Of a stretch of 64,000 nucleotides of DNA, positions 1-64,000 are shown in pieces. Both the position numbers and the translations under genes were made by a program. Position 1 is the stretch's first letter. Each line of letters starts with the position of its first letter. Source of the stretch: Candidatus Methylomirabilota bacterium (GTDB lineage Bacteria > Methylomirabilota > Methylomirabilia > Rokubacteriales > CSP1-6). The stretch spans positions 1,483 through 65,482 of the forward strand of contig DASTFB010000101.1 in assembly GCA_035709005.1 (NCBI GenBank), read 5' to 3'. Under the pieces are notes generated by a model, which saw only the letters and a list, made by a program, of their open reading frames with translations, searched no databases and was not told the origin of the DNA.

Positions 1-431
1 CGGCGCCGCTGGGCGTGTTCGCGGCCCTGGCTGCTCTGGGGTTCGGGCTGATCGCCGGCCGGGCCCGCGAGCTGAACCTGCTCGCATTGGGCGAGGAGGC
101 CGCGCTACAGCTGGGGGTCCACGCCGAGCGGCTCAAGATCCGGATCTTCGTGGGCTCGGCGCTGCTCACCGCTAGCGTCGTCGCGTTCGCCGGCCCCATC
201 GGCTTCGTCGGGCTCGTGGTGCCCCACGCGCTGCGGCTCGTCCTGGGGCCGGACAATCGGGTGCTGACGCCCGCCGCCCTGGTGGCCGGGGGCGCCTTCC
301 TGCTCGCCGCCGACACGCTGGCCCGCAACGTCGTCGCTCCCGCCGAGCTCTCGGTCGGCGTCATCACCTCGTTCTGCGGCGCGCCGGTCTTCGTCTATCT
401 CCTGCGCTCGCGCCCGCGCGGCAGCCTGTGA
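1..431 (+). CDS. FecCD-family ABC transporter permease (iron-siderophore/cobalamin type), C-terminal part; 5' end outside the window
   Basis: ORF open to the window start. Hydrophobic C-terminal TM segments typical of BtuC/FhuB-type permeases. The next gene starts on its stop (GTGA overlap). Confidence 0.7.
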   Translation, partial: APLGVFAALAALGFGLIAGRARELNLLALGEEAALQLGVHAERLKIRIFVGSALLTASVVAFAGPIGFVGLVVPHALRLVLGPDNRVLTPAALVAGGAFLLAADTLARNVVAPAELSVGVITSFCGAPVFVYLLRSRPRGSL

Positions 432-1264
432 GCGCGCGGCTGGACGTCGTCGGCGTCGATTTCGCGTACGCCGCGGAGCGGCGCCGGCGGGCGCGCCCCT
501 TCGGCCTGTCGGGGATCACGTTCACCCTCGCGCCCGGCGAGCTTCTCGGCGTGATCGGCCCCAACAGCGCCGGCAAGACGACGCTGATCCGCCTCCTGAC
601 CCGGGTCCTGGAGCCCACCGCGGGCGACATCCGCCTGGACGGGACCTCGCTGCGCCGCCTCGCGCGCGGCGAGCTGGCGCGCCACGTGGCGGTGGTTCCG
701 CAGGACGTCCCGCAGGCGCTGCCCTTCACCGTGGAGCAGGTCGTGCTCATGGGCCGTTATCCTCACGCCCCGCACCGCTTCTTCGAGACCGCGGCCGATG
801 TCGCGGTCGCGCGCGCCGCCATGGACATCACCGGGGTCGCCGACCTGGCCCAGGCCCCCATGCAGAGCCTGAGCGGTGGCGAGCGCCAGCGCGTTGCGCT
901 GGCGCGGGCCCTGGCTCAGGAGCCCCGGTTGCTGGTGCTGGACGAGCCCACCGCGCACCTCGACCTGCGCTATCAAGCGGAATGCGCGGCGCTGCTGCGC
1001 TCGGTCAATCGCCAGCGCGGCGTGAGCGTGCTCCTCGTGTCGCACGATCTCAACCTGGCCGCCGAGGTGTCCGACCGTCTGCTCCTCATGAGCGAGGGGC
1101 GCGTGGCCCGGCTCGGCCAGCCCGCCAGCGTGCTGGCGGAGGAGCTGCTGACGGCCGTCTACGGGTGCCCGGTGGTCGTCGACCGCCATGCCGTGACGGG
1201 GCGCCCGGTGGTGCAGGTGGCGTGGGCGCCGGCGCCCTCACGCGCCGGCCGCGAGGGGAGGTGA
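428..1264 (+). CDS. ABC transporter ATP-binding protein (FecE/BtuD/FhuC-like)
   Basis: Walker A GPNSAGKTT, signature LSGGERQRV, Walker B LLVLDEPT, H-loop. GTG start overlaps the upstream stop. Confidence 0.85.
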   Translation: MSARLDVVGVDFAYAAERRRRARPFGLSGITFTLAPGELLGVIGPNSAGKTTLIRLLTRVLEPTAGDIRLDGTSLRRLARGELARHVAVVPQDVPQALPFTVEQVVLMGRYPHAPHRFFETAADVAVARAAMDITGVADLAQAPMQSLSGGERQRVALARALAQEPRLLVLDEPTAHLDLRYQAECAALLRSVNRQRGVSVLLVSHDLNLAAEVSDRLLLMSEGRVARLGQPASVLAEELLTAVYGCPVVVDRHAVTGRPVVQVAWAPAPSRAGREGR

Positions 1265-1289
1265 GCGGCGCGCTCTAGAGCCAATCGAC

Positions 1290-1495
1290 ATACCCCGAGG
1301 TGAGGGAAGCCGGTGAGGCCCGACCCCGGGCCGAGGCCGGCACGGTCCCGCCACTGTGAGTGGGGAGCGCCGTCCCGTTCCGCGCGCGCGGAGCCACTGT
1401 CGGACGTCACGTCGTCGAGGACGACGGAGGCGCGATGGGAAGGTGGGGCGGACGCGACGATCCACGAGTCAGGAGACCCGCCCGGGGAGCTGCTT
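1290..1495 (+). promoter_or_regulatory. Cobalamin (AdoCbl) riboswitch in the leader of the TonB-dependent receptor gene
   Basis: Conserved core AGGGAAGCCGGTGAG...GGTCCCGCCACTGTGAG at ~1303-1360. B12 box AGTCAGGAGACCCGCC at 1467-1482. It lies immediately upstream of the receptor RBS/ATG at 1526. Confidence 0.8.
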
Positions 1496-1525
1496 CGAAC
1501 CCCTTTCGCGGAAAAGGAGTGAAGC

Positions 1526-3466
1526 ATGAAGCGCAGGGTGGGAGCCATCGTGATCGGACCCGTCGTGGCGGCGGCCCTGGCCATGCCGGCCCAGGGCCAG
1601 GAGGAGACGAAGCTGGAGCCGGTCGTCGTGACCGCCACCAAGATCGAGACGCCGTCGGAGCGCCTGGGCGCTGCCGTCACCGTCATCAGCGAGGACGACA
1701 TCCGCGCCTATCGGTGGGAGACCGTCGGGGATGCGCTCCGGCACGTGCCCGGCGTCGACGTCCAGCGCTCGGGGACACTCGGCAAGACCACGACCCTCCG
1801 CATCCGGGGTGCCACACCCCAGCAGGTGCAGGTCCTGGTGGACGGCGTCCGGGCGAAGAGCCCGACCGCCGGCCTGGTCGAGCTGGCCGATATCGCCATC
1901 GACCAGATCGAGCGCATCGAGGTCGTGCGGGGGCCACAGTCCACCATCTACGGCGCCGACGCCATCGGTGGCGTCGTCAACATCATCACCAAGCGCGGCC
2001 GCGGTCCCTTCTCGAGCTACGCCTCCCTGGAGGCCGGCAACGACGACACCCATCGGGAGCGCGCCGGCTTCAGCGGCAGCGCGGGGATCTTCGATTACTC
2101 GCTGGGCGGCTCCTGGTTCGCCAGCCAGGGGCAATTGCCCAACGACGCCACCGAGCAGGGGGCCGTGAGCACCCGGCTCGGCCTGACCTTGCCTCGCGAC
2201 GGCCACCTCGGGGTGAGCTCCCGCTACACCAGCACGGCGTCGGAGCTGCCCCTCGACGGGCTCACGCCGACGCCTCAGAGCCCGTTCTTCCTGCTCGATC
2301 CCAACGCCGACCAGGACAGCGACACCCTCACCCTGGCGCTGGAGTGGACCCACAAGCCCGTCGCCTGGTTCGAGGCGCGGGCCCGCTACGGCGTGTTCTG
2401 GAACTGGCTCACCTTCCGGGATCCGGCGACGCCGGAGGACGCGGCGGCCGGCAACCAGGACCTCCTCTTCGGCGCGACCCGCTCCCGGATCGACACCAAC
2501 CGCCAGGAGGTCGAGGTCGTCACCGCCTGGCACGCCGGGAAGTGGAACACGCTGACGGTGGGCGGCGAGTACCAGACCGAATCCGGCACGATCGACTCGG
2601 TCAGCGGCGGCTTCGCGACGGAGCTCGACGAGCGCCTGCACACCACCTCGTGGTTCGTGCAGGACGAGCTGCGCCTGTTCGACCGGCTGATCCTGTCCGC
2701 CGGGCGCCGCTGGGACGATCACAGCAGCTTCGGCGACGTCGCCACCGACCGCGCCTCAGCCGTGCTCCTGATCCGCGAGACCGGCACCAAACTCCGGGGA
2801 ACCTGGGGCGAGGGGTTCCGGGCGCCCACGATCAACGATCTGTTCTTTCCGGGCTTCGCCAACCCCGACCTGGAGCCCGAGCGCAGCGAGAGCTGGGACG
2901 CCGGCGTCGACCAGCGGTTGTGGCGTGACCGCGTCCGGCTCGGCGCCACCTACTTCCACAACCATTTCCGCAACCTGATCCAGCTCACGTTCGACGCATC
3001 GCAGTGCCCGCCCGGCAACCCGTTCGGCTGCCCGATCAACGTCGGTCGGGCCCGGACGGAGGGGCTCGAGGTCTCCGTCGCCGTCGACCTCCTCGACACG
3101 CTGACGCTGTCCGGGGGCTACACCTACACGGACACGGAGGATCTCGCCACGAACCGGCCGCTGCGCCGCTTTCCCCGCCATCGCTACACGGCTGGCCTCA
3201 CCTGGGAGCCGGTCAACACGGTGAGCCTCTTCGCCGAGGCCCAGGTGGTGTCGAGCCAGTTCGAGCAGGAAGGCCTGCCGAGCAATCCTGGCCACCACCG
3301 CATCGACGTGGGGGGAGTCTGGCGGATCGCGCCCCGGCGGGGCACGGCCCCGGCACTCGACCTCACCGTGCGCGTGAACAACGTCACCGACGAGGATTAC
3401 ATGGAGGTGCTCGGCTTCCCGGCACCGGGCATCAACTTCCTCGCCGGGCTGCAGGCGCGCTACTGA
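1526..3466 (+). CDS. btuB: TonB-dependent outer-membrane receptor (BtuB-like cobalamin/corrinoid receptor)
   Basis: Signal peptide, TonB box region (PVVVTAT) and plug domain. C-terminal ...FLAGLQARY ends in an aromatic residue. Preceded by the cobalamin riboswitch and a strong RBS AAAAGGAG. Confidence 0.8.
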   Translation: MKRRVGAIVIGPVVAAALAMPAQGQEETKLEPVVVTATKIETPSERLGAAVTVISEDDIRAYRWETVGDALRHVPGVDVQRSGTLGKTTTLRIRGATPQQVQVLVDGVRAKSPTAGLVELADIAIDQIERIEVVRGPQSTIYGADAIGGVVNIITKRGRGPFSSYASLEAGNDDTHRERAGFSGSAGIFDYSLGGSWFASQGQLPNDATEQGAVSTRLGLTLPRDGHLGVSSRYTSTASELPLDGLTPTPQSPFFLLDPNADQDSDTLTLALEWTHKPVAWFEARARYGVFWNWLTFRDPATPEDAAAGNQDLLFGATRSRIDTNRQEVEVVTAWHAGKWNTLTVGGEYQTESGTIDSVSGGFATELDERLHTTSWFVQDELRLFDRLILSAGRRWDDHSSFGDVATDRASAVLLIRETGTKLRGTWGEGFRAPTINDLFFPGFANPDLEPERSESWDAGVDQRLWRDRVRLGATYFHNHFRNLIQLTFDASQCPPGNPFGCPINVGRARTEGLEVSVAVDLLDTLTLSGGYTYTDTEDLATNRPLRRFPRHRYTAGLTWEPVNTVSLFAEAQVVSSQFEQEGLPSNPGHHRIDVGGVWRIAPRRGTAPALDLTVRVNNVTDEDYMEVLGFPAPGINFLAGLQARY

Positions 3467-3474
3467 GCTCGGGC

Positions 3475-4488
3475 GTGAGCCGACGACCGTTGCGCGGGCT
3501 GGTGACCTCGCTCCTGCTCCACGTCGTCCTGGTGACCGCTGCGTTGGCTGTGTTGCCGCGCAGCGAGCTGCTCCCTGCGCTCTTCGTCGACCTCACGGCG
3601 TCCGACGTGGGCGAGCGGCAGCCGACCGCGGCGATGTCCACGTCCGCGTCGAAGCCATCGCGCGCCCCTGCGGCAATCCGCCGGCAGAGCACGGCGTCGT
3701 CGTCGACGGTCCCGGTAGTGGAGGAGCGCCCGCAGGTCGCATCCGCGCCGCCCAGGGCGACGGTACCCGAGGCGCCTGTCCCGTCTTCGCCACCCGAGCC
3801 GCCCGCGCCCGAACGGCGCGAGCTCGAGCCTGTTCCGCAGCGAGCTCCGTTGCCCGCGCCGGAGCGTCCGCCGACTGGGCCAGAGGTCTCGCCGCCACCA
3901 GCGGCTCTGCCCGCCGCCGCGCCGGTGGAGCCGGAATTGGCGTCACGCAGCGTGGCGTCTGCCGACGCCGGCCCGGCACGCCAGGCCTCGCCAGCGCCGC
4001 CGGAGAGAGCGGGCGGCGATCCCGCTGCCGCCGCAGAGACCGCTGCCAGCGAAACCGCTGCCTCTCCAGCAAGCGACAGTGTGGCGGTCGGCCACGACCG
4101 CACCGGACGGGAGGCACACGATGACGCCAGTGATGCGAGTCCCTCGGAGCAGGGGCTGGCCCGGGGCTCTCCGACCGGCGAGGGCGGTGAAGCGCTGCCG
4201 GGCGTCTACAGAGACTATCTGGCCGGACTGCGTCAGCGCATCCACGAGGCGCTACGCTATCCGCCCGCAGCTCGCCGCCGCGGTCTCACCGGCGCCGTCA
4301 CCATCGAGCTCACGGTCTTGCCGAGCGGAGTCATCAGCGACGTCAAGGTCGTGCACTCGTCGTCGCACTCGCTGCTCGACGATGCGGCCGTCGAAACGGT
4401 GCAAGAGCTGCGAGCGCAGCGGTTCCCCCCGAACGTGCCCGCCCGTCCGCTCCGTGTTCGCCTGCCAGTAGTCTTCCAGCTCGAGTGA
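3475..4488 (+). CDS. tonB: Energy transducer TonB (N-terminal TM anchor, Pro-rich spacer, TonB C-terminal domain)
   Basis: GTG start 8 nt after the btuB stop. TM helix LVTSLLLHVVLVTAALAV, Pro/Ala-rich linker, C-terminal TonB_C motif ...YPPAARRRGLTGAVTIELTVLPSGVISDVKVVHSS... Confidence 0.8.
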   Translation: MSRRPLRGLVTSLLLHVVLVTAALAVLPRSELLPALFVDLTASDVGERQPTAAMSTSASKPSRAPAAIRRQSTASSSTVPVVEERPQVASAPPRATVPEAPVPSSPPEPPAPERRELEPVPQRAPLPAPERPPTGPEVSPPPAALPAAAPVEPELASRSVASADAGPARQASPAPPERAGGDPAAAAETAASETAASPASDSVAVGHDRTGREAHDDASDASPSEQGLARGSPTGEGGEALPGVYRDYLAGLRQRIHEALRYPPAARRRGLTGAVTIELTVLPSGVISDVKVVHSSSHSLLDDAAVETVQELRAQRFPPNVPARPLRVRLPVVFQLE

Positions 4489-4784
4489 GCAGAAGAGAAT
4501 ATCCGACAGATAGTTACGGCTCGTAGAGTGCTGAATAACTCAACCTCGTTCGGTGCGGCGTCAGCCATGCGCCCCTGGCCAGCGGAGCTCGCGCCGGTCG
4601 AGCAGGCCTCGCGGGCAGATGGGGCTCCGCCCGGACGAGGTGAGCGTGCTCCGTCCTGCGTGCCCGCAGAACGCGGCGAAGCCGGCGAAAACAAGCGGGC
4701 TTTTTTTTCGGCACGCCCGGGTGCCGCCGGTATCATGTGGCGTGATCGCCGCCACTGGCGGCGATTTTGGTTCTGGCGGGGGCG

Positions 4785-6443
4785 ATGTCGAGGAGCATCA
4801 CCGAGCGGTTGACCGAAGGAGTGAAGACGGCGCTCGCCGCAGCGGGGCTGCCCGAGCCGGACGCTTGCCTGTGGGAAGTGCCCCGCCAGGCCGAGCATGG
4901 CGACTACGCGACGAACACCGCGATGACGCTCGCCAGGGCGGCGCGGCGACCGCCCCGGCAGATCGCCGAGCAGATCGTCCGGCACTTCCCGCCGCTGTCC
5001 GAGGTCGAGCGGATCGAAGTCGCCGGCCCCGGGTTTCTCAACGTCGTGCTGGCGCCCGCGTGGTGCGCGGCTGCGCTCCGCGACATCCTGAGCCTCGGCG
5101 TGGGCTTCGTGCGGGGCGAGAGCTTCCGTGACCGGCGCGTGCGCCTGGAGTTCGTCTCGGCGAACCCGACCGGGCCGCTGGTCATCGTGAACGCGCGGGC
5201 CGCCGCCATCGGCGACGCGCTGGCGCGGCTGCTCCGGGCTCAGGGCGCGCGGGTGACGACCGAGTATTACGTGAACGACGCGGGCACGCAGTTCGAAGCC
5301 CTGGCGCGGTCGTTCGAGGCGCGGGTCCGGCAGGCGCTGGGCGAGGCGGCCCCGCTGCCCGAGAACGGCTATCCCGGCGAGTACCTCGTGGATCTGGCCG
5401 CCGACTATCTGCGCGAGGGCGGCGCCCCGCCCGCCGAGCTGCCGGCCGACCGGCGCGTGGAGCACCTGGGGCGCTGGGTGGTGGCCCGGATCGTCGAGCA
5501 GCAGCGGGCCGTCCTGCGCGCGTACGGCGTGGAGTTCGACTGCTGGACGTCCGAGCAGCGCGACGTGCGCGACCGCCACCTGTCCGAGAAGGCGCTCGAC
5601 GAGCTGGCCTCCCGGGGCCTCACCCACGAGCACGAGGGCGCCCTGTGGTTCCGATCGCCCGAGTTCGGCGACGACAAGGACCGCGTGCTGCGGCGCTCCA
5701 ACGGCGAGGTGACGTACTTCGCCGTCGACGTGGCGAACCACCACTACCTGAAGTTCCCGGGCGCCGACCGCGTGATCGACCTCTTCGGGCCCGACCACCA
5801 CGGCTACGTGCCGAGGCTGCGGGCGGCCATGGAGGCCCTGGGCCATCCGCCCCAGGCCTTCGAGGTCCTGATCGTCCAGCTCGTGACGCTGCTGCGCGAT
5901 GGCCAGCCGGTGCGCATGTCCAAGCGCCGGGGAGAGTTCGTCTTGATGGAGGAGCTGCTGGAGGAGGTCGGGCGCGATGCCGCCCGCTTCACGTTCCTGA
6001 CCCGCCGTCACGACAGCCCGCTCGAGTTCGACCTCGCCGTCGCCACGCGCCAGTCCGCCGAGAATCCCGTCTACTACGTCCAGTACGCCCACGCCCGCAT
6101 CCGCTCGATCGAAAAGCAGCTGGCCGAGCAGGGGATCCAGGTGCCGCCCTGGAGCGCGGTGGACCTCGAGGTCCTGCGCGCGGGCGAGGAGCTGGCCCTG
6201 ATGAAGCGACTGGTGCAGCTGCCCGACGTCGTGGCCGGGGCGGCCCGCGCGCTGGAGCCCCACCGCGTCGCCTACTGGCTCTACGAGCTGGCCGGGCTCT
6301 TTCATCCGTACTACAAAGCTCACCGCGTGATCCAGGCCGACGAGCGGCTCATGTTCGCCCGACTAGCGCTCTGCACCGCCGTGGGCGAGGTGCTGCGCCA
6401 TGGGCTCGAGCTGCTCGGCGTGAGCGCCCCGGAGAGCATGTGA
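4785..6443 (+). CDS. argS: Arginine--tRNA ligase
   Basis: Full-length ArgS-like protein. It ends with the family-typical terminal Met (...APESM). The start was taken as ATG 4785; an alternative TTG lies at 4767. Confidence 0.9.
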   Translation: MSRSITERLTEGVKTALAAAGLPEPDACLWEVPRQAEHGDYATNTAMTLARAARRPPRQIAEQIVRHFPPLSEVERIEVAGPGFLNVVLAPAWCAAALRDILSLGVGFVRGESFRDRRVRLEFVSANPTGPLVIVNARAAAIGDALARLLRAQGARVTTEYYVNDAGTQFEALARSFEARVRQALGEAAPLPENGYPGEYLVDLAADYLREGGAPPAELPADRRVEHLGRWVVARIVEQQRAVLRAYGVEFDCWTSEQRDVRDRHLSEKALDELASRGLTHEHEGALWFRSPEFGDDKDRVLRRSNGEVTYFAVDVANHHYLKFPGADRVIDLFGPDHHGYVPRLRAAMEALGHPPQAFEVLIVQLVTLLRDGQPVRMSKRRGEFVLMEELLEEVGRDAARFTFLTRRHDSPLEFDLAVATRQSAENPVYYVQYAHARIRSIEKQLAEQGIQVPPWSAVDLEVLRAGEELALMKRLVQLPDVVAGAARALEPHRVAYWLYELAGLFHPYYKAHRVIQADERLMFARLALCTAVGEVLRHGLELLGVSAPESM

Positions 6444-7072
6444 GGCGGCGCGAGCCGACGTGGGGCAGCCAGACGGCGTCCGCCCTCGTCCTCGTCGGCT
6501 TCGTGGTCGTGGTCGGCTTCGTCTTCCTCGCCGGCGTGCTGGCGGGGCGTCACTGGCCGCGCCTGTTGCCGTCGCTGGGCGGTGTCCCCGCTCCGCGACC
6601 CGAGCCGGACACGCGCCGGGTGGCCCAACCCGAGCGGCCGCCCGCTCCGGTGCTCAGCTTCTACCAGGATCTGCGGGCGCCGCTGCCGCCGCAGCCGCTG
6701 CCGCCGCGGTCGCGGCCGCGACCATCCCCCCTGGCTGCGCCGGAGCCCGCCAGTCCCGAGACGCCCCGGCCGCCGGCGCGCGAGCGCGATCCCCTACCGG
6801 CGGTGGCGACCCGGCGAATGGCCGGGCCGGAGCTGCCCCGCCCGCGGTTCACCATCCAGGTCGCCGCCTTCCGCACACGCCCGCAGGCCGAGAACATGCG
6901 CCAGGCCCTCGTCAAGGGTGGCTACGACGCCTACGTCTCCGAGATCCAGGGGCCGAACGGGGCGCGCTATCGCGTGCGGGTCGGCACGTACCCCACGCGC
7001 GACAACGCCCAGGAGGCGGCCCGGCGCCTGGCCGCCGAGCGGCGGCTGACGACCTTCGTCACCGCTCGCTGA
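6440..7072 (+). CDS. SPOR domain-containing membrane protein (peptidoglycan-binding, DedD/FtsN-like)
   Basis: GTG start overlapping the argS stop. One TM helix (LVLVGFVVVVGFVFLAGVLAG), a Pro-rich linker and a C-terminal SPOR motif (FTIQVAAFRTRPQAENMRQAL...YRVRVGTYPTRDNAQEAARRL). Confidence 0.7.
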   Translation: MRRREPTWGSQTASALVLVGFVVVVGFVFLAGVLAGRHWPRLLPSLGGVPAPRPEPDTRRVAQPERPPAPVLSFYQDLRAPLPPQPLPPRSRPRPSPLAAPEPASPETPRPPARERDPLPAVATRRMAGPELPRPRFTIQVAAFRTRPQAENMRQALVKGGYDAYVSEIQGPNGARYRVRVGTYPTRDNAQEAARRLAAERRLTTFVTAR

Positions 7073-7107
7073 GCACGCGGGGGGTCGGCGCCCCAGCGAC
7101 GGTACGC

Positions 7108-7113
7108 CCGGTG
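7108..7113 (+). promoter_or_regulatory. Sigma70-type -10 hexamer TATAAT upstream of ftsH
   Basis: A perfect TATAAT is rare in this 70% GC context. It sits 16 nt before the ftsH ATG, and no SD sequence lies between them. Confidence 0.4.
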
Positions 7114-7129
7114 CTATAATTGAGCCCGC

Positions 7130-8947
7130 ATGAATCAGGTCTACAAAAACCTCGCGCTCTGGATGGTGATCGGCCTCATCGTCATCCTCCTGTTCACCGT
7201 CTTCCAGGGCGCGCAGCAGAGCGGGCACGAGCAGCCCAATTTCTCGGAGTTCCTGCGCGCGGTCGAGCAAGGGCGGGTCGACTCCGTGGTCATCCGCGGC
7301 AACCTGGTGACCTATACCCTCAGGGATAGCAGCCAGACACACCGCACGTACATCGTCGACTACCCGGACCTGATCAAGATGCTCCGCGAGCGCGGCGTGC
7401 GAATCGCCGTGAAGCCTCCGGACTCCAATCCCTGGTATGCGATCTTTCTCCAGTGGGTGCCCATGCTGCTGTTCATCGGCGTGTGGATCTTCTTCATGCG
7501 CCAGATGCAGGGTGGCGGGGCCAAGGCGCTGTCCTTCGGCAAGGCCCGGGCCCGGCTGATCTCCGAGAAGCACAACAAGGTCACCTTCGCGGACGTGGCC
7601 GGGGTCGACGAGGCCAAGGAAGAGCTGCGCGAGATCATCGACTTCCTGAAGGATCCGCAGAAGTTCCAGAAGCTCGGGGGCAAGATCCCCAAGGGCGTTC
7701 TCCTCGTCGGCCCCCCGGGCACCGGCAAGACGCTCCTGGCCAAGGCCATCGCCGGCGAAGCCAACGTGCCGTTCTTCTCGATCTCCGGGTCGGATTTCGT
7801 GGAGATGTTCGTGGGGGTCGGCGCCTCACGGGTGCGCGACCTGTTCGAGCAGGGCAAGAAGCACGCGCCCTGCATCATCTTCATGGACGAGATCGACGCC
7901 GTGGGCCGGCACCGCGGGGCGGGCCTGGGCGGCGGCCACGACGAGCGCGAGCAGACGCTCAACCAGCTCCTCGTCGAGATGGACGGCTTCGAGACCAACG
8001 AGGGCGTCATCCTGATCGCGGCCACCAACCGTCCCGACGTGCTGGACCCGGCGCTCCTGCGCCCCGGGCGCTTCGATCGGCAGGTCGTGGTGCCGCGGCC
8101 GGACGTGAAGGGTCGCGAGGAGATCCTGCGGGTTCATGCCCGGCGCATCCCGCTGGCGCCCGATGTGGAGCTCAAGGTCCTGGCCCGCGGCAGCCCGGGG
8201 TTCTCCGGCGCCGATCTCGCCAACCTGGTCAACGAGGCGGCCCTGCTGGCCGCTCGTCAGAACAAGAAGTTCGTCGAGATGCTCGACTTCGAGAACGCCA
8301 AAGACAAGGTTCTGATGGGAGTGGAGCGCCGCTCCATGATCATCAGCGACACCGAGAAGCGCACGATCGCCTACCACGAGGCCGGTCACGCGCTGGTCGC
8401 CGATTTCCTGCCCGGCACGGATCCCGTGCACAAGGTCACCATCATCCCGCGCGGGCGGGCCCTGGGCCTCACCCAGCAGCTGCCGCTCGACGACAAGTAC
8501 AACTACTCGCGGGAGTACCTCATCAACCGGATCACCATCCTGCTCGGCGGCCGCGCGGCCGAGGAGATCGTGCTCAACCAGCAGACCACGGGCGCCGGCG
8601 ACGATTTGGAGAAGGCCACCGAGATGGCCCGCAAGATGGTGTGCGAGTGGGGGATGTCCGACCGCCTCGGGCCGCTGACCTTCGGCAAGAACGAGGAGCA
8701 CATCTTCCTGGGCCGCGAGGTCGCCCGGCAGAAGGACTACAGCGAGGACACCGCCCTGATGATCGATGCCGAGATCAAGCGGATCGTCGTGGACTGCGCC
8801 GTCCGGGCCCGGCAGATCCTCGAGGAGAACATCGAGAAGCTCCACGCCCTGGCCCGCGCGCTCCTCGAGCGGGAGTCGCTGGACGGTGAGGAGATCGCGC
8901 GCATCCTCCGCACGCGACCGTTCTCGGAGGCTCCCGCCCCGGCCTGA
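7130..8947 (+). CDS. ftsH: ATP-dependent zinc metalloprotease FtsH
   Basis: Two N-terminal TM helices. AAA+ Walker A GPPGTGKT, Walker [12 protein letters not shown]. Zn-binding HEAGHA motif. Confidence 0.95.
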
Positions 8948-8956
8948 TCACGGTCG

Positions 8957-9096
8957 TCGAGGCGGGGTGAGCGGGGACTCGTGCTCGACCACGCTGCCCG
9001 ACACCACGCTGCGCCTGTCCGGGGGCCACGATGGATGCCCGGAATCGACACGACACCCAGAAGATACGGGTCTCACACGAGTCCCCGCTCACCCCG
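8957..9096. repeat. MITE-like element / long-stem hairpin: perfect 26-bp inverted repeats flanking an ~88-nt structured core
   Basis: 8957-8982 CGAGGCGGGGTGAGCGGGGACTCGTG is the exact reverse complement of 9071-9096. The core contains further internal hairpins (TCCGGG...CCCGGA). Confidence 0.55.
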
Positions 9097-9156
9097 CCTC
9101 GACGCCCTGAGCTCGGCGGCCCCTGATGCTCCTTACCGCCGCGCGCCCCGGATCGC

Positions 9157-10053
9157 GTGAGCACTTCGGGCGTGGCCTGGCTGGCTGGTGTGCCCGTCGG
9201 TGGCGAGCATCCCGTGGTCATCATGGGCGTGCTCAACGTCAGCCCGGAATCCTTTTACGGGGGGTCGATCCGGCGCGGCCGGGACGAGCTCGTCCGTGCC
9301 GCCGGCGACATGGTGCGGGCGGGGGCCGCGCTGATCGACGTGGGCGCCCGCTCGACGGCCCCCTATCTCCCCGACACGCTCGGCGAAGCCGAGGAGCGCG
9401 AGCGGCTGGCTCGCGCCATCGAGGCCGTCGCGCCCGCGGTACCCGTCCCGGTGTCCGCGGACACCGCTCGAGCCGGGCCGGCGGCCGCGGCGCTAGACGC
9501 GGGCGCCCGGGTCATCAACGACGTGAGCGGCCTGCGCGACCCCCGAATGGGGGCGCTCCTCCGCGCGCGCGGCGCCGCGGTCATCCTGATGGCGTCCCCC
9601 GAGCGCCCCGGGCGCGGGCCTTCCTCTTCCATCGACACGCCAGGGCCCGGCGTTGATCCCGTGGCCCGGGTCGCGCGACTGCTCGAGCAAGCGCTGGCCC
9701 GGGCCCGCGCCACGGGCATCCCGGAAGACGACGTCGTGCTCGATCCCGGCATCGGGTTCTTCCGCGGGGAAGCGGTGTCCTGGCACGAGTGGGACGTTCA
9801 CGTCCTGGCCGGCCTGTCCGGGCTGAGCGCCCTCGGGCGTCCCCTGGGTCTCGCCGTGTCCCGTAAGTCATTTCTGGGCGCTATCACGGGGCGGGAGGAG
9901 CCGGCCCGCCGGCTGGCCGGCTCGCTGGCGGCGACCGCCGTGGCGGTGCTGGAGGGGGCGGCCCTCATCAGGACCCACGACGTCGCCGAGACCGTGGACG
10001 CCGTCAGGGTGGCCGAACGGGTGCGCCGGGCGCGGCTCGCCGCAACATCCTGA
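9157..10053 (+). CDS. folP: Dihydropteroate synthase
   Basis: Pterin-binding domain motifs (IMGVLNVSPESFYGG, IDVGARSTAP, VINDVSG). Conserved ftsH-folP-glmM gene order. Confidence 0.85.
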   Translation: MSTSGVAWLAGVPVGGEHPVVIMGVLNVSPESFYGGSIRRGRDELVRAAGDMVRAGAALIDVGARSTAPYLPDTLGEAEERERLARAIEAVAPAVPVPVSADTARAGPAAAALDAGARVINDVSGLRDPRMGALLRARGAAVILMASPERPGRGPSSSIDTPGPGVDPVARVARLLEQALARARATGIPEDDVVLDPGIGFFRGEAVSWHEWDVHVLAGLSGLSALGRPLGLAVSRKSFLGAITGREEPARRLAGSLAATAVAVLEGAALIRTHDVAETVDAVRVAERVRRARLAATS

Positions 10054-10108
10054 GGCCGTTCGCGGTCCTCGTCTTACAATCAGAATCGAGGAAGGTCCGG
10101 GTCACCCC

Positions 10109-11461
10109 ATGAGCCGTCTCTTCGGGACCGACGGGATCCGAGGTGTCGCCAACGAGCCGCCCCTGACCCCCGAGCTGGCCTATCGCGTGGGCCGCCAGCT
10201 GGTGGCGACGCTGCTGGTCGAGCGACAAGTGAGCCACGTGCGTCTGGTCATCGGCCGCGACACGCGCCGGTCCGGGCCGCTGCTGGAGGCGGCGCTGGCC
10301 GCCGGAGTGCTCAGTGCCGGGGGCGACTGCTTCGCCGTGGGCGTCATGCCGACGCCCGCCATCGCGCTGCTCACCCGGGGCCTGGACGCGGACGGTGGAA
10401 TCGTGCTCTCGGCCTCCCACAACCCGTTCCAGGACAACGGGATCAAGCTGTTCTCCTCGGAGGGCACCAAGTTCCCCGACGCCTGGGAGGAGGCGATCGA
10501 GACCGGGCTCGACGGGCCGGACCGGGCGCCACGCGCCAGCGGTGGGGAAATCGGGCGCCACGTCACCTACGGCCGTGCCGAGGCGTACTACGTGGATTTT
10601 CTCTGCCGGGCCTTCCCCCTGGACCTGGGGGGGATGACCGTCGCCCTGGACTGCGCCCACGGCGCCACGTACCGCGTGGCGCCGCGCATCTTCCGTCGTC
10701 TGGGCGCCAAGGTGGTCGCCATCGGCGCTCGGCCAGACGGCACGAACATCAACGCCAGATCGGGAGCCCTGCACCCGGAAACGCTCCAGCGCAAGGTGCG
10801 CGCAGTGGGGGCGAGCGTCGGGTTCGCGTTCGACGGCGACGGCGACCGCCTGATGTCCGTCGACGATCGCGGCGAGATTCGTGACGGCGATTTCGTCCTC
10901 GCCATCGCCGGCCGGCACCTCGCCGCGCGTGGACGCCTGAAGGGCAACGTGGTCGTCACCACGGTCATGGCCAACCTCGGTCTCGACGAGGCGCTACGCG
11001 CGGCGGGCATCGCGGTCGTGAAGACTCAGGTCGGCGACCGCTACGTGGCCGAGGAGATGCAGCGCCGGGGCGCCAACCTGGGCGGCGAGCAGTCGGGACA
11101 CCTGCTCTTTCTCGACTACGCTCCGGTCGGTGACGGTATCCTCTCCGCCCTGGCGCTGTTGACCGTCATGCGCGAGACCGGGCTGTCCCTGGCGTCGTTG
11201 TCCGAGTGCCTGCGCAAGTATCCCCAGGTTCTCGTCAACGTGCCCGTGCGAGCCAAGCCCCCGATGGAAACCGTGGCCGGGCTGGAGGACCGGTTGCGCG
11301 CGTTCGAGGCGGAGATGAACGGCGACGGCCGTATCCTCATCCGCTACTCCGGCACCGAGGCGCTGGCCCGCGTGATGATCGAAGGTGCGGACGGCGATCG
11401 CATCCGGGCCATGGCCGACGAGCTCGCCGGCCTGATCCGCGCGCACATCGGCGTCGCGTGA
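10109..11461 (+). CDS. glmM: Phosphoglucosamine mutase
   Basis: N-terminal LFGTDGIRG. Active-site loop SASHNPFQDNGIK. Confidence 0.9.
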   Translation: MSRLFGTDGIRGVANEPPLTPELAYRVGRQLVATLLVERQVSHVRLVIGRDTRRSGPLLEAALAAGVLSAGGDCFAVGVMPTPAIALLTRGLDADGGIVLSASHNPFQDNGIKLFSSEGTKFPDAWEEAIETGLDGPDRAPRASGGEIGRHVTYGRAEAYYVDFLCRAFPLDLGGMTVALDCAHGATYRVAPRIFRRLGAKVVAIGARPDGTNINARSGALHPETLQRKVRAVGASVGFAFDGDGDRLMSVDDRGEIRDGDFVLAIAGRHLAARGRLKGNVVVTTVMANLGLDEALRAAGIAVVKTQVGDRYVAEEMQRRGANLGGEQSGHLLFLDYAPVGDGILSALALLTVMRETGLSLASLSECLRKYPQVLVNVPVRAKPPMETVAGLEDRLRAFEAEMNGDGRILIRYSGTEALARVMIEGADGDRIRAMADELAGLIRAHIGVA

Positions 11462-11931
11462 GCGTCAAGGGCATCGGCGTCGATCTGGTGCACACGCCGC
11501 GGTTGCGCGCCGTGATCGAGCGGTGGCAGGAGCGCTTCCTGACTCGGGTCTTCACCGACGACGAGATCGCCTACTGCCGGGCGCGCCGGGATCCCGTGCC
11601 CCACTTCGCCGCGCGCTTCGCCGCCAAAGAGGCAGGACTCAAGGCGCTGGGCACGGGATTGCGCCTGGGCATCCGCTGGCGTGAGCTGGAGGTCCGGCGG
11701 GAACGTGGGCAGGCCCCGGTGCTCGTGCTGTCGGGACGCTCACGCGAGATCGGCCGGGCTCGTGGCGGTGACCGCATGCTCCTGGCCCTCACGCACGACG
11801 GCGACTACGCCATGGCCCAGGCGGTACTCCTCTCGGAGGGGGCCTCGACGGCCCCCTCCGAATCCTCCCCCAGGACCGGAGGCGCCGGTGGAGCCGGCGC
11901 TCGAGCGGCGCCTGGTCCCGACGCGAGGTAG
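11458..11931 (+). CDS. acpS: Holo-[acyl-carrier-protein] synthase (4'-phosphopantetheinyl transferase), with an unusual ~35-aa C-terminal extension
   Basis: GTG start overlapping the glmM stop. GIGVDLV...FAAKEAGLKALG...HDGDYAMAQAVLL core. The C-terminal tail is encoded by a copy of the ~58-bp repeat. Confidence 0.75.
   Translation: MSVKGIGVDLVHTPRLRAVIERWQERFLTRVFTDDEIAYCRARRDPVPHFAARFAAKEAGLKALGTGLRLGIRWRELEVRRERGQAPVLVLSGRSREIGRARGGDRMLLALTHDGDYAMAQAVLLSEGASTAPSESSPRTGGAGGAGARAAPGPDAR
11847..11904. repeat. ~58-bp repeat, copy 1 (GACGGCCCCCTCCGA-N-CCTCCCCCAG...GCGCCGG-N3-4-CCGGCGCTCGA), embedded in the acpS 3' end
   Basis: It aligns with the copy at 14677-14734 with few mismatches. It contains a GCGCCGG/CCGGCGC hairpin. 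Confidence 0.5.
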
Positions 11932-11936
11932 CGGCG

Positions 11937-13499
11937 GTGCTGCCGGTGTTTACGGCGGAGGAGATGCGGCGGCTGGACCGGCGCGCCATCGCCGAGCTGG
12001 GCATCCCCAGCGCGGTCCTGATGGAGAACGCCGGCCGCGGGGCAGGGCGGGCGATCCTCGCCGTCGCGCCGGCGCTCGGTGTCGGCCGCCGGGCGCGTGT
12101 CGCCGTCGTCTGCGGCAAGGGAGGTAACGCCGGCGACGGCTTCGTCGTCGCCCGCTGGCTCAAGGCTCGGGGCCTGAGGCCTGAGGTCTGGCTCGCCTTC
12201 CCTCCCGACGAGATCGCCGGCGATGCCGCGCTGAAGCTGACTGCGCTCCGCCGCAGCGGCGGGCGGCCCGCCCTGGTGACGGACGTGGCCCGCCTCGTCG
12301 ACGCCTTGCGTGGCGTCGATCTCGTCGTCGATGCGTTGCTCGGCACCGGGGCGCGGGGGGCGCCCGAGGCGCCGATCGCGGCCATCATCGGGGCGATGAA
12401 CGCCGCCGGTCGTCCGATCGTCGCCCTCGACGTGCCCTCCGGTCTGCCGGCCGACGGCGGGCCGCCGGCGGGGCCCGCGGTCCGGGCTACGCTCACCGTC
12501 ACCTTCGCCGGGCTCAAGCAGGGACTGGTGACCGGGCCGGGCGTGGACTTCGCAGGCCGGGTTGAGGTCGTCGACATCGGCGTTCCGGCGGCCGAGGTGG
12601 GCCGAGGCGTCTCGACCTTCCTGCTCGAGGCCAGCGACGTGGCGCGACAGCTGCCGCCGCGTTCCCGCTCGGCTCACAAGGGCACGCTGGGCCATGTCCT
12701 CATCGTCGCCGGCTCGCTCGGCAAGACGGGAGCGGCGGCGCTGGCCGCTGGCGGGGCGCTCCGCAGCGGCGCCGGGCTGGTCACCGTCGCCACCGCGGCG
12801 AGCCAGCAGCCGGTGGTCGCGGGGCTGGTGCTGGAGGCGATGACCGCGGCGCTGCCCGAGACGGCGGCACACTCGGTAGCGCTCAAAGCCGTCGATGCCA
12901 TCGCCGAGCTGGCGGCCGGACGCGATGCGGTGGCGATCGGCCCTGGCCTCGGTCTCGATGCCGACACCCAGGCCCTGGCCCGCGAGCTCGTGCGGACGCT
13001 GACGATCCCGGTCGTGGTCGACGCCGATGCCCTCACCGCGCTCGCCGGTCACCTGGACGCCCTCGACACTGCCCCGGCCGCGCGTTGTCTCACTCCGCAC
13101 CCGGGGGAGATGGCCCGCCTGCTGGGCGCGACGGTGACGGAGGTGGAACGTGACCGTGTCGGCGTCGCCCGGCGCCTGGCGAGCGAGCATCGCGCCTGGG
13201 TCGTCCTCAAAGGCGCGGGCAGTCTGGTCGCGGCGCCGTCCGGCGAGGTCTACATCAATCCCACCGGAAACCCCGGCATGGCGAGCGGCGGCACCGGCGA
13301 CGTGCTGACGGGAATGGCCGGCGCCCTCCTGGCCCGCGGCCTGCCCCCGGTGGCGGCGCTGCAGACGGCCGTGTACGTGCACGGGCGCGCTGGCGACCTG
13401 GCCGCAGCCCGGCTGGGCCAGGAGGCCCTCATCGCCGGCGATCTCGTCACGGCGCTGCCCGAAGCGCTCGTCGAACTGCAGTCCCGGCATGCCGGTTGA
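11937..13499 (+). CDS. nnr: Bifunctional NAD(P)H-hydrate repair enzyme Nnr (epimerase + ADP-dependent dehydratase)
   Basis: YjeF N-terminal domain (LMENAGRGAGRAI...VCGKGGNAGDGFVVAR) and C-terminal carbohydrate-kinase-like domain (GTGDVLTG). Confidence 0.85.
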   Translation: MLPVFTAEEMRRLDRRAIAELGIPSAVLMENAGRGAGRAILAVAPALGVGRRARVAVVCGKGGNAGDGFVVARWLKARGLRPEVWLAFPPDEIAGDAALKLTALRRSGGRPALVTDVARLVDALRGVDLVVDALLGTGARGAPEAPIAAIIGAMNAAGRPIVALDVPSGLPADGGPPAGPAVRATLTVTFAGLKQGLVTGPGVDFAGRVEVVDIGVPAAEVGRGVSTFLLEASDVARQLPPRSRSAHKGTLGHVLIVAGSLGKTGAAALAAGGALRSGAGLVTVATAASQQPVVAGLVLEAMTAALPETAAHSVALKAVDAIAELAAGRDAVAIGPGLGLDADTQALARELVRTLTIPVVVDADALTALAGHLDALDTAPAARCLTPHPGEMARLLGATVTEVERDRVGVARRLASEHRAWVVLKGAGSLVAAPSGEVYINPTGNPGMASGGTGDVLTGMAGALLARGLPPVAALQTAVYVHGRAGDLAAARLGQEALIAGDLVTALPEALVELQSRHAG

Positions 13500-13932
13500 G
13501 CGCATCCTCACCGAGAGCCCGGGAGAGACAGAAGCGGTGGGGGAACGCCTCGGACAGTCGCTTCAGCCTGGCGACGTCGTCGCGCTGACCGGTGAGCTGG
13601 GAGCCGGCAAGACCTGTTTCGTCCAGGGCCTGGCGCGCGGACTCGGCGTGCGCACCCAGGCCACGAGCCCGACCTTCGTGCTCATCAACGAGTACCGTGG
13701 TCGCGTGCCCGTCCATCACGTCGACGCGTTTCGAACGGTGAGCCTCAGCGAGCTGATGGATCTGGGATTGCCCGAGCTCTTCGGCGAGGAGGGGGTGACG
13801 GTCATCGAGTGGGCCGACCGGCTCGCCCCGCTGCTGCCCGCCCGCACGATTCACGTGGAGATCGCCGGCGTGGGCGACGAGCCGCGACAGATCACCGTGC
13901 GCCGGCCCTCCGTATCGAACGCGCGACATTGA
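13489..13932 (+). CDS. tsaE: tRNA threonylcarbamoyladenosine biosynthesis ATPase TsaE
   Basis: P-loop GELGAGKT followed by SPTF. Conserved nnr-tsaE neighbourhood. Confidence 0.8.
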
Positions 13933-13963
13933 CGCGCCCCCCGGGCTGCGGCTACCAGAGAGC

Positions 13964-14638
13964 ATGGCGCTCGAGCGGTGGCCGACGGGGGAGCGGCCGC
14001 GCGAGCGGTTACGCTGCCAGGGGTTGACGGCGCTGGCCGACGCCGAGCTGCTGGCGCTGCAGCTGGGGTCGGGAGCCCCGGGGCAGAGCGCCGTCGATGT
14101 CGCCCGGGAGCTGCTGGCGACGTATGGATCCCTCGCCGAGATCGGCGCCCGCGAGGTCAGCGAGCTGGCCCGCCAGCGCGGCGTGGGGCCCGCCAAGGCC
14201 GCGCGGCTCGCCGCCGCCTTCGAGATGACGCGGCGGCTGCGGGCGCGTCCCCCCGGCGTTCGGGTCGTCCTGGCCGCCCCCGCCGCGGTGTTCGCCGCGT
14301 TCGCCCCGCTCATGGAGGATCTCAAGCGCGAGGTGTTCCGGGTAGCCCTGCTCGACGCCAAGAACGGCCTGCTGCGGGACTGCGTGATATCCGAGGGCAC
14401 GGTCTCGGCGAGCTATGTGCATCCGCGCGAGGTGTTCAAGCCGGCGATCCTGGAATCGGCGGCCTCGGTGATCCTCCTGCACAATCACCCCAGCGGCGAT
14501 CCCACGCCGAGCCGCGAGGATGTCCGGCTCACCCGGCAACTCGTGGAGTGCGCCCGGCTGCTCGATCTCCGGCTGCACGACCACGTCATCGTCGGCCGGG
14601 GGCGGTTCGTGAGCTTCGCCGAGCAGGGTATGATTTGA
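13964..14638 (+). CDS. radC: RadC-family JAMM-motif protein (UPF0758)
   Basis: N-terminal HhH (RERLR...LSDAELLALLL-like) and JAMM motif HNHPSGDPTPSREDV. Confidence 0.8.
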   Translation: MALERWPTGERPRERLRCQGLTALADAELLALQLGSGAPGQSAVDVARELLATYGSLAEIGAREVSELARQRGVGPAKAARLAAAFEMTRRLRARPPGVRVVLAAPAAVFAAFAPLMEDLKREVFRVALLDAKNGLLRDCVISEGTVSASYVHPREVFKPAILESAASVILLHNHPSGDPTPSREDVRLTRQLVECARLLDLRLHDHVIVGRGRFVSFAEQGMI

Positions 14639-14676
14639 ATCGGAGAGGGCGATACACAGGCGCGCCTGTTGGGCGC

Positions 14677-14734
14677 GACGGCCCCCTCCGAGGCCTCCCC
14701 CAGAAAAACGGGCGCCGGCAAAGCCGGCGCTCGA
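14677..14734. repeat. ~58-bp repeat, copy 2, intergenic after radC
   Basis: Same core as 11847-11904. It is preceded by the 14-bp palindrome ACAGGCGCGCCTGT (14656-14669). Confidence 0.5.
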
Positions 14735-14751
14735 ATAGGAGCGACCTCCAC

Positions 14752-15207
14752 ATGGCGATCAAGGTGGAGCGGGTAGGGCACGTGGTGCTGAAGGTCAGCG
14801 ACTTGGAGCGGGCGGTGGCGTTCTATCGGGATGTGCTGGGGCTCCGGGAAGTCGCCAGGGGCACGTTCGGGGCGCCCATGGTCTTCTTCTCCACCACGGG
14901 CGACAACCACCACGATCTCGCGCTGCTCGAGGTGGGCCCGACGGCGCCGCGTCCCGGCGCGCAGGCCGTGGGGCTCTACCACGTCGCCCTGAAGATCGGC
15001 GACAGCCTGGACGCGCTCCGGGCCGCCCGGGCCCATCTCGAGGCCCACGGGATCACCAGGTTGGCTCTGGTGGATCACCGCGTCAGCCAGTCGATCTATC
15101 TCAACGATCCCGACGGCAACGGCCTCGAGCTCTACGTCGACGCCGACCCCGCGGTGTGGCGGACGAACCCGGCCGCCGTGGCCACCGTCGGGCCGCTGCA
15201 GCTCTGA
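14752..15207 (+). CDS. VOC-family (glyoxalase/bleomycin-resistance/extradiol dioxygenase fold) protein
   Basis: Two beta-alpha-beta-beta-beta modules with His/Glu ligands (GHVVLKV...HHDLAL...YHVALKI...LELY). Confidence 0.7.
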   Translation: MAIKVERVGHVVLKVSDLERAVAFYRDVLGLREVARGTFGAPMVFFSTTGDNHHDLALLEVGPTAPRPGAQAVGLYHVALKIGDSLDALRAARAHLEAHGITRLALVDHRVSQSIYLNDPDGNGLELYVDADPAVWRTNPAAVATVGPLQL

Positions 15208-15210
15208 CCC

Positions 15211-15453
15211 TCAGCTCTTCGCCAGCTTCTCGATCTCCTTGCGAGGCAGCGTCTGGAGCCGCGACAGAAGTGTCTTGACCTTGCGCTCGGAGGCGTGGTC
15301 AGCGAGGATCAGCTTCTTGGAGCGCGTGCCGTTCACGATGTAGGCGACCCAGTCATCGAGGCTCGGCGTGCCACGCCAGGCGATGGTCACCCCACTGAGT
15401 CGCATGCGCCGACGACCTTCTACCTTCGCGAGAGGCTTGCGGTTGCTCTCCAT
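15211..15453 (-). CDS. Small basic hypothetical protein (~80 aa)
   Basis: ORF with a strong SD (GAAGAGGA) 8 nt before the ATG (MESNRK...). It sits in a locally lower-GC region, and I recognise no family. Confidence 0.4.
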   Translation of the reverse strand: MESNRKPLAKVEGRRRMRLSGVTIAWRGTPSLDDWVAYIVNGTRSKKLILADHASERKVKTLLSRLQTLPRKEIEKLAKS

Positions 15454-15769
15454 CGGTGCTGTTCCTCTTCTGCCGCCTGCGGTGTGCACCGCCGCGCGCC
15501 ACGACACGGCTCGTTCAAAAGCCCGCTCAAGGTACGAGGGCCGCTCGCGCAGTGTCAAGGTCTCGTTTGCCCGCGTGAAATCGGGCGCGCCGCGCTCGGG
15601 CCTCGCTCGCTGTCGCGTGGGGACGGCGAAAAGCGGAGGCGCCGACGACGGTGGACGAGCAGTCCGTCACTTTTTCGCGCCCTGCCCGCCAGAGCGCGCT
15701 GAGACGGGCGATTCTTCGTTCTGTGGATACCTGTGGACATGTGGACAACCGGTGAGTAACCCGGGCACG

Positions 15770-16771
15770 TCAGCGGCGTGCGAGTAGCGACTGCAAGATC
15801 TCGCGTGCCAGCCCAGGACCCCGGGTAACGAAACCCGTGAAGTATCCGACGGCGGTCGCGCCGGCGTCGAGCAGCTGGAGCGCCTTGTCGGCCGAGTCGA
15901 CGCCGCCGGTGGCGATGAGATCCAGCGCGTTCCCGAAACGGGCCCGCGTGCGGCGGACGTTCTCCAGCGTGGCGGGAAAGATTTCCGGACCCGACAGGCC
16001 GCCGGCGCCCTGGGACAGCCGCGGTTCGGGCACGCGGCGTGCGTTGCCATAGTTGATAACGGGCACGCCGGCCTTGAGGACGGCCGGGATGATCTCGCGC
16101 TCGTTGGCGTCGGCGAAGTCCGGCGAGAGCTTCACGGTGAGCGGTACCGCGATGGCCGCGCGCACGCGGTTCAGCAACCCGGCGAGCTCGTCGGGGCGGG
16201 TGCTCCATGTGTAGACCAGCGCGGTGTTCGGCGAGGAGATGTTGAGCTCGATGAGGTCGGCGAACGGGGCCAGCTCCCGGGCCAGGTCAAGGTAGTCCTC
16301 GGCGGTTTCCCCGGCCACACTGACGATGAGAGGAACCCGATGGGGGAGCCCAGGGAGGGTCGCGCGGAACGCATCGAGGCCGGGATTGTGGAAGCCGTTG
16401 CAGTTGACGAACCCGACGCCGGCGGCCGTGCGCACCCGAACGAGGTTCGGCGGGGGGTGGCCGGGTCGCGGCCGCCGGGTGATGCTCTTGGTGGTGACGG
16501 CGCCGAACCCCAGGCCCATGGCCCGCTCGAGGATTTGCCCGTCGTAGTACATGGCGGCGAGGATCAGCGGGTTGGGGAGCCGCACGCCGCCCAACGTGAT
16601 GGCCAGGCGGGGATCGTCGAGCCGGAACGCGCCGAGCCGATCGAGGGGCAGCCAGCGCAGGCCGGCCTGGCCCGCCGCGACGGCCGCCCGCTCCGGCAGC
16701 CGGCCGAGCACGCCGCCGTACAGGGCCCGGTACAGGAGCGTCAGGGCGCGCGTCATCGGCGTGCTCCGCAC
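15770..16771 (-). CDS. pyrD: Dihydroorotate dehydrogenase-like (class 2 PyrD family) flavoprotein
   Basis: FMN/substrate motifs ...NCNGFHNPG..., ...IELNISSPNT..., GLSG, ATGGV. Confidence 0.7.
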   Translation of the reverse strand: MRSTPMTRALTLLYRALYGGVLGRLPERAAVAAGQAGLRWLPLDRLGAFRLDDPRLAITLGGVRLPNPLILAAMYYDGQILERAMGLGFGAVTTKSITRRPRPGHPPPNLVRVRTAAGVGFVNCNGFHNPGLDAFRATLPGLPHRVPLIVSVAGETAEDYLDLARELAPFADLIELNISSPNTALVYTWSTRPDELAGLLNRVRAAIAVPLTVKLSPDFADANEREIIPAVLKAGVPVINYGNARRVPEPRLSQGAGGLSGPEIFPATLENVRRTRARFGNALDLIATGGVDSADKALQLLDAGATAVGYFTGFVTRGPGLAREILQSLLARR

Positions 16772-16827
16772 CTTAGCACAACGCAGCGCTTGACGATCGA
16801 CGGATCGGGCATTTACGTTAGGAAAGC

Positions 16828-17646
16828 TTGAGTCCCAGCTTTCGCTCCGTGCTGAGTGGTGGTCGGCCGAAAGCGCTCGGTCAGGTGGCCCTGGTCGCGC
16901 TCCTCTTCACGGCAGCCTGTGCGACCTCGGGCACGGGCAACGTACCCGCCGCCGACGGCCGGCAGGTCGTCACGACCGACTTCGCCTTCGCTCGAGACAC
17001 GTTCACCTTCCGCAACGAGATCCGGTCACGTCACCCCGATGTGGAGGATCTGTACGCGAACTACTGTTTCGTCCTCGCCCGGGGCGTGCGGCAGTTCTTC
17101 CTCTTCGCCCGCTTCGATCCCTCGGCGCCGAAGCTCGCCTCGGCGGCCTACGCCGAGCGCGTGCGCGAGGTGGCGGCGCACCCGCCCTGGCACGCCCCGC
17201 TCCCTCGCGACGAGCGGATCGTGATTCCCGGCTACGCCAGCCTCCGCGAGTTCTCCCGCGCCGAAGAGGCGGCCGTGAAGACCGGCCTGGGCGGGCCCTT
17301 CTGGACGTGGCTGCACTGGACCAACTGGCGGGTGACGTTTCCGGTGACGCGTGGCCAGCAGGCGCGCGTCGCCCGCGAGATCTTGCAGGAGCTGGAGCGA
17401 GGCCGGATGGTGCAGCTGCTGATCACCAACCTGCCGAGCTGGGAGCTCAACCACACCGTGGTGACGTACGCCTACCGCCGGGCCGGCCCCAACGTCGAGC
17501 TCACGGTCTGGGATCCCAACAATCCCGATGGGCCCGGTCTGATCACGTTCGACGCCACGCAACGCCGGTTCTGGGCGACCGACGTCTACGACACGAGGCC
17601 CGGCCCCATCCGGGTCTTTCGCATGTACTACTCGTGGCTGCTGTGA
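16828..17646 (+). CDS. Lipoprotein of unknown function (first gene of the biosynthetic operon)
   Basis: Signal peptide with lipobox LFTAAC. Its stop overlaps the KS1 start. Confidence 0.5.
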   Translation: MSPSFRSVLSGGRPKALGQVALVALLFTAACATSGTGNVPAADGRQVVTTDFAFARDTFTFRNEIRSRHPDVEDLYANYCFVLARGVRQFFLFARFDPSAPKLASAAYAERVREVAAHPPWHAPLPRDERIVIPGYASLREFSRAEEAAVKTGLGGPFWTWLHWTNWRVTFPVTRGQQARVAREILQELERGRMVQLLITNLPSWELNHTVVTYAYRRAGPNVELTVWDPNNPDGPGLITFDATQRRFWATDVYDTRPGPIRVFRMYYSWLL

Positions 17647-18833
17647 GCAGCCGCCAGCGCCCGACGGCTGAGCCCGTCGTCGTGGTGGCGGCCGGCGTGG
17701 TGACGCCGATCGGCACCGATCTCGACGCGTTCTGGTCCGGTCTCGTGACCGGCAGCGACGGCATCTCGGTGATCGAGCGCTTCCCGGTCGCCGATCTGCG
17801 CGTGGCCCGGGGTGGGGAGATCAAGAAGCTGCCCCTGCCGGGCGGGGGACCGGACGGAGCATGTCGGGCGACGCTCCTGCTGGAGGCGGCGGCCCGCGAT
17901 CTGCTGGCTCGCGTCAGCTTGCTGGCGCCGCCGGAGCGGCGGGCCGTGGTGCTGGGCACTGCGCTGGGCGGTGTGGAGGAGCTGGATCGGGCCATCGCGG
18001 GCGACGCCGGCCTCCGCCGGGCAGCGGGCGGCCTCTACGATGCCCCGACCCTGGCCCTGGCGCGCCGCCTCGGCGCGCGCGGCCCCGCGCTCACCGTCTC
18101 GACGGCGTGCGCGTCGGGGGCGACCGCCCTGGGCCTGGGCGCCGACCTCTTGCGCGACGATCGCGCCGATCTCGTGGTGGCCGGAGGGTACGACGTGCTC
18201 TGCCGCTTCGTCATGCGGGGCTTCGATGCGCTGCGCTCGCTGACCCGGGAGCGGGTGCGTCCGTTCGACCGGCGGCGGAGCGGGCTTCTGCTCGGCGAGG
18301 CGGCCGCCCTCGTGCTGCTGGCCCGGGAGGCCGACGCGCCCGCCCCGCGGCTGGGGCGTCTGCTCGGCCACGCCAGCACCAGCGACGGCGCCCACATCGC
18401 GGCGCCGGATCCGAGCGGCCGCGGACTCGAAGCCGCCATCAGGAGCGCCATGAAGCAGGCGGCCGTGACGGCGGGCGACATCGACTTCGTGAGCGCCCAC
18501 GGCACGGCGACACCGCTGAACGACCCCATCGAGACGGCCGTGCTCAAGCGGGTGCTGGGCGCGCGCGCCCGGGCCATTCCCGTCAACTCCATCAAAGGAG
18601 GGCTCGGCCATACCATGGGCGCCGCCGCCACCCTGGAGGCCGTCATGTGTCTGCTGGCGTCGCGACACGCGGTGATTCCGCCCACGCTCGGCTTCGAGGA
18701 GCCCGACCCCGAGTGCGACCTCGACTACGTGCCTCGCCAGCCACGGCCCGCGCGGCCGGTGGTGAGCCTCAGCACCTCCGCGGGCTTCGGCGGGTGTAAC
18801 GCGGCGCTCGTCCTGGAGGGCGCGGCGCCGTGA
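17643..18833 (+). CDS. Beta-ketoacyl-ACP synthase (FabF/KAS I-II type), KS1
   Basis: Active-site Cys (TACASGAT). His-His motifs (SAHGTATPLND, GHTMGAAA). GTG start overlapping the upstream stop. Confidence 0.85.
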   Translation: MSSRQRPTAEPVVVVAAGVVTPIGTDLDAFWSGLVTGSDGISVIERFPVADLRVARGGEIKKLPLPGGGPDGACRATLLLEAAARDLLARVSLLAPPERRAVVLGTALGGVEELDRAIAGDAGLRRAAGGLYDAPTLALARRLGARGPALTVSTACASGATALGLGADLLRDDRADLVVAGGYDVLCRFVMRGFDALRSLTRERVRPFDRRRSGLLLGEAAALVLLAREADAPAPRLGRLLGHASTSDGAHIAAPDPSGRGLEAAIRSAMKQAAVTAGDIDFVSAHGTATPLNDPIETAVLKRVLGARARAIPVNSIKGGLGHTMGAAATLEAVMCLLASRHAVIPPTLGFEEPDPECDLDYVPRQPRPARPVVSLSTSAGFGGCNAALVLEGAAP

Positions 18834-19681
18834 AGCTCGCCGCGGTGGGCGTGCTGACGGGCTGGGGCGCCGGGCTCGCGGCCTTCCCCGCCGATGCCCG
18901 GGAGGCGGCCGGCGATCGGCCGGTCGTGCCGCTGGCCGACCCGCTGCTGGCCGGAGAGCGTTTTCGCCGCGCCACCCGCGAGTGCCTGCTGGGCGTCGCG
19001 GCGGTCATGGAGCTGTTGAAGCGCGCCGGCATGGCCGGCCAGGCCATCCGGGGCTGCGACAGCGCCCTCGTCTACGTGACCGCCGGCGGCTATGGCGCCT
19101 CGAACCGCGCCTTCATCGAGGCCGGCTCGCGACCTGGCCGGGGAGCGCTCCACTTCCCGTACACGGCGCCGAGCGCCGTGCCGGCAGAGGTGGCCATCGA
19201 GTTCGGGCTGACCGGCCCCTACGTCATCCTGGTCGGCGGCGCCACGGCCACGCTGGATGCGCTCTGGCAGGCCGAGCGCCTGCTCGCCGAGGGCGCGTGT
19301 CGCCGGGCGCTCGTCGTGGCCGTCGAGACGTTCGCCGAATGCGCCGACCTCTACCGTCGCGCCCGCTGGCTCGTGAGCCGGCCCCTCGTGGAGGCTGCCG
19401 TCGCGGCGTTGTTCCTGCCCGGCGAGCCGGCCTCGACGGTCCAGCCAGCCGTCGAACCGGCGGCGCTGGAGCGACTGGCCCGGAAGCGGGCCGGCGAGAC
19501 CCTGGCCTGCGCCCCGCTGATCCAGTTGGCGCTGGCGCAGGAGTTAGGCGAAGATGCCGGTGACCTCACCGGCATCTGGCGCGGGCGGCGCGCCGCGCTC
19601 GTCGCCCGCCGGGGAGCCGGCCCGGGCCGCCGCCGTCCGGACCAGATCGTCTGCGCTGCCGTTGCTCCGGCGGCGCGCTAG
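18830..19681 (+). CDS. KS N-terminal-like / chain-length-factor-like protein lacking the catalytic Cys (partner of KS1)
   Basis: 283 aa with a thiolase-fold N-domain (YVTAGGYGASNRAF) but no Cys-His-His triad. Translationally coupled to KS1. Confidence 0.6.
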   Translation: MKLAAVGVLTGWGAGLAAFPADAREAAGDRPVVPLADPLLAGERFRRATRECLLGVAAVMELLKRAGMAGQAIRGCDSALVYVTAGGYGASNRAFIEAGSRPGRGALHFPYTAPSAVPAEVAIEFGLTGPYVILVGGATATLDALWQAERLLAEGACRRALVVAVETFAECADLYRRARWLVSRPLVEAAVAALFLPGEPASTVQPAVEPAALERLARKRAGETLACAPLIQLALAQELGEDAGDLTGIWRGRRAALVARRGAGPGRRRPDQIVCAAVAPAAR

Positions 19682-19690
19682 AAGGGGGCC

Positions 19691-19969
19691 ATGGAACCGC
19701 GGGACGTGCTGGAAGACCTCAGGGGCATATTCGTGAGCCGGCTCAAGTTCGAGCCGCGCCGGGTGGCCGACATCGGACCCGAGACCGCGTTGCCCAAGGG
19801 CATAGAGGGTTCGATCGGCCTCGACTCGCTGGACTTCATCGAGCTGGGGTTGGCCATCGAGGATCGCTTCGGCGTCGTGGTCGACGAGTCCCAGGACGAC
19901 CTCGCCGAGCACTTCGCGACGTTCGGGACCCTGTGTCGCTTCATCGTGGAGCGGGCCAAGCCGGCATGA
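19691..19969 (+). CDS. Acyl carrier protein
   Basis: 92 aa with the phosphopantetheine attachment motif GLDSLDFIEL. RBS GAAGGGGG. Confidence 0.8.
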   Translation: MEPRDVLEDLRGIFVSRLKFEPRRVADIGPETALPKGIEGSIGLDSLDFIELGLAIEDRFGVVVDESQDDLAEHFATFGTLCRFIVERAKPA

Positions 19970-21144
19970 AACGCGTCGTCGTCACCGGCGTCGGCGCCGT
20001 CAGCCCGTTCGGTCCGGGCGTCAAGGGTTACTGGGACGGGGTTCGCAGCGGCGTCTGCGCCATCCGGCCGGTCACGCTGATCGACGTCGACGGGCTCCGC
20101 TGCCGGATCGCCGCCGAGGTCCCGGAGCCGGTCCTGGCCTCGGCGCGACGGTCACGCGCCGATCGCCTGGCGCTGCAGGCGGCGCGCGAGGCCGCCGAGG
20201 ATGCGGGTCTGGGCGGCGACGAGCGCGGGCAGGCCGGGCTCGTCGTCGGCGCGGTCGGCGGCGGCATGCTCGAGGTCGAGCCGTGGTACTGGCGAGTGGG
20301 CGAGGCCGACGGACGTGGCCTGCCCCGCGCGGCGCTCCGGGCGATCCTACCCTCGTCGCACGCCGACGTGATCGGTCATGCCCTCGGGCTGGGCGGCCCC
20401 CGTGAGACGCTGGTGACCGCCTGCAGCTCCGGCGCGGCCTCCATCGCGGTGGCCGCGGAGCTGATCCTGGACGGCGTCACGCCGGTGGCGCTGGCCGGGG
20501 GGGCGGACGCCCTGACCCGTATCTGCTATCTCGGCTTCAACGCCCTGAAGCTGCTCGACCCCGAGCCCTGCCGCCCGTTCGACCGGGAACGCCGGGGAAT
20601 GTCGATCGGCGAAGGCGCGGCCTTCCTCGTCCTCGAAGACGCCGAGCACGCGCGGGCCCGCGGGGCGCGCGCGTACGCGGAGCTGGCCGGCTGCGGCATG
20701 ACCTCGGACGCCTTTCACGTCACCTCGCCCGATCCCGGCGGTGACGGCATGGTGCGCGCCATGCGCGCGGCGCTGGCCGCGGCGGGCCTGCCGCCCGCGG
20801 CGGTCGGCTACTGCAATGCGCACGGCACCGGGACCCTGCAGAACGATCGCATCGAGGCGCGCGCGCTGCGGCAGGTCTTCGGCGACGGCGGGCTGCTGGT
20901 GAGCTCGACGAAGTCGATGATCGGCCACACGATGGCTGCCGCCGGCAGCCTGGAGGCGCTGGCCACGATCCTGGCGCTCGGCCACGAGACCGTGCCGCCC
21001 ACGGCGAGCCTTCGCACTCCGGATGCCGACGTGCCCTTCGACTGCGTGGCGGGCCAGGCCCGCGAGGCTCCGCTGGAGTACGCCATCTCGAACTCGTTCG
21101 GCTTCGGCGGCCAGAACGTCACGTTACTGTTCCGGCGAGCATGA
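19966..21144 (+). CDS. Beta-ketoacyl-ACP synthase, KS2
   Basis: TACSSGAAS (Cys), CNAHGTGT and GHTMAAAG (His). ATGA overlap with the ACP stop. Confidence 0.85.
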   Translation: MKRVVVTGVGAVSPFGPGVKGYWDGVRSGVCAIRPVTLIDVDGLRCRIAAEVPEPVLASARRSRADRLALQAAREAAEDAGLGGDERGQAGLVVGAVGGGMLEVEPWYWRVGEADGRGLPRAALRAILPSSHADVIGHALGLGGPRETLVTACSSGAASIAVAAELILDGVTPVALAGGADALTRICYLGFNALKLLDPEPCRPFDRERRGMSIGEGAAFLVLEDAEHARARGARAYAELAGCGMTSDAFHVTSPDPGGDGMVRAMRAALAAAGLPPAAVGYCNAHGTGTLQNDRIEARALRQVFGDGGLLVSSTKSMIGHTMAAAGSLEALATILALGHETVPPTASLRTPDADVPFDCVAGQAREAPLEYAISNSFGFGGQNVTLLFRRA

Positions 21145-22175
21145 GCATCCCGGTCGTCATCACCGGCGTGGGCGTGGTCCACGCTAGCGCCATCGGCGGC
21201 GCCGACGCGCTGGCCGGCGCCCTGTCGGCGACGGCGCCGGACCTGCGGCCGATCGACGCTCTTCCCGAGGATCTGATCGACGAGACCGAGCTGCGGCGGC
21301 TCTCGCGCGTGTGCCAGCTCGCCGTGGCGGCCGGACGGCTGGCCGTCGCCGATGCCGGCGTGGAGCCGGGTGCCGCGCTGGGCCTGATCGTCGGGACGGA
21401 GTTCGGTGACTTCTCCTCCACGCGAGCCTTCGCCGACGGCTTCTTGAAGGCGGGCCCCGCAGGCTTGTCGGCCCTGCAGTTTCCCAACACGGTCATGAAC
21501 ACGATGGCCGCCGCGACGACGATCGCGCTGACGGCGCGATCGTCCTCGCTCACGCTCAACGCCCGTGTCGTCGCGGGCGAGCTCGCGCTGGCCCGGGCCG
21601 CCGCGGCCATCGCTGCCGGTCGGGCCCGGACGCTGATCGCCGGCGGCGTGGATCAGGTGGAGCCCCTCGTCGCCGAGGCGCTGCCCGCCCTCGGCGAGCC
21701 GGCGGTGGAGGGGGAGGGCGCCACGTTTCTGGTCCTGGAATCCGGCGACTCGGCGCGGGCACGGGGTGCGCGCGTGCTGGCCCGGATCGCCGGCACGGCT
21801 TCGCGCGCGCTCGCCGCACGTCCGCACGGTGTCGGCCGTCACGACGGCTCCCGCGCCATTCCGGCTGCGCTCCAGGCCGCCGGTCTGGATGCCGGGGCCA
21901 TCGGCTGGGTGTACGACTCGGCCTCGGGCGACGCAGTCCGAGACGCCTGGCAAGCGCGGCTGCTCGCCCGGGCGCTGGCGCCGGCCGAGCCGCTGCGGGC
22001 GAGCCTGCGTTCCCGGCTGGGGGCTCATGCCGGCGTGAGCGCGATGGGGCTCGCCGCGGCGGCGTGGACGACCGGGTCCGGTCATCTGCCGTGGCGCGGA
22101 GCTGCTGCTCGCGGTCCCGGCCTCGTCTACGGCCTCGCCCGAGGCGGCACCGAGGTCGCGCTGGTCGTCCGGTGA
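21141..22175 (+). CDS. KS-like / chain-length-factor-like protein lacking the catalytic Cys (partner of KS2)
   Basis: 344 aa with a KS-fold and no active-site Cys. ATGA overlap with KS2. Confidence 0.6.
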   Translation: MSIPVVITGVGVVHASAIGGADALAGALSATAPDLRPIDALPEDLIDETELRRLSRVCQLAVAAGRLAVADAGVEPGAALGLIVGTEFGDFSSTRAFADGFLKAGPAGLSALQFPNTVMNTMAAATTIALTARSSSLTLNARVVAGELALARAAAAIAAGRARTLIAGGVDQVEPLVAEALPALGEPAVEGEGATFLVLESGDSARARGARVLARIAGTASRALAARPHGVGRHDGSRAIPAALQAAGLDAGAIGWVYDSASGDAVRDAWQARLLARALAPAEPLRASLRSRLGAHAGVSAMGLAAAAWTTGSGHLPWRGAAARGPGLVYGLARGGTEVALVVR

Positions 22176-23260
22176 CCGTCTGGATCGCGATCCCCGTGTT
22201 CAACGAGGCCGGCACGGTGGGCGAGGTCGTGCGCGCGGCCCGGCGGCACGCGCCCGTGCTGGTCGTCGACGACGGCTCGAGCGACGACAGCGGCCGGGTG
22301 GCGACGGCGGCGGGCGCCGAGGTCATTCGCCATTCGCGTCGCCTGGGCAAGGGGCCGGCGCTGCGCACGGCCCTCACCGCCGCCCGCCACCGGGGTGCCT
22401 CTCACCTCGTCACGCTGGACGGTGATGGCCAGCACGCCCCGGACGACGTGCCGGTGCTGCTGGCGGCGGCCCGGCAGGCGCCCGGCGCCATCATCGTGGG
22501 CACCCGCGTGGGATCCGACGGACAGGCCCCGGGCCTGCCGGTGGACCGTCTCAACGCCATTCGTCTGGCGGGGTTCTTCGTGAACTGGTCCAGCGGGCTC
22601 AGCCTGGGCGACACCCAGTCTGGATTCCGCGTGTACCCGGTGAGCGCCCTGGACGGCATGGCTCTCCGGCGCGGCGGCTTCGTCCTCGAGACGGAAGCGC
22701 TGGTGACTGCGGCCACCCGCGGGATACCGGTCCACGAGGTGCCGATCACAGTGATCCCCCGGGCGGCCCGGCGCAGTCGCTTCCGCCCGGTGGCCGACGG
22801 AGTGGCGATCGGCTCGTATCTCGCCGGGCGAACGCTGCGGCGCTGGGCTGCCGAGGCGCGGGCGGCCGTCGTGGAGGTGGCCGCGGTGCTCAGCCGCGAC
22901 CGCCGCCGCGCTCGTCATGCCGACATGCTGCAGGCCGGAGCCGCACGCGCCGACTCCTTCGCCGGTTGGGGCGTGGCCATCAGCGCGGTCGCCGCCTCCC
23001 ACGCCAGCGCTCGCCTGACGTACTGGTGGGCTCATCCCCGCCGGCGCCGCGCGACCGCGGCCGCCGGCGCGATCCTGACGCTGCCGGTGGTGCTCGCTCT
23101 GACGATCACCCAGGTCGTGGCCGGACGCTTCTTGCCGGACCTCGTGACACCCCTGGTCGATCGCGTGTTCTCTCAGGCCCGGCTCGGCGCTGCCCAGCCG
23201 CCAGGCCGGCCACGCCAGCGGCCTGACGGGACGGGCGCGACCGTCGCTACGCTGCCATGA
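22172..23260 (+). CDS. GT2 glycosyltransferase with a C-terminal membrane region (ArnC/DPM1/GtrB-like polyprenyl-phosphate sugar transferase)
   Basis: AIPVFNE...VVDDGSSD...DGDGQHAP (DxD) motifs of the GT-A fold. C-terminal TM helices. GTGA overlap with the upstream gene. Confidence 0.75.
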   Translation: MTVWIAIPVFNEAGTVGEVVRAARRHAPVLVVDDGSSDDSGRVATAAGAEVIRHSRRLGKGPALRTALTAARHRGASHLVTLDGDGQHAPDDVPVLLAAARQAPGAIIVGTRVGSDGQAPGLPVDRLNAIRLAGFFVNWSSGLSLGDTQSGFRVYPVSALDGMALRRGGFVLETEALVTAATRGIPVHEVPITVIPRAARRSRFRPVADGVAIGSYLAGRTLRRWAAEARAAVVEVAAVLSRDRRRARHADMLQAGAARADSFAGWGVAISAVAASHASARLTYWWAHPRRRRATAAAGAILTLPVVLALTITQVVAGRFLPDLVTPLVDRVFSQARLGAAQPPGRPRQRPDGTGATVATLP

Positions 23261-24531
23261 ACGCGGCCGAGACCTTCGACGTCGTGGTGGTGGGAGGCGG
23301 TCCCGGTGGCTCCACGACGGCCAGCTTCCTGGCCGACGGGGGTTTGCGCGTGGCGCTCTTCGAGCGCGAGGTCTTTCCGCGCTTCCACGTCGGAGAGTCG
23401 CTCATGCCGGCCGCCATGTGGGTGCTGGAGCGGATGGGCGCGCGTCAGGCCGTGGAGTCGGCGGGGTTCCAGATCAAGTACGGGGCGACCTTCGTCGATA
23501 CCGAGGAGGAGCGGGAGGCGAGCTTCTTCTTCCTCACCGGCCAGGCCTGGCCGAGCTACACCTATCAGGTGCCCCGGGCGGAGTTCGACACCCTGCTCCT
23601 CGACCACGCGCGCAGCCGCGGCGTGACCGTGTACCAACCGGCGACCGTGGAGACAGCCGCCTTCGACGGCGAGGGCGTGGCCGTGACCGCGGCGGCCGAC
23701 GGACGCCCGCTGAGCGTGCGGGCCAGCATGCTGGTCGACGCCAGCGGCCGCGACGGCTTTCTGGCCGCTCGGCTCGGTCGTCGGCAGCGCATCCCGAACC
23801 TCGGCAAGGTGGCTCTCTTCGCGCACTTCCGCGGGGCCGACCGGCTCGGCGGCAAGGCAGAGGGCAACATCCGCGTCTACGTATTCCCCGAGGGCTGGTT
23901 CTGGTGGATCCCGCTGGCCAACGATCTCACCAGCGTGGGCGTGGTGATGCACGCGCGCACGGTGCGCGACTGGACGGGCAGTCACGAGGATCTCTACGCC
24001 AGGATGATCGGACGGTGCGCCGGGGTGGCGGCCGGGCTCGGCCACGCGGAGCGAGTCACCGCCGTGCATCCGATCGCGAACTTCTCCTATCTCAACCGGC
24101 CTGTCGTCGGGGACCGCTACCTGGCGGTGGGGGACGCCGTGATGTTCGTCGATCCCATCTTCTCGGGCGGCGTCTACATCGCCATGCGGACGGGGCAACT
24201 GGCCGCCGAGGCGATCCTGGCGGCCTTCCGGGACGGCCGCTTCGAGGCGCGGCGCTTCGCGGCCTACGAGCGACGGATCCGCCGAGGGGTGGCGCCGTTG
24301 CTGCGCTTCATCCACCGGTACTACGAGCCGGCGTTCTTCTACCTGTTGATGCGGCCGCACAACTACTTCGGCGTGTACACCGCGGTGCTCAACGTGCTGT
24401 CGGGCGGCAGCTTCGTCCGGATGCGCTGGCGCACCCGGCTGTCCCTGGCCATCCTCTTCGGCGTGGCCCGTGGCCACCGGCTGCTCCGCTGGTGGTCGGG
24501 CCTGCCCATCGCCTCCCGCCTGGAGTGGTAG
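23257..24531 (+). CDS. Flavin-dependent halogenase
   Basis: N-terminal GGGPGG FAD fold. The halogenase signature GWxWxIP is present as GWFWWIP. Confidence 0.7.
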   Translation: MNAAETFDVVVVGGGPGGSTTASFLADGGLRVALFEREVFPRFHVGESLMPAAMWVLERMGARQAVESAGFQIKYGATFVDTEEEREASFFFLTGQAWPSYTYQVPRAEFDTLLLDHARSRGVTVYQPATVETAAFDGEGVAVTAAADGRPLSVRASMLVDASGRDGFLAARLGRRQRIPNLGKVALFAHFRGADRLGGKAEGNIRVYVFPEGWFWWIPLANDLTSVGVVMHARTVRDWTGSHEDLYARMIGRCAGVAAGLGHAERVTAVHPIANFSYLNRPVVGDRYLAVGDAVMFVDPIFSGGVYIAMRTGQLAAEAILAAFRDGRFEARRFAAYERRIRRGVAPLLRFIHRYYEPAFFYLLMRPHNYFGVYTAVLNVLSGGSFVRMRWRTRLSLAILFGVARGHRLLRWWSGLPIASRLEW

Positions 24532-24541
24532 GGGAGGACGG

Positions 24542-25720
24542 ATGAGGATTTTGCGGTCCTACGCCTTCACGGCTCTCGGCATCGCCATCGGCGTGGCCGG
24601 GCTGGTGGCCCTGGGCGCGATGAGCGAGCGGATCATGCGCTTCATCGAGGGCGGCGACCGGTTCGTGCTCGGTCAGATCTCCGTGGCCGGTCAGGGGATG
24701 GGGATGGGCGCCGGCTTCACCGCTGGCGGCCTGCTGCCCGCGGCGAAGATCCAGGCGATCGGCGCGGTGCCCGGGGTATCCGGTGTGCAGCCGCAAGTCA
24801 TGCTGCCGCTCAACCCGTCGACGTCCCAGTTCATGACCTTGACCCAGGAGCTGGTCCTCGGCATCGATCTGTCGGTGCCCAGTCCGAACCGACACTATCC
24901 GGCGTTGCCCGTGCAGGCCGGGCGCTTCCTGCAGCCGGGGGACAGGTACGCGGCCGTGGTGGGCGCCGCCCTGGCCGCCTCCCGCGGCCTCGCCGTGGGC
25001 TCCCGCCTGACCCTGGAGGGGCGAGACTACGAAGTCGTGGGTGTGCTGGAGCGCATGCTCACGGCGCCCGACCGCTTCGTCGTCGTGTCGATCGAGGACG
25101 CCCGCGAGCAGTGGGTGGCCAAGGACGCCATGCTGCGCACGCTGTTGGCCTCGGGGGCGGCGGCGCTCACCGCCGCCGATCTGAACACGGGCGCGGCGGT
25201 CGGCTGGCGGGACGGCGCGGATCCCGACGCGCTGGCCGAGCGCATCCGGGCCGTGGTGCCGGGCGTGAACGTCCAGCTCCCGCGCGAGCTGAGCAGGCTT
25301 CTGCAGTCGTCGACGGTGTTCTTCTCCGCCCTCGTCGTCGGGATCGCGGTCCTGGGCCTGGTGATCGGCGGGCTCTCGGTGGCCAACACGGTGGCCGCCG
25401 CCGTGTTCGAGCGGCTGCGCGACTTCGGGATCAAGCGGGCTCTGGGGGCCACCGACCTTCAGCTCGGACGGGAAGTGCTCGCCGAGGCGCTGGCCGTGAC
25501 GGTGTCCGGGGGGCTCGCCGGTATCGCGCTCGCCGTCGGGCTCGGCCTGGCGATCGACCAGTGGTCCGGCGTCAAGGGCCAGCAGCTGTTCCTGTTCTCG
25601 CCCCGCCTGGTGGGCGGGGCGCTGGGCTTCTCCCTGCTGCTGGGCGGACTGGCGGCGCTGTACGCCACGCTGCGCGTGGCGCGCCTGTCGCCCGCGGAAG
25701 CCATGCGCCGGGGCGCCTGA
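24542..25720 (+). CDS. ABC transporter permease, FtsX/MacB/LolC-like
   Basis: N-terminal TM, large periplasmic domain, C-terminal FtsX 3-TM bundle. RBS GGGGAGGACGG. Confidence 0.8.
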   Translation: MRILRSYAFTALGIAIGVAGLVALGAMSERIMRFIEGGDRFVLGQISVAGQGMGMGAGFTAGGLLPAAKIQAIGAVPGVSGVQPQVMLPLNPSTSQFMTLTQELVLGIDLSVPSPNRHYPALPVQAGRFLQPGDRYAAVVGAALAASRGLAVGSRLTLEGRDYEVVGVLERMLTAPDRFVVVSIEDAREQWVAKDAMLRTLLASGAAALTAADLNTGAAVGWRDGADPDALAERIRAVVPGVNVQLPRELSRLLQSSTVFFSALVVGIAVLGLVIGGLSVANTVAAAVFERLRDFGIKRALGATDLQLGREVLAEALAVTVSGGLAGIALAVGLGLAIDQWSGVKGQQLFLFSPRLVGGALGFSLLLGGLAALYATLRVARLSPAEAMRRGA

Positions 25721-25724
25721 CGCC

Positions 25725-26390
25725 GTGCTCCTGCGGGCCGAAGGGCTGGTCAAGTCGTACCGCGCGCCGTCCGGGGCCACGATCGCCGTGCTGGGCGGTA
25801 TCGATCTCAAGGTGGCGAGCGGGGAGCTGGTGGTGATCATCGGCCCGTCGGGGTCGGGCAAGAGCACCCTGCTGAACGTCCTGGGGCTGCTGGAGCAGCC
25901 CGACGCGGGCGACATCTGGTACGGCGACGAGCGGGTCAGCGCCCTGGGCCGCTCCCGGCGCAGCCAGGCCCGCGGGCGTCGGGTCGGCTTCGTGTTCCAG
26001 TCGTTCATGCTGTTGCCCTCGTTGACGGCGCTCGACAACGTCTTGCTGGCCGCCCGGTACGCCGGCAAGCCGGGCCCGGCCACGCGGCGGCGGGCCCTGG
26101 AGCTCCTCGAGGGCTTCGGGGTGCTCGATCGTCGCGATCACTACCCACCTCAGCTCTCGGGCGGCGAGCAGCAGCGGGTGGCCTTCTGCCGCGCGTTGCT
26201 CAACGATCCGCCCATCCTGCTGGCCGATGAGCCCACGGGGAACCTCGACGAGGACAACGCGCGAATCATCCTGGACGCGCTCCGGTACCGCGCGCGCGGA
26301 GGCGCCGCCGTGGTCGTGGTGAGCCACAACCCGGAGGTCGCCGCCGACGCGGCCGCCGTCCTGAGTCTCGAGCAGGGCACGTTGCGATAG
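25725..26390 (+). CDS. ABC transporter ATP-binding protein (MacB/LolD/DevA-like)
   Basis: GPSGSGKST, LSGGEQQRVA, LLADEPTGNLD. Confidence 0.85.
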   Translation: MLLRAEGLVKSYRAPSGATIAVLGGIDLKVASGELVVIIGPSGSGKSTLLNVLGLLEQPDAGDIWYGDERVSALGRSRRSQARGRRVGFVFQSFMLLPSLTALDNVLLAARYAGKPGPATRRRALELLEGFGVLDRRDHYPPQLSGGEQQRVAFCRALLNDPPILLADEPTGNLDEDNARIILDALRYRARGGAAVVVVSHNPEVAADAAAVLSLEQGTLR

Positions 26391-26415
26391 CATCCAGCAT
26401 CAAGGGGGACACGAG

Positions 26416-26832
26416 ATGAAAGTGGTCGCGATACTGCTGGCACTCGGCCTGGGACTGGCGGCTCCGGCCGCCGGCGCCGATCCCGTCGTGCGGACGTTCA
26501 ACGCACCCGTGGATCGCGTGTGGACGGTGACGGAGTCGGTGCTCAAGCACCTGGGCTGGGACATCGACAACGCCGACCGCGCGGTCGGCTTCATCACCAC
26601 CGAGTCCCGCTCGCTGGACGGCGAGGACTACGGCGTGTATGCCAAGGGCACGCGTCACCGGCTCCGCCTGCACGTCAAGGAGGTCAGCGCCGGCAAGACC
26701 TCGGTGAGCGTCGAGCGGATCGTCTTCAAGCGGGAGCGGATCTTGTTCGTGGACAAGGACGAGCCCCTGGTGGTCGGCGGCGACCAGTCGGTGGAGAAGA
26801 CGACGCTGGACACGATCGCCAAGGCGTTGTGA
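26416..26832 (+). CDS. Secreted hypothetical protein
   Basis: Cleavable signal peptide (AAPAAGA). Stop overlaps the next start (TGATG). RBS AAGGGGGA. Confidence 0.5.
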   Translation: MKVVAILLALGLGLAAPAAGADPVVRTFNAPVDRVWTVTESVLKHLGWDIDNADRAVGFITTESRSLDGEDYGVYAKGTRHRLRLHVKEVSAGKTSVSVERIVFKRERILFVDKDEPLVVGGDQSVEKTTLDTIAKAL

Positions 26833-27203
26833 TGGCCAAGACCCTCGCCCTGGTGCTTATTGCCGCCGTCATCGGGGGCACCGGCCACACCTTCCTGTCC
26901 AAGGGGATGCGGACGGTGGGCGATCTGACGGAAGCCCCGGCCCATCGCGTCGGCGGCATGGTGGCCCGCGCCCTGGCCAATCCCTGGCTGCTCCTCGGGG
27001 TGGCGCTGCAGGCCACGTTCTTCTTCCTGTACCTGACGCTCCTGTCGCGCGCCGAGGTGAGCCAGATCCTGCCGATGACCGCGATCGATTACATCGTCGT
27101 GGCCTTCCTCGCCTCGCTCGTGCTCGGCGAAGTGGTGACGCCCGTGCGGTGGGCCGGCATCGGGTTGATCGTCACCGGCGTGTTCCTGGTGTCGCGCACC
27201 TGA
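26832..27203 (+). CDS. Small EamA/SMR-like 4-TM protein resembling ArnE/ArnF undecaprenyl-phosphate-aminosugar flippase subunits
   Basis: 123 aa with four TM helices. The C-terminal half resembles the ArnE pattern (...PMTAIDYIVVAFLASLVLGEVVTPVRWAGIGLIVTGV...). Confidence 0.55.
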   Translation: MAKTLALVLIAAVIGGTGHTFLSKGMRTVGDLTEAPAHRVGGMVARALANPWLLLGVALQATFFFLYLTLLSRAEVSQILPMTAIDYIVVAFLASLVLGEVVTPVRWAGIGLIVTGVFLVSRT

Positions 27204-27205
27204 CC

Positions 27206-28927
27206 GTGACGCGGCGTCTGACGCTGGTCTGCGCGGCGGCCGTGGTCGTGGCCGCGGCCCCCTGGCTCCTGATCGGCCTGGGCGCGGCGCCGCTGGACGA
27301 CCCCGGAGAAGGCATGCACGTGCAGATCGCCCGCGAGTTGCGGGCCAGCGGCGACCCGTTGGACCTTCGCCTCAACGGTGTCCGGTACGTGGACAAGCCT
27401 CCGCTGCTCTATCTGCTCGTCGCCGGCGCCTTCGCGCTGGCCGGCGAGAGCGAGGCCGTGGCCCGGGCCGTGCCCGCCGCGGCCGCGCTGGCGGCAGTGG
27501 CGGCGGTGGCCTGGCTCGGCGCGCGGCTGCTCGGTCCCGGCGGCGGCGTGCTGGCGGCCGGCGCGCTGCTGACCAGCGTCGGCTTCTACGCCTACGGTCG
27601 CTACGTCCGGCCCGAAACGTTGTTCGTGGCGGCGCTGACGTGGGGCTTCGCCCTGGCCCTGATCGGAATCCTCGAGGAGCGCCCGGCGCTGGTGGCGGGC
27701 GGCTTCGCGGTGTTCGGTGTGGCCGCCGTCGCCAAAGATCCGCTGGGAGCGCTGGGGCCACCGGTGATCCTCGGGCTCGGTCTCGCGCTGGGTGGTCGCG
27801 CCCGCCCGCTGCGCCGCTGGCTTCCCCCCGCCGGCGTGGCGGCCGCGCTCCTGCTGGGTTTCGGCTGGTGGGCGCTGGCCGAGCTACGCAGTCCCGGCTT
27901 CACGTGGTACACGGTGGTCGACAACCACGTGTTGAACGTCCTCCGGGCGCGCCATTTTCCTGACGAGGACGTCCCCCTCCCCGCGCTGGAGTTCCTGGTG
28001 GTGGCCGCCATCGGCGCCGCGCCGTGGGTGATCGCGGCCGCGGCCGCCGTCGTGGCGCTGCTGCGCGATGGTCGCTGGCGGCGACCGGAGGAGGCGCCCT
28101 GGGTGGTGCTGACGTTGTGGGCGCTGGCCGTGCTGGGTCTCACAGCGCTGTCGGCGTTCCGGTTGCCCCACTACGGGTTGCCCGCGTACCCGGCCATCGC
28201 CCTGCTCGCCGCGCGTGGCTGGCTGCAGGGGCCGCGCCGGGTTCTGCTCAGCGTCCACCTCCTGGCCTTCGCGGCGCTCGCCGTCGCGTGTGCGGCGCTG
28301 TGGGCCGGCGGGAGCGAGCGGTTCGCCAGTCACGTGCTCGACGCCACCGACGTGGCCACGCGAAAAGGCCCCGAGGCCGGACACGCCAGCGTGGCCCCGC
28401 CCTGGGAGGCGATCCGACCACTGCTGGGGGCGACGGCGCTGATCTTCGCGGCGGCCGCGGGCGGCCTGGGCAGCCTGGCGCTCGCTCGCCGGGCGGCGGC
28501 CGGGCCGTGGGTACCCGCCCTGGTCCTGGGGGCGATGATGGCCGTCCTGCCCTGCGTCGGCACCGGGCTGGCCGCGGTGGCGGCGCACCGGGCCGTTCGT
28601 CCCCTGGCCGCCGAGCTGGCCCGGCGCGCGGGGCCCGACGATCTGATCGTGCACGAGGGGCCCCTGGAGAACTCCGGCGCGCTGGAGTGGTACGCGCAGC
28701 GTCGTCCCGTGATCGTGGACGGTCGGCGAAGCGTGCTGGGCTTCGGCGCCACCTTCGACGGCGCTGCCGATCTGCTCTGGGAGCCGGAACGGCTGGAGCG
28801 CGCCTGGGAGGACCGCCGGGTGTGGCTCGTCACGGTGCGGAGCCCCGCGCATTCCGTGGCCGCCGAGCTGCCGGGAGCCCGGCTGGTGGCCGAGGCCGGG
28901 GGACGCCGGCTCTACGTGAACCGGTGA
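27206..28927 (+). CDS. ArnT/PMT-like (GT83/GT39) integral-membrane glycosyltransferase
   Basis: Multi-TM N-terminal domain with the YVDKPPLLYLL motif characteristic of ArnT/GT39-family lipid-linked sugar transferases. GTG start 3 nt after the upstream stop. Confidence 0.7.
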   Translation: MTRRLTLVCAAAVVVAAAPWLLIGLGAAPLDDPGEGMHVQIARELRASGDPLDLRLNGVRYVDKPPLLYLLVAGAFALAGESEAVARAVPAAAALAAVAAVAWLGARLLGPGGGVLAAGALLTSVGFYAYGRYVRPETLFVAALTWGFALALIGILEERPALVAGGFAVFGVAAVAKDPLGALGPPVILGLGLALGGRARPLRRWLPPAGVAAALLLGFGWWALAELRSPGFTWYTVVDNHVLNVLRARHFPDEDVPLPALEFLVVAAIGAAPWVIAAAAAVVALLRDGRWRRPEEAPWVVLTLWALAVLGLTALSAFRLPHYGLPAYPAIALLAARGWLQGPRRVLLSVHLLAFAALAVACAALWAGGSERFASHVLDATDVATRKGPEAGHASVAPPWEAIRPLLGATALIFAAAAGGLGSLALARRAAAGPWVPALVLGAMMAVLPCVGTGLAAVAAHRAVRPLAAELARRAGPDDLIVHEGPLENSGALEWYAQRRPVIVDGRRSVLGFGATFDGAADLLWEPERLERAWEDRRVWLVTVRSPAHSVAAELPGARLVAEAGGRRLYVNR

Positions 28928-30336
28928 GCTATCTGCGCACGCTCTTCTTGCATCCGCCTTCGTTCCGGGGCTTCGACGGCGGGGCGGGGTCGCGCTATCA
29001 GGCGCGGCGCGAAGTGCGCTCGTTCTGGTATCCGACCTGGCTGGCTCAGCCCGCCGCCCTCGTCCCCGGCAGCCGGCTCGTCGACGCCCCGCCGGCGGCG
29101 CTGACGCTGGAGGACGTCGCCCCGCTGGCCCGGGACTATGACCTGGCCGTGCTGCACACGAGCACGCCGTCCTTCGCCCACGACCTGCGGGTGGCCGAGG
29201 CGCTGGAGGCCGTCAATCCCCATCTCCTGGTCGGGCTCGTGGGCGCTCACGTCGCCGTGCAGCGCGAACAGGCGCTGGCCAGCTCGCCGGCCATCGACTT
29301 CGTGTGCGGCGCCGAGTTCGACTTCACCGTCCAGGAGGTCGCCCAGGGTCGGCCGCTGGCCACGGTCGCCGGCCTGTCCTACCGGGCCAATGGCAGCGTC
29401 GAGCGGACGGCCGAGCGGCCTCCGCTCGAGAACATGGACGCGCTGCCGTTCGTGGTCGACGTCTATCACCGGGACCTGGTGATCGAGCAATACTTCATCG
29501 GCTACCTGCTCCACCCCTACGTGTCGATCTACACGGGTCGTGGCTGCCGATCCAAGTGCACGTTCTGCCTCTGGCCTCAGACGGTCGGCGGGCAGCGGTA
29601 CCGGACGCGGAGCGTCGAGCACGTGGTGGCCGAGATCGCCCGGGCCAGCCGACTGTTCCCCCAGGTCAAGGAGTACTTCTTCGACGACGACACGTTCACC
29701 GACGACCTGCCCCGGGCCGAGGCGATCGCCCGCGGGCTCGGGCAGCTCGGCGTCACCTGGTCGTGCAATGCCAAGGCGAACGTGCCCTACGCCACGCTGA
29801 AAGTGCTGAAGGACAACGGGCTCCGACTCTTGCTGGTCGGCTACGAGTCGGGCAGCCAGGCCATCCTCAACAACATCAAGAAGGGCGTGCGGCTCGACCG
29901 GGCCCGGCAGTTCACCCGCGACGCCAAGGCCCTCGGCATCAAGGTCCACGGCACCTTCATCATGGGCTTGCCCGGGGAGACGCGCGAGAGCATCGAGGAG
30001 ACCATCCGCTTCGCCCAGGAGATCGATCCCGACACGGTGCAGGCCTCCCTGGCGGCCCCGTATCCCGGCACCGAGCTCCACCGGCAGGCCCGGGAACAGG
30101 GCTGGCTGGTCGACGACGACCTCGTGGACGGCGACGGTGTGCAGGCCGCCGTGCTGGCGTACCCGCACCTGAGGCGCACGGAGATCTTCGCGTCGGTGGA
30201 CGCCTTCTACCGGCGGTTCTACTTCCGCCCGCGCAAGCTCTTCGCGATCGGGGCCGAGATGGTGCGGGACCCCGCGGTCGGCCGCCGCCGCCTCAAAGAG
30301 GGCGTGGAGTTCCTGCGCTTCCTGTCCCGCCGCTAA
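28924..30336 (+). CDS. B12-binding radical SAM protein, HpnJ-like (hopanoid-associated radical SAM family)
   Basis: Cobalamin-binding Rossmann N-domain. The CxxxCxxC motif is present as GRGCRSKCTFCLWPQ. N-terminal ...PPSFRGFDGGAGSRYQARREVRSFWYPTWLAQPAAL and FFDDDTFTD / GVTWSCNAKANVP blocks, which I recall as HpnJ-typical. Confidence 0.7.
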   Translation: MSYLRTLFLHPPSFRGFDGGAGSRYQARREVRSFWYPTWLAQPAALVPGSRLVDAPPAALTLEDVAPLARDYDLAVLHTSTPSFAHDLRVAEALEAVNPHLLVGLVGAHVAVQREQALASSPAIDFVCGAEFDFTVQEVAQGRPLATVAGLSYRANGSVERTAERPPLENMDALPFVVDVYHRDLVIEQYFIGYLLHPYVSIYTGRGCRSKCTFCLWPQTVGGQRYRTRSVEHVVAEIARASRLFPQVKEYFFDDDTFTDDLPRAEAIARGLGQLGVTWSCNAKANVPYATLKVLKDNGLRLLLVGYESGSQAILNNIKKGVRLDRARQFTRDAKALGIKVHGTFIMGLPGETRESIEETIRFAQEIDPDTVQASLAAPYPGTELHRQAREQGWLVDDDLVDGDGVQAAVLAYPHLRRTEIFASVDAFYRRFYFRPRKLFAIGAEMVRDPAVGRRRLKEGVEFLRFLSRR

Positions 30337-30361
30337 CACCGCCAGTTGGATGGGCGTGTGG

Positions 30362-31105
30362 TCACAGCTCACGTGAGTGGGGGAGGGTTGGAGGGGGGCA
30401 TGCTATGCCCCCCTCCAAGTCCATAAGAAGCTCGCTGACCGTCACCAGCTCGTAGCCCGCCCCCCGCAGCTCGTCGACCATGACAGCAAGCGCGGCCAAC
30501 AGCCGCGCCGGCGCTCCGGGCAGCCCTTCGGCGTCGTGGAGATCGACGATGGCGCCGGCATGGGCCCGCTCGCGCACGTGGGCCGCCTGGGCCGAAGGGC
30601 TGCGGGGACGGAGGCCTTCGCCCTGGATCGACCAGAACACGCAGCGCTCGTTGCACCGGCGCAGGGCGGGGTACATCGCCGCATTGACCATGCCCCACGG
30701 CGGCCGGAAGAGCCGGGGCGCGCGCCCGCTGAGATCGCCGAGCAGCTCGTGGGCCCGACCGATCTCCTCGCCCGTCGCCCGCGGCCCCCGCAGCCAGAGG
30801 CTCGAGTGCGACCAGCTGTGGTTGGCGATCTCGTGGCCGGCCGCCGCCGTGTCCCGCACCACCTCGGCCGCCCGGGCCGCCCGCGCGCCGACGAGAAAGA
30901 ACGTCCCGCGGACGCCCAGTCGGGCGAGGAGGGCCAGGACGCGCGGCGTCCAGGCCGGATCGGGGCCGTCGTCGAAGCTCAGGGCGACGCGGCGGCGGTC
31001 CCGCGGTCCGCGCCAGACGCAGGCCGGCGTCGCCAGGTGGGGCAGCCAGGCGTAGGCCAGCCAGGCGCCGACGGCCACACCCGCCGCCGTGAGCCCGGCG
31101 CTCAC
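30362..31105 (-). CDS. Polysaccharide deacetylase (CE4 / NodB-homology; ArnD/HexD-like de-N-acylase)
   Basis: NodB motifs LSFDDGP, HSWSH, RPPWG. GTG start overlapping the stop of the upstream GT28 gene. Confidence 0.8.
   Translation of the reverse strand: MSAGLTAAGVAVGAWLAYAWLPHLATPACVWRGPRDRRRVALSFDDGPDPAWTPRVLALLARLGVRGTFFLVGARAARAAEVVRDTAAAGHEIANHSWSHSSLWLRGPRATGEEIGRAHELLGDLSGRAPRLFRPPWGMVNAAMYPALRRCNERCVFWSIQGEGLRPRSPSAQAAHVRERAHAGAIVDLHDAEGLPGAPARLLAALAVMVDELRGAGYELVTVSELLMDLEGGIACPPPTLPHSREL
30388..30418. terminator. Bidirectional terminator-like perfect palindrome (14-bp arms, 3-nt loop) between convergent operons
   Basis: TTGGAGGGGGGCAT-GCT-ATGCCCCCCTCCAA. It overlaps the last ~19 codons of the CE4 gene, 52 bp past the rSAM stop. 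Confidence 0.55.
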
Positions 31106-32220
31106 GGGGCGATCTCCCGCCGTTCCAGCACGGCCCTGACCACCCGGCGGCTCGCGTCCGGCCGCCGCAGCCGGCGCGTCTGGCGACGCAAGCGCTCCAG
31201 CAGGGCGGGCTCGGCCAGGGCCCGCTCGACGGCTTGTCGGAGCTCGTCGCGCGAGCGGGCGACCAGCGCGACGCCGCACCGCGAGGCGAACCGCTCGTTG
31301 CGCTGCTCTTGCCCCGGCAGGGAGCCGAAGACGACCAGCGGCACCTCGGCGGCCAGAGCCTCGGCCAGGGTCATGCCGCCGGCCTTCGTGACCAGCACGT
31401 CGGCCGCCGCCATGAGCCGTCGGATGTCGGTCACGTAGCCCAGCGTCCGGATCGGGCTGCCTGCGGTGCGGACGCGCAGCTCGGTCTCCAGGCGCCGGTC
31501 GAGCCCGGCGATGACCAGGGCCTGAAGGGGCAAGCGGAGCTGGGCGAGGACGTCCACGACGTCGGGGAGCCGACCGAGCGAGCCCTGGGCCCCCGCCATG
31601 GCGAGCACCACCGGCAGCCGCGAGGACAGGCCGAAGGCGGCGCGGGCCTCGGCAGGGTCGATGGGATCCTCGAACTCCGGGCGCACGGGGACGCCGGTCA
31701 CGACGATCCGCTCCGGAGGGATGCCCCGGGCGATGAACTCGTGCTTCACCTCGTCGGCGGCCACGCAGTAACGGTCCACGTTCCGGGCGATCCACTGGCT
31801 GTGGGCGACGAAGTCCGTCACGACCGTCGTGTGAGCCGGCACCGCGAAGCCCCGGTCGGCGAGGCTCGCCAGCACCACGGCGGGGGTGGCGTGGACGCTG
31901 ACGACGGCGTCCGGGGCCTCGCGCGCGAGCAGCGCGGCCAGCTTGGCCGCCCCCAGGCGGGTGGCGCCGAACGTCAGGGGCGAGTCGCTGGTCAGCCGGT
32001 CGCCGAGCGCGTAGGCCGCTCCCCACAGGCTGGGGCAGCGGCGCAGCGCCCAGTGATACAGTGCTCGCGTCGCGCGCGCGAAGAGCGGGTGGACGAGATC
32101 ACGGAAGTGGTCCACCACGATCGCGGAGGCGCCGGCCCGGCGAAACGCGGTGGCGAGGCTGCGGGCGGCGGCGTTGTGCCCCGAACCGTAGCTCGCGGTG
32201 AGGACGAGCACGCGCGCCAT
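31102..32220 (-). CDS. GT28 glycosyltransferase, MGDG-synthase/UgtP-like (lipid glycosyltransferase)
   Basis: N-terminal MGDG_synth-like domain (VLVLTASYGSGHNAAA). C-terminal GT-B nucleotide-sugar domain (...VTKAGGMTLAEALAAEVPLV...). Confidence 0.75.
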   Translation of the reverse strand: MARVLVLTASYGSGHNAAARSLATAFRRAGASAIVVDHFRDLVHPLFARATRALYHWALRRCPSLWGAAYALGDRLTSDSPLTFGATRLGAAKLAALLAREAPDAVVSVHATPAVVLASLADRGFAVPAHTTVVTDFVAHSQWIARNVDRYCVAADEVKHEFIARGIPPERIVVTGVPVRPEFEDPIDPAEARAAFGLSSRLPVVLAMAGAQGSLGRLPDVVDVLAQLRLPLQALVIAGLDRRLETELRVRTAGSPIRTLGYVTDIRRLMAAADVLVTKAGGMTLAEALAAEVPLVVFGSLPGQEQRNERFASRCGVALVARSRDELRQAVERALAEPALLERLRRQTRRLRRPDASRRVVRAVLERREIAP

Positions 32221-32289
32221 GGCGCGACTATCCTACCCCGAGCGCGCCGCTCCGCTACACTGTGCCGAGACTACGAGTCAGGAGGGCGG

Positions 32290-32418
32290 ATGGGGAACAA
32301 GGGCGCGCTGCAAGTTTTGATCTGGGTGGCGACCCTGTTCTTCGTCGTGATGATGTTCGTGCCGCTGGTCCTGGAGCTGGTGCGTCGTCTCGCTCAGGGG
32401 ATCGAGGGCGTGCCCTGA
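32290..32418 (+). CDS. Small single-TM protein (42 aa)
   Basis: Strong SD CAGGAGGGCGG immediately before the ATG. Hydrophobic helix VLIWVATLFFVVMMFVPLVL. Divergent from the GT28 gene. Confidence 0.4.
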   Translation: MGNKGALQVLIWVATLFFVVMMFVPLVLELVRRLAQGIEGVP

Positions 32419-32816
32419 TGACGGGGGCCGAGCAGCGGCGCCAGCTCGACGGCGTGGAAGCCCTGGACCGCCAGGATCGCTCCGAAGCTCGGCTGGGGCA
32501 CGGCCCGGCACGTCGTGGCGTCCACCAGCACCGAGCCCGGTGCCACGGGGACGACCTCGGCCCCCGGTACCTGGAGGAACACGCGGCGGGTCGGCGCCAG
32601 CACGGCGACGGCGGGCAGGAGGGACTCGGGAAGCTCCCCCGCGCTCTCGAGGAACGGCAGGCCCGAGCAGTCGTGCGACTCGAAGAAGACGCTGCTTCGC
32701 ACGCCGAGGGCGGCGTCGCGCGCGCCGTGAGAGGCGACGCCCGGGGCGGGGAGCAGCGTGGCGACTGCGAGCAGAACGGGGAGGGCCGCGATCAGCAGGG
32801 CGCTTGACCGCAGCAT
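32394..32816 (-). CDS. Putative secreted hypothetical protein
   Basis: N-terminal signal peptide (ALLIAALPVLLAVATLL). The opposite-strand ORF is Arg/Gly junk. Weak call. Confidence 0.35.
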   Translation of the reverse strand: MLRSSALLIAALPVLLAVATLLPAPGVASHGARDAALGVRSSVFFESHDCSGLPFLESAGELPESLLPAVAVLAPTRRVFLQVPGAEVVPVAPGSVLVDATTCRAVPQPSFGAILAVQGFHAVELAPLLGPRHQGTPSIP

Positions 32817-32825
32817 CGCCCGGAC

Positions 32826-33092
32826 CTACGCCGGCTCGCCGGCGGCCCGGCGGAACTCCTGGCGCCCGACCTTCCCCAGCGGCTTTCTGGTCAAGAAATA
32901 GTGGCAGCTCCCCGTGTGGGCCATCACCGCGCTCGTGGCATCGCCCCGGCATCCGGGGCAGCCGTACCGCTCGGGCGTGGCGGGCGTACGGACGAGGGCG
33001 CGCAACGGGTGCTGCTGGCCGCAGCCGGGGCAGGCGATCAGGTGGCTCTCGCAACAGAGGAAGAGGATCGCGCGCTCGTCGGCGTCCAGCAT
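32826..33092 (-). CDS. Small Cys-rich protein with a zf-HC2 (anti-sigma-factor-like) H-x3-C-x2-C motif
   Basis: CESHLIACPGC followed by CPGC. It sits directly upstream of the secreted protein on the same strand. Confidence 0.4.
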   Translation of the reverse strand: MLDADERAILFLCCESHLIACPGCGQQHPLRALVRTPATPERYGCPGCRGDATSAVMAHTGSCHYFLTRKPLGKVGRQEFRRAAGEPA

Positions 33093-33208
33093 AGGGCGGG
33101 CATAGTGAGGCGGGGCGCTCGTGCCGTCAAGCCGCAATGCGTCGACGCGCGGTGGGCTATACCCGTCGGCACAGAATTGTGCCGAATGGAGGAGGGACGC
33201 GCGCGAGG

Positions 33209-33628
33209 ATGAACATCGGTCGCCGTCGACCCGTCGTCAAGACCATGCTCCTCTGCGAGGGGGCGACGCTGGACCCGGCGACGAAGCGCTATACGCTCTC
33301 GGGGGTGTTTCACCGGCTGGAGGTCGGCGGATTTCCGTGCCCCGTCCCGCCGATGATCGCCTACATCGTGATGACCGAGGTGCAGGGCCGGCACCAGTGC
33401 GGTCTCTATCTCAATGATCTCGAGAGTGGCCAGGTCCTGGTGGGACGGGAGGGACGCTTCGGCGGGAGCCAGCCGACGGACATCGTGGAACTCGCGCTCC
33501 AGGTCCTGCCGCGGGTCCATTCCGACGTGCCACCGCTGATCCATGCCGGCCTCTACGAGGTCGCCTTCCTGATCGACGAGCAGCGGGTGGCGTACTGTCC
33601 CTTCGTCGTGCGCCAGGCCGGTGCTTGA
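33209..33628 (+). CDS. Hypothetical protein
   Basis: High GC3 periodicity and a protein-like composition. I recognise no family. Confidence 0.4.
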   Translation: MNIGRRRPVVKTMLLCEGATLDPATKRYTLSGVFHRLEVGGFPCPVPPMIAYIVMTEVQGRHQCGLYLNDLESGQVLVGREGRFGGSQPTDIVELALQVLPRVHSDVPPLIHAGLYEVAFLIDEQRVAYCPFVVRQAGA

Positions 33629-33671
33629 CGATGAAGGTCGGGGAGGTTGCTGCGGGCACAAGACGCGGGCC

Positions 33672-33761
33672 GTGTTCGACCGCTACCATATCGTCAGCCC
33701 GGGCGATCTCCAGGAGGCGGCGAGCAGGCTGTCGGCAACGACGCAGCCTGCCCGTGGTTAG
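33672..33761 (+). pseudogene. Remnant of a tyrosine recombinase/integrase C-terminus (no intact gene)
   Basis: Frame reads ...RAVFDRYHIVSPGDLQEAASRL*. This fits the extreme C-terminal box of tyrosine integrases (catalytic-Tyr box: RY-H-[ILV]-x-P-x-x-L-x-x-A-x-x-x-L). No upstream integrase domains are present. Confidence 0.4.
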
Positions 33762-33829
33762 GGGCTGCTACCATCCTTCCCGTGATGACGCCGGGCTGCT
33801 GAGGACAGAGGCCGGAAGGGAGAGATGTC

Positions 33830-34522
33830 ATGAGAGCTGTTCTCGCACTGGCGGTAGTGATCCTCGTGTTCGTGACCGGCTGCGCCACCAGAGACAAACG
33901 GGTGGCGGTGAAAAAAGAGGAGCCGGTCCTGTGCGCGTTCCTGGGCGACGCCTGCGAGCTCCTCAAACCGGCCGCGCAGAGCGAGGCGGGACTGCGCTAC
34001 GTGAACCCCAAAGTCAACTTCACCAGGTACAACAAGGTAATGGTCGACGTGGTCGGCTTCTTCGGCTCTGATGTGGCGAAGGTCCCGCCCAGGGACCAGC
34101 AGGCGCTCATCGACCTCTTCCACAAGACACTCACCGAGCAGTTGGCAAAACGGTACCAGATCGTGGACCAGCCCGGCCCAGGGGTCGCTCGAGTCCAGGT
34201 GACACTCCTGGACGCCGAGGCGGCGACGGCGCGGGCACGGTCGATCTCTGTGGTGATCGCGCAGAAGCGGGTACCGGCCGCCGGTGCTTCCCTCGTGACC
34301 GGGAGGTATCCGTTCGCCGGCGGGGCCCAGGCGGTCGCGAAGCTCACGGACTCGGTGAGCGGCCAGCTCCTCGGCGCCGCGGTGGATCGGCGCGCAGGGG
34401 GAGGAGCGGTCCAGAGGGCCGGCCAGTGGCAGTGGGGGGACGCCGAGAACGCGATCAAGGCGTGGTCCGAGATCATGGTCGGCGGGCTGTACTCCTATAC
34501 CTCCGGCGCGAGGAAGCCCTAG
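33830..34522 (+). CDS. Lipoprotein (DUF3313-like)
   Basis: Lipobox VTGC. SD GGAAGGGAGAG. Confidence 0.55.
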   Translation: MRAVLALAVVILVFVTGCATRDKRVAVKKEEPVLCAFLGDACELLKPAAQSEAGLRYVNPKVNFTRYNKVMVDVVGFFGSDVAKVPPRDQQALIDLFHKTLTEQLAKRYQIVDQPGPGVARVQVTLLDAEAATARARSISVVIAQKRVPAAGASLVTGRYPFAGGAQAVAKLTDSVSGQLLGAAVDRRAGGGAVQRAGQWQWGDAENAIKAWSEIMVGGLYSYTSGARKP

Positions 34523-34604
34523 CCGGCGATCACGCGTCCTGCGGCTCCGTGCCATCCCCCGCGCTCGCGAATTCTGTGAAACGGCAAACGTTCAGGCGAT
34601 CGCT

Positions 34605-34633
34605 TGACGAGCGTCGTGTAAGTGTGTAACTTC
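34605..34633 (+). promoter_or_regulatory. Putative tRNA-Val promoter (-35 TTGACG, 17-nt spacer, -10 TAACTT)
   Basis: Hexamers with correct spacing, ending ~8 nt before the tRNA 5' end. Confidence 0.35.
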
Positions 34634-34641
34634 CCGGCCGT

Positions 34642-34717
34642 GGACGATTAGCTCAGTTGGCAGAGCGCTGGCCTCACATGCCAGAGGTCACTGGTTCAAG
34701 TCCAGTATCGTCCACCA
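34642..34717 (+). tRNA. tRNA-Val (anticodon CAC), with encoded CCA
   Basis: Cloverleaf: acceptor GGACGAT/ATCGTCC, D arm GCTC...GAGC, anticodon stem CTGGC/GCCAG with loop CTCACAT, T arm ACTGG-TTCAAGT-CCAGT, 3' ACCA. Confidence 0.9.
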
Positions 34718-34741
34718 TCAACCCGCGCGGCGGGAGGTCGC

Positions 34742-34852
34742 ATGGACGAGAAGCGTTTGCAGACCCTGTTGAACGTGCTCACCGTGATCCTCGTCCTCGT
34801 CCTGGCGGGCTCGTTCGCGACCGTGATCAGCGCGGCGCTGTCGGCCAGCTAG
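34742..34852 (+). CDS. Possible 36-aa single-TM peptide immediately downstream of tRNA-Val
   Basis: ATG...TAG ORF encoding MDEKRLQTLLNVLTVILVLVLAGSFATVISAALSAS. There is no clear SD. Speculative. Confidence 0.3.
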   Translation: MDEKRLQTLLNVLTVILVLVLAGSFATVISAALSAS

Positions 34853-34903
34853 AGGAGGGTTGCTGAGCCGAAGCGTTCAGCCTATACTGCGTCACCGTTC
34901 GAC

Positions 34904-35782
34904 ATGGCCGGCGAGGCATTGCTCTGGGAGCGACGGATGAAGGTGTGCATTTTCTTTGACGGGCAGAACTTCTATCGGTCACTGCTCCGTTTCGACGAAT
35001 CTCTTCGCGTCGACTACGATCGTCTCGCCCTCTGGATCACACAGCAAGTGGGTGGCCCGGTCGGAACCTTCGGGGGCGCCTACTACTACGTCGGCCTGTC
35101 CCAGGACGCCCCGCCCCTCGTCGAAGGCTTCCTCAAGGGCCTCGAGCTGCGACCAGGCTACTTCGTCAAGCGTGAGCCGCGCGTCCGCCGCTCCGGCCGG
35201 TGCTTCACCTGCGGAACGGAGTACGAGTACACGACGGAGAAGCGGGTCGATACGCGCCTGGTGGCCGACCTGATCCACTATGCGGCCAACGACGCCTACG
35301 ACGCCGCGGTGCTCGTGTCGGGCGACGACGATTTCGTGCCGGCGGTGGAGGCGGTGAACGCGCTGGGCAAGCAGGTCTGGGTGGCGACGTGGTCGGCCGA
35401 GGAGCTCTCCAAGGACCTGCGCGTGCGCTGCTTCGGTCAGCTCCACCTGAGCGAGGGCATCGCGGCGTTCCGGGCGGAGCGCGCCCGCATCGCCGTGGCC
35501 CGCCCGCTCCGGCCCCCGGCCGTGCCCGTCCTCGACCGGACGCTGGCCGAGCTGCAGCGCGCCGAGGCCAGGCTGCCCCACGTGGGCCGGGGATACTTCG
35601 TCATGCGCTGGCGCTCGCATCTGCTGCCGCCCGCGGGCCCGGAGCGCGAGGCGCTCGTCCAGCAGCTCATCGACGCGGGGCTGGCCGAAGAGTTCGAGGT
35701 CACCGACCCCGAAGGGCGTTCCGTTCGCGCGATTCGCACCCGGGCGATCAGGGCTCCAGAAGGCGTTTCAGCAGCCGGTTGA
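34904..35782 (+). CDS. NYN-domain (LabA-like) putative ribonuclease with an embedded Zn-ribbon and a C-terminal OST-HTH/LOTUS-like region
   Basis: MKVCIFFDGQNFY...LVSGDDDF (NYN acidic residues). CFTCG ribbon. The start is possibly the internal ATG at 34937. Confidence 0.65.
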   Translation: MAGEALLWERRMKVCIFFDGQNFYRSLLRFDESLRVDYDRLALWITQQVGGPVGTFGGAYYYVGLSQDAPPLVEGFLKGLELRPGYFVKREPRVRRSGRCFTCGTEYEYTTEKRVDTRLVADLIHYAANDAYDAAVLVSGDDDFVPAVEAVNALGKQVWVATWSAEELSKDLRVRCFGQLHLSEGIAAFRAERARIAVARPLRPPAVPVLDRTLAELQRAEARLPHVGRGYFVMRWRSHLLPPAGPEREALVQQLIDAGLAEEFEVTDPEGRSVRAIRTRAIRAPEGVSAAG

Positions 35783-36332
35783 CTCCTTCCCGCGCCGTCT
35801 CGCTGCTCGAGCGGCGGCGCGACTCCCGCGGGCTCTCGCAGTCGGGCTCGAGGTCGATCACGGTGAGGGCGGGACCGGACACCGTCATCCGGGAGACGGC
35901 GTCGCTGGCCCGCACGACCTCGACGGCCTGGATCCACGTGGTCACGGGCGCCCGGAACGGCCGGCGACCGTCACGGCAGAAATAGGTCTCTACCTTCTCC
36001 ACGCGGACGTCGACCAGCAGCGCGTGGTCGGCCCCCACGTCCCGGGCCCGCATGGCCGCGGCGAGCCGGTCGATCCGGCTGACCTGCTGCGCATCCCGGG
36101 CGGGGACGGCGCGCGCGTCGAGGGCTTCCAGCAACAGGCCCGCGTAGGCGACGGGCAGAGACAGCCGCTCCTGCGCGCCGAAGTCGCCGGAGTCCACGAC
36201 GAAGCGCAGCACGACCGCGGGTTGACGGATCTGGGCCGGTGTGAAGTCCGGGGCCGGTGGCGCGGCCTCCTCGCTGGCCGGTCCCGCACAGGCGGCGAGG
36301 AGCAGAACGAGAGCCAGAATACCGGCCAGCAT
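35748..36332 (-). CDS. Lipoprotein of unknown function
   Basis: Lipobox LLAACAG. Confidence 0.5.
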   Translation of the reverse strand: MLAGILALVLLLAACAGPASEEAAPPAPDFTPAQIRQPAVVLRFVVDSGDFGAQERLSLPVAYAGLLLEALDARAVPARDAQQVSRIDRLAAAMRARDVGADHALLVDVRVEKVETYFCRDGRRPFRAPVTTWIQAVEVVRASDAVSRMTVSGPALTVIDLEPDCESPRESRRRSSSETAREGVNRLLKRLLEP

Positions 36333-36401
36333 ACCGGCAGGGTATCATTGCCGCCGTGGCGCCGGCTGTAGATCCGCCGTAACGTCGCGCCCGGGGGACG
36401 G

Positions 36402-37550
36402 ATGGACTTCGCGTTCACGCCAGAGCAGGAGGAGCTGAGCCGGGCCCTGCGTGCCTTCGCCCGCAAGGAGCTGGCCCCGCGTTCCCAGCGCTGGGACAAG
36501 AGCGGGGAGTTCCCGTGGGATGTCTGGCGGCACATGGGGGAGCTCGGCCTCTTCGGGCTCCGCGTGCCCGCGGAGCTCGGAGGCCAGGAGGCCGATCTGG
36601 TGACGACCGGCATCGCCATCGAAGAGGTCGCCCGGGGAGACTTCAGCTGCACCTACGGCGTGCAGCTCGCCTGTCTGGGGGGGGAGATCATCGGCCGCAA
36701 CGGCACCGACGAGGTGCGCAAGCGCTGGCTGCCCCCGATCGCTCGCGGCGAGGCGGTGCTTGCCATCGGGCTGACCGAGCCGTCGGTCGGCTCGGACGCC
36801 GCCAACCTGACCTGCCGCGCGGTCCGCGAGGGGGACGAGTACGTCATCACGGGCGAGAAGTCCGGGATCAGCCTGGGCATCGCCGCCCACGCGATCATGC
36901 TGTTCGCGACCACGAATCCCGGGGCGCGGGCCCAGGGGGTGACCGCGTTCCTGGTCCCGCTGGACCTGCCCGGGGTGTCGCGCAGCGCGCTGCGCGACCT
37001 GGGCGCGCGGGCCGTGGGCCGGGCGGTGCTGTCGTTCGACCACGTCCGCGTGCCCGTGTCCCACCGTCTGGGCCAGGAGGGGACCGGCTTCTACCAGGTG
37101 ATGCGGGGCTTCGACTTCAATCGCGCGCTCATCGCCCTGGCCTGCCTGGGCTCGGCGCAGGCGTCGCTCGAGGAGACGATGGCGTACGTCAAGGAGCGCA
37201 AGGCCTTCGGCCAGGCCATCGCCCAGTTCCAGGGAGTCTCGTTCCCCATCGCCGAGGCCGCGACGCTGATCGAGGCGGCGCGGCTGCTCTGCTACCGGGC
37301 CCTGTGGCTGGCCGACCGGGGCGAGCGCCACACGAGGGAGTCGGCGATGGTGAAGTGGTGGGCGCCCCGGCTGGCCGTGGACACCATCCATCAATGTCTG
37401 CTCCTGCACGGCCACTACGGCTACACCGAGGAACTGCCCTTCGAGCAGCGCCTGCGCGACGTCATCGGCCTGGAGATCGGCGACGGGACCGCCGAGGTGA
37501 TGAAGCTCGTCGTGGCCCGCGAGCTCATGGGCCGCGAGAGCGTGCTCTGA
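36402..37550 (+). CDS. Acyl-CoA dehydrogenase
   Basis: ACAD N/M/C domains, with the catalytic Glu near the C-terminus (...IGDGTAEVMKLVVAREL). Confidence 0.9.
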   Translation: MDFAFTPEQEELSRALRAFARKELAPRSQRWDKSGEFPWDVWRHMGELGLFGLRVPAELGGQEADLVTTGIAIEEVARGDFSCTYGVQLACLGGEIIGRNGTDEVRKRWLPPIARGEAVLAIGLTEPSVGSDAANLTCRAVREGDEYVITGEKSGISLGIAAHAIMLFATTNPGARAQGVTAFLVPLDLPGVSRSALRDLGARAVGRAVLSFDHVRVPVSHRLGQEGTGFYQVMRGFDFNRALIALACLGSAQASLEETMAYVKERKAFGQAIAQFQGVSFPIAEAATLIEAARLLCYRALWLADRGERHTRESAMVKWWAPRLAVDTIHQCLLLHGHYGYTEELPFEQRLRDVIGLEIGDGTAEVMKLVVARELMGRESVL

Positions 37551-37553
37551 GGG

Positions 37554-38300
37554 ATGCCGCTCAAGACGTACACGCTGAGCGAGCGTCCCGCGCTCGAGGA
37601 CGAGTTCGAGCGCCTGGCCGCGGCCGCCTGGCCGCGCTTCCTGCGGCAAGGCGACCAGCTGGGACTCGGCCGGTACTGGCCCTGGCTCTTCGAGCAGGGG
37701 GACTTCCAGCTCCTCGTCTGCGACGGCGCCGATCGCGTGGTGGCGGCCGGCCATACCATCCCCATCGACTGGGACGGCACACCGGACGGACTGCCGGAGT
37801 CGATGGTGGCGGTGCTCCGCAACGCCCGAGAGACCCGCGACACGGGCCGCCGTCCCACGGCGCTCTCCGCGCTTGCCGCGATGGTGTCGCCCGAGCGCCG
37901 CGGCCAGGGGCTCAGCAGCGAGCTGATCAGGGCCATGGCGGCGGTGGCCCGCCAGCACCGGCTGTCGGCGCTCGTCGCCCCGGTGCGACCGACCCTCAAG
38001 GCCAGCTACCCGCTGGCGCCGATGGAGCGCTACGTGCGCTGGACGCGCAGCGACGGCGCGCCGCTGGATCCCTGGATCCGCGTGCACTGGCGGCTGGGGG
38101 CCGAGATCGTGCGCGTCGTCCCGCGCACGCTGCTGATCGCCGGTCGCGTGGCGGACTGGGAGGCGTGGACGGAGATGGCCTTCCCCGACACCGGGCCCTA
38201 CGTGGTGCCGGGCGCCCTGCAGCCGGTCGTGATCGACCGCGAGCGGGACGAGGGACGCTACGAGGACCCCAACGTCTGGATGCAGCACCCCGTCATCTGA
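37554..38300 (+). CDS. Hypothetical protein, possibly GNAT-fold acyltransferase
   Basis: Tight spacing within an operon with ACAD and SDR. A weak GNAT-like central motif (RRGQGLSSELIRAM). Confidence 0.4.
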   Translation: MPLKTYTLSERPALEDEFERLAAAAWPRFLRQGDQLGLGRYWPWLFEQGDFQLLVCDGADRVVAAGHTIPIDWDGTPDGLPESMVAVLRNARETRDTGRRPTALSALAAMVSPERRGQGLSSELIRAMAAVARQHRLSALVAPVRPTLKASYPLAPMERYVRWTRSDGAPLDPWIRVHWRLGAEIVRVVPRTLLIAGRVADWEAWTEMAFPDTGPYVVPGALQPVVIDRERDEGRYEDPNVWMQHPVI

Positions 38301-38310
38301 GGGACCGCAT

Positions 38311-39105
38311 ATGGATCTGAACCTCGCCGACAAGACCGTCATCGTCACCGGAGGCGGCTCCAACATCGGTCGCGCCATCGGCCTGGCCTTCGCCCGCGAG
38401 CGCGCCAACGTCGTGATCGCCGAGATCGACGCGGGCCAGGGCAAGAAAGTGGTGGCCGAGGCCGAGGGCCTCGGCGCCCGGGCGCTGCTGGTGCCCACCG
38501 ACGTCACCAGCTGGCCGTCGGTGCAGGCGATGGTGCGGACGGCCGAGGAGCGGTTCGGCGGCGTGCACGTGCTCGTGAACAACGTGGGCTGGACCCGCGA
38601 CGCCCTCTTCGTGGAGAAGACCCGCGAGGAGTGGGACAAGGAGATCCAGCTCAACCTGTGGGGGATGATCAATTGCACCCGCGCCGTGCTGGACGGCATG
38701 ATCGCCCGGCGCGCCGGCGCCATCGTCAGTCTCGGCTCCGACGCCGGACGGATCGGGGAGTTCCGGGAAGGCGTGTACGGGGCCTGCAAGGCGGGCGTGA
38801 TCGCCCTGTCCAAGTCGATCGCCCGCGAGGTGGGCAAGCACGGCATCCGGCTCAACGTCGTCTGCCCGGGCATGACGATGCCGGCGCCGGACGAGGACGT
38901 CGGCGAGCTCAGCATGTGGGCCCAGGCCGAGAACCGCGCGTGGATGACGGACGACATGCGGGCCCGGATCGCCAGGGCGTACCCGTTGCGGCGCGTGGCC
39001 CGTCCCGAGGACGTCACCGGCGCCGTCCTGTTCCTGGCCTCCGACGCCGCCGGGTTCGTCACCGGGCAGACGTTGAGCGTCAGTGGCGGTTACACGATGA
39101 TGTAG
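38311..39105 (+). CDS. SDR family oxidoreductase
   Basis: TGGGSNIGRA cofactor site. NNVG. Catalytic YGACK. Confidence 0.85.
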   Translation: MDLNLADKTVIVTGGGSNIGRAIGLAFARERANVVIAEIDAGQGKKVVAEAEGLGARALLVPTDVTSWPSVQAMVRTAEERFGGVHVLVNNVGWTRDALFVEKTREEWDKEIQLNLWGMINCTRAVLDGMIARRAGAIVSLGSDAGRIGEFREGVYGACKAGVIALSKSIAREVGKHGIRLNVVCPGMTMPAPDEDVGELSMWAQAENRAWMTDDMRARIARAYPLRRVARPEDVTGAVLFLASDAAGFVTGQTLSVSGGYTMM

Positions 39106-39158
39106 GATGCCGGGCGGACGGGCGTGACGCCGGCGTCACGCCGGGTCCGCCGGCCCGA

Positions 39159-39638
39159 TCACTGGCGGTCCTGCTTCTCGCGCTGCTCCCGGCCACCCGG
39201 ACTGGCCGCCGGCGCCTGCTCGAGCATGTCCTGCTGCATGGTCACGACGAGCTCCTGGTCCTGCCCGCGCTGCACGCGCACGGCGTTCCAGGGCACAGCC
39301 ATCTCCTGACCGCTGCCGGTGAGAAGGCCGCCGCCCCGCGTGATGACGACGGAGCTGACCTTGCCGTCCGTCGGATCGATCAACAGCTTGCCGACTTTGC
39401 CGATCTCCTTGCCCTGCTGATCGCGCACCTGCGCGCCCACCAGGGAGTCGGACGCGATGGTGGCGCCGTGCTGCGCGCCGGCCTGGCCGGCCGGACGTTC
39501 CGCCACCGGCGGCTGCGGCGGCGGTGGTTGCTGCTGTGGCTGCGTCTGCGGGGCCGGTTCCGATTGCTGCTGAGCCAGCGCGCCCGGCGGCAGGACGAGC
39601 ACCGCCGCCACGGCGGCGAATGTGACGAGCTGCTTCAT
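39159..39638 (-). CDS. Secreted PRC-barrel domain protein
   Basis: Signal peptide and Gln/Pro-rich linker. PRC-barrel-like C-terminus (GAQVRDQQGKEIGKVGKLLIDPTDGKVSSVVI). SD AAGGAGGG. Confidence 0.55.
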   Translation of the reverse strand: MKQLVTFAAVAAVLVLPPGALAQQQSEPAPQTQPQQQPPPPQPPVAERPAGQAGAQHGATIASDSLVGAQVRDQQGKEIGKVGKLLIDPTDGKVSSVVITRGGGLLTGSGQEMAVPWNAVRVQRGQDQELVVTMQQDMLEQAPAASPGGREQREKQDRQ

Positions 39639-39960
39639 GGCCATCCCTCCTTCATGTGTTAGCGAGAGTACGGTTGCAGGAGGGATGCCAGCGAAGGCCC
39701 CCGCGACGTGGCACTTCCTACAGGGGATCGTCGGCGGCTCGCCGTCGCGGGCGTGGCGGCCTGAGCAGCCGCCAGAGCTTCTCCGCGTGCAGCGGCGTGT
39801 CGGGGGCGCCGGGGACATCGTCAGGCACTCACTGGTGGTGACGGCGTATCGTGTCAAGCGCTGGTCCCGTCCGCTTGACGATGCGCGGACGCCCGGCGTA
39901 GGGTCGTCGCCATGCGATCGGCTCCCATCGCCGCCATCACTTGCCCGCTCGACTGACGGC

Positions 39961-41610
39961 GTGGCGTTTCCGGACGAGGTGACGCTCACTCCGGCGCACG
40001 CCCGGGCCATGCGCGCGGCGGGCTGGTGGCGCGACGAGACGCTCGACGCCTACCTGGACCGGTGGGCCACGGAGCGGCCGGACCGCACGGCCATCGTCGA
40101 CGGCGTGAGCCGTCTGACGTGGGGCGAGCTGGCGCGGCGGGTGGAACGTGTCGCCTACGGGTTTCAGGCGTCGGGGCTGGGACCGGGCTCGGTCATCTCC
40201 TGCCAGCTCCCCAACTGGAACGAGTGGATCGTGCTGGCCCTGGCGGCCGTCCGGCTGGGAGCGATCCTCAACCCGATCCCGCCCACGTATCGCGCCAGCG
40301 AGCTTCGCTTCATCCTGACCACGCTCGAGGCCGAAGCGCTGGTCGTGCCGGCGCGCTTCCGACAGTTCGACTACGCGGAGATGGCGGCCGGCCTGCGCGC
40401 CGGCGCGCCCACGCTGCGCGAGATCTTCGTCGTCCGCGGCGACCGGGAGCCCGGGATGCGCCCGTTCACCTGGTTGACCGAGACCGCCTGGGAGCAGCGC
40501 GCCGGCCGGGGGAGCCTGGCCGGCTCCGATCCCAACCAGGTCAGCGAGGTCATCTTCACCTCGGGAACGACCGGCGAGCCCAAAGGCGTCATGCACACCT
40601 CGAACACGACGCTGGCCATCATCTACCCGCTCATCGAGCGCCTGCGATTCGACGAGCGGGACGTCGTGCTCATGTCCTCGACCTTCGGGCACCAGACCGG
40701 CTATCTCTACGGCTATTGCCTGACCCTGCTCCGCGGCGGGACGGGCGTGTGGCTGGACGTCTGGAACGCGGACGAGGCCGCTCGCCTCGTCGAGGCCGAA
40801 GGCGTCACCTACACGATGGGCGCGACGCCGTTCCTTCAAGATTTCGTCTCGTCGGCGGCGCTGGAGCGCCGCGACGTGTCCTCGCTGCGCCTGTTCATCT
40901 CCGCGGGAGCTGCCATCCCCCGTACGCTCGTGCAGGAGGGCCGGCGGCGGCTCGGCTGCGCTATCTCCGCCGGATGGGGAATGAGCGAGAACGGCCTGGT
41001 GACCTGCAACGGCCTGGACGATCCGGAGGAGAAGGTGTTCGGCACCGACGGCCGTCCGCTGCCCGGCATGGAGCTGCAGGTGGTCGACGGGGAGGGCCGT
41101 CCGGTGCCGGCCAAGACCGAAGGCGACCTGCTGGTGCGCGGACATTCGCAATTCGTCGGGTACTGGAAACGGCCCCAGTTCACCCGGGAGGCCCACACCG
41201 CCGACGGGTGGTTCAAGACCGGCGATCGCGCCCTGCTCGACACCGACGGTTACGTAGCGATCACCGGCCGGTCGAAGGACCTCATCATCCGGGGGGGCGA
41301 GAACATCTCGGTCGCCGAGGTCGAGAACCTGCTCTTCGCGCATCCCAAGGTCCAGGGCGTGGCCGTGGTGGCCATGCCCGATCCCCGGCTGGTCGAGCGC
41401 GCCTGCGCCTTCGTGATCCCGCGGCCCGGCCACACCGTGACCCTGCAGGAGCTCGTCGACTATCTGCAGGCGAAGGCGGTTGCGCGGCACAAGTTCCCGG
41501 AGCGGCTGGAGCTGGTGAGCGAGTTCCCGATGACCCCCAGCGGGAAGATCCAGAAGTACCGGCTGCGGGAAGCGATCGCCAGCAAGCTGGGATTGCCGCC
41601 GGTGCGCTGA
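39961..41610 (+). CDS. AMP-dependent synthetase/ligase (acyl-CoA synthetase family)
   Basis: AMP-binding motif IFTSGTTGEPKGV. Motifs GWGMSE, WFKTGD, PSGKIQK. Confidence 0.85.
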   Translation: MAFPDEVTLTPAHARAMRAAGWWRDETLDAYLDRWATERPDRTAIVDGVSRLTWGELARRVERVAYGFQASGLGPGSVISCQLPNWNEWIVLALAAVRLGAILNPIPPTYRASELRFILTTLEAEALVVPARFRQFDYAEMAAGLRAGAPTLREIFVVRGDREPGMRPFTWLTETAWEQRAGRGSLAGSDPNQVSEVIFTSGTTGEPKGVMHTSNTTLAIIYPLIERLRFDERDVVLMSSTFGHQTGYLYGYCLTLLRGGTGVWLDVWNADEAARLVEAEGVTYTMGATPFLQDFVSSAALERRDVSSLRLFISAGAAIPRTLVQEGRRRLGCAISAGWGMSENGLVTCNGLDDPEEKVFGTDGRPLPGMELQVVDGEGRPVPAKTEGDLLVRGHSQFVGYWKRPQFTREAHTADGWFKTGDRALLDTDGYVAITGRSKDLIIRGGENISVAEVENLLFAHPKVQGVAVVAMPDPRLVERACAFVIPRPGHTVTLQELVDYLQAKAVARHKFPERLELVSEFPMTPSGKIQKYRLREAIASKLGLPPVR

Positions 41611-41746
41611 ACGCTTCAGGGAATTTCTCCCCGGCCTGGGATTTCTCCCGGACCGAAATCCCGGCTCACGGGGAGGAGGCGTCTGCTAACGCATTGTTTG
41701 TACGTGCCGGCCCGCCTGGCCTCACTGTTGCGTTCGGACGTCGGCC

Positions 41747-42259
41747 ATGACGACCAATGGATCGGCCCCCAACAGTGTCGCGAATGGCAGTCTGGTCATC
41801 GCCGGCGACGACCCGTCGTTCCGGCGCCGCGTGCTCGAGACGCTGGACCCCGAAGATCCCGGTAAGGTCGCCGAGGTCGCGGCCCGTCCGGGCCTCTACC
41901 ACGAAGTCGCCGCGCTCGCGCCGTCGATCATTCTGTACGATGTGGGCCCGCGGACCGACATCGATGCCCTGGGGATGGTGTCGGCGCTGAGCGCCCTGAG
42001 CAAGGTCATCGTCCTGGCCGATGTCGACAACGACGCGCTGGCGCTCGAGGCCCTCAAGGCGGGTGCCAGTGGCTTCTGCCCGCGGGACACTCCGCCCGAG
42101 CTCATGCAGAAGGCGGTGCGGCTCGTCCAGGCGGGTGAGGTGTGGGTCGGGCGGCGGGTACTGCTGCGCCTGATCGAGGAGCTGACCCATGAGTCCCCGG
42201 GCCGCGGACGCAGCCGCGCCGGCGTCCGGAGGGGGCACCCCCTGGAGACCTTGGCCTGA
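41747..42259 (+). CDS. Stand-alone response-regulator receiver (REC) domain protein, no output domain
   Basis: CheY-like fold with ...KAGASGF..PELMQKAVRLVQAGEVWV... The protein ends without an HTH. Confidence 0.55.
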   Translation: MTTNGSAPNSVANGSLVIAGDDPSFRRRVLETLDPEDPGKVAEVAARPGLYHEVAALAPSIILYDVGPRTDIDALGMVSALSALSKVIVLADVDNDALALEALKAGASGFCPRDTPPELMQKAVRLVQAGEVWVGRRVLLRLIEELTHESPGRGRSRAGVRRGHPLETLA

Positions 42260-42320
42260 CGGTAGGTAGCGCGCCTGCCGATTGGACGTAGCGGCGCGCC
42301 GGCTGCTAGAGTCGCGCTCC

Positions 42321-43103
42321 ATGAGCGAGCGCCGCCTGCGGTCGATCGTCGCCGCTTACCTGCTCGCCTTCGTCGGCATCGTGGCGTTCAGCTTCCTGGC
42401 GCTGCTCCTGGTCCGCGCGATGTACCCGGACGGCTCGCCGGCGGAGCTGACCCAGGGGTTGCCCGCGCTCCTCGCCGGCACGCTCGCTTCCGCCACCGCC
42501 CTGTTGCTCACCATCGTCATCGTGTTGCGTCCTCTCGACGCCGCGGCGCTCAGGCTCCTGCCCGGCCGGGAAACGGGGCCGTCGCTGGCGGCGATGATCC
42601 TGGGCACGCTGGCGCTAGGCCAGACGCTCGATTCCGCCGTGGCCCTGCTCGGCCTGACCAACCGCGGGGCGATGGCGGTCATCAGACGCGCCCTGGAAGG
42701 CGCCGCAGGGCCCGAGCTGTTCCTCGCCGTGCTGGTGATCGGGGTGATCGCGGGCGGGGCCGAAGAAGCGTTCTTCCGCGGATATCTGCAGACGAGCCTG
42801 CGCGAGCACGTGTCCGCCGTCACGGCGATCGTGCTCACCAGCCTCGGCTTCGCGGTGTTCCACCTGGACTGGGTGCACGGGGCGCTGGCGTTCGGGCTGG
42901 GTCTGTGGCTGGGCTACATCACCGAGCGGACGGGCAGCGCCCTGCCGGCCTGCGCCTGTCACATGGTCAACAACGCGCTCTTCACGCTCCTCACGGCGTT
43001 CGGCGTGACGATCGAGGGCATCGCCTCCAATGCCATCCTGGGTGCGACCAGCCTCATCGTGTTCGCCGGCTGCGCGGTGATCGTGACGCGCCTGCCGGAC
43101 TGA
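42321..43103 (+). CDS. CPBP-family intramembrane metalloprotease (CAAX protease/Abi)
   Basis: EExxxR motif (GGAEEAFFRGY), FxxxH (AVFHL) and HxxxN (CHMVNNA). Confidence 0.75.
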   Translation: MSERRLRSIVAAYLLAFVGIVAFSFLALLLVRAMYPDGSPAELTQGLPALLAGTLASATALLLTIVIVLRPLDAAALRLLPGRETGPSLAAMILGTLALGQTLDSAVALLGLTNRGAMAVIRRALEGAAGPELFLAVLVIGVIAGGAEEAFFRGYLQTSLREHVSAVTAIVLTSLGFAVFHLDWVHGALAFGLGLWLGYITERTGSALPACACHMVNNALFTLLTAFGVTIEGIASNAILGATSLIVFAGCAVIVTRLPD

Positions 43104-43124
43104 GCGCGCCCCAAGGAGACTCGG

Positions 43125-44105
43125 ATGAAGCTCGGGTTGAGTCCGCTGCAGGCCGGCGGCGACTTCGAGGAGACGATCCAGGAGTGCGAGCGCGCCGAGG
43201 CGGCGGGGTTCGACTCCGTGTGGCTGGGCGAGCACCACAACAACCCGGTGCTCTACCCGACCCCGCTCATCGGGCTGGCCGCCATCGCCAGCCGAACGCG
43301 GCGGCTTCGCCTGGGGACCGGGGTCCTGCTGGCGCCCCTCTATCACCCGCTGACCGTGGCCGAGCAGGCCGCGATGGTCGACGTCATCTCGCGCGGCCGT
43401 CTGATCCTCGGGGTCGGCGCGGGCTACGCTCCCGAGGAGTTCGCCGCCTTCGGCGTGTCGCTGAAGGAGCGCGGCAGCCGGATGGACGAGGCCATGTCGC
43501 TCATCGACCGGCTCCTCTCCGAGGAGAAGGTGACCCATGCCGGGCGCCACTATCGGGTCACGGAGGCCACGGTGGCGCCGCGCCCCGTGCAACGCCCGAG
43601 GCCGCCGATCTGGTTCGCGGGCTGGGTGGAGCCGGCCATCCGGCGCGCCGGGCGCATGGGGGATGCGTGGCTGGGCGGACCGTCGGCGAGGCTGGACGAG
43701 CTGGCCGCCTGCGTGCGGCTGTATCGGCAGGCGCGGGCGGCGGCCGGTCGTGATGCCGCGGGGGGCGAGCTGGCGCTGATGCGCTACGTCCACGTGGCCG
43801 AGAGCTCGGAGCGAGCGCGCGCGATCGCCGGCCCGGCGTTCGTCCGCTCGTTCGAATCGCTGTATTTCCGGTGGCCGCACCCCGTGGTCAAGCGCCCCGC
43901 CGGCGAGCTGAGCATCGAGCGCTTGAGCGAGGATCGGATCATCCTGGGCGATCCCGAAAGCTGCATCCGCCAGATCGAGCGCTTTCGAACGGCGCTGGGT
44001 GTCACCCACCTCATCTGCCGCATGTCGGTCCCGGGCATATCGCGCGAAGCGGCCCGCGCGGCGCTGGACCTGTTCACCCGCGAGGTCATGCCGGCCCTGG
44101 CGTGA
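43125..44105 (+). CDS. LLM-class flavin-dependent oxidoreductase (luciferase-like monooxygenase)
   Basis: TIM-barrel LLM signature (GFDSVWLGEHH...GVGAGY). Confidence 0.8.
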   Translation: MKLGLSPLQAGGDFEETIQECERAEAAGFDSVWLGEHHNNPVLYPTPLIGLAAIASRTRRLRLGTGVLLAPLYHPLTVAEQAAMVDVISRGRLILGVGAGYAPEEFAAFGVSLKERGSRMDEAMSLIDRLLSEEKVTHAGRHYRVTEATVAPRPVQRPRPPIWFAGWVEPAIRRAGRMGDAWLGGPSARLDELAACVRLYRQARAAAGRDAAGGELALMRYVHVAESSERARAIAGPAFVRSFESLYFRWPHPVVKRPAGELSIERLSEDRIILGDPESCIRQIERFRTALGVTHLICRMSVPGISREAARAALDLFTREVMPALA

Positions 44106-44163
44106 GCTGATTTGCGCTCGGTCCCCGCAGGGCGGTAGGCTGGGGGCGCTCCAGGAGGCGCGA

Positions 44164-45348
44164 ATGGGATTGGGTGGGAAGGTCGCGATCGTCGGCAGCG
44201 GCGTGATCAAGTACGGGGAGAACTTCCACCAGAGCCTCACCGACATGATCTACGAGGCCGTCTCGCTGGCCCTGGCGGATGCCGGGATGGAACGGGGCCG
44301 GCTGCAAGCGGCCTGGCTGGGCTGCTACGAGCCGATGCTCTACGGGTTCGAGGGCAACTCCGGTACGTTCGTGTCCGATCCCCTCAACCTGGCTCCGATC
44401 CCGGTGACGCGGGTCGCCGCGTACTGTGCCACCGGCATCGAAGCCGTCCGCAACGCCGCGCTCGCCGTGGCTTCCGGTGAGTACGACGTGGTCCTGGCCG
44501 TGGGCGCCGAGAAGATGCGTGAGGTGCCCTCGCGGGGCAGCCTGGTGGCCCAGGCCGTCACCCGCGGCCATCCCGTGCTGAGCAAGGGCCGGACGGCGCC
44601 CGGGATGTTCGCGCTCCTGGCCACGCGCTACTTCCGCGAGTACGGCGCCTCCGAGGAGGCCCTCTGCGCCGTGGCGATGAAGAACCACTATCACGGCTCC
44701 CTGAACCCCAAGGCGCACTTCCAGAAGGAGATCACCGCGGAGCAGCACGCGCGCGCGCCCAAGGTGGCCGAGCCGCTGGGACTCTTCGACTGCTGCCCCA
44801 CCACCGACGGGGCGGCCGCCCTCATCTTGACCCGCGCCGACCTGGCGCCCACGCTGACCGAGCGCTACACGGTGCTGCGCGGGATCGCCTACGCGGTGAC
44901 CGCGGGCTACTGGAACACGCAGTTCGATCCCTCGTGGGCCTTCACCTCCTTCCGGGCGACGCAGGAGGCGGCCCGGGCCGCCTACCGGATGGCGGGTATC
45001 AGCGATCCGGCCAGCGAGATCCACGTCGCCGAGTGCCACGACTGCTTCACGATCACCGAGATCATCAACTACGAGGACCTCGGCTTCGCCCGTCCCGGCG
45101 AGGGCTGGAAGCTGGCCACCAGCGGCGCCACCCGGCTGGACGGCGAACTGCCGGTGAACACCTCGGGTGGACTGAAGTCGTGCGGCCATCCGATCGGCTC
45201 GTCCGGCGTGCGCATGATCGCCAACATCCACGACCAGCTCCTGGGCCGCGCCGGCCGGATGCAGGTGAAGGGGGCGCGCGTCGGGCTGGCTCACAACCTG
45301 GGCGGCCCCGGCGCGGTCTCCGCGGTCGCGGTCCTCGGCCAGCCCTAG
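44164..45348 (+). CDS. Thiolase-like protein, SCP-x/lipid-transfer-protein type (non-condensing thiolase)
   Basis: Thiolase fold with the Cys in ...AAYCATGIEAV... C-terminal HDCFT...NTSGGL motifs. Confidence 0.8.
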   Translation: MGLGGKVAIVGSGVIKYGENFHQSLTDMIYEAVSLALADAGMERGRLQAAWLGCYEPMLYGFEGNSGTFVSDPLNLAPIPVTRVAAYCATGIEAVRNAALAVASGEYDVVLAVGAEKMREVPSRGSLVAQAVTRGHPVLSKGRTAPGMFALLATRYFREYGASEEALCAVAMKNHYHGSLNPKAHFQKEITAEQHARAPKVAEPLGLFDCCPTTDGAAALILTRADLAPTLTERYTVLRGIAYAVTAGYWNTQFDPSWAFTSFRATQEAARAAYRMAGISDPASEIHVAECHDCFTITEIINYEDLGFARPGEGWKLATSGATRLDGELPVNTSGGLKSCGHPIGSSGVRMIANIHDQLLGRAGRMQVKGARVGLAHNLGGPGAVSAVAVLGQP

Positions 45349-45371
45349 CCCGTCGCCCGCGCGGAGGACCC

Positions 45372-45722
45372 ATGGCCGAGCTGACGCGCCGATACGCCGT
45401 GATGCCGCTCGCGACCCCGGCCCCGTTCGACCTGCAAGACCCGGATGCGCCCTTCGTCCTCAAGCCCTGGAAAGATCCGGCGGCGCTGCTCGCGCTCCGC
45501 ACCTACCGGGACCACTGCCACCCCGAGCTGGCCCGCGAGATCGACGCGTGGATCGTGGTGGTGGAGTCCGGGCCGGTGATCCGGGGCGACGTGGGTCGCC
45601 GTAACGAGCCGTACGCGTCCGGTCGCGGGCGCGCCGCTCGACGCCCTGCCACCCGGCGTCCGGCCGCCCGGCGCCGGAGCGTGCGCCGCGCTGCCGGCAA
45701 GGCCAAGAAGCGGCGGCGCTGA
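45372..45722 (+). CDS. Hypothetical small protein with an Arg-rich C-terminal tail
   Basis: Translationally coupled (TGATG) to the downstream enoyl-CoA hydratase gene. It occupies the slot usually held by a DUF35 partner of SCP-x thiolases but lacks the Zn-ribbon. Confidence 0.35.
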   Translation: MAELTRRYAVMPLATPAPFDLQDPDAPFVLKPWKDPAALLALRTYRDHCHPELAREIDAWIVVVESGPVIRGDVGRRNEPYASGRGRAARRPATRRPAARRRSVRRAAGKAKKRRR

Positions 45723-46513
45723 TGGGGAGCGTCCTCTACGAGCAGAAGGACCGGGTCGTCACCATCACCATCAACCGTCCGGAAGCCATGAATGCGATCG
45801 ACCCCGAGACGCAGCAGGCGCTGGTCGAGGCCTGGATGCGGTTTCGTGACGACGACTCGGCCTGGGTCGCGATCCTGACCGGCGCCGGCGATCGGGCCTT
45901 CTCGGCCGGCGCCGACCTCAAGAAGATGATGCCCGCCGCCCTGTCGGGCGGGCGCGGCTACGACCCGGTGCACCACGGCAGCTACGGCCTGGGAGGCATC
46001 ACCCGCGGGCTGGAGATCTTCAAGCCCATGATCGCCGCGATCAACGGCTTCTGTCTGGCCGGCGGCCTGGAGCAAGCGCTGGCCTGCGACATCCGCATCG
46101 CGGCCTCCCACGCGCGCTTCGGCCTCACCGAGGTCCGGTGGGCCATCATGCCCGGCGCCGGCGGGACCCAGCGGCTGCCACGAACGGTCGGACTCACCAG
46201 GGCCCTGCAGATGATCCTCACCGGCGAGCAGATCGACGCCGCCGAGGCCCTCCGCATCGGCCTCGTCAACAGCGTGGTGGCGCCGTCCGAGCTCATGCCC
46301 GCCGCGCACGCCGTGGCGGCGACGCTCTGCGAGCGGGGGCCGCTGGCGCTGCGCGCCGCCAAGGAGGCGGTGATCCGCGGCCTGTCGCTGCCGCTGCCAG
46401 ACGGCCTCAGGCTGGAGGCGTTCCTGGCCGGCACGCTGCGCGGCACCGAGGACGCCGTCGAGGGGCCGCGGGCCTTCGCCGAGAAGCGCGTGCCTCAGTT
46501 CAAGGCGCGGTGA
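45722..46513 (+). CDS. Enoyl-CoA hydratase/isomerase (crotonase family)
   Basis: Oxyanion-hole motifs FSAGADL and ...GFCLAGGLE... Confidence 0.85.
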   Translation: MGSVLYEQKDRVVTITINRPEAMNAIDPETQQALVEAWMRFRDDDSAWVAILTGAGDRAFSAGADLKKMMPAALSGGRGYDPVHHGSYGLGGITRGLEIFKPMIAAINGFCLAGGLEQALACDIRIAASHARFGLTEVRWAIMPGAGGTQRLPRTVGLTRALQMILTGEQIDAAEALRIGLVNSVVAPSELMPAAHAVAATLCERGPLALRAAKEAVIRGLSLPLPDGLRLEAFLAGTLRGTEDAVEGPRAFAEKRVPQFKAR

Positions 46514-47097
46514 GCCGAACCGCGATGACCACCGCCGAGCTGGTCGGGCGCACCCGCGCCCGCCTGGAGCACCGGGCCCGCCGGACAGCGCCGCCCGGAC
46601 GCCTGGTGCCGGCCGCAGTGCTGGTGCCGATCGTCGACCGCGGCGAGCCCTACCTGGTCTTCGCCAAGCGCACCGAGCGGGTGGGACACCACAAGGGACA
46701 GATCGCCTTCCCCGGCGGGATCGTCGACCCCGACGACGGCTCGTTCCTCGCGGCCGCCCTGCGGGAGTGCGAGGAGGAGATCGGGTTGCCGCGGCACGCG
46801 GTCGAGGCCCTGGGCGTGCTCGACGACATCGAGACGGTGGCCACCCAGTTCGTCGTCACGCCCTTCGTCGGGCTCGTCCGGGAGAGCGTCGCCTGGCGGC
46901 CGGATGGTGAGGAGATCGAGAGGGTCATCGAGGTGCCCTGGTCGGCGCTGCGGGATCCGAGGCGCTTCCGGGTGGAGCACTGGGAGCGGGACGGGGTCCG
47001 CCGCCCCGTGTACTTCTACGAGTGGGACGGCGAGACGATCTGGGGGGCGACCGCGCGCATCGTCAAGCACTACCTCGATCTCGTCCAGGAGCCGTGA
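46510..47097 (+). CDS. NUDIX hydrolase, CoA pyrophosphatase-like
   Basis: Nudix box GGIVDPDDGSFLAAALRECEEEIG. NuCoA-like upstream region. Confidence 0.75.
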   Translation: MSRTAMTTAELVGRTRARLEHRARRTAPPGRLVPAAVLVPIVDRGEPYLVFAKRTERVGHHKGQIAFPGGIVDPDDGSFLAAALRECEEEIGLPRHAVEALGVLDDIETVATQFVVTPFVGLVRESVAWRPDGEEIERVIEVPWSALRDPRRFRVEHWERDGVRRPVYFYEWDGETIWGATARIVKHYLDLVQEP

Positions 47098-47320
47098 CCG
47101 GCGCCTCCGGGCCGACGACACCGGTCGGCCTCTGCGCGCGATGCCAGCACGCTCGGCCGGCGACCTCGCGACGCGGCTCGACGTTCTGGCGGTGCGCCCT
47201 CAGCGCTCACGACCCGCGCTTTCCGAAATACCCGCGCCTGCCGGTGCTGGCGTGCGCGGGGTACGTCGCCGGCGGTGACCAGCCCTCCACCGCCGGCGAC
47301 TCGTGCTCCGAGCGCTCCGG

Positions 47321-47773
47321 TTAGGAGCGGTCAGGCGCGCGCTTGTGGAAGTGCCCGCGGCCCTCCCCGAGCTTGGCGAACGCTTCCCGCTGTTCCGGGG
47401 TGAGCACCGGGGTGATCGCCTGGAGCATCTTCACGCGCTGCTCCACCCCAGCCGCGGCCAGCTGCTGCACCTCGGCCTGCTTGGCGTCGATGCTGGCCTG
47501 GTCGGCTTCGATCAGAACGAGGCGGCGGAGCTCGGTCTGGGCTGCCCGCATCTGCTGCCAGTGCTGCTTGCGGGCCTCGGCGTTACGCGTGCGGATCTCG
47601 CGGATTGCCTGGACCTGCTGATCGGTGAGCCCCAGCCGCTGCTGGAGCCGCTCCTCCCAGGCGTGATGTCGAGCGTGCGCCCGCTTGGGCTCCTGCGCGA
47701 AGGCGGCCGTCGATACCGCGAGGGCGCTGAGGGTCAGCAGCGCGGCGGCCCGGAACAATACGGTGGTTCTCAT
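47321..47773 (-). CDS. Periplasmic Spy/CpxP-family (LTxxQ) protein
   Basis: Signal peptide. Two LTxxQ motifs (LTDQQ, LTPEQ). Confidence 0.7.
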   Translation of the reverse strand: MRTTVLFRAAALLTLSALAVSTAAFAQEPKRAHARHHAWEERLQQRLGLTDQQVQAIREIRTRNAEARKQHWQQMRAAQTELRRLVLIEADQASIDAKQAEVQQLAAAGVEQRVKMLQAITPVLTPEQREAFAKLGEGRGHFHKRAPDRS

Positions 47774-47865
47774 CCGAAGGGACACCTCCATCGAAGATTC
47801 GATACTCGGCAGGTAAGACGGACGGCTGACGTCCGCCGTTTACGCGGTGGTTCGAGCGCGACCTG

Positions 47866-48831
47866 TCAAGGCCACCACAGATAGAGGAAGCGCGGCCCGG
47901 GTGCGGCCAGGGCGGCGAGGCCGGACACGCTCGCCTCGAGCCCCCCACTGGCGCCCTCGGCCCGTGCGTAGTACGTCGCGCGGTACTGCCGCGGCCTCCG
48001 GTAGACCACAACGCGCGCTTCGCTCACGCCGGCCGCTTGCCGGGCCAGGGCCAGCGCGTCCGGCATGTAGCCGAGACGGTCGACGAGGCCGTGGGTCAGG
48101 GCCTGCTGGGCCGTGAACACGCGGCCGTCGGCCAGCCGGCCCGCGGCGTCGGCAGACAGCCGCCGGCGCTCGGCCACCTTGGCCACGAACTGGCGGTGCA
48201 GATCGTCGATCACCGACTGCAAGATCGTCCGTTCCTCGCCGGTGAGGGGACGGAAAGGGCTGCCCATGTCCTTGTGCTCGCCGGACTTGATCGTGGTGGC
48301 CGCCACGCCGATCTTCTGCATGAGCCCTTCGGCGTTGACGTTCACCATGATCGTCCCGATGGAGCCGGTCACAGTCGTCGGGTGCGCGATGATCGTGTCG
48401 GCGGCCAGGGCGACGTAGTAGCCGCCGGACGCGGCCACGTCCATGAGGGCCGCCACCATCGGGATCTTGGCCCGCTCCCGGAAGAGCTGCAGCTCCCGGT
48501 ACACGATGTCGGAGGCGGTCACCGTGCCGCCCGGGCTGTTGATCCGCACGACCAGCGCCCGCACCTTCGGATCCTCCTGGGCCTTCTTGAGCTCTTCACG
48601 GATGCGGACGAGCAGGGGAACGCGCGCGGGGGGCGAGCCGAGCGTGAGCACCGGCGTCACCGCCTCGTCGCTGAGGATGCCCGAGATGTCGAGGAGCAGG
48701 ACCTTGGCGTCGCCCCGGCCCTCGACCGTCGTCTCTTCCAGCGGGCGGATGGGCGGCGTGAGGTCGAGCGAGACGACCGAGCAGCCGGCCAGCAAGAGGA
48801 AGATCGCGCAGACGGCCCACCGGACAGGCAC
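47866..48831 (-). CDS. sppA: Signal peptide peptidase SppA (36K type) lipoprotein
   Basis: Lipobox LLAGC. Catalytic Ser in ASGGYY. Lys in the ...GSIGT... region. Confidence 0.8.
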   Translation of the reverse strand: MPVRWAVCAIFLLLAGCSVVSLDLTPPIRPLEETTVEGRGDAKVLLLDISGILSDEAVTPVLTLGSPPARVPLLVRIREELKKAQEDPKVRALVVRINSPGGTVTASDIVYRELQLFRERAKIPMVAALMDVAASGGYYVALAADTIIAHPTTVTGSIGTIMVNVNAEGLMQKIGVAATTIKSGEHKDMGSPFRPLTGEERTILQSVIDDLHRQFVAKVAERRRLSADAAGRLADGRVFTAQQALTHGLVDRLGYMPDALALARQAAGVSEARVVVYRRPRQYRATYYARAEGASGGLEASVSGLAALAAPGPRFLYLWWP

Positions 48832-48894
48832 GGGTCGAGTATACCGAAGCCTCGGCCTTGCCGGCTCGTGGTCCCGAGCGGATAATCGCGCTCC

Positions 48895-49872
48895 GTGGGC
48901 GGGCTCACCATCGACGACGTGCGGGCGGCCGCCCGCCGGCTGGCCGGACGGATCACGCGCACGCCGGTGCTCACCGCCGAGTCCCTGGATCACCGCAGCA
49001 CCCTCCGGCTCTTCTTCAAGTGCGAGAACCTCCAGCGCGCCGGCGCCTTCAAGATCCGCGGGGCCCTGAACCGGCTGCTCATGCTCACGCCCTCGGAGCG
49101 CGAGCGCGGCGTGCTGGCCTTCTCCTCCGGCAACCACGCCCAGGGCGTGGCCCTCGCGGCTCGTCTCGTCTCCACCACGGCGGTCATCGTGATGCCGACC
49201 GACGCGCCCGCGTCGAAGGTGGCAGCCACGCGGGGGTACGGGGCCGAGATTGTCACCTACGACCGGTTACGCGAGGACCGCGAGGCCATCGCCCGGCGTC
49301 TGGCCGGCGAGACGGGGCGCGTGCTCGTCCCGCCGTTCGACGACTACGCGATCATGGCCGGGCAGGGGACCGCCGCGCTCGAGTTGCTGGAGGAGATCCC
49401 CGACCTCGACGCGCTGATCGCGCCCGTCGGCGGCGGTGGACTCATGGCCGGCTGCAGCACGGTGGCGCGGGCGCTCCGGCCCCAGATCGCGATCTTCGGC
49501 GTGGAGGCCGACACGGCGAACGACACCTACCTCTCGCTCCACAAGGGCGAACGGGTGACGATCCCGCCGCCGCCGACGATCGCCGACGGCATCCGGCTCA
49601 CGACCCCTGGCGCGCTGACATTCCCCATTCTCCAGGGCAACCTCACCGACATCGTGCTCGTCACCGACGACGAGATCCGGGAGGCCGTGCGCGCGCTCAC
49701 CCTCGGGCTGAAGGTCGTCGTGGAACCCACCGGCGCCGTCGCGGCCGCAGCGGCGCTCGCCGGCCACCTGCCGCTTCCCGCCGGGGCCAGGGTCGGCGTG
49801 ATCCTCTCCGGCGGTAACGTCGATCTCGCGCTCCTGATCGAGATCCTCAGCGGGCGTGGAACGCCGGGATGA
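48895..49872 (+). CDS. PLP-dependent threonine/serine dehydratase
   Basis: PLP-lysine motif ENLQRAGAFKIRGA. Glycine-rich GGGGL. Confidence 0.8.
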   Translation: MGGLTIDDVRAAARRLAGRITRTPVLTAESLDHRSTLRLFFKCENLQRAGAFKIRGALNRLLMLTPSERERGVLAFSSGNHAQGVALAARLVSTTAVIVMPTDAPASKVAATRGYGAEIVTYDRLREDREAIARRLAGETGRVLVPPFDDYAIMAGQGTAALELLEEIPDLDALIAPVGGGGLMAGCSTVARALRPQIAIFGVEADTANDTYLSLHKGERVTIPPPPTIADGIRLTTPGALTFPILQGNLTDIVLVTDDEIREAVRALTLGLKVVVEPTGAVAAAAALAGHLPLPAGARVGVILSGGNVDLALLIEILSGRGTPG

Positions 49873-50782
49873 TCTCCTCGGCCACCCGCTGCACCTGCTC
49901 GAGCACCCGGTCGGGCGGGCACATCGGCCGGAGCACGAATTTCGAGCCGCCGGCCCGCACGTATTCCTCCAGTCGCTCGTTCAGCAGGGCGGGGGGCCCG
50001 AACGCCGTGCACCGGGCCAGCGTGGCGTCGTCGGCGCGATTGCGGGGGACGAAGGGCGCGGCCATGACCGCCGCCGTCGCTCGGTCGGAGGCCAGGCAGA
50101 AGTAGACGAGCGCGCCGAAGTGGTCGGCGGGCACCTCCCGCCCCGCTTCGGCGGCGAGGGCCTGAGTCTTCTCTACCCCGACCCGAAACTGTTCAGGCGT
50201 GATGAACGACGGGATCCAGCCGTCGCCCAGGCGCCCCGCCCGCCGCATCGCGGCCTCGCTGTTGCCGCCGATCCACACGGGCAACGGCTGCTGGACGGGT
50301 CGGGGCAGCACGGTGATGCGCTCGAGCTGCCAGAACTCGCCGGCGTGGGTCACCTCGTCCTCGGACCAGCAACGGCGCATGATGGCGATGGCCTCGTCGG
50401 TGCGCCGGCCGCGCTCCTTGAAGGGCACGCCGGCGGCGCGGAACTCGCGCTCCTGCTCCACACCCACGCCGAAGGCGGGCAGCAGGCGACCGCCGGAGAG
50501 GAAGTCGATGGTAGCGAGCTCGCGGGCCAGCAGGACCGGGGTCCGGAAGGGCGTGATCAGCACGCTGGGGCCGAACTTCAGACGCCGCGTCCGCGCCGCC
50601 ACGGCGGCCATCGCGGCGATCGGCTCGAGCACCGGCGCCGGCGACGTCAGGCGCTCGTTGAACCACAGCGAGTCGACGTCGCTCCGCTCGCACAGGTCCA
50701 CGAACCGCCAGAAAGCCTCGGCGCCGGCCGCGCCGGCCGGCCAGCCCCCCGGCATGACGCCCAGACGGTACTTGATCTTCAT
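49847..50782 (-). CDS. LLM-class (possibly F420-dependent) oxidoreductase
   Basis: Luciferase-like TIM-barrel motifs. Start overlaps the stop of the upstream PP-loop gene. Confidence 0.75.
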   Translation of the reverse strand: MKIKYRLGVMPGGWPAGAAGAEAFWRFVDLCERSDVDSLWFNERLTSPAPVLEPIAAMAAVAARTRRLKFGPSVLITPFRTPVLLARELATIDFLSGGRLLPAFGVGVEQEREFRAAGVPFKERGRRTDEAIAIMRRCWSEDEVTHAGEFWQLERITVLPRPVQQPLPVWIGGNSEAAMRRAGRLGDGWIPSFITPEQFRVGVEKTQALAAEAGREVPADHFGALVYFCLASDRATAAVMAAPFVPRNRADDATLARCTAFGPPALLNERLEEYVRAGGSKFVLRPMCPPDRVLEQVQRVAEEIIPAFHAR

Positions 50783-51498
50783 GCCGGGATGCTACCACGC
50801 GCCGGATCCCTGGCGGTTCGATCGCGCACCTGCTTCGGCACCAGATCGATGAAGCAGAATCCGTCGCGAGAAACAGCGTCCCCCGGCTGCACGGCGATCT
50901 CGGCCGCAAACATCGGTCCAGCGAAACAGAACGTGTGGAACTCTCCGCGTTCCCCGCACGGATCGACGCCGCCTGGCAACTCGGCCAACAACGCCGCGTC
51001 GTACAGGCGGCCGACGAAGGCCTCGGGAAGCTTCTTGGGGTCGACGCACGTCAGCACCGCCCGCAGGCCACCGCGCAGCATGCTATGGGCGAGGGCCGGT
51101 GTGTCGGCGGCCGAGCACCATAACGGAAAGAGCGGCTCGATCCCCGTGCCGGACAGCATGCGGAGGCGGTACTCCCGCACGTCCTCCAGGAACAGGTCGC
51201 CAAAGGCGACGTGCGTCACGCCTTCTTGTCGTGCGCGCCCGATCACCGCACGCATCCTTTCCTCGTACCGGGCGTTGGAACAGGGGAACGGCAGAGGAAC
51301 TGGCCAGAGGGGCAGACCGGCCGCCAGGGCTTGTTCTTCCACGAGAGCGTGGCGAACCGCGTGCATCGCCACACGGTCCGCGGCTTCGTTGAACGTGGTG
51401 AGCAGGCCCACGACCTCCACGTCCCTCCGCTGGCGGAGGACGTGCAGGGTCCAGGCGCTGTCCTTGCCCGAGCTCCAGGAAAGCAGAACGCGGCGCAT
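50779..51498 (-). CDS. PP-loop ATP pyrophosphatase of the Dph6/MJ0570-like (ATP_bind_4) family
   Basis: PP-loop SWSSGKDS at the N-terminus. EGVTHVAFGD central motif. Confidence 0.6.
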   Translation of the reverse strand: MRRVLLSWSSGKDSAWTLHVLRQRRDVEVVGLLTTFNEAADRVAMHAVRHALVEEQALAAGLPLWPVPLPFPCSNARYEERMRAVIGRARQEGVTHVAFGDLFLEDVREYRLRMLSGTGIEPLFPLWCSAADTPALAHSMLRGGLRAVLTCVDPKKLPEAFVGRLYDAALLAELPGGVDPCGERGEFHTFCFAGPMFAAEIAVQPGDAVSRDGFCFIDLVPKQVRDRTARDPARGSIPA

Positions 51499-51630
51499 AC
51501 GGGTGGTTCCTTTAGAGGCCTCGCCTCGCCCCGGCCTGTGACGCGTTGATCGCATCGGTAAACGTAACACCTCCGCGAGGGCGATCGAAGAGACGCTTGC
51601 GTTTGACCTTTGTCCGGGTGCCCGTCTACA

Positions 51631-51646
51631 ATGAACCGCGGTTCAT
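51631..51646. promoter_or_regulatory. Putative TetR-family operator: perfect 16-bp palindrome ATGAACCGCGGTTCAT
   Basis: Located 11 nt upstream of the TetR start codon. Confidence 0.5.
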
Positions 51647-51656
51647 TCGCCCGATC

Positions 51657-52244
51657 ATGCGTGATCCGAGCAAGCCCCAGCAGATCATCGAAGCCGCGAT
51701 CCGGGTCTTCGCCCGCAACGGCTACTACAACTCGCGCGTGAGCGACATCGCCCGCGAGGCCGGGATCGCCAGCGGCACCATTTACCTGTACTTCAAGACC
51801 AAGGAAGAGATCCTCGTCACGCTGTTCCGGGAGAAGATGGCCGAGTGGGTGGACCAGGTGCGCCGCCAGATCGCGGCGGAGCCGGACGCGGTGGCCAAGA
51901 TCCGGCGACTGGTGGCGCTGCACTTCGGCGTGCTCGAGAAGGATCCCCACCTGGCCGAGGTCGTGCAGGTCGAGCTGCGCCAGGGGCACAAGTTCTTCCG
52001 CGGAGCGTCCGCCCACGAAGTGTCGGCGTACTTCGACCTCATCGGCTCTATCCTGGAGCAGGGCATCGCGGCCGGGCAGTTCCGGGCCGACCTGCCCGTC
52101 AAGCTGGCGACCAAGATGCTCTTCGGGGCGATGGATCAGGTGGCCACATCGTGGGTCCTGGGCAAGCGTGCCTATCAGCTCAGCGACGCCGCCGAGCCGG
52201 TGGCGTCGCTCTTCTTGCGAGGAGTGTGCCGCGATGACGTTTGA
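51657..52244 (+). CDS. TetR/AcrR-family transcriptional regulator (FadR-of-Bacillus-like)
   Basis: N-terminal HTH (NGYYNSRVSDIAREAGIASGTIYLYF). Confidence 0.8.
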   Translation: MRDPSKPQQIIEAAIRVFARNGYYNSRVSDIAREAGIASGTIYLYFKTKEEILVTLFREKMAEWVDQVRRQIAAEPDAVAKIRRLVALHFGVLEKDPHLAEVVQVELRQGHKFFRGASAHEVSAYFDLIGSILEQGIAAGQFRADLPVKLATKMLFGAMDQVATSWVLGKRAYQLSDAAEPVASLFLRGVCRDDV

Positions 52245-53007
52245 GACCCTGCTGTTCGTGCGGGAGGAGAGCTTCGTCGTGATCACGCTCAACCGGCCCC
52301 CCGCCAACGCCATCAGCGAGCCGCTCATGCAGGAGCTCAACGAGGCTCTAGCCGCCGTGGAGCAGGACGAGACGGTGCGGGCCGTCATCATCACCGGCAG
52401 CGGTGACCGCATCTTCTGCGCCGGCGCCGACCTGGGCTCGGCCTTCGCGGGCGGCAGCGTGGATGCGTTCATCCGCTTCGGCAACGGTGTGCTCAGGCGC
52501 ATCGAGCGGTTCCCCAAGCCGGTGATCGCGGCCCTCAACGGTCACGCCCTGGGCGGCGGCTGCGAGATCGCCATGGCCTGCCACTTCCGGCTGCTCAAGG
52601 AGTCGGCGCGCATGGGCCAGACCGAGTCGAATCTGGGCATCATCCCGGGCTTCGGCGGAACCCAGCGCATGCCCCGCCTCATCGGCCGGACGAAGGCGCT
52701 GGAGTTCATGATTCTGGGCACCCAGGTTCCCGCCCCCGAGTGCCTGGCTCTCGGGCTCGTGAATCGTCTGAGCAAAGAGGGCGAAACCCTCGATGATGCA
52801 AAGGCTTTAGCCGGGCTCATCGCCAGGCGACCGCCGATCGCCACGCGCCTCATCATCGAGGCCGTGGACGACGGCCTGGCGGGCCCGATCGACCAGGCTC
52901 TCGAGATCGAGGCCCGGGCCTTCCTCAAGACGCTGCGCACGGAGGACGCTGCCGAGGGCATCCAGGCGTTCTTCGCCAAGCGCGAGCCCGAGTTCAAGGG
53001 GCGCTGA
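52234..53007 (+). CDS. Enoyl-CoA hydratase/isomerase
   Basis: Crotonase fold (FCAGADL...NGHALGGGCE). Confidence 0.85.
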   Translation: MTFETLLFVREESFVVITLNRPPANAISEPLMQELNEALAAVEQDETVRAVIITGSGDRIFCAGADLGSAFAGGSVDAFIRFGNGVLRRIERFPKPVIAALNGHALGGGCEIAMACHFRLLKESARMGQTESNLGIIPGFGGTQRMPRLIGRTKALEFMILGTQVPAPECLALGLVNRLSKEGETLDDAKALAGLIARRPPIATRLIIEAVDDGLAGPIDQALEIEARAFLKTLRTEDAAEGIQAFFAKREPEFKGR

Positions 53008-53009
53008 GG

Positions 53010-53759
53010 ATGGACCTGGGCATCCGCGACCGCGTGGCCATCGTGACCGGGGGGGCCCGCAGCCTGGGCCGGGCCGACGTGGAGGTGCTGGCCGCGGAGG
53101 GCTGCCGGGTCGCCGTGCTCGACCTCAACGCCGAGGGCGCGGAAGAGGCGGCCAAGGAGGTCACCGCGGCCGGCGGCGTCGCCCGTGGCTACGCCTGCGA
53201 CGTGCGCGATGCCGGGCGCGTCGCCGAGGTGGCGGCAGCCGTGGAGCGCGATCTGGGGCCGGTCTCGATCTGCGTCAACAACGCCGGCTTCGTCTACACG
53301 GTGGGTCAGCTCAAGGACACGCGGCTGGAGGACTGGGAGCTGAACCTGGCGATCAACCTCACCGGGACCTTCAATGTCACCAAGGCCGTCTTCCCGGGCA
53401 TGCGGGAGCGGAAATGGGGCCGGATCGTGTGCATGGCGTCCATCGCCGGCCTCATGGGCGGGTTCGGGCAGGCGGCCTACGCCACCACCAAGATGGGCGT
53501 GATCGGGTTCGCCCGCTCGGTGGCGCTGGAGGGGGCCCGCCACAACGTGACCTGCAACGTCATCGCGCCGGGGATCATCGGGCCCAACGCCAGGCTCTCT
53601 CCCCTGTACGACCGCATGGTCAAGCGGGTGGCGATGCAGCGCGAGGGCGAGCCGGAGGACGTGGCCAGCGCCATCGCCTTCCTGTGCTCGGAGCGGGCCC
53701 GCTACATCACCGGGGCGGTGCTGACCGTCACCGGCGGCATGGATCTGTTCACCTTCTAG
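53010..53759 (+). CDS. SDR family oxidoreductase (3-hydroxyacyl-CoA / 3-oxoacyl reductase-like)
   Basis: TGGARSLG, NNAG, YATTK. Confidence 0.85.
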   Translation: MDLGIRDRVAIVTGGARSLGRADVEVLAAEGCRVAVLDLNAEGAEEAAKEVTAAGGVARGYACDVRDAGRVAEVAAAVERDLGPVSICVNNAGFVYTVGQLKDTRLEDWELNLAINLTGTFNVTKAVFPGMRERKWGRIVCMASIAGLMGGFGQAAYATTKMGVIGFARSVALEGARHNVTCNVIAPGIIGPNARLSPLYDRMVKRVAMQREGEPEDVASAIAFLCSERARYITGAVLTVTGGMDLFTF

Positions 53760-53768
53760 AGGAGGGGT

Positions 53769-54092
53769 GTGATGGCGACCGTGAGCGAAGTGTTCGACCA
53801 GATGGCGAGCCGGTTCCGCGCCGACAAGGCCACCGGCACGAACGCCGTCGTGCAGTACGACATCACCGGCGAGGGCGGCGGGACCTGGCACGCCACGATC
53901 AAGGACGGGGCCTGCGCGGTGCAGCCCGGGCCGGCGACCAATCCCAACCTGACCCTGTCCATGGCGGCCCAGGACTGGCTGGACATGGTCTCGGGCAAGC
54001 AGTCGGGCCAGATGCTGTTCATGTCGGGCAAGCTCAAGCTGAAGGGCGACATGGGGCTGGCCATGAAGCTGGGGTCCATGTTCTCGATGTAG
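53769..54092 (+). CDS. SCP2 sterol-binding domain protein
   Basis: 107 aa with the SCP-2 pattern (...FMSGKLKLKGDMGLAMKL...). Confidence 0.7.
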   Translation: MMATVSEVFDQMASRFRADKATGTNAVVQYDITGEGGGTWHATIKDGACAVQPGPATNPNLTLSMAAQDWLDMVSGKQSGQMLFMSGKLKLKGDMGLAMKLGSMFSM

Positions 54093-54162
54093 GCGAGGGC
54101 TGGGCGCGGCGCCTTGTGAGCATTGACGCAGGGTGTTAGACTCCCTGCGACAAGGAAGCCTG

Positions 54163-54654
54163 ATGGCCTACGTCATCAAGCGCTACTCGAATCGCAAGCT
54201 CTACGACACGCAGGAAAGCCGCTACGTCACCCTCGAGGAGATCGAGGAGATGATCCGGGCGGGCAAGGAAGTATCCGTGGTCGACGCGGCCTCCGGCGAG
54301 GATCTCACGTCGGTGACGTTGACCCAGATCATTCTGGAGAACGAGCGGACCCGTCGCAGCGCGCTGCCCCCGGCGTTCCTGCACCAGCTCATCAAGTACG
54401 GCGAGACATGGCACGACTTCGTCCAGCGTTCCATGCGGGCCAGTCTCGAGGGGATCGTCTCGAACCAGCGGGAGATGGAGCGAATCGTCCGCGAGTGGGC
54501 GACGCGGGCCGGATGGCCGGCGAGCTCCGGCCGGGCCGAACCCAAGCGAGAGGGCGATCCCGACGCCGACCGCCTGCGCCAGGAGGTGGCCGCGCTCCGC
54601 GAGCGCCTGCGCGCGCTGGAGGAGCGGCTCGAGAAACGCCGGGCCGAGAAGTAG
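54163..54654 (+). CDS. phaR: Polyhydroxyalkanoate synthesis repressor PhaR
   Basis: N-terminal PHB_acc_N motif IKRYSNRKLYDT. C-terminal coiled coil. SD AAGGAAG. Confidence 0.75.
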   Translation: MAYVIKRYSNRKLYDTQESRYVTLEEIEEMIRAGKEVSVVDAASGEDLTSVTLTQIILENERTRRSALPPAFLHQLIKYGETWHDFVQRSMRASLEGIVSNQREMERIVREWATRAGWPASSGRAEPKREGDPDADRLRQEVAALRERLRALEERLEKRRAEK

Positions 54655-54809
54655 CCGTCCGAGCCCCTGCCTGAGCGATCATTGTCTCGGGCCTGGCCGA
54701 GCGTTGTTGACAACGCGCTGCGTTACGACCGGGGTCGGGTCGCGCAATGCGTCACACAGCAGCGTGATACGGTTCTGGCCCGATCCAAGGCGTCCGAGGA
54801 GGCAGGCTG

Positions 54810-56609
54810 ATGGCCACCAACGATACCCTGGCCCGGATGTTCTGGAGCAGGGTCGAGCGCAGCGCCGACAAGCCCGCGCAGCGGTTCAAGCGCGACGGCA
54901 CCTGGCACACCCTCACCTGGCGGCAGGTCGGCGACATCGTGCAGGAGCTGGCCCTGGGGCTGATCGCGCTCGGCCGCCAGCAGGGCGACACGGTGGCGCT
55001 GCTCTCGGCCAGTCGCATGGAGTGGGCGCAGGCCGACATGGCCATCCTCAGCGCGGGCTGCGTGACGGTGCCGATCTATCCGAGCTACCCGCCGGAGCTC
55101 ATCGCCTATGTCGTCAACGATTCTCAGGCCCGGACGCTGATCGTCGAGGATCCGGTCCAGCTCGCCAAGGCCCTGGAGGCGCGGGGCAAGATGGAGTCGC
55201 TCGAGCACATCGTCGTCATCAGCGGGTACGAGGCCCCCCAGCCCCCCGAGATGATCCTGACCTGGCAGTCGCTCCGCCGGCTCGGCCGGGACTGGCGAGC
55301 CTCGTTGCAGTCCACGCTGGCCGAGCGCCTGGCCGCCACGCGGCCGGAGGACGTCGCCACCATCGTCTACACCTCGGGCACGACCGGACCGCCCAAGGGC
55401 GTCGTGCAGACGCACGGCAACCACATGGCCGCGCTCAACGCGGCGGGGCAGGAGCGGCGCGTCGAGGAGGGGTGGGTGCACCTGCTCTTCCTGCCGCTGG
55501 CCCACTCGTTCGCGCGACTGGAGTCCTTCATCGGGCCGTTCGAGGGGTTGACGACGGCGTTCGCCGAGAGCCTGGACAAGGTCGCCGAGAACCTGCGCGA
55601 GACACAGCCGCACTTCATCTGCTCGGTGCCGCGAGTGTTCGAGAAGGTCTACGCGAAGATTCTCGCCGGCGTGGCCGTTTCCTCCCCGCTCAAGCAGCGC
55701 ATCTTCCACTGGGCGCTGGGGGTGGGGCGCGCGGTGAGCCGGCTGCAGCAGGACGGCAAGCCGATTCCGGCCACCCTGGCGTTGCGCCATCGCATCGCCC
55801 ACAAGCTGGTGTTCGCCAAGCTCCACGCGGCCCTGGGCGGGCGCCTGCAGTATGCGGTGAGCGGCGGGGCCCCGCTCTCGCGTGACATCGCCGAGTTCTT
55901 CCACGCCGCCGGCATCCTGGTGCTGGAGGGCTACGGGCTGACCGAGACCTGCCCGGTGCTCACGGCGAATCAGCCGACCCGCTTCAAGTTCGGCTCGGTC
56001 GGGCGTCCCGTGCCCGGCGTCGAGCTGAAGATCGCCGCCGACGGGGAGATCCTGGCCCGGGGAGCGAACATCGCCACCCGCGGTTACTTCAAGCAGCCCG
56101 ACGCCACCCGGGAGGTCTTCGAGCCCGACGGCTGGTTCCACACGGGCGACATCGGCCACCTCGACGGCGACGGGTTCCTCTACATCACCGACAGGAAGAA
56201 GGACCTGATCGTCACGGCCGGCGGCATGAACATCGCGCCCCAGAATGTCGAGAACGTCCTGAAGGCCGATCCGTTCATCAGCCAGGTCATGGTCTACGGC
56301 GATCGCAGGCCGTACGCGGTGGCGCTCATCGGCCTGAACCCGGAGGAGCTGCAGAAGTTCGCCCAGGAGCAGGGGATCATGGTCAGCGACCCCGCCGTGC
56401 TCGTCAAGGATCCCCGGGTCATCGAGCGCGTGGAACGGATCGTGGAGGAGAAGAACACCAAGCTGCAGTCGTATTCCCAGATCAAGAAGTTCTCCATCCT
56501 GCCCTCCGACTTCAGCCAGGAAGGCGGCGAGCTCACGCCCACGCTCAAGGTCAAGCGCAAGGTGGTCATCGAGAAGTACCGGGACGCCCTGGAGTCGCTC
56601 TACCGGTGA
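54810..56609 (+). CDS. Long-chain fatty acid--CoA ligase (AMP-dependent synthetase)
   Basis: YTSGTTGPPKGV. GYGLTE. TGDIGHLDGDGFLYITDRKKD. Confidence 0.85.
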   Translation: MATNDTLARMFWSRVERSADKPAQRFKRDGTWHTLTWRQVGDIVQELALGLIALGRQQGDTVALLSASRMEWAQADMAILSAGCVTVPIYPSYPPELIAYVVNDSQARTLIVEDPVQLAKALEARGKMESLEHIVVISGYEAPQPPEMILTWQSLRRLGRDWRASLQSTLAERLAATRPEDVATIVYTSGTTGPPKGVVQTHGNHMAALNAAGQERRVEEGWVHLLFLPLAHSFARLESFIGPFEGLTTAFAESLDKVAENLRETQPHFICSVPRVFEKVYAKILAGVAVSSPLKQRIFHWALGVGRAVSRLQQDGKPIPATLALRHRIAHKLVFAKLHAALGGRLQYAVSGGAPLSRDIAEFFHAAGILVLEGYGLTETCPVLTANQPTRFKFGSVGRPVPGVELKIAADGEILARGANIATRGYFKQPDATREVFEPDGWFHTGDIGHLDGDGFLYITDRKKDLIVTAGGMNIAPQNVENVLKADPFISQVMVYGDRRPYAVALIGLNPEELQKFAQEQGIMVSDPAVLVKDPRVIERVERIVEEKNTKLQSYSQIKKFSILPSDFSQEGGELTPTLKVKRKVVIEKYRDALESLYR

Positions 56610-57358
56610 CGGCCCTCGGCGGGACAGTGGCGGTGATCACCGGCGCCAGCCGTGGGCTGGGCCGCGCCATGGCGGTGGCGTTCGCCGAGGCCGGGGCCGA
56701 CATGGCGCTGGCCGCTCGGTCCAAGCCCGACCTGGAGGAGACCGCGCACCTGGTGCAAGCGGCCGGGCGCCGCGCGCTGGTCGTGCCGACCGACGTGACC
56801 TCCTATGCGGAGGTCGAGACCCTGATGACCCGCGCCCTCCGGGAGCTCGGGCGACTGGACATCGTGGTCAACAACTCGGGGGTGGCCCGGGTCAAGCCCC
56901 TGGTGGAGTGGACGCCCGACGAGTGGCGGGCCCTCGTCGACGTAAATTTAATGAGCGTGCTCAACGGGTGCCGGGCGGCGGCGCCCCATCTGATCGCCCA
57001 GCAGGCGGGCAAGGTCATCAATGTGTCCTCGATGCTCGCCGCCGTCGGCCTGGCCGGCTACTCGGTCTACTCGGCGACCAAGGGCGCCATCATCGCCTTC
57101 ACCCGCACGATGGGGGTCGAGTGGGCCCGCAACAACATCCAGGTGAACGCCATCGCGCCAGGCTGGTTCGACACCGAGATGTCGGCCCCGGCGTGGCGGG
57201 AACCCCGCATCGGCGAGCGGCTGGTCCGCGACATCCCGGCGCGGCGGATCGGCCGACCGGAAGAGATCGGCCCACTGGCCGTCTACCTCGCTTCGGCGGC
57301 CTCCGACTTCATGACCGGGCAGACGATCTTCCTCGACGGCGGCCACACGGCCGCCTGA
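56606..57358 (+). CDS. SDR family oxidoreductase
   Basis: TGASRGLG, NNSG, YSATK. Confidence 0.85.
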   Translation: MTALGGTVAVITGASRGLGRAMAVAFAEAGADMALAARSKPDLEETAHLVQAAGRRALVVPTDVTSYAEVETLMTRALRELGRLDIVVNNSGVARVKPLVEWTPDEWRALVDVNLMSVLNGCRAAAPHLIAQQAGKVINVSSMLAAVGLAGYSVYSATKGAIIAFTRTMGVEWARNNIQVNAIAPGWFDTEMSAPAWREPRIGERLVRDIPARRIGRPEEIGPLAVYLASAASDFMTGQTIFLDGGHTAA

Positions 57359-57415
57359 CCCGCCGGGCCGGGCGATTGTTGTCCGGCCAGGGCTCCTCGG
57401 GTACAGTGGGCCGCC

Positions 57416-58429
57416 ATGAACGCCGCCGTCCTGCACGGCCCACGGGATCTGCGCGTGCATGCGTCGCCGGATCCGGTGCCCGGCGACGACCACGTCCTCG
57501 TCCGCGTGGCCGCGGCCGGGCTCTGCGGCACCGACTACAGCATCTGGAGCGGGGACCGGCGCGTGGCCTACCCGCGGATCATGGGCCACGAGTTCCTGGG
57601 CGAGGTGGCGGCGGTCGGCCCCGGCGTCACGCGGGTGGCTCCGGGAGCGCGCGTCGTGGTCGAGCCCAACTACTCCTGTGAGCGCTGCCCGCTCTGTCTC
57701 GAGGGCAACCGTAATCTCTGTCTGAGCCGGACGGCGGTCGGCATCGACACCGACGGGGGATTCGCCGACCTTGCCCGGGTGCCCGCCCGCTGCTGCTGGC
57801 CGGTCCCCTCAGGCCTGGCGACGGACGATGCGCTGCTGGCCGAGCCGCTCGCCGTCGTCGTGCGGGCGGCCAACCGGGGCGGTGTGCGGCAAGGGGAATC
57901 GGCCGCCGTGCTGGGGGCCGGGACGCTGGGGCTCCTCGCCCTGCAGGTGCTGCGGGCCCGGGGGGCCCGCGTGCTCGTGGTGAGCCGCACGGCACGGCGC
58001 TTCGAGCTGGCGCGGACGCTCGGCGCCGAGGCCACCCACGTCGCGGCCGAGGGCAGCCTGGAGACGGCGGCGCGAGGGTTCTCGGGCCGCGAAGGCGTGG
58101 ACCTGGTGATCGAGACCGCGGGCACGCCCGACGCGGCCGGCCACGCCCTCAGCCTGGTGCGCCCGGGCGGGCGCGTCGTGCTGACGGGGCTGCCCCACGC
58201 GCCGGCGCCCCTCAGCATCTTCGGCGTCGTGCGCCGCGAGGTCACGATCCTCGGCTCGATGATCTATCAGGACGAGTTCCCGCAGGCCCTGCGCCTGCTC
58301 GCCGAGGGCCGGGTGCGCGGCGCCCCGCTCATCACCCACCGCTTCGGCCTCGAGGCCATCGCGCAGGCGTTCGTCGCGCACCGTGACCCGACGTCCATCA
58401 AGGTCGCCGTGCTGCCCCGGCCCTCCTGA
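57416..58429 (+). CDS. Zinc-dependent alcohol dehydrogenase (MDR family)
   Basis: GHEFLGEV. Structural-zinc CERCPLCLEGNRNLC. GAGTLG Rossmann. Confidence 0.85.
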   Translation: MNAAVLHGPRDLRVHASPDPVPGDDHVLVRVAAAGLCGTDYSIWSGDRRVAYPRIMGHEFLGEVAAVGPGVTRVAPGARVVVEPNYSCERCPLCLEGNRNLCLSRTAVGIDTDGGFADLARVPARCCWPVPSGLATDDALLAEPLAVVVRAANRGGVRQGESAAVLGAGTLGLLALQVLRARGARVLVVSRTARRFELARTLGAEATHVAAEGSLETAARGFSGREGVDLVIETAGTPDAAGHALSLVRPGGRVVLTGLPHAPAPLSIFGVVRREVTILGSMIYQDEFPQALRLLAEGRVRGAPLITHRFGLEAIAQAFVAHRDPTSIKVAVLPRPS

Positions 58430-58430
58430 C

Positions 58431-59243
58431 ATGGCCTTCGCGATCATCAACGGCATCCGGATCCACTACGAGATCGTCGGCGAGGGCGATCCGGTGCTCC
58501 TGATCAACGGGCTCTCGGCCCCGGCGGTGAACTGGGGGCTCCAGGTCAAGGCGCTGGCGCCGCACTTCCGGGTCGTCACCTTCGACAACCGTGGCGTGGG
58601 CGAGACGGATCTGCCGGCCGAGCCCGTGTACAGCACCGCCCAGCTCGCCGACGACGCCGCGGCGCTGCTCCGCCATCTCAAGATCGCGCGGGCCCACGTG
58701 GTGGGGGCCTCGATGGGCGGCACCATCGCCCAGGAGCTGGCCCTGCGCCACCCGCGGCTGGTGCGCTCGCTGGTGCTGGCGTGCTCGTGGGGGCACGCGG
58801 ACGCGCGCTTCCTGCACACGATCGAGTCGTGGATCGCGCTGGCCCACCGGGTGCCCGTCGAGGAGCGCCACCGTCACGTCCTCTACCCCTTGCTCTACAG
58901 CCCCCGGTTCTTCGAGAAGAAGGAGAACCTCGAGACGGTCTTCCAGCGGACGATGGCCTATCCTCACCAGACCAAGCCGGAAGCCATCGAGCGCCAGGGC
59001 CGCGGCATCCTGGCCTGGAACGGCACGCGGGTGACCCGGCTCAAGGCGATCCGGGTCCCCACACTGGTGCTGGTGGGCCGAGACGACATCCTCACGCCTC
59101 CGGAATTCTCACGCCGCCTGGCCGGGCTGATCCCTCGGGCCCGTCTGGCCGTGCTGCCGGGCGGCCACGCGTTCTTCATCGAGGAGGCCGAGCTCTTCAA
59201 TCGCGCGATGCTGGGGTTCCTGCGCGCGGTCCGGGCGAAGTGA
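58431..59243 (+). CDS. Alpha/beta hydrolase
   Basis: Nucleophile elbow GASMGG. C-terminal Asp/His region (...VGRDD...GGHAFF). Confidence 0.8.
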   Translation: MAFAIINGIRIHYEIVGEGDPVLLINGLSAPAVNWGLQVKALAPHFRVVTFDNRGVGETDLPAEPVYSTAQLADDAAALLRHLKIARAHVVGASMGGTIAQELALRHPRLVRSLVLACSWGHADARFLHTIESWIALAHRVPVEERHRHVLYPLLYSPRFFEKKENLETVFQRTMAYPHQTKPEAIERQGRGILAWNGTRVTRLKAIRVPTLVLVGRDDILTPPEFSRRLAGLIPRARLAVLPGGHAFFIEEAELFNRAMLGFLRAVRAK

Positions 59244-59292
59244 GCGCCGCCTGACCTGGTTCGTTCTCGCGCTGGCCTCGGCGCTGTTCCAG

Positions 59293-60117
59293 GTGCTGCG
59301 CAACACGACGATGAAGCGCCTGGGCCACGCGCTCGACGAGTACATCAACGTGTGGGGTCGGTTCACCTTCCTGCTGCCGTTCGCGCTGATCACCGCGTGG
59401 GCGACGGGCTGGCCGGAGCTGGGGCCGGGCTTCGCGGGCTGGTGTCTGGCGTTCGGCGTGTGCCAGACCATCTCCACGCTCGCGCTGTCCAAGGCCCTCA
59501 AGCTCTCGGCCATCTCGCTGGTCACGGCGCTGTGGAAGGTGAGCCTGCTGGTGCTGCTGCTGATGGGGTACGCGTTCGGCGAGCGTCCCAGCGCGCTGGG
59601 CGTGGCGGGCGTCCTGCTCTCGGCCGCCGGCGTCTACCTGCTCAACGTCTCCCGGGCCCGGATCTCTCCGTGGGCCCCGCTGGTGGTGCTCGTCACCGAC
59701 CGTGGCCAGCGCTACACTCTGCTGGCGGCCCTGTTCTACGCCCCCTCGGTCCTCACGATCAAGGAGGCCATCCTGGCCTCCGATGCCGCGACCGGCACGC
59801 TGGGCGCGTACGCGGCGGCGAGCGTGATGATGACCCCCGTGGCCCTGTTCACCTCGGCCCGTCACTTCGGCGCGGTGCCCCGCTACTGGAAAGCGTTCGT
59901 GGCGCTCGGGCTGTTCGCCGCGCTCACGACGCTCAGCCAGGGGGTCGCCTATACGCTGACGCTCGCCTCCTATGTGGAGGCCGTCAAGCAGGTGGAGATT
60001 GTCTTCGCTATGGCCGTCGGCGTCCTGGCGTTCAGCGAGGCCCAGCGGGTCAGAGAATCCGCGCCGGGGGCCCTGGTGATGCTGCTGGGCATGGTGCTGC
60101 TGGCGCTGGCCGGCTAG
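59293..60117 (+). CDS. EamA/DMT-superfamily membrane protein
   Basis: Multiple TM helices with EamA-like repeats. Start uncertain (GTG 59293 or ATG 59311). Confidence 0.55.
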   Translation: MLRNTTMKRLGHALDEYINVWGRFTFLLPFALITAWATGWPELGPGFAGWCLAFGVCQTISTLALSKALKLSAISLVTALWKVSLLVLLLMGYAFGERPSALGVAGVLLSAAGVYLLNVSRARISPWAPLVVLVTDRGQRYTLLAALFYAPSVLTIKEAILASDAATGTLGAYAAASVMMTPVALFTSARHFGAVPRYWKAFVALGLFAALTTLSQGVAYTLTLASYVEAVKQVEIVFAMAVGVLAFSEAQRVRESAPGALVMLLGMVLLALAG

Positions 60118-60195
60118 GCCGCCGCGAGCAGACTTCGCGCTTGACGCCGGCATGATCCGGCTGTATCAGCCGGGCATGGCGCCTGGGATCGGCCG

Positions 60196-61020
60196 ATGAA
60201 GACCCGACTGGCGGACGGGGTCGCCCTCTGCCTGACCGACGTCCACAAGCGCTACGGCTCGCTGCACGTTCTGCAGGGGATCACCCTGGAAGTGGGCGAC
60301 CGGGAGATCATCACCGTCGTCGGACCGAGCGGGTGCGGCAAGACCACGCTGCTGCGCATCGTGAACGGTCTCATCCCGCACGATCAGGGCGAGGTGTTCT
60401 TCCGCAAGGAGCCGGTCGCCGGCCCCCGCCCCGAACTGGCCATGGTATTCCAGCACTTCGGGCTGTTTCCCTGGAAGCGGCTCCATCAGAACGTCGCCTA
60501 CGCGCTCAGCCTGCAGCGTCGCCAGCGAGTGGAGATCGACCGCCTCGTCAACCACTACATCCGGCTCGTGGGGCTGCAGGGGTTCGAGGAGCGGTTCCCC
60601 GCCGAGCTGTCGGGCGGGATGCGACAGCGGGTCGGCCTGGCCCGAGCCCTCGCCGCCCAGCCCGACGTGCTGCTGCTCGACGAGCCGTTCGGCGCCCTGG
60701 ACGCCCTCACCCGCGAGCAGCTGCAGGAAGAGCTGCTGCGGATCAACGAGGTCGAGCCCAAGGCGATGATCTTCGTCACCCACAGCATCGACGAGGCCCT
60801 GCTGCTGGGGGATCGCGTCGTGGTGATGAGCCCCCGGCCGGGGCAGATCCGGTTCGAGCTGAAGACCGAGTTCGGACGTGGGCGGAACCTGGAAGCCCTG
60901 CGCCGCAGCGGCCGGTTCCAGGCGCTGCGCCACTATCTCTGGGAGGCCATCCGTCACCCCAACGCGGAGCCGGGTCCGGTTCCCGACCAGGGTTGGGTCG
61001 AAAAGGAGATGCGTCCGTGA
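60196..61020 (+). CDS. ABC transporter ATP-binding protein (NitT/TauT family)
   Basis: [29 protein letters not shown]. Confidence 0.85.
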
Positions 61021-61853
61021 CGACTCTTGCGCCCGTTGCCGACGCGCTGCACGCCAAAGCGACCGCCCGTACGCCGGCCTGGCTGGCCTGGCTGCTGGAG
61101 CCCCGCGTCTACGTGCGCGTGCTCTCCGTGGCCACGGTGCTGGGCGCGTGGGAGCTGCTCGGTCAGCGCGGGATGATCCCGCCCGCCATCTTCAGCTACC
61201 CGAGCGCCATCGTGTCCGCGTTCATCGGGCTGCTGGGGAATGGCGAGATGGCGGTGGCGGCCTATCAGAGCTCGCAGATCCTGTTCACCGGGCTGGGCAT
61301 CGCCATTCCCGGCGGGATCCTCATCGGCATCCTGATGGGGCGCTTCCGCACGTTCGAGTACGCCGTGGACGTGTTCATCTACGCGCTCTACGCGACCCCG
61401 GTGGTGGCGCTGGCCTTTCCCATCGCCATGGTGCTTGGGGTGGATTTCGTCGGAAAGACCACCATCGTCATCTTCTTCGCGATCATTCCCGTGATCGTGA
61501 ACGTCTTTCACGGCGTGCGCAACATCGACCTCGAGCTCCTGGAGGTCACGCGCTCGTTCTGCTCGAGCGAGGGCCAGCGCTGGCGCGACCTGATCTTCCC
61601 CTCGGTGGTGCCCTACCTGGTCGCCGGCCTGGGCATGGCGATGGGCCGCGGGCTGGTCGGCATGGTGGTGGCCGAGTTCCTCATGAGCATCTCGGGGCTG
61701 GGGGCCCTGAGTCAGGACTACATCGCCAACCTGGAGCTGGACAAGGGGCTGGCGCCCGTGCTGCTGCTGATGATCGCGGGGATCGTGCTCACGAAGCTGA
61801 TCGGGGTGTTCGAACACAAGTTCGCCGCCTGGAGAGTTCGCGCGGAGTCCTAA
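61017..61853 (+). CDS. ABC transporter permease (NitT/TauT family, BPD_transp_1)
   Basis: GTGA overlap with the ATPase. EAA-like loop region and six TM helices. Confidence 0.8.
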
Positions 61854-61874
61854 CCCACACCAAGGGAGGCAGCC

Positions 61875-62903
61875 ATGAGACGGACAGTGCAGGGGATGGC
61901 CGTGCTCGTCCTGCTCGCGTTTCTGCCCTGGCTCGGTCCCGGCGCCGCTGAATCGGCGGACAAGCTGCTGCTCGGCATGCCGGTGAAGCCGCCGAACATG
62001 GTGCACGTGCCCGTCTTCTACGCCCTGGACAAGGGGCTGTTCAAGAAGCACGGCCTCGACGTCGAGGTGAAGTTCTTCCGGGGCGGCGGCGCCACCCACC
62101 GGGCCGCGACGAGCGCCCAGAGCGACCTCGACGTCGCCTGGGTGCCGGCGCCCATCGCCATGAGCGGGATCTCGGGCGGCAGCGGCCTCAAGATCTTCCA
62201 CTCCATGGCGTTCAAGAACGAGGCGCAGGTGGCGGCCAAGCCCGGCATCACCTCACCGGCCGGGCTGAAAGGCCTGACCATCGGGATCGAAGACAAGGGC
62301 GGGTACAGCCATCTGGGCGCCCTGGCCGTCATGGGGACGGCGGGCCTCACGGACGAGGACGTCAAGTACATCAAGACGCCTCCGCCAGCCCGGGTGCCGT
62401 ATCTGATCGGGGGCAAGGCCGACGCCGTCGTCATCCACGTGGAGCAGGTCCTCCTGGCCCAGAAGCAGCAGCCGGGGGTCACGAGCCTGGGCGACATCTG
62501 GAAGCTCATGCCCGACTATCTCTACGGCGCATTCGTCGCCCCGGAGGCCAAGCTGGAAAGCCGGCGGGACGCATACGTCCGCTTCACTGCGGCGATGATG
62601 GAGTCCAACCGGGCCGTCTACAAGGACAAGGCGGGCTACCTGGAAGTCGCCAAGAAGTGGATCGGCCCGGTCTACGCCGAGCACCCGGACATCGTGGACA
62701 GGACCTACGAGACCTTCGTCAAGGAGCGGATCTGGTCGGTGAACGGCGGCTTGCCCAAGTCGAGCGTGGAGTGGACGAACACCTTCAACGCGAAGCTGAA
62801 GAAGTACCGGGGCGTGCCGCCGACCTACGAGCAGCTGGTGGACCTCCGCATCGGCAAGGAAGCCCTCGCCAAGGTGGGCGAGGTGGAGCCTGCCGAGCAG
62901 TGA
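61875..62903 (+). CDS. ABC transporter substrate-binding protein (NMT1/SsuA/TauA-like)
   Basis: Signal peptide. NMT1-like periplasmic binding fold. Positioned after its ATPase and permease. Confidence 0.7.
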   Translation: MRRTVQGMAVLVLLAFLPWLGPGAAESADKLLLGMPVKPPNMVHVPVFYALDKGLFKKHGLDVEVKFFRGGGATHRAATSAQSDLDVAWVPAPIAMSGISGGSGLKIFHSMAFKNEAQVAAKPGITSPAGLKGLTIGIEDKGGYSHLGALAVMGTAGLTDEDVKYIKTPPPARVPYLIGGKADAVVIHVEQVLLAQKQQPGVTSLGDIWKLMPDYLYGAFVAPEAKLESRRDAYVRFTAAMMESNRAVYKDKAGYLEVAKKWIGPVYAEHPDIVDRTYETFVKERIWSVNGGLPKSSVEWTNTFNAKLKKYRGVPPTYEQLVDLRIGKEALAKVGEVEPAEQ

Positions 62904-62911
62904 GGGACGCC

Positions 62912-64000
62912 ATGGCGAGCGGAGTCTCCGGCTTCACCGTGCGGCGCCGGCCGCCCACTCCGGCCCGGGTGCTGGCCAGCGGGGCGACGGACTTCTTGCG
63001 CAAGTACGCCGCCGACGCGGAGGCTTCGCTCGCCGTGCCCTTCACAGGCATCACCACCGACGGCACGGTCGTCCCCGGCCTCTTCGCCCTCGCAAAGACC
63101 GGGGTGTCGACGCGTCCCATCCAGGATGCGGCCGAGGCGTTCGTCGCCTCGCTCGAGCCCGGGCAGCGGGCGCGCACGCTGTTCCCGGTGGACAGCGAGG
63201 TATGGCGACAGTGGAGCAACATCCATCCGTGGATCATGCGGCACGGCGTCTGTCTCGACGAGCTGAGCCCGAGCCAGCGGAGCCGGGCGCTGGCCGTCAT
63301 GCAGGCGAGCCTGAGCGGGCGCGGCTACGACACGGCCCGCGACGTGATGAAGCTCAACGAGACGATCCGGGAGATCACCGGCAAGGACGACGAGTACGGG
63401 GAGTGGCTCTACTGGCTGTCGATCCTGGGGACGCCGTCGGCGACCGAGCCGTGGGGATGGCAGCTCGACGGCCATCACCTCATCGTCAACTGCTTCGTCC
63501 TGGGCGACCAGATCGTCCTGACCCCCATGTTCATGGGCTCGGAGCCGGTGGCGGCGGAGAGCGGCAAGTACGCCGGCACCCGGGTGTTCGCCGCCGAGGA
63601 ACGGGACGGCCTGACCCTGGCGCGCTCGCTCAGCCCCACGCAGCTGGACAAGACGATCCTGGCCCGGGAGCTTCCCGGGGAGCTGTTCACCGCGGCCTTC
63701 CGCGACAACTTCGAGCTACGCTACGAGGGCATCGCCTACGGCCAGCTCGGCGACGGCCAGCAGCGGCTCCTCCTCGATCTGATCGACACCTACCTGGGAC
63801 GCGTCCGCCCCGGCCACGCGACGATCCGAACGGACGAGGTGAAGCGGCACCTCGGGCAGACCTACTTCGCCTGGATCGGCGGGATCGAAGAGCACGCCGT
63901 CTTCTACTACCGGGTCCACAGCCCCGTGCTACTCATCGAGTTCGACCATCAGCGGGGGATCGCCTTCGACAACGACGAGCCCACGCGCAACCACATCCAC
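62912..64000 (+). CDS. DUF3500-like protein (3' end outside the window)
   Basis: Open frame to the window end with high GC3. Contains a W-x-W-x-x-D-GHH block, which I associate with DUF3500. Confidence 0.5.
   Translation, partial: MASGVSGFTVRRRPPTPARVLASGATDFLRKYAADAEASLAVPFTGITTDGTVVPGLFALAKTGVSTRPIQDAAEAFVASLEPGQRARTLFPVDSEVWRQWSNIHPWIMRHGVCLDELSPSQRSRALAVMQASLSGRGYDTARDVMKLNETIREITGKDDEYGEWLYWLSILGTPSATEPWGWQLDGHHLIVNCFVLGDQIVLTPMFMGSEPVAAESGKYAGTRVFAAEERDGLTLARSLSPTQLDKTILARELPGELFTAAFRDNFELRYEGIAYGQLGDGQQRLLLDLIDTYLGRVRPGHATIRTDEVKRHLGQTYFAWIGGIEEHAVFYYRVHSPVLLIEFDHQRGIAFDNDEPTRNHIH

Follow-up and report, generated by a model that had tools for sequence, protein, structure and literature searches.

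HpnJ is the final enzyme of the canonical HpnIJK route, in which GlcNAc addition by the GT2/GT21-type glycosyltransferase HpnI and deacetylation by the YdjC-type enzyme HpnK precede ring contraction, and its ring-contracting role rests on published work with hpnJ deletion mutants of Burkholderia cenocepacia (summaries in PMC13459092 and PMC12583986). In genome surveys, the producers of cyclitol-ether lipids are predicted from models of hpnI, hpnJ and hpnK. SD1 and SD3 Acidobacteria are reported to contain hpnI and hpnJ and no hpnK (PMC5462960), so a missing HpnK is already a known gap. According to one survey, the HpnJ domain is confined to genomes that contain SHC and HpnH (bioRxiv 10.1101/2025.07.29.667474), and in other surveys, Rokubacteria have been reported to possess HpnP and a squalene cyclase (PMC10697835, PMC7306690). 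A related lipid-modifying system is found in Clostridioides difficile, where HexS and HexD, annotated as an MGDG synthase and a polysaccharide deacetylase, are encoded by co-transcribed genes; experiments have shown that these enzymes produce first a HexNAc lipid, then a HexN lipid (PMC10128005).

Layout of the locus and its genes

The window, by which we mean the whole 64-kb stretch of DNA that was analysed, originates from a soil Rokubacteria genome, and contains adjoining genes for an HpnJ-type enzyme, a GT28 glycosyltransferase and a CE4 deacetylase. These three genes, which a first-pass annotation had placed at 28924-32220, are all real, and the coordinates agree exactly with the gene ends. 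The features of the region are the following.

16828..22175, + strand: start of the operon, encoding a hypothetical 272-aa protein, then KS, CLF-like, ACP, KS and CLF-like proteins (type II PKS/FAS-like; ketoacyl-synt, Pfam)
22172-23260, + strand: PpgS/DPM1-like GT2 (Glycos_transf_2, Pfam)
23257-24531, + strand: FAD-dependent halogenase/geranylgeranyl-reductase-like enzyme (Trp_halogenase, FAD_binding_3)
24542-25720, + strand: MacB/FtsX-type ABC permease (MacB_PCD, FtsX)
25725-26390, + strand: ABC ATPase (ABC_tran)
26416-26832, + strand: secreted 138-aa protein
26832..27203, + strand: small EamA/ArnE-like membrane protein, candidate flippase for the HpnJ substrate or product (EamA, 39.5 bits)
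27206..28927, + strand: GT-C fold membrane glycosyltransferase, ArnT-like, translationally coupled to hpnJ (PMT_2, 42.8 bits)
28924..30336, + strand: hpnJ orthologue, encoding the B12-binding radical-SAM, ring-contracting enzyme of the cyclitol-ether route (TIGR03471, Pfam, Cys motif)
30362..31105, - strand: CE4 (NodB-type) de-N-acetylase, proposed functional replacement of HpnK (Polysacc_deac_1, motifs)
30388..30418 (extendable to 30385-30422), unstranded: GC-rich hairpin with a 14-bp perfect stem and a 3-nt loop (folding)
31102..32220, - strand: GT28 MGDG-synthase/UgtP-like lipid glycosyltransferase, proposed functional replacement of HpnI (MGDG_synth, Glyco_tran_28_C)

The hpnJ gene is the last one of a long, conserved 14-gene operon on the + strand that contains genes for ketosynthases, a GT2, an ABC exporter, EamA and GT-C, and it starts at a GTG that forms a GTGA overlap with the end of the preceding GT-C gene. 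The GT28 and CE4 genes form a two-gene unit on the opposite strand that is convergent with hpnJ: the stop of the GT28 gene (32220-31102) overlaps the start of the CE4 gene (31105-30362) in a 4-nt GTGA junction, indicative of a translationally coupled pair, and the stop codons of hpnJ and the CE4 gene are 25 bp apart. The next gene past this pair on the - strand encodes a 140-aa protein with no family match. Thus, the radical-SAM gene is not flanked by the CE4 and GT28 genes, as had been annotated: both lie on one side of it, and the GT-C gene lies on the other. The claim that the window lacks HpnI- and HpnK-type genes is borne out, since phmmer searches of the six-frame translation of the 64-kb window, with queries that included a verified HpnI (432.9 bits) and a verified HpnK (393.9 bits), returned no homologues of HpnI, HpnK, SHC, HpnH, HpnN, HpnL, HpnM or HpnA.

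The first-pass annotation also had the genes converge on one terminator. The convergence is real; the shared terminator is only loosely true, because the hairpin is located inside the CE4 open reading frame (within its last ~18 codons and ~50 nt past the stop codon of hpnJ), relatives do not conserve this tail of CE4, and the convergent hpnJ and CE4 genes of relatives overlap by 44-98 nt. The hairpin has folding z-scores of -4.58 (+ strand) and -4.15 (- strand), and a scan of the 25-bp gap between the convergent stops found no canonical terminator.

The radical-SAM enzyme is, judged by its sequence, a true member of the HpnJ family and an HpnJ orthologue. It scores 758.5 bits against the NCBIfam model TIGR03471 (cutoff 577.6), with residues 5-470 of 470 aligned, and its CxxxCxxC motif (C208/C212/C215) is intact and invariant in the alignment. 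The Pfam Radical_SAM domain scores 75 bits; the B12-binding domain, at 29.1 bits, is slightly below the Pfam cutoff of 32.1, yet aligns over its full length. Identity to the HpnJ proteins of 80 loci from many phyla is 63-83%, including 64.5% to that of Burkholderia, and the 63-71% identity to HpnJ proteins of canonical hopanoid loci suggests that they have the same substrate. In the tree, the window protein falls in a Methylomirabilota clade whose sister consists of acidobacterial HpnJ proteins encoded beside a true HpnI (322.7 bits, cutoff 310). The comparison with TIGR03471 members that the first-pass annotation had called for came out in favour of HpnJ.

The GT28 protein matches MGDG_synth (99.5 bits) and Glyco_tran_28_C in Pfam, has a GT-B fold, and falls outside the HpnI family (TIGR03472, GT2/Glyco_transf_21). 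Among solved structures, it is closest to a processive DAG glucosyltransferase, MGD1 and MurG (PDB matches 9wde, 4wyi and MurG). Its best curated match is the NCBIfam diglucosyl-DAG synthase model (264.6 bits, below the cutoff of 500), which makes a glycerolipid acceptor the default expectation. The CE4 protein matches the Polysacc_deac_1 family only (100.5 bits) and is not HpnK-type (TIGR03473, YdjC-like). Its catalytic motifs FDDG, HSWSH, RPPWG and LHD are intact and kept in 7 relatives, and its top NCBIfam and PDB matches are GlcNAc deacetylases. It has a single N-terminal hydrophobic helix followed by an Arg-rich stretch, and this location of the positive charges, on the side of the catalytic domain, predicts that the latter is cytoplasmic.

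As to the upstream operon, the genes at its start (16828..22175) were inspected for start/stop overlaps. The KS and ACP genes match FabF-like, AmcF-like and ACP models below the cutoffs, and the ABC genes likewise match LolD-like and MacB-like models below the cutoffs. The one GT2 of the operon does not match TIGR03472 (HpnI); it resembles polyprenyl-phosphate glycosyltransferases of the PpgS/AglJ type (PpgS model, 123 bits against a cutoff of 370). Similarity to ArnC, ArnT and ArnE/F is, as far as profile scores can tell, at the superfamily level only: the ArnC model gives 33 bits on the GT2 (cutoff 529), the ArnT model 37 bits on the GT-C protein (cutoff 567), and the ArnE and ArnF models match the EamA protein below the cutoffs (ArnE, 31 bits against 92).

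hpnJ neighbourhoods in other genomes

Among 80 species-level HpnJ loci, HpnI is encoded within 4 kb of hpnJ in 55 and HpnK in 32. A GT28-family gene lies within the same distance in nine loci, none of which also has HpnI, and this mutual exclusion is significant in a test that is not corrected for phylogeny (Fisher p = 8.8e-6). The 19 Methylomirabilota-type loci contain neither HpnI nor HpnK within 10 kb of hpnJ. The GT28 and hpnJ genes occur in three architectures: convergent in the subclade of the window (L001, L002, L004/5, L007, L087-89), divergent in another Methylomirabilota locus (L011), and co-directional with a start/stop overlap in Actinomycetota, which form a separate HpnJ clade (L038, L039, L042). 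In Actinomycetota, the GT28-family gene occupies the slot of HpnI, often overlapping the hpnJ start; the window GT28 is ~30% identical to the GT28 protein encoded before hpnJ in Actinomycetes (E = 4e-18). One actinomycete locus has the order GT28-hpnJ-hpnR-DMT (HpnR, 844.9 bits against a cutoff of 650), tying this type of GT28 to hopanoid genes, and a locus of Acidimicrobiaceae has a PIG-L GlcNAc deacetylase gene beside GT28-hpnJ, so that different families fill the deacetylase slot, too.

The CE4 gene accompanies GT28 in all ten relatives that carry it, and the 4-nt GT28/CE4 overlap is also present in L001 and L087-90. Two relatives have the pair without an adjacent hpnJ, namely L090 and L091, the latter beside the same KS/ABC operon. 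Conversely, a sister Methylomirabilota subclade (L009, L010, L013, L015) has neither GT28 nor CE4 within 10 kb of hpnJ. The GT-C gene upstream of hpnJ is kept in L001-5, L007, L009-11 and L087-89, and is missing in L006, L008 and L091. Because L091 has the KS/ABC operon without EamA, GT-C and HpnJ, these three genes are an optional add-on to that operon. In the Rokubacteria locus L012, hpnJ lies beside hpnN. It should be noted that much of the synteny among Rokubacteria could reflect shared ancestry rather than selection. DMT/EamA genes adjoin hpnJ in three phyla, always without HpnL: besides the window, Actinomycetota have one beside hpnJ, and Acidobacteriota have two copies between hpnJ and hpnI, in addition to a MacB-type permease and OEP upstream of hpnJ.

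Source of the HpnJ substrate

The best reading of these data, which we hold with about equal measures of confidence and doubt, is that GT28 and CE4 are non-orthologous replacements of HpnI and HpnK that yield hopanoid glucosamine and a cyclitol ether. HpnJ needs a lipid-linked glucosamine, yet HpnI and HpnK are missing near every Methylomirabilota-type hpnJ; this supports a replacement, as do the mutual exclusion of GT28 and HpnI and the three GT28-hpnJ architectures. Moreover, the HpnJ orthology, the hpnN neighbour in Rokubacteria and the reported squalene cyclase and HpnP make a hopanoid acceptor likelier than diacylglycerol, an alternative that the first-pass annotation had allowed. Its broader idea, that recruited non-orthologous enzymes perform the same chemistry, has thus gained comparative support from the HpnI/GT28 exclusivity, the Actinomycetota slot and the two Methylomirabilota layouts, which stops short of proof. 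Its view that this would not be a standard arrangement needs qualifying, since the layout is standard in one Rokubacteria subclade and the pairing of GT28 with CE4 has a precedent in HexS/HexD (PMC10128005). Against a replacement speak the separate convergent transcription units of GT28-CE4 and hpnJ, the relatives that have only the pair or only hpnJ, the low identity between the window and actinomycete GT28 proteins, and the lack of SHC or any other hopanoid gene in the window.

In the replacement route, the GT28 enzyme, a peripheral GT-B protein like UgtP, MGD1 and HexS, would take the role of HpnI and attach an N-acetylhexosamine to the terminal hydroxyl group of its lipid acceptor at the cytoplasmic face, with GlcNAc as the probable sugar and UDP-GlcNAc as its donor. 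The helix-anchored CE4 enzyme, whose catalytic motifs are present and whose substrate is predicted, would strip the acetyl group in place of HpnK, and the HpnJ orthologue would contract the glucosamine ring to a cyclitol ether, a reaction assigned to its family from the published deletion genetics. The recurrence of DMT/EamA genes beside hpnJ in three phyla suggests that the small EamA protein may flip the product or a precursor to the outer leaflet. More speculatively, the GT-C, the PpgS-like GT2 and the MacB-type ABC system might decorate and export the product. In an extended version that we consider quite unlikely, HpnJ, GT28 and CE4 would be one arm of a supercluster of ~16 genes for a new composite envelope lipid, in which an aminocyclitol on a hopanoid or on a KS/CLF/ACP-derived lipid alcohol is flipped by EamA, glycosylated in the periplasm by GT-C with the polyprenyl-phosphate sugar of the PpgS-like GT2, and finally passed to the MacB-type ABC system for extraction or export; in general, DMT/EamA and HpnL would then be alternative flippases for amino-sugar hopanoids.

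In a rival explanation, GT28-CE4 would be a HexS/HexD-like synthase that works independently of HpnJ and makes a glycerolipid aminoglycolipid, such as glucosaminyl- or aminohexosyl-hexosyl-diacylglycerol, by which the charge of the membrane is altered; the adjacency would be inherited synteny, and HpnJ would be fed BHT glucosamine by hpnI/hpnK elsewhere in the genome or by another enzyme. The affinity of GT28 to diacylglycerol glucosyltransferases and the characterised HexSD precedent (PMC10128005) fit this explanation, as do the pair without an adjacent hpnJ in L090 and L091, hpnJ without the pair nearby in L009, L010, L013 and L015, and the fact that the two units are convergent and not co-transcribed. 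We nevertheless consider it unlikely, because under it no Methylomirabilota locus examined would offer HpnJ a partner glycosyltransferase or deacetylase, when HpnI is adjacent in most loci elsewhere, and it does not account for the GT28-hpnJ coupling in Actinomycetota (including the hpnR locus) or for the divergent L011 pair; nor is there an MprF-like flippase gene of the HexF or GpgF type beside the pair. Alternatively, HpnJ could act on a glucosaminyl lipid other than a hopanoid, which GT28-CE4 would make from diacylglycerol or a KS/CLF/ACP-built lipid alcohol, giving a new class of cyclitol-ether lipids analogous to the calditol lipids of Sulfolobales. The embedding of hpnJ in, and its translational coupling to, an operon with type II PKS/FAS-like genes, the MGDG-synthase type of GT28 and the absence of hopanoid genes within 64 kb are consistent with such a product, and in Sulfolobus, a radical-SAM enzyme, calditol synthase, gives a non-hopanoid lipid its cyclopentyl head group (reviewed in PMC13459092). 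This is, in our view, very unlikely given the identity of the enzyme to HpnJ from canonical hopanoid loci, the hpnJ-hpnN neighbourhood, the reported restriction of the HpnJ domain to genomes with SHC and HpnH, and the optional nature of EamA, GT-C and HpnJ in the KS/ABC operon.

Highly improbable is the second reading of the first-pass annotation, in which CE4 is the ArnD-like partner of an Arn-like module: the GT2 would make a polyprenyl-phosphate-HexNAc, CE4 would deacetylate it, EamA would flip it and GT-C would transfer the amino sugar to a periplasmic acceptor. ArnD shares the CE4 deacetylase fold, the Arn and PpgS/Rv3779 systems include a de-N-acylation step, and the operon does encode a PpgS/ArnC-like GT2, an ArnE/F-like EamA protein and an ArnT-like GT-C. 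However, the CE4 gene is coupled to, and travels with, GT28 rather than GT-C or EamA; it persists without EamA and GT-C in L090 and L091, and is missing where GT-C is present (L009, L010, L015). The ArnD model is not among the nine NCBIfam matches of CE4 (PdaB, PgdA, NodB, PdaA and similar) and ArnD is also absent from its best PDB matches. Moreover, loss of EamA and GT-C leaves the GT2 in place beside the KS/ABC core, so that the three Arn-like genes do not behave as a single unit.

Returning to the replacement of HpnI and HpnK, the textbook genes appear to have been swapped in Rokubacteria, with a similar swap in Actinobacteria, and surveys relying only on the textbook genes may therefore miss producers. 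If GT28 together with CE4 or PIG-L does replace HpnI and HpnK, Rokubacteria and Actinomycetota, which are abundant and mostly uncultured soil groups, have been overlooked as possible sources of these lipids. The idea also offers a testable answer for lineages with hpnJ and no hpnK, such as SD1 and SD3 Acidobacteria (PMC5462960). The recurrence of DMT/EamA genes in the absence of HpnL provides a hypothesis for what HpnL does and for the passage of amino-sugar hopanoids across the inner membrane, and the presence of hpnJ inside a conserved PKS-like/ABC/GT-C operon points to undescribed hopanoid-related or cyclitol-bearing products.

Comparison with described systems

The calditol synthase Cds of Sulfolobus acidocaldarius (PMC13459092) resembles the window enzyme in being a radical-SAM protein proposed to contract a lipid-linked hexose to a five-membered carbocyclic, ether-linked head group, a likeness judged from its published description; Cds is archaeal and acts on tetraether lipids, whereas the window enzyme is a clear HpnJ orthologue. 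With the Arn system (ArnC/D/E/F/T) and mycobacterial PpgS with Rv3779, the window has in common a PpgS/ArnC-like GT2, an ArnE/F-like small transporter, an ArnT-like GT-C and a CE4 nearby. It differs from them in that no match comes near its family cutoff, CE4 is instead coupled to GT28, and the three genes do not co-vary across relatives.

Judged by the annotations in PMC10128005, GT28-CE4 consists of the same two families as HexS and HexD of the C. difficile HexSDF system and is as tightly coupled. Unlike HexSDF (PMC10128005) and GpgSDF of Pseudomonas aeruginosa (PMC12713373), the window pair has no adjacent gene for an MprF-like flippase, probably acts on a hopanoid instead of a glycosyl-diradylglycerol or phosphatidylglycerol, and adjoins a gene for a ring-contracting radical-SAM enzyme.

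Compared with the canonical HpnIJK route, the window has a GT28 glycosyltransferase with a GT-B fold in place of a GT2/GT21-type HpnI and a CE4 deacetylase in place of a YdjC-type HpnK. Its GT28-CE4 pair is in a convergent unit instead of an hpnIJK operon, EamA stands in place of HpnL, and hpnJ is part of a large operon that also has PKS-like, ABC and GT-C genes. What the window shares with that route is the same final enzyme, an HpnJ equivalog with 64-66% identity to those of Burkholderia and Acetobacteraceae, a transporter or flippase gene nearby and, as we propose, the same logic of GlcNAc addition, deacetylation and ring contraction.

HpnJ, its operon and the convergent GT28-CE4 pair

The segment that the first-pass annotation had described as a radical-SAM (rSAM) gene and a deacetylase-glycosyltransferase pair converging on one terminator is filled exactly by three genes:

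28924-30336, + strand: B12-binding radical-SAM protein, 470 aa (TIGR03471 HpnJ model, 758.5 bits against a cutoff of 577.6)
30362-31105, - strand: CE4 deacetylase, 247 aa (motifs FDDG, HSWSH, RPPWG and LHD intact)
31102-32220, - strand: GT28 MGDG-synthase-like glycosyltransferase, 372 aa (nearest solved structures: processive diacylglycerol glucosyltransferase, plant MGD1 and MurG)

The window has a G+C content of ~72%, and the nearest relatives of its genes are found in Rokubacteria/Methylomirabilota metagenome-assembled genomes (MAGs). Besides its score against TIGR03471, the rSAM protein retains the CxxxCxxC motif. Compared along its whole length with HpnJ from 80 species-representative genomes, which are spread over many phyla, it has identities of 63-83%. 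This bears out the earlier proposal that it is HpnJ-like. The identity to HpnJ of Burkholderia, Paraburkholderia, Gluconobacter and Acetobacter is 64-66%, and clustering at 50% reduces the family to a handful of representatives. An exact-sequence look-up returned no identical record, and relatives were compared instead. Judged from its sequence, the protein is a real HpnJ. Some metagenome HpnJ-like B12 radical-SAM proteins (set P0176, P0184, P0132) contain intein/LAGLIDADG insertions directly before the radical-SAM core, and in P0132, a relative with 46% identity, the CxxxCxxC motif is no longer present. Among long HpnJ-like proteins no fusion to GT28 or CE4 was found; there is one HpnJ-YdjC and one Glyco_transf_21-HpnJ chimera, but these merely reflect the canonical order hpnI-J-K and could have arisen from faulty gene calls. 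In L039 (L numbers denote hpnJ or GT28 loci in other genomes), what looked like a 786-aa GT28-HpnJ fusion was ruled out, as it consists of two genes that are read in different frames and overlap at the stop and start codons.

The hpnJ gene is the last of a tightly packed 14-gene operon, in which many neighbouring genes share 4 nt at stop and start; hpnJ itself begins within the end of the upstream ArnT-like GT-C gene:

16828-30336, + strand: the complete operon
genes 1-6, +: hypothetical 272-aa protein, KS, CLF-like, ACP, KS, CLF-like
genes 7-8, +: PpgS/DPM1-like GT2; FAD halogenase-like enzyme
genes 9-11, +: MacB/FtsX permease; ABC ATPase; secreted 138-aa protein
genes 12-14, +: EamA/ArnE-like protein (26832-27203); PMT_2 GT-C; HpnJ

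About 25 kb away, at the start of the window, a heme/corrinoid-import type ABC ATPase gene (176-1264, +) precedes one for a TonB-dependent receptor (1523-3466, +). The receptor is most similar to the vitamin B12 receptor model, although its 257 bits fall short of the cutoff of 600. These genes may be relevant to a B12-dependent HpnJ, but are far from it.

On the opposite strand, the stop codon of the GT28 gene overlaps the start of the CE4 gene (GTGA), and hence we consider them a coupled pair; in every relative that has the CE4, it accompanies the GT28. At its N terminus the CE4 protein has a single hydrophobic helix and, directly after it, a stretch rich in Arg; by the positive-inside rule this would place the catalytic domain in the cytoplasm. 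The convergent stop codons of hpnJ and the CE4 gene are 25 bp apart, and a scan of this gap found no terminator. A strong hairpin (30388-30418) is located ~50 nt beyond the hpnJ stop, within the CE4 open reading frame and there in its non-conserved C-terminal tail, and could end the hpnJ operon. In relatives the convergent genes of the two sides overlap, and the single shared terminator is therefore not a conserved feature.

The absence of HpnI- and HpnK-type genes from the window was confirmed: a six-frame translation of all 64 kb, searched with NCBIfam-verified references from related loci, contained no homologue of HpnI, HpnK, HpnH, SHC, HpnL, HpnM, HpnN or HpnA. The GT2 of the operon matches PpgS/AglJ-type enzymes, not HpnI.

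Neighbourhoods of hpnJ and GT28 in other genomes

The 10-kb flanks of 80 hpnJ loci were annotated with verified references; conclusions are based on phmmer/tblastn matches and database gene calls, and the HpnJ tree was built from frame-checked sequences. In 55 of the 80 loci an HpnI gene lies no more than 4 kb from hpnJ, mostly directly upstream on the same strand. The corresponding numbers are 32 of 80 for HpnK and 23 of 80 for HpnL (MprF/flippase-like), which typically comes just after hpnK. A GT28-family gene is present at this distance in 9/80 loci, and never together with HpnI (0/80; Fisher p = 8.8e-6, uncorrected for phylogeny). Where both HpnI and GT28 are missing, the annotated neighbours of hpnJ have housekeeping roles or no evident relation to it (PGDH, G6PD, LytR, SDR and others), and none is another glycosyltransferase that could take their place. 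A further non-canonical context is seen in three gammaproteobacterial loci (L058, L060, L070), which have neither HpnI nor HpnK nearby: hpnJ is followed by a gene for a conserved 299-aa protein, having no Pfam match, and then by HpnL.

The GT28 loci are split between two separate HpnJ clades, one of Methylomirabilota, sister to Acidobacteriota, and one of Actinomycetota, near Gemmatimonadota with canonical hpnIJK. In the window's subclade the GT28-CE4 pair is convergent with hpnJ, despite differing far-side genes and GT28 identities down to ~65%, and in L002 the two are separated by three additional genes. Rokubacteria MAGs with this layout include GCA_975195765.1, GCA_001917535.1, GCA_003220435.1 and GCA_035635995.1. 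In L011, of the sister subclade, GT28 and hpnJ are direct neighbours with divergent transcription, GT28 being on the upstream side. In Actinomycetota, a GT28-family gene (Pfam Glyco_tran_28_C/MGDG_synth; 30% identity to the window GT28) occupies the slot of HpnI (L023, L038, L039, L040, L042, L045, L078); in three of these loci (L038, L039, L042) its stop codon overlaps the start of hpnJ. Thus, hpnJ has a GT28-family neighbour in two phyla and three layouts, and in none of these cases is HpnI present. L078 (8808-13899) holds a GT28-hpnJ-hpnR-DMT transporter operon, in which the hopanoid C-3 methylase HpnR scores 844.9 bits (cutoff 650), suggesting that uncultured Actinomycetota make 3-methyl amino-sugar or cyclitol hopanoids. 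Only in L023, from an Acidimicrobiaceae MAG, a PIG-L gene (GlcNAc-PI de-N-acetylase family; 7882-8574, -) is divergent from GT28-hpnJ; with it, a third family of deacetylases would fill the place of HpnK. In L050, a Terriglobia MAG, a homologue of the window CE4 (32% identity, 83 bits), built likewise of an N-terminal helix and an FDDG domain, is encoded at ~19316-20116 (-), 9 kb from hpnJ-EamA-EamA-hpnI. As hpnK is reportedly absent from SD1 and SD3 Acidobacteria (PMC5462960), this gene may supply the deacetylase that they lack, or its presence may be coincidental.

In the Methylomirabilota clade, the KS-GT2-FAD-ABC-(EamA)-(GT-C) operon ends in hpnJ in L001-L011, L015 and L087-L089, with GT-C missing in L006 and L008. 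Of the loci found from GT28 homologues, L087, L088 and L089 repeat the window layout, L090 carries the pair but lacks an hpnJ operon in its vicinity, and in L091 (GCA_003220605.1) GT28-CE4 is convergent with a KS-FAD-FtsX-ABC operon that is devoid of EamA, GT-C and HpnJ. Conversely, neither GT28 nor CE4 is present within 10 kb of hpnJ in L009, L010, L013 and L015. These patterns indicate that GT28-CE4 forms an independent, stable unit, and that EamA-(GT-C)-HpnJ is an optional module of the operon. In L087 (7690-9791, -) and L089 (3346-5438, -) an LpxL/PIM-acyltransferase-like gene and a methyltransferase gene, absent from the window, are divergent from GT28-CE4; their products may acylate or methylate the same lipid.

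A possible route and its alternatives

From the family memberships, catalytic motifs and gene couplings described here, we infer the following substrates and order of steps. GT28 would add GlcNAc to bacteriohopanetetrol (BHT), CE4 would deacetylate the resulting GlcNAc-BHT, and HpnJ would contract the ring; EamA would flip the lipid, which GT-C, GT2 and the ABC system may decorate and export. We rate the chances of a functional link between GT28-CE4 and HpnJ as even. The pair may instead simply be an aminoglycolipid synthase like HexS/HexD (PMC10128005), acting independently of HpnJ, and we keep this explanation alive in view of the loci with GT28-CE4 and no nearby hpnJ (L090, L091) and those with hpnJ and no pair; also, part of the Rokubacteria GT28-CE4/hpnJ adjacency may be inherited synteny. 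These loci do not refute the proposed route, because BHT glucosamine is itself an end product, as illustrated by an hpnJ-lacking strain that makes only this compound (PMC12583986), and because hpnJ could be located elsewhere in the genomes concerned.

A hopanoid is the acceptor we favour over a glycerolipid or polyketide-derived one, since the window rSAM is orthologous to HpnJ, hpnJ is beside hpnN in the Rokubacteria locus L012, the actinomycete GT28-hpnJ locus L078 also has hpnR, squalene cyclase and HpnP have been reported in Rokubacteria (PMC10697835, PMC7306690), and a published survey found the HpnJ domain only in genomes with SHC and HpnH (bioRxiv 10.1101/2025.07.29.667474). The other suggestion of the first-pass annotation, that CE4 is the ArnD-like partner of an Arn-like module (GT2, EamA and GT-C), is not supported. 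CE4 follows GT28 and matches no ArnD model; it persists without GT-C and EamA (L090, L091) and is missing where GT-C is present (L009, L010, L015). Moreover, GT2 remains with the KS/ABC core where EamA and GT-C are lost (L091), and the "Arn-like module" is therefore not one unit.

Transporters and comparison with known systems

DMT/EamA-type transporter genes adjoin hpnJ in three phyla: in L030, L037, L044 and L050 (Acidobacteriota), in L040 and L078 (Actinomycetota) and in the window. In Acidobacteriota, two ArnE/F-like genes lie between hpnJ and a true hpnI, and the upstream region of L044 also codes for a MacB-type permease and for an efflux protein of the outer membrane. These transporters and HpnL never co-occur beside hpnJ; the two may be alternative flippases. 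In the literature collection searched, only two papers, both on the canonical pathway, bring cyclitol ether, deacetylase and hpnJ together. The proposed route would share the hpnI-J-K logic of that pathway (PMC12583986, PMC13459092), but with a HexS/HexD-type enzyme pair instead. If HpnL is a flippase, the hexSDF set (glycosyltransferase, deacetylase and MprF-like flippase) is in turn paralleled by the canonical hpnI-J-K-L genes.
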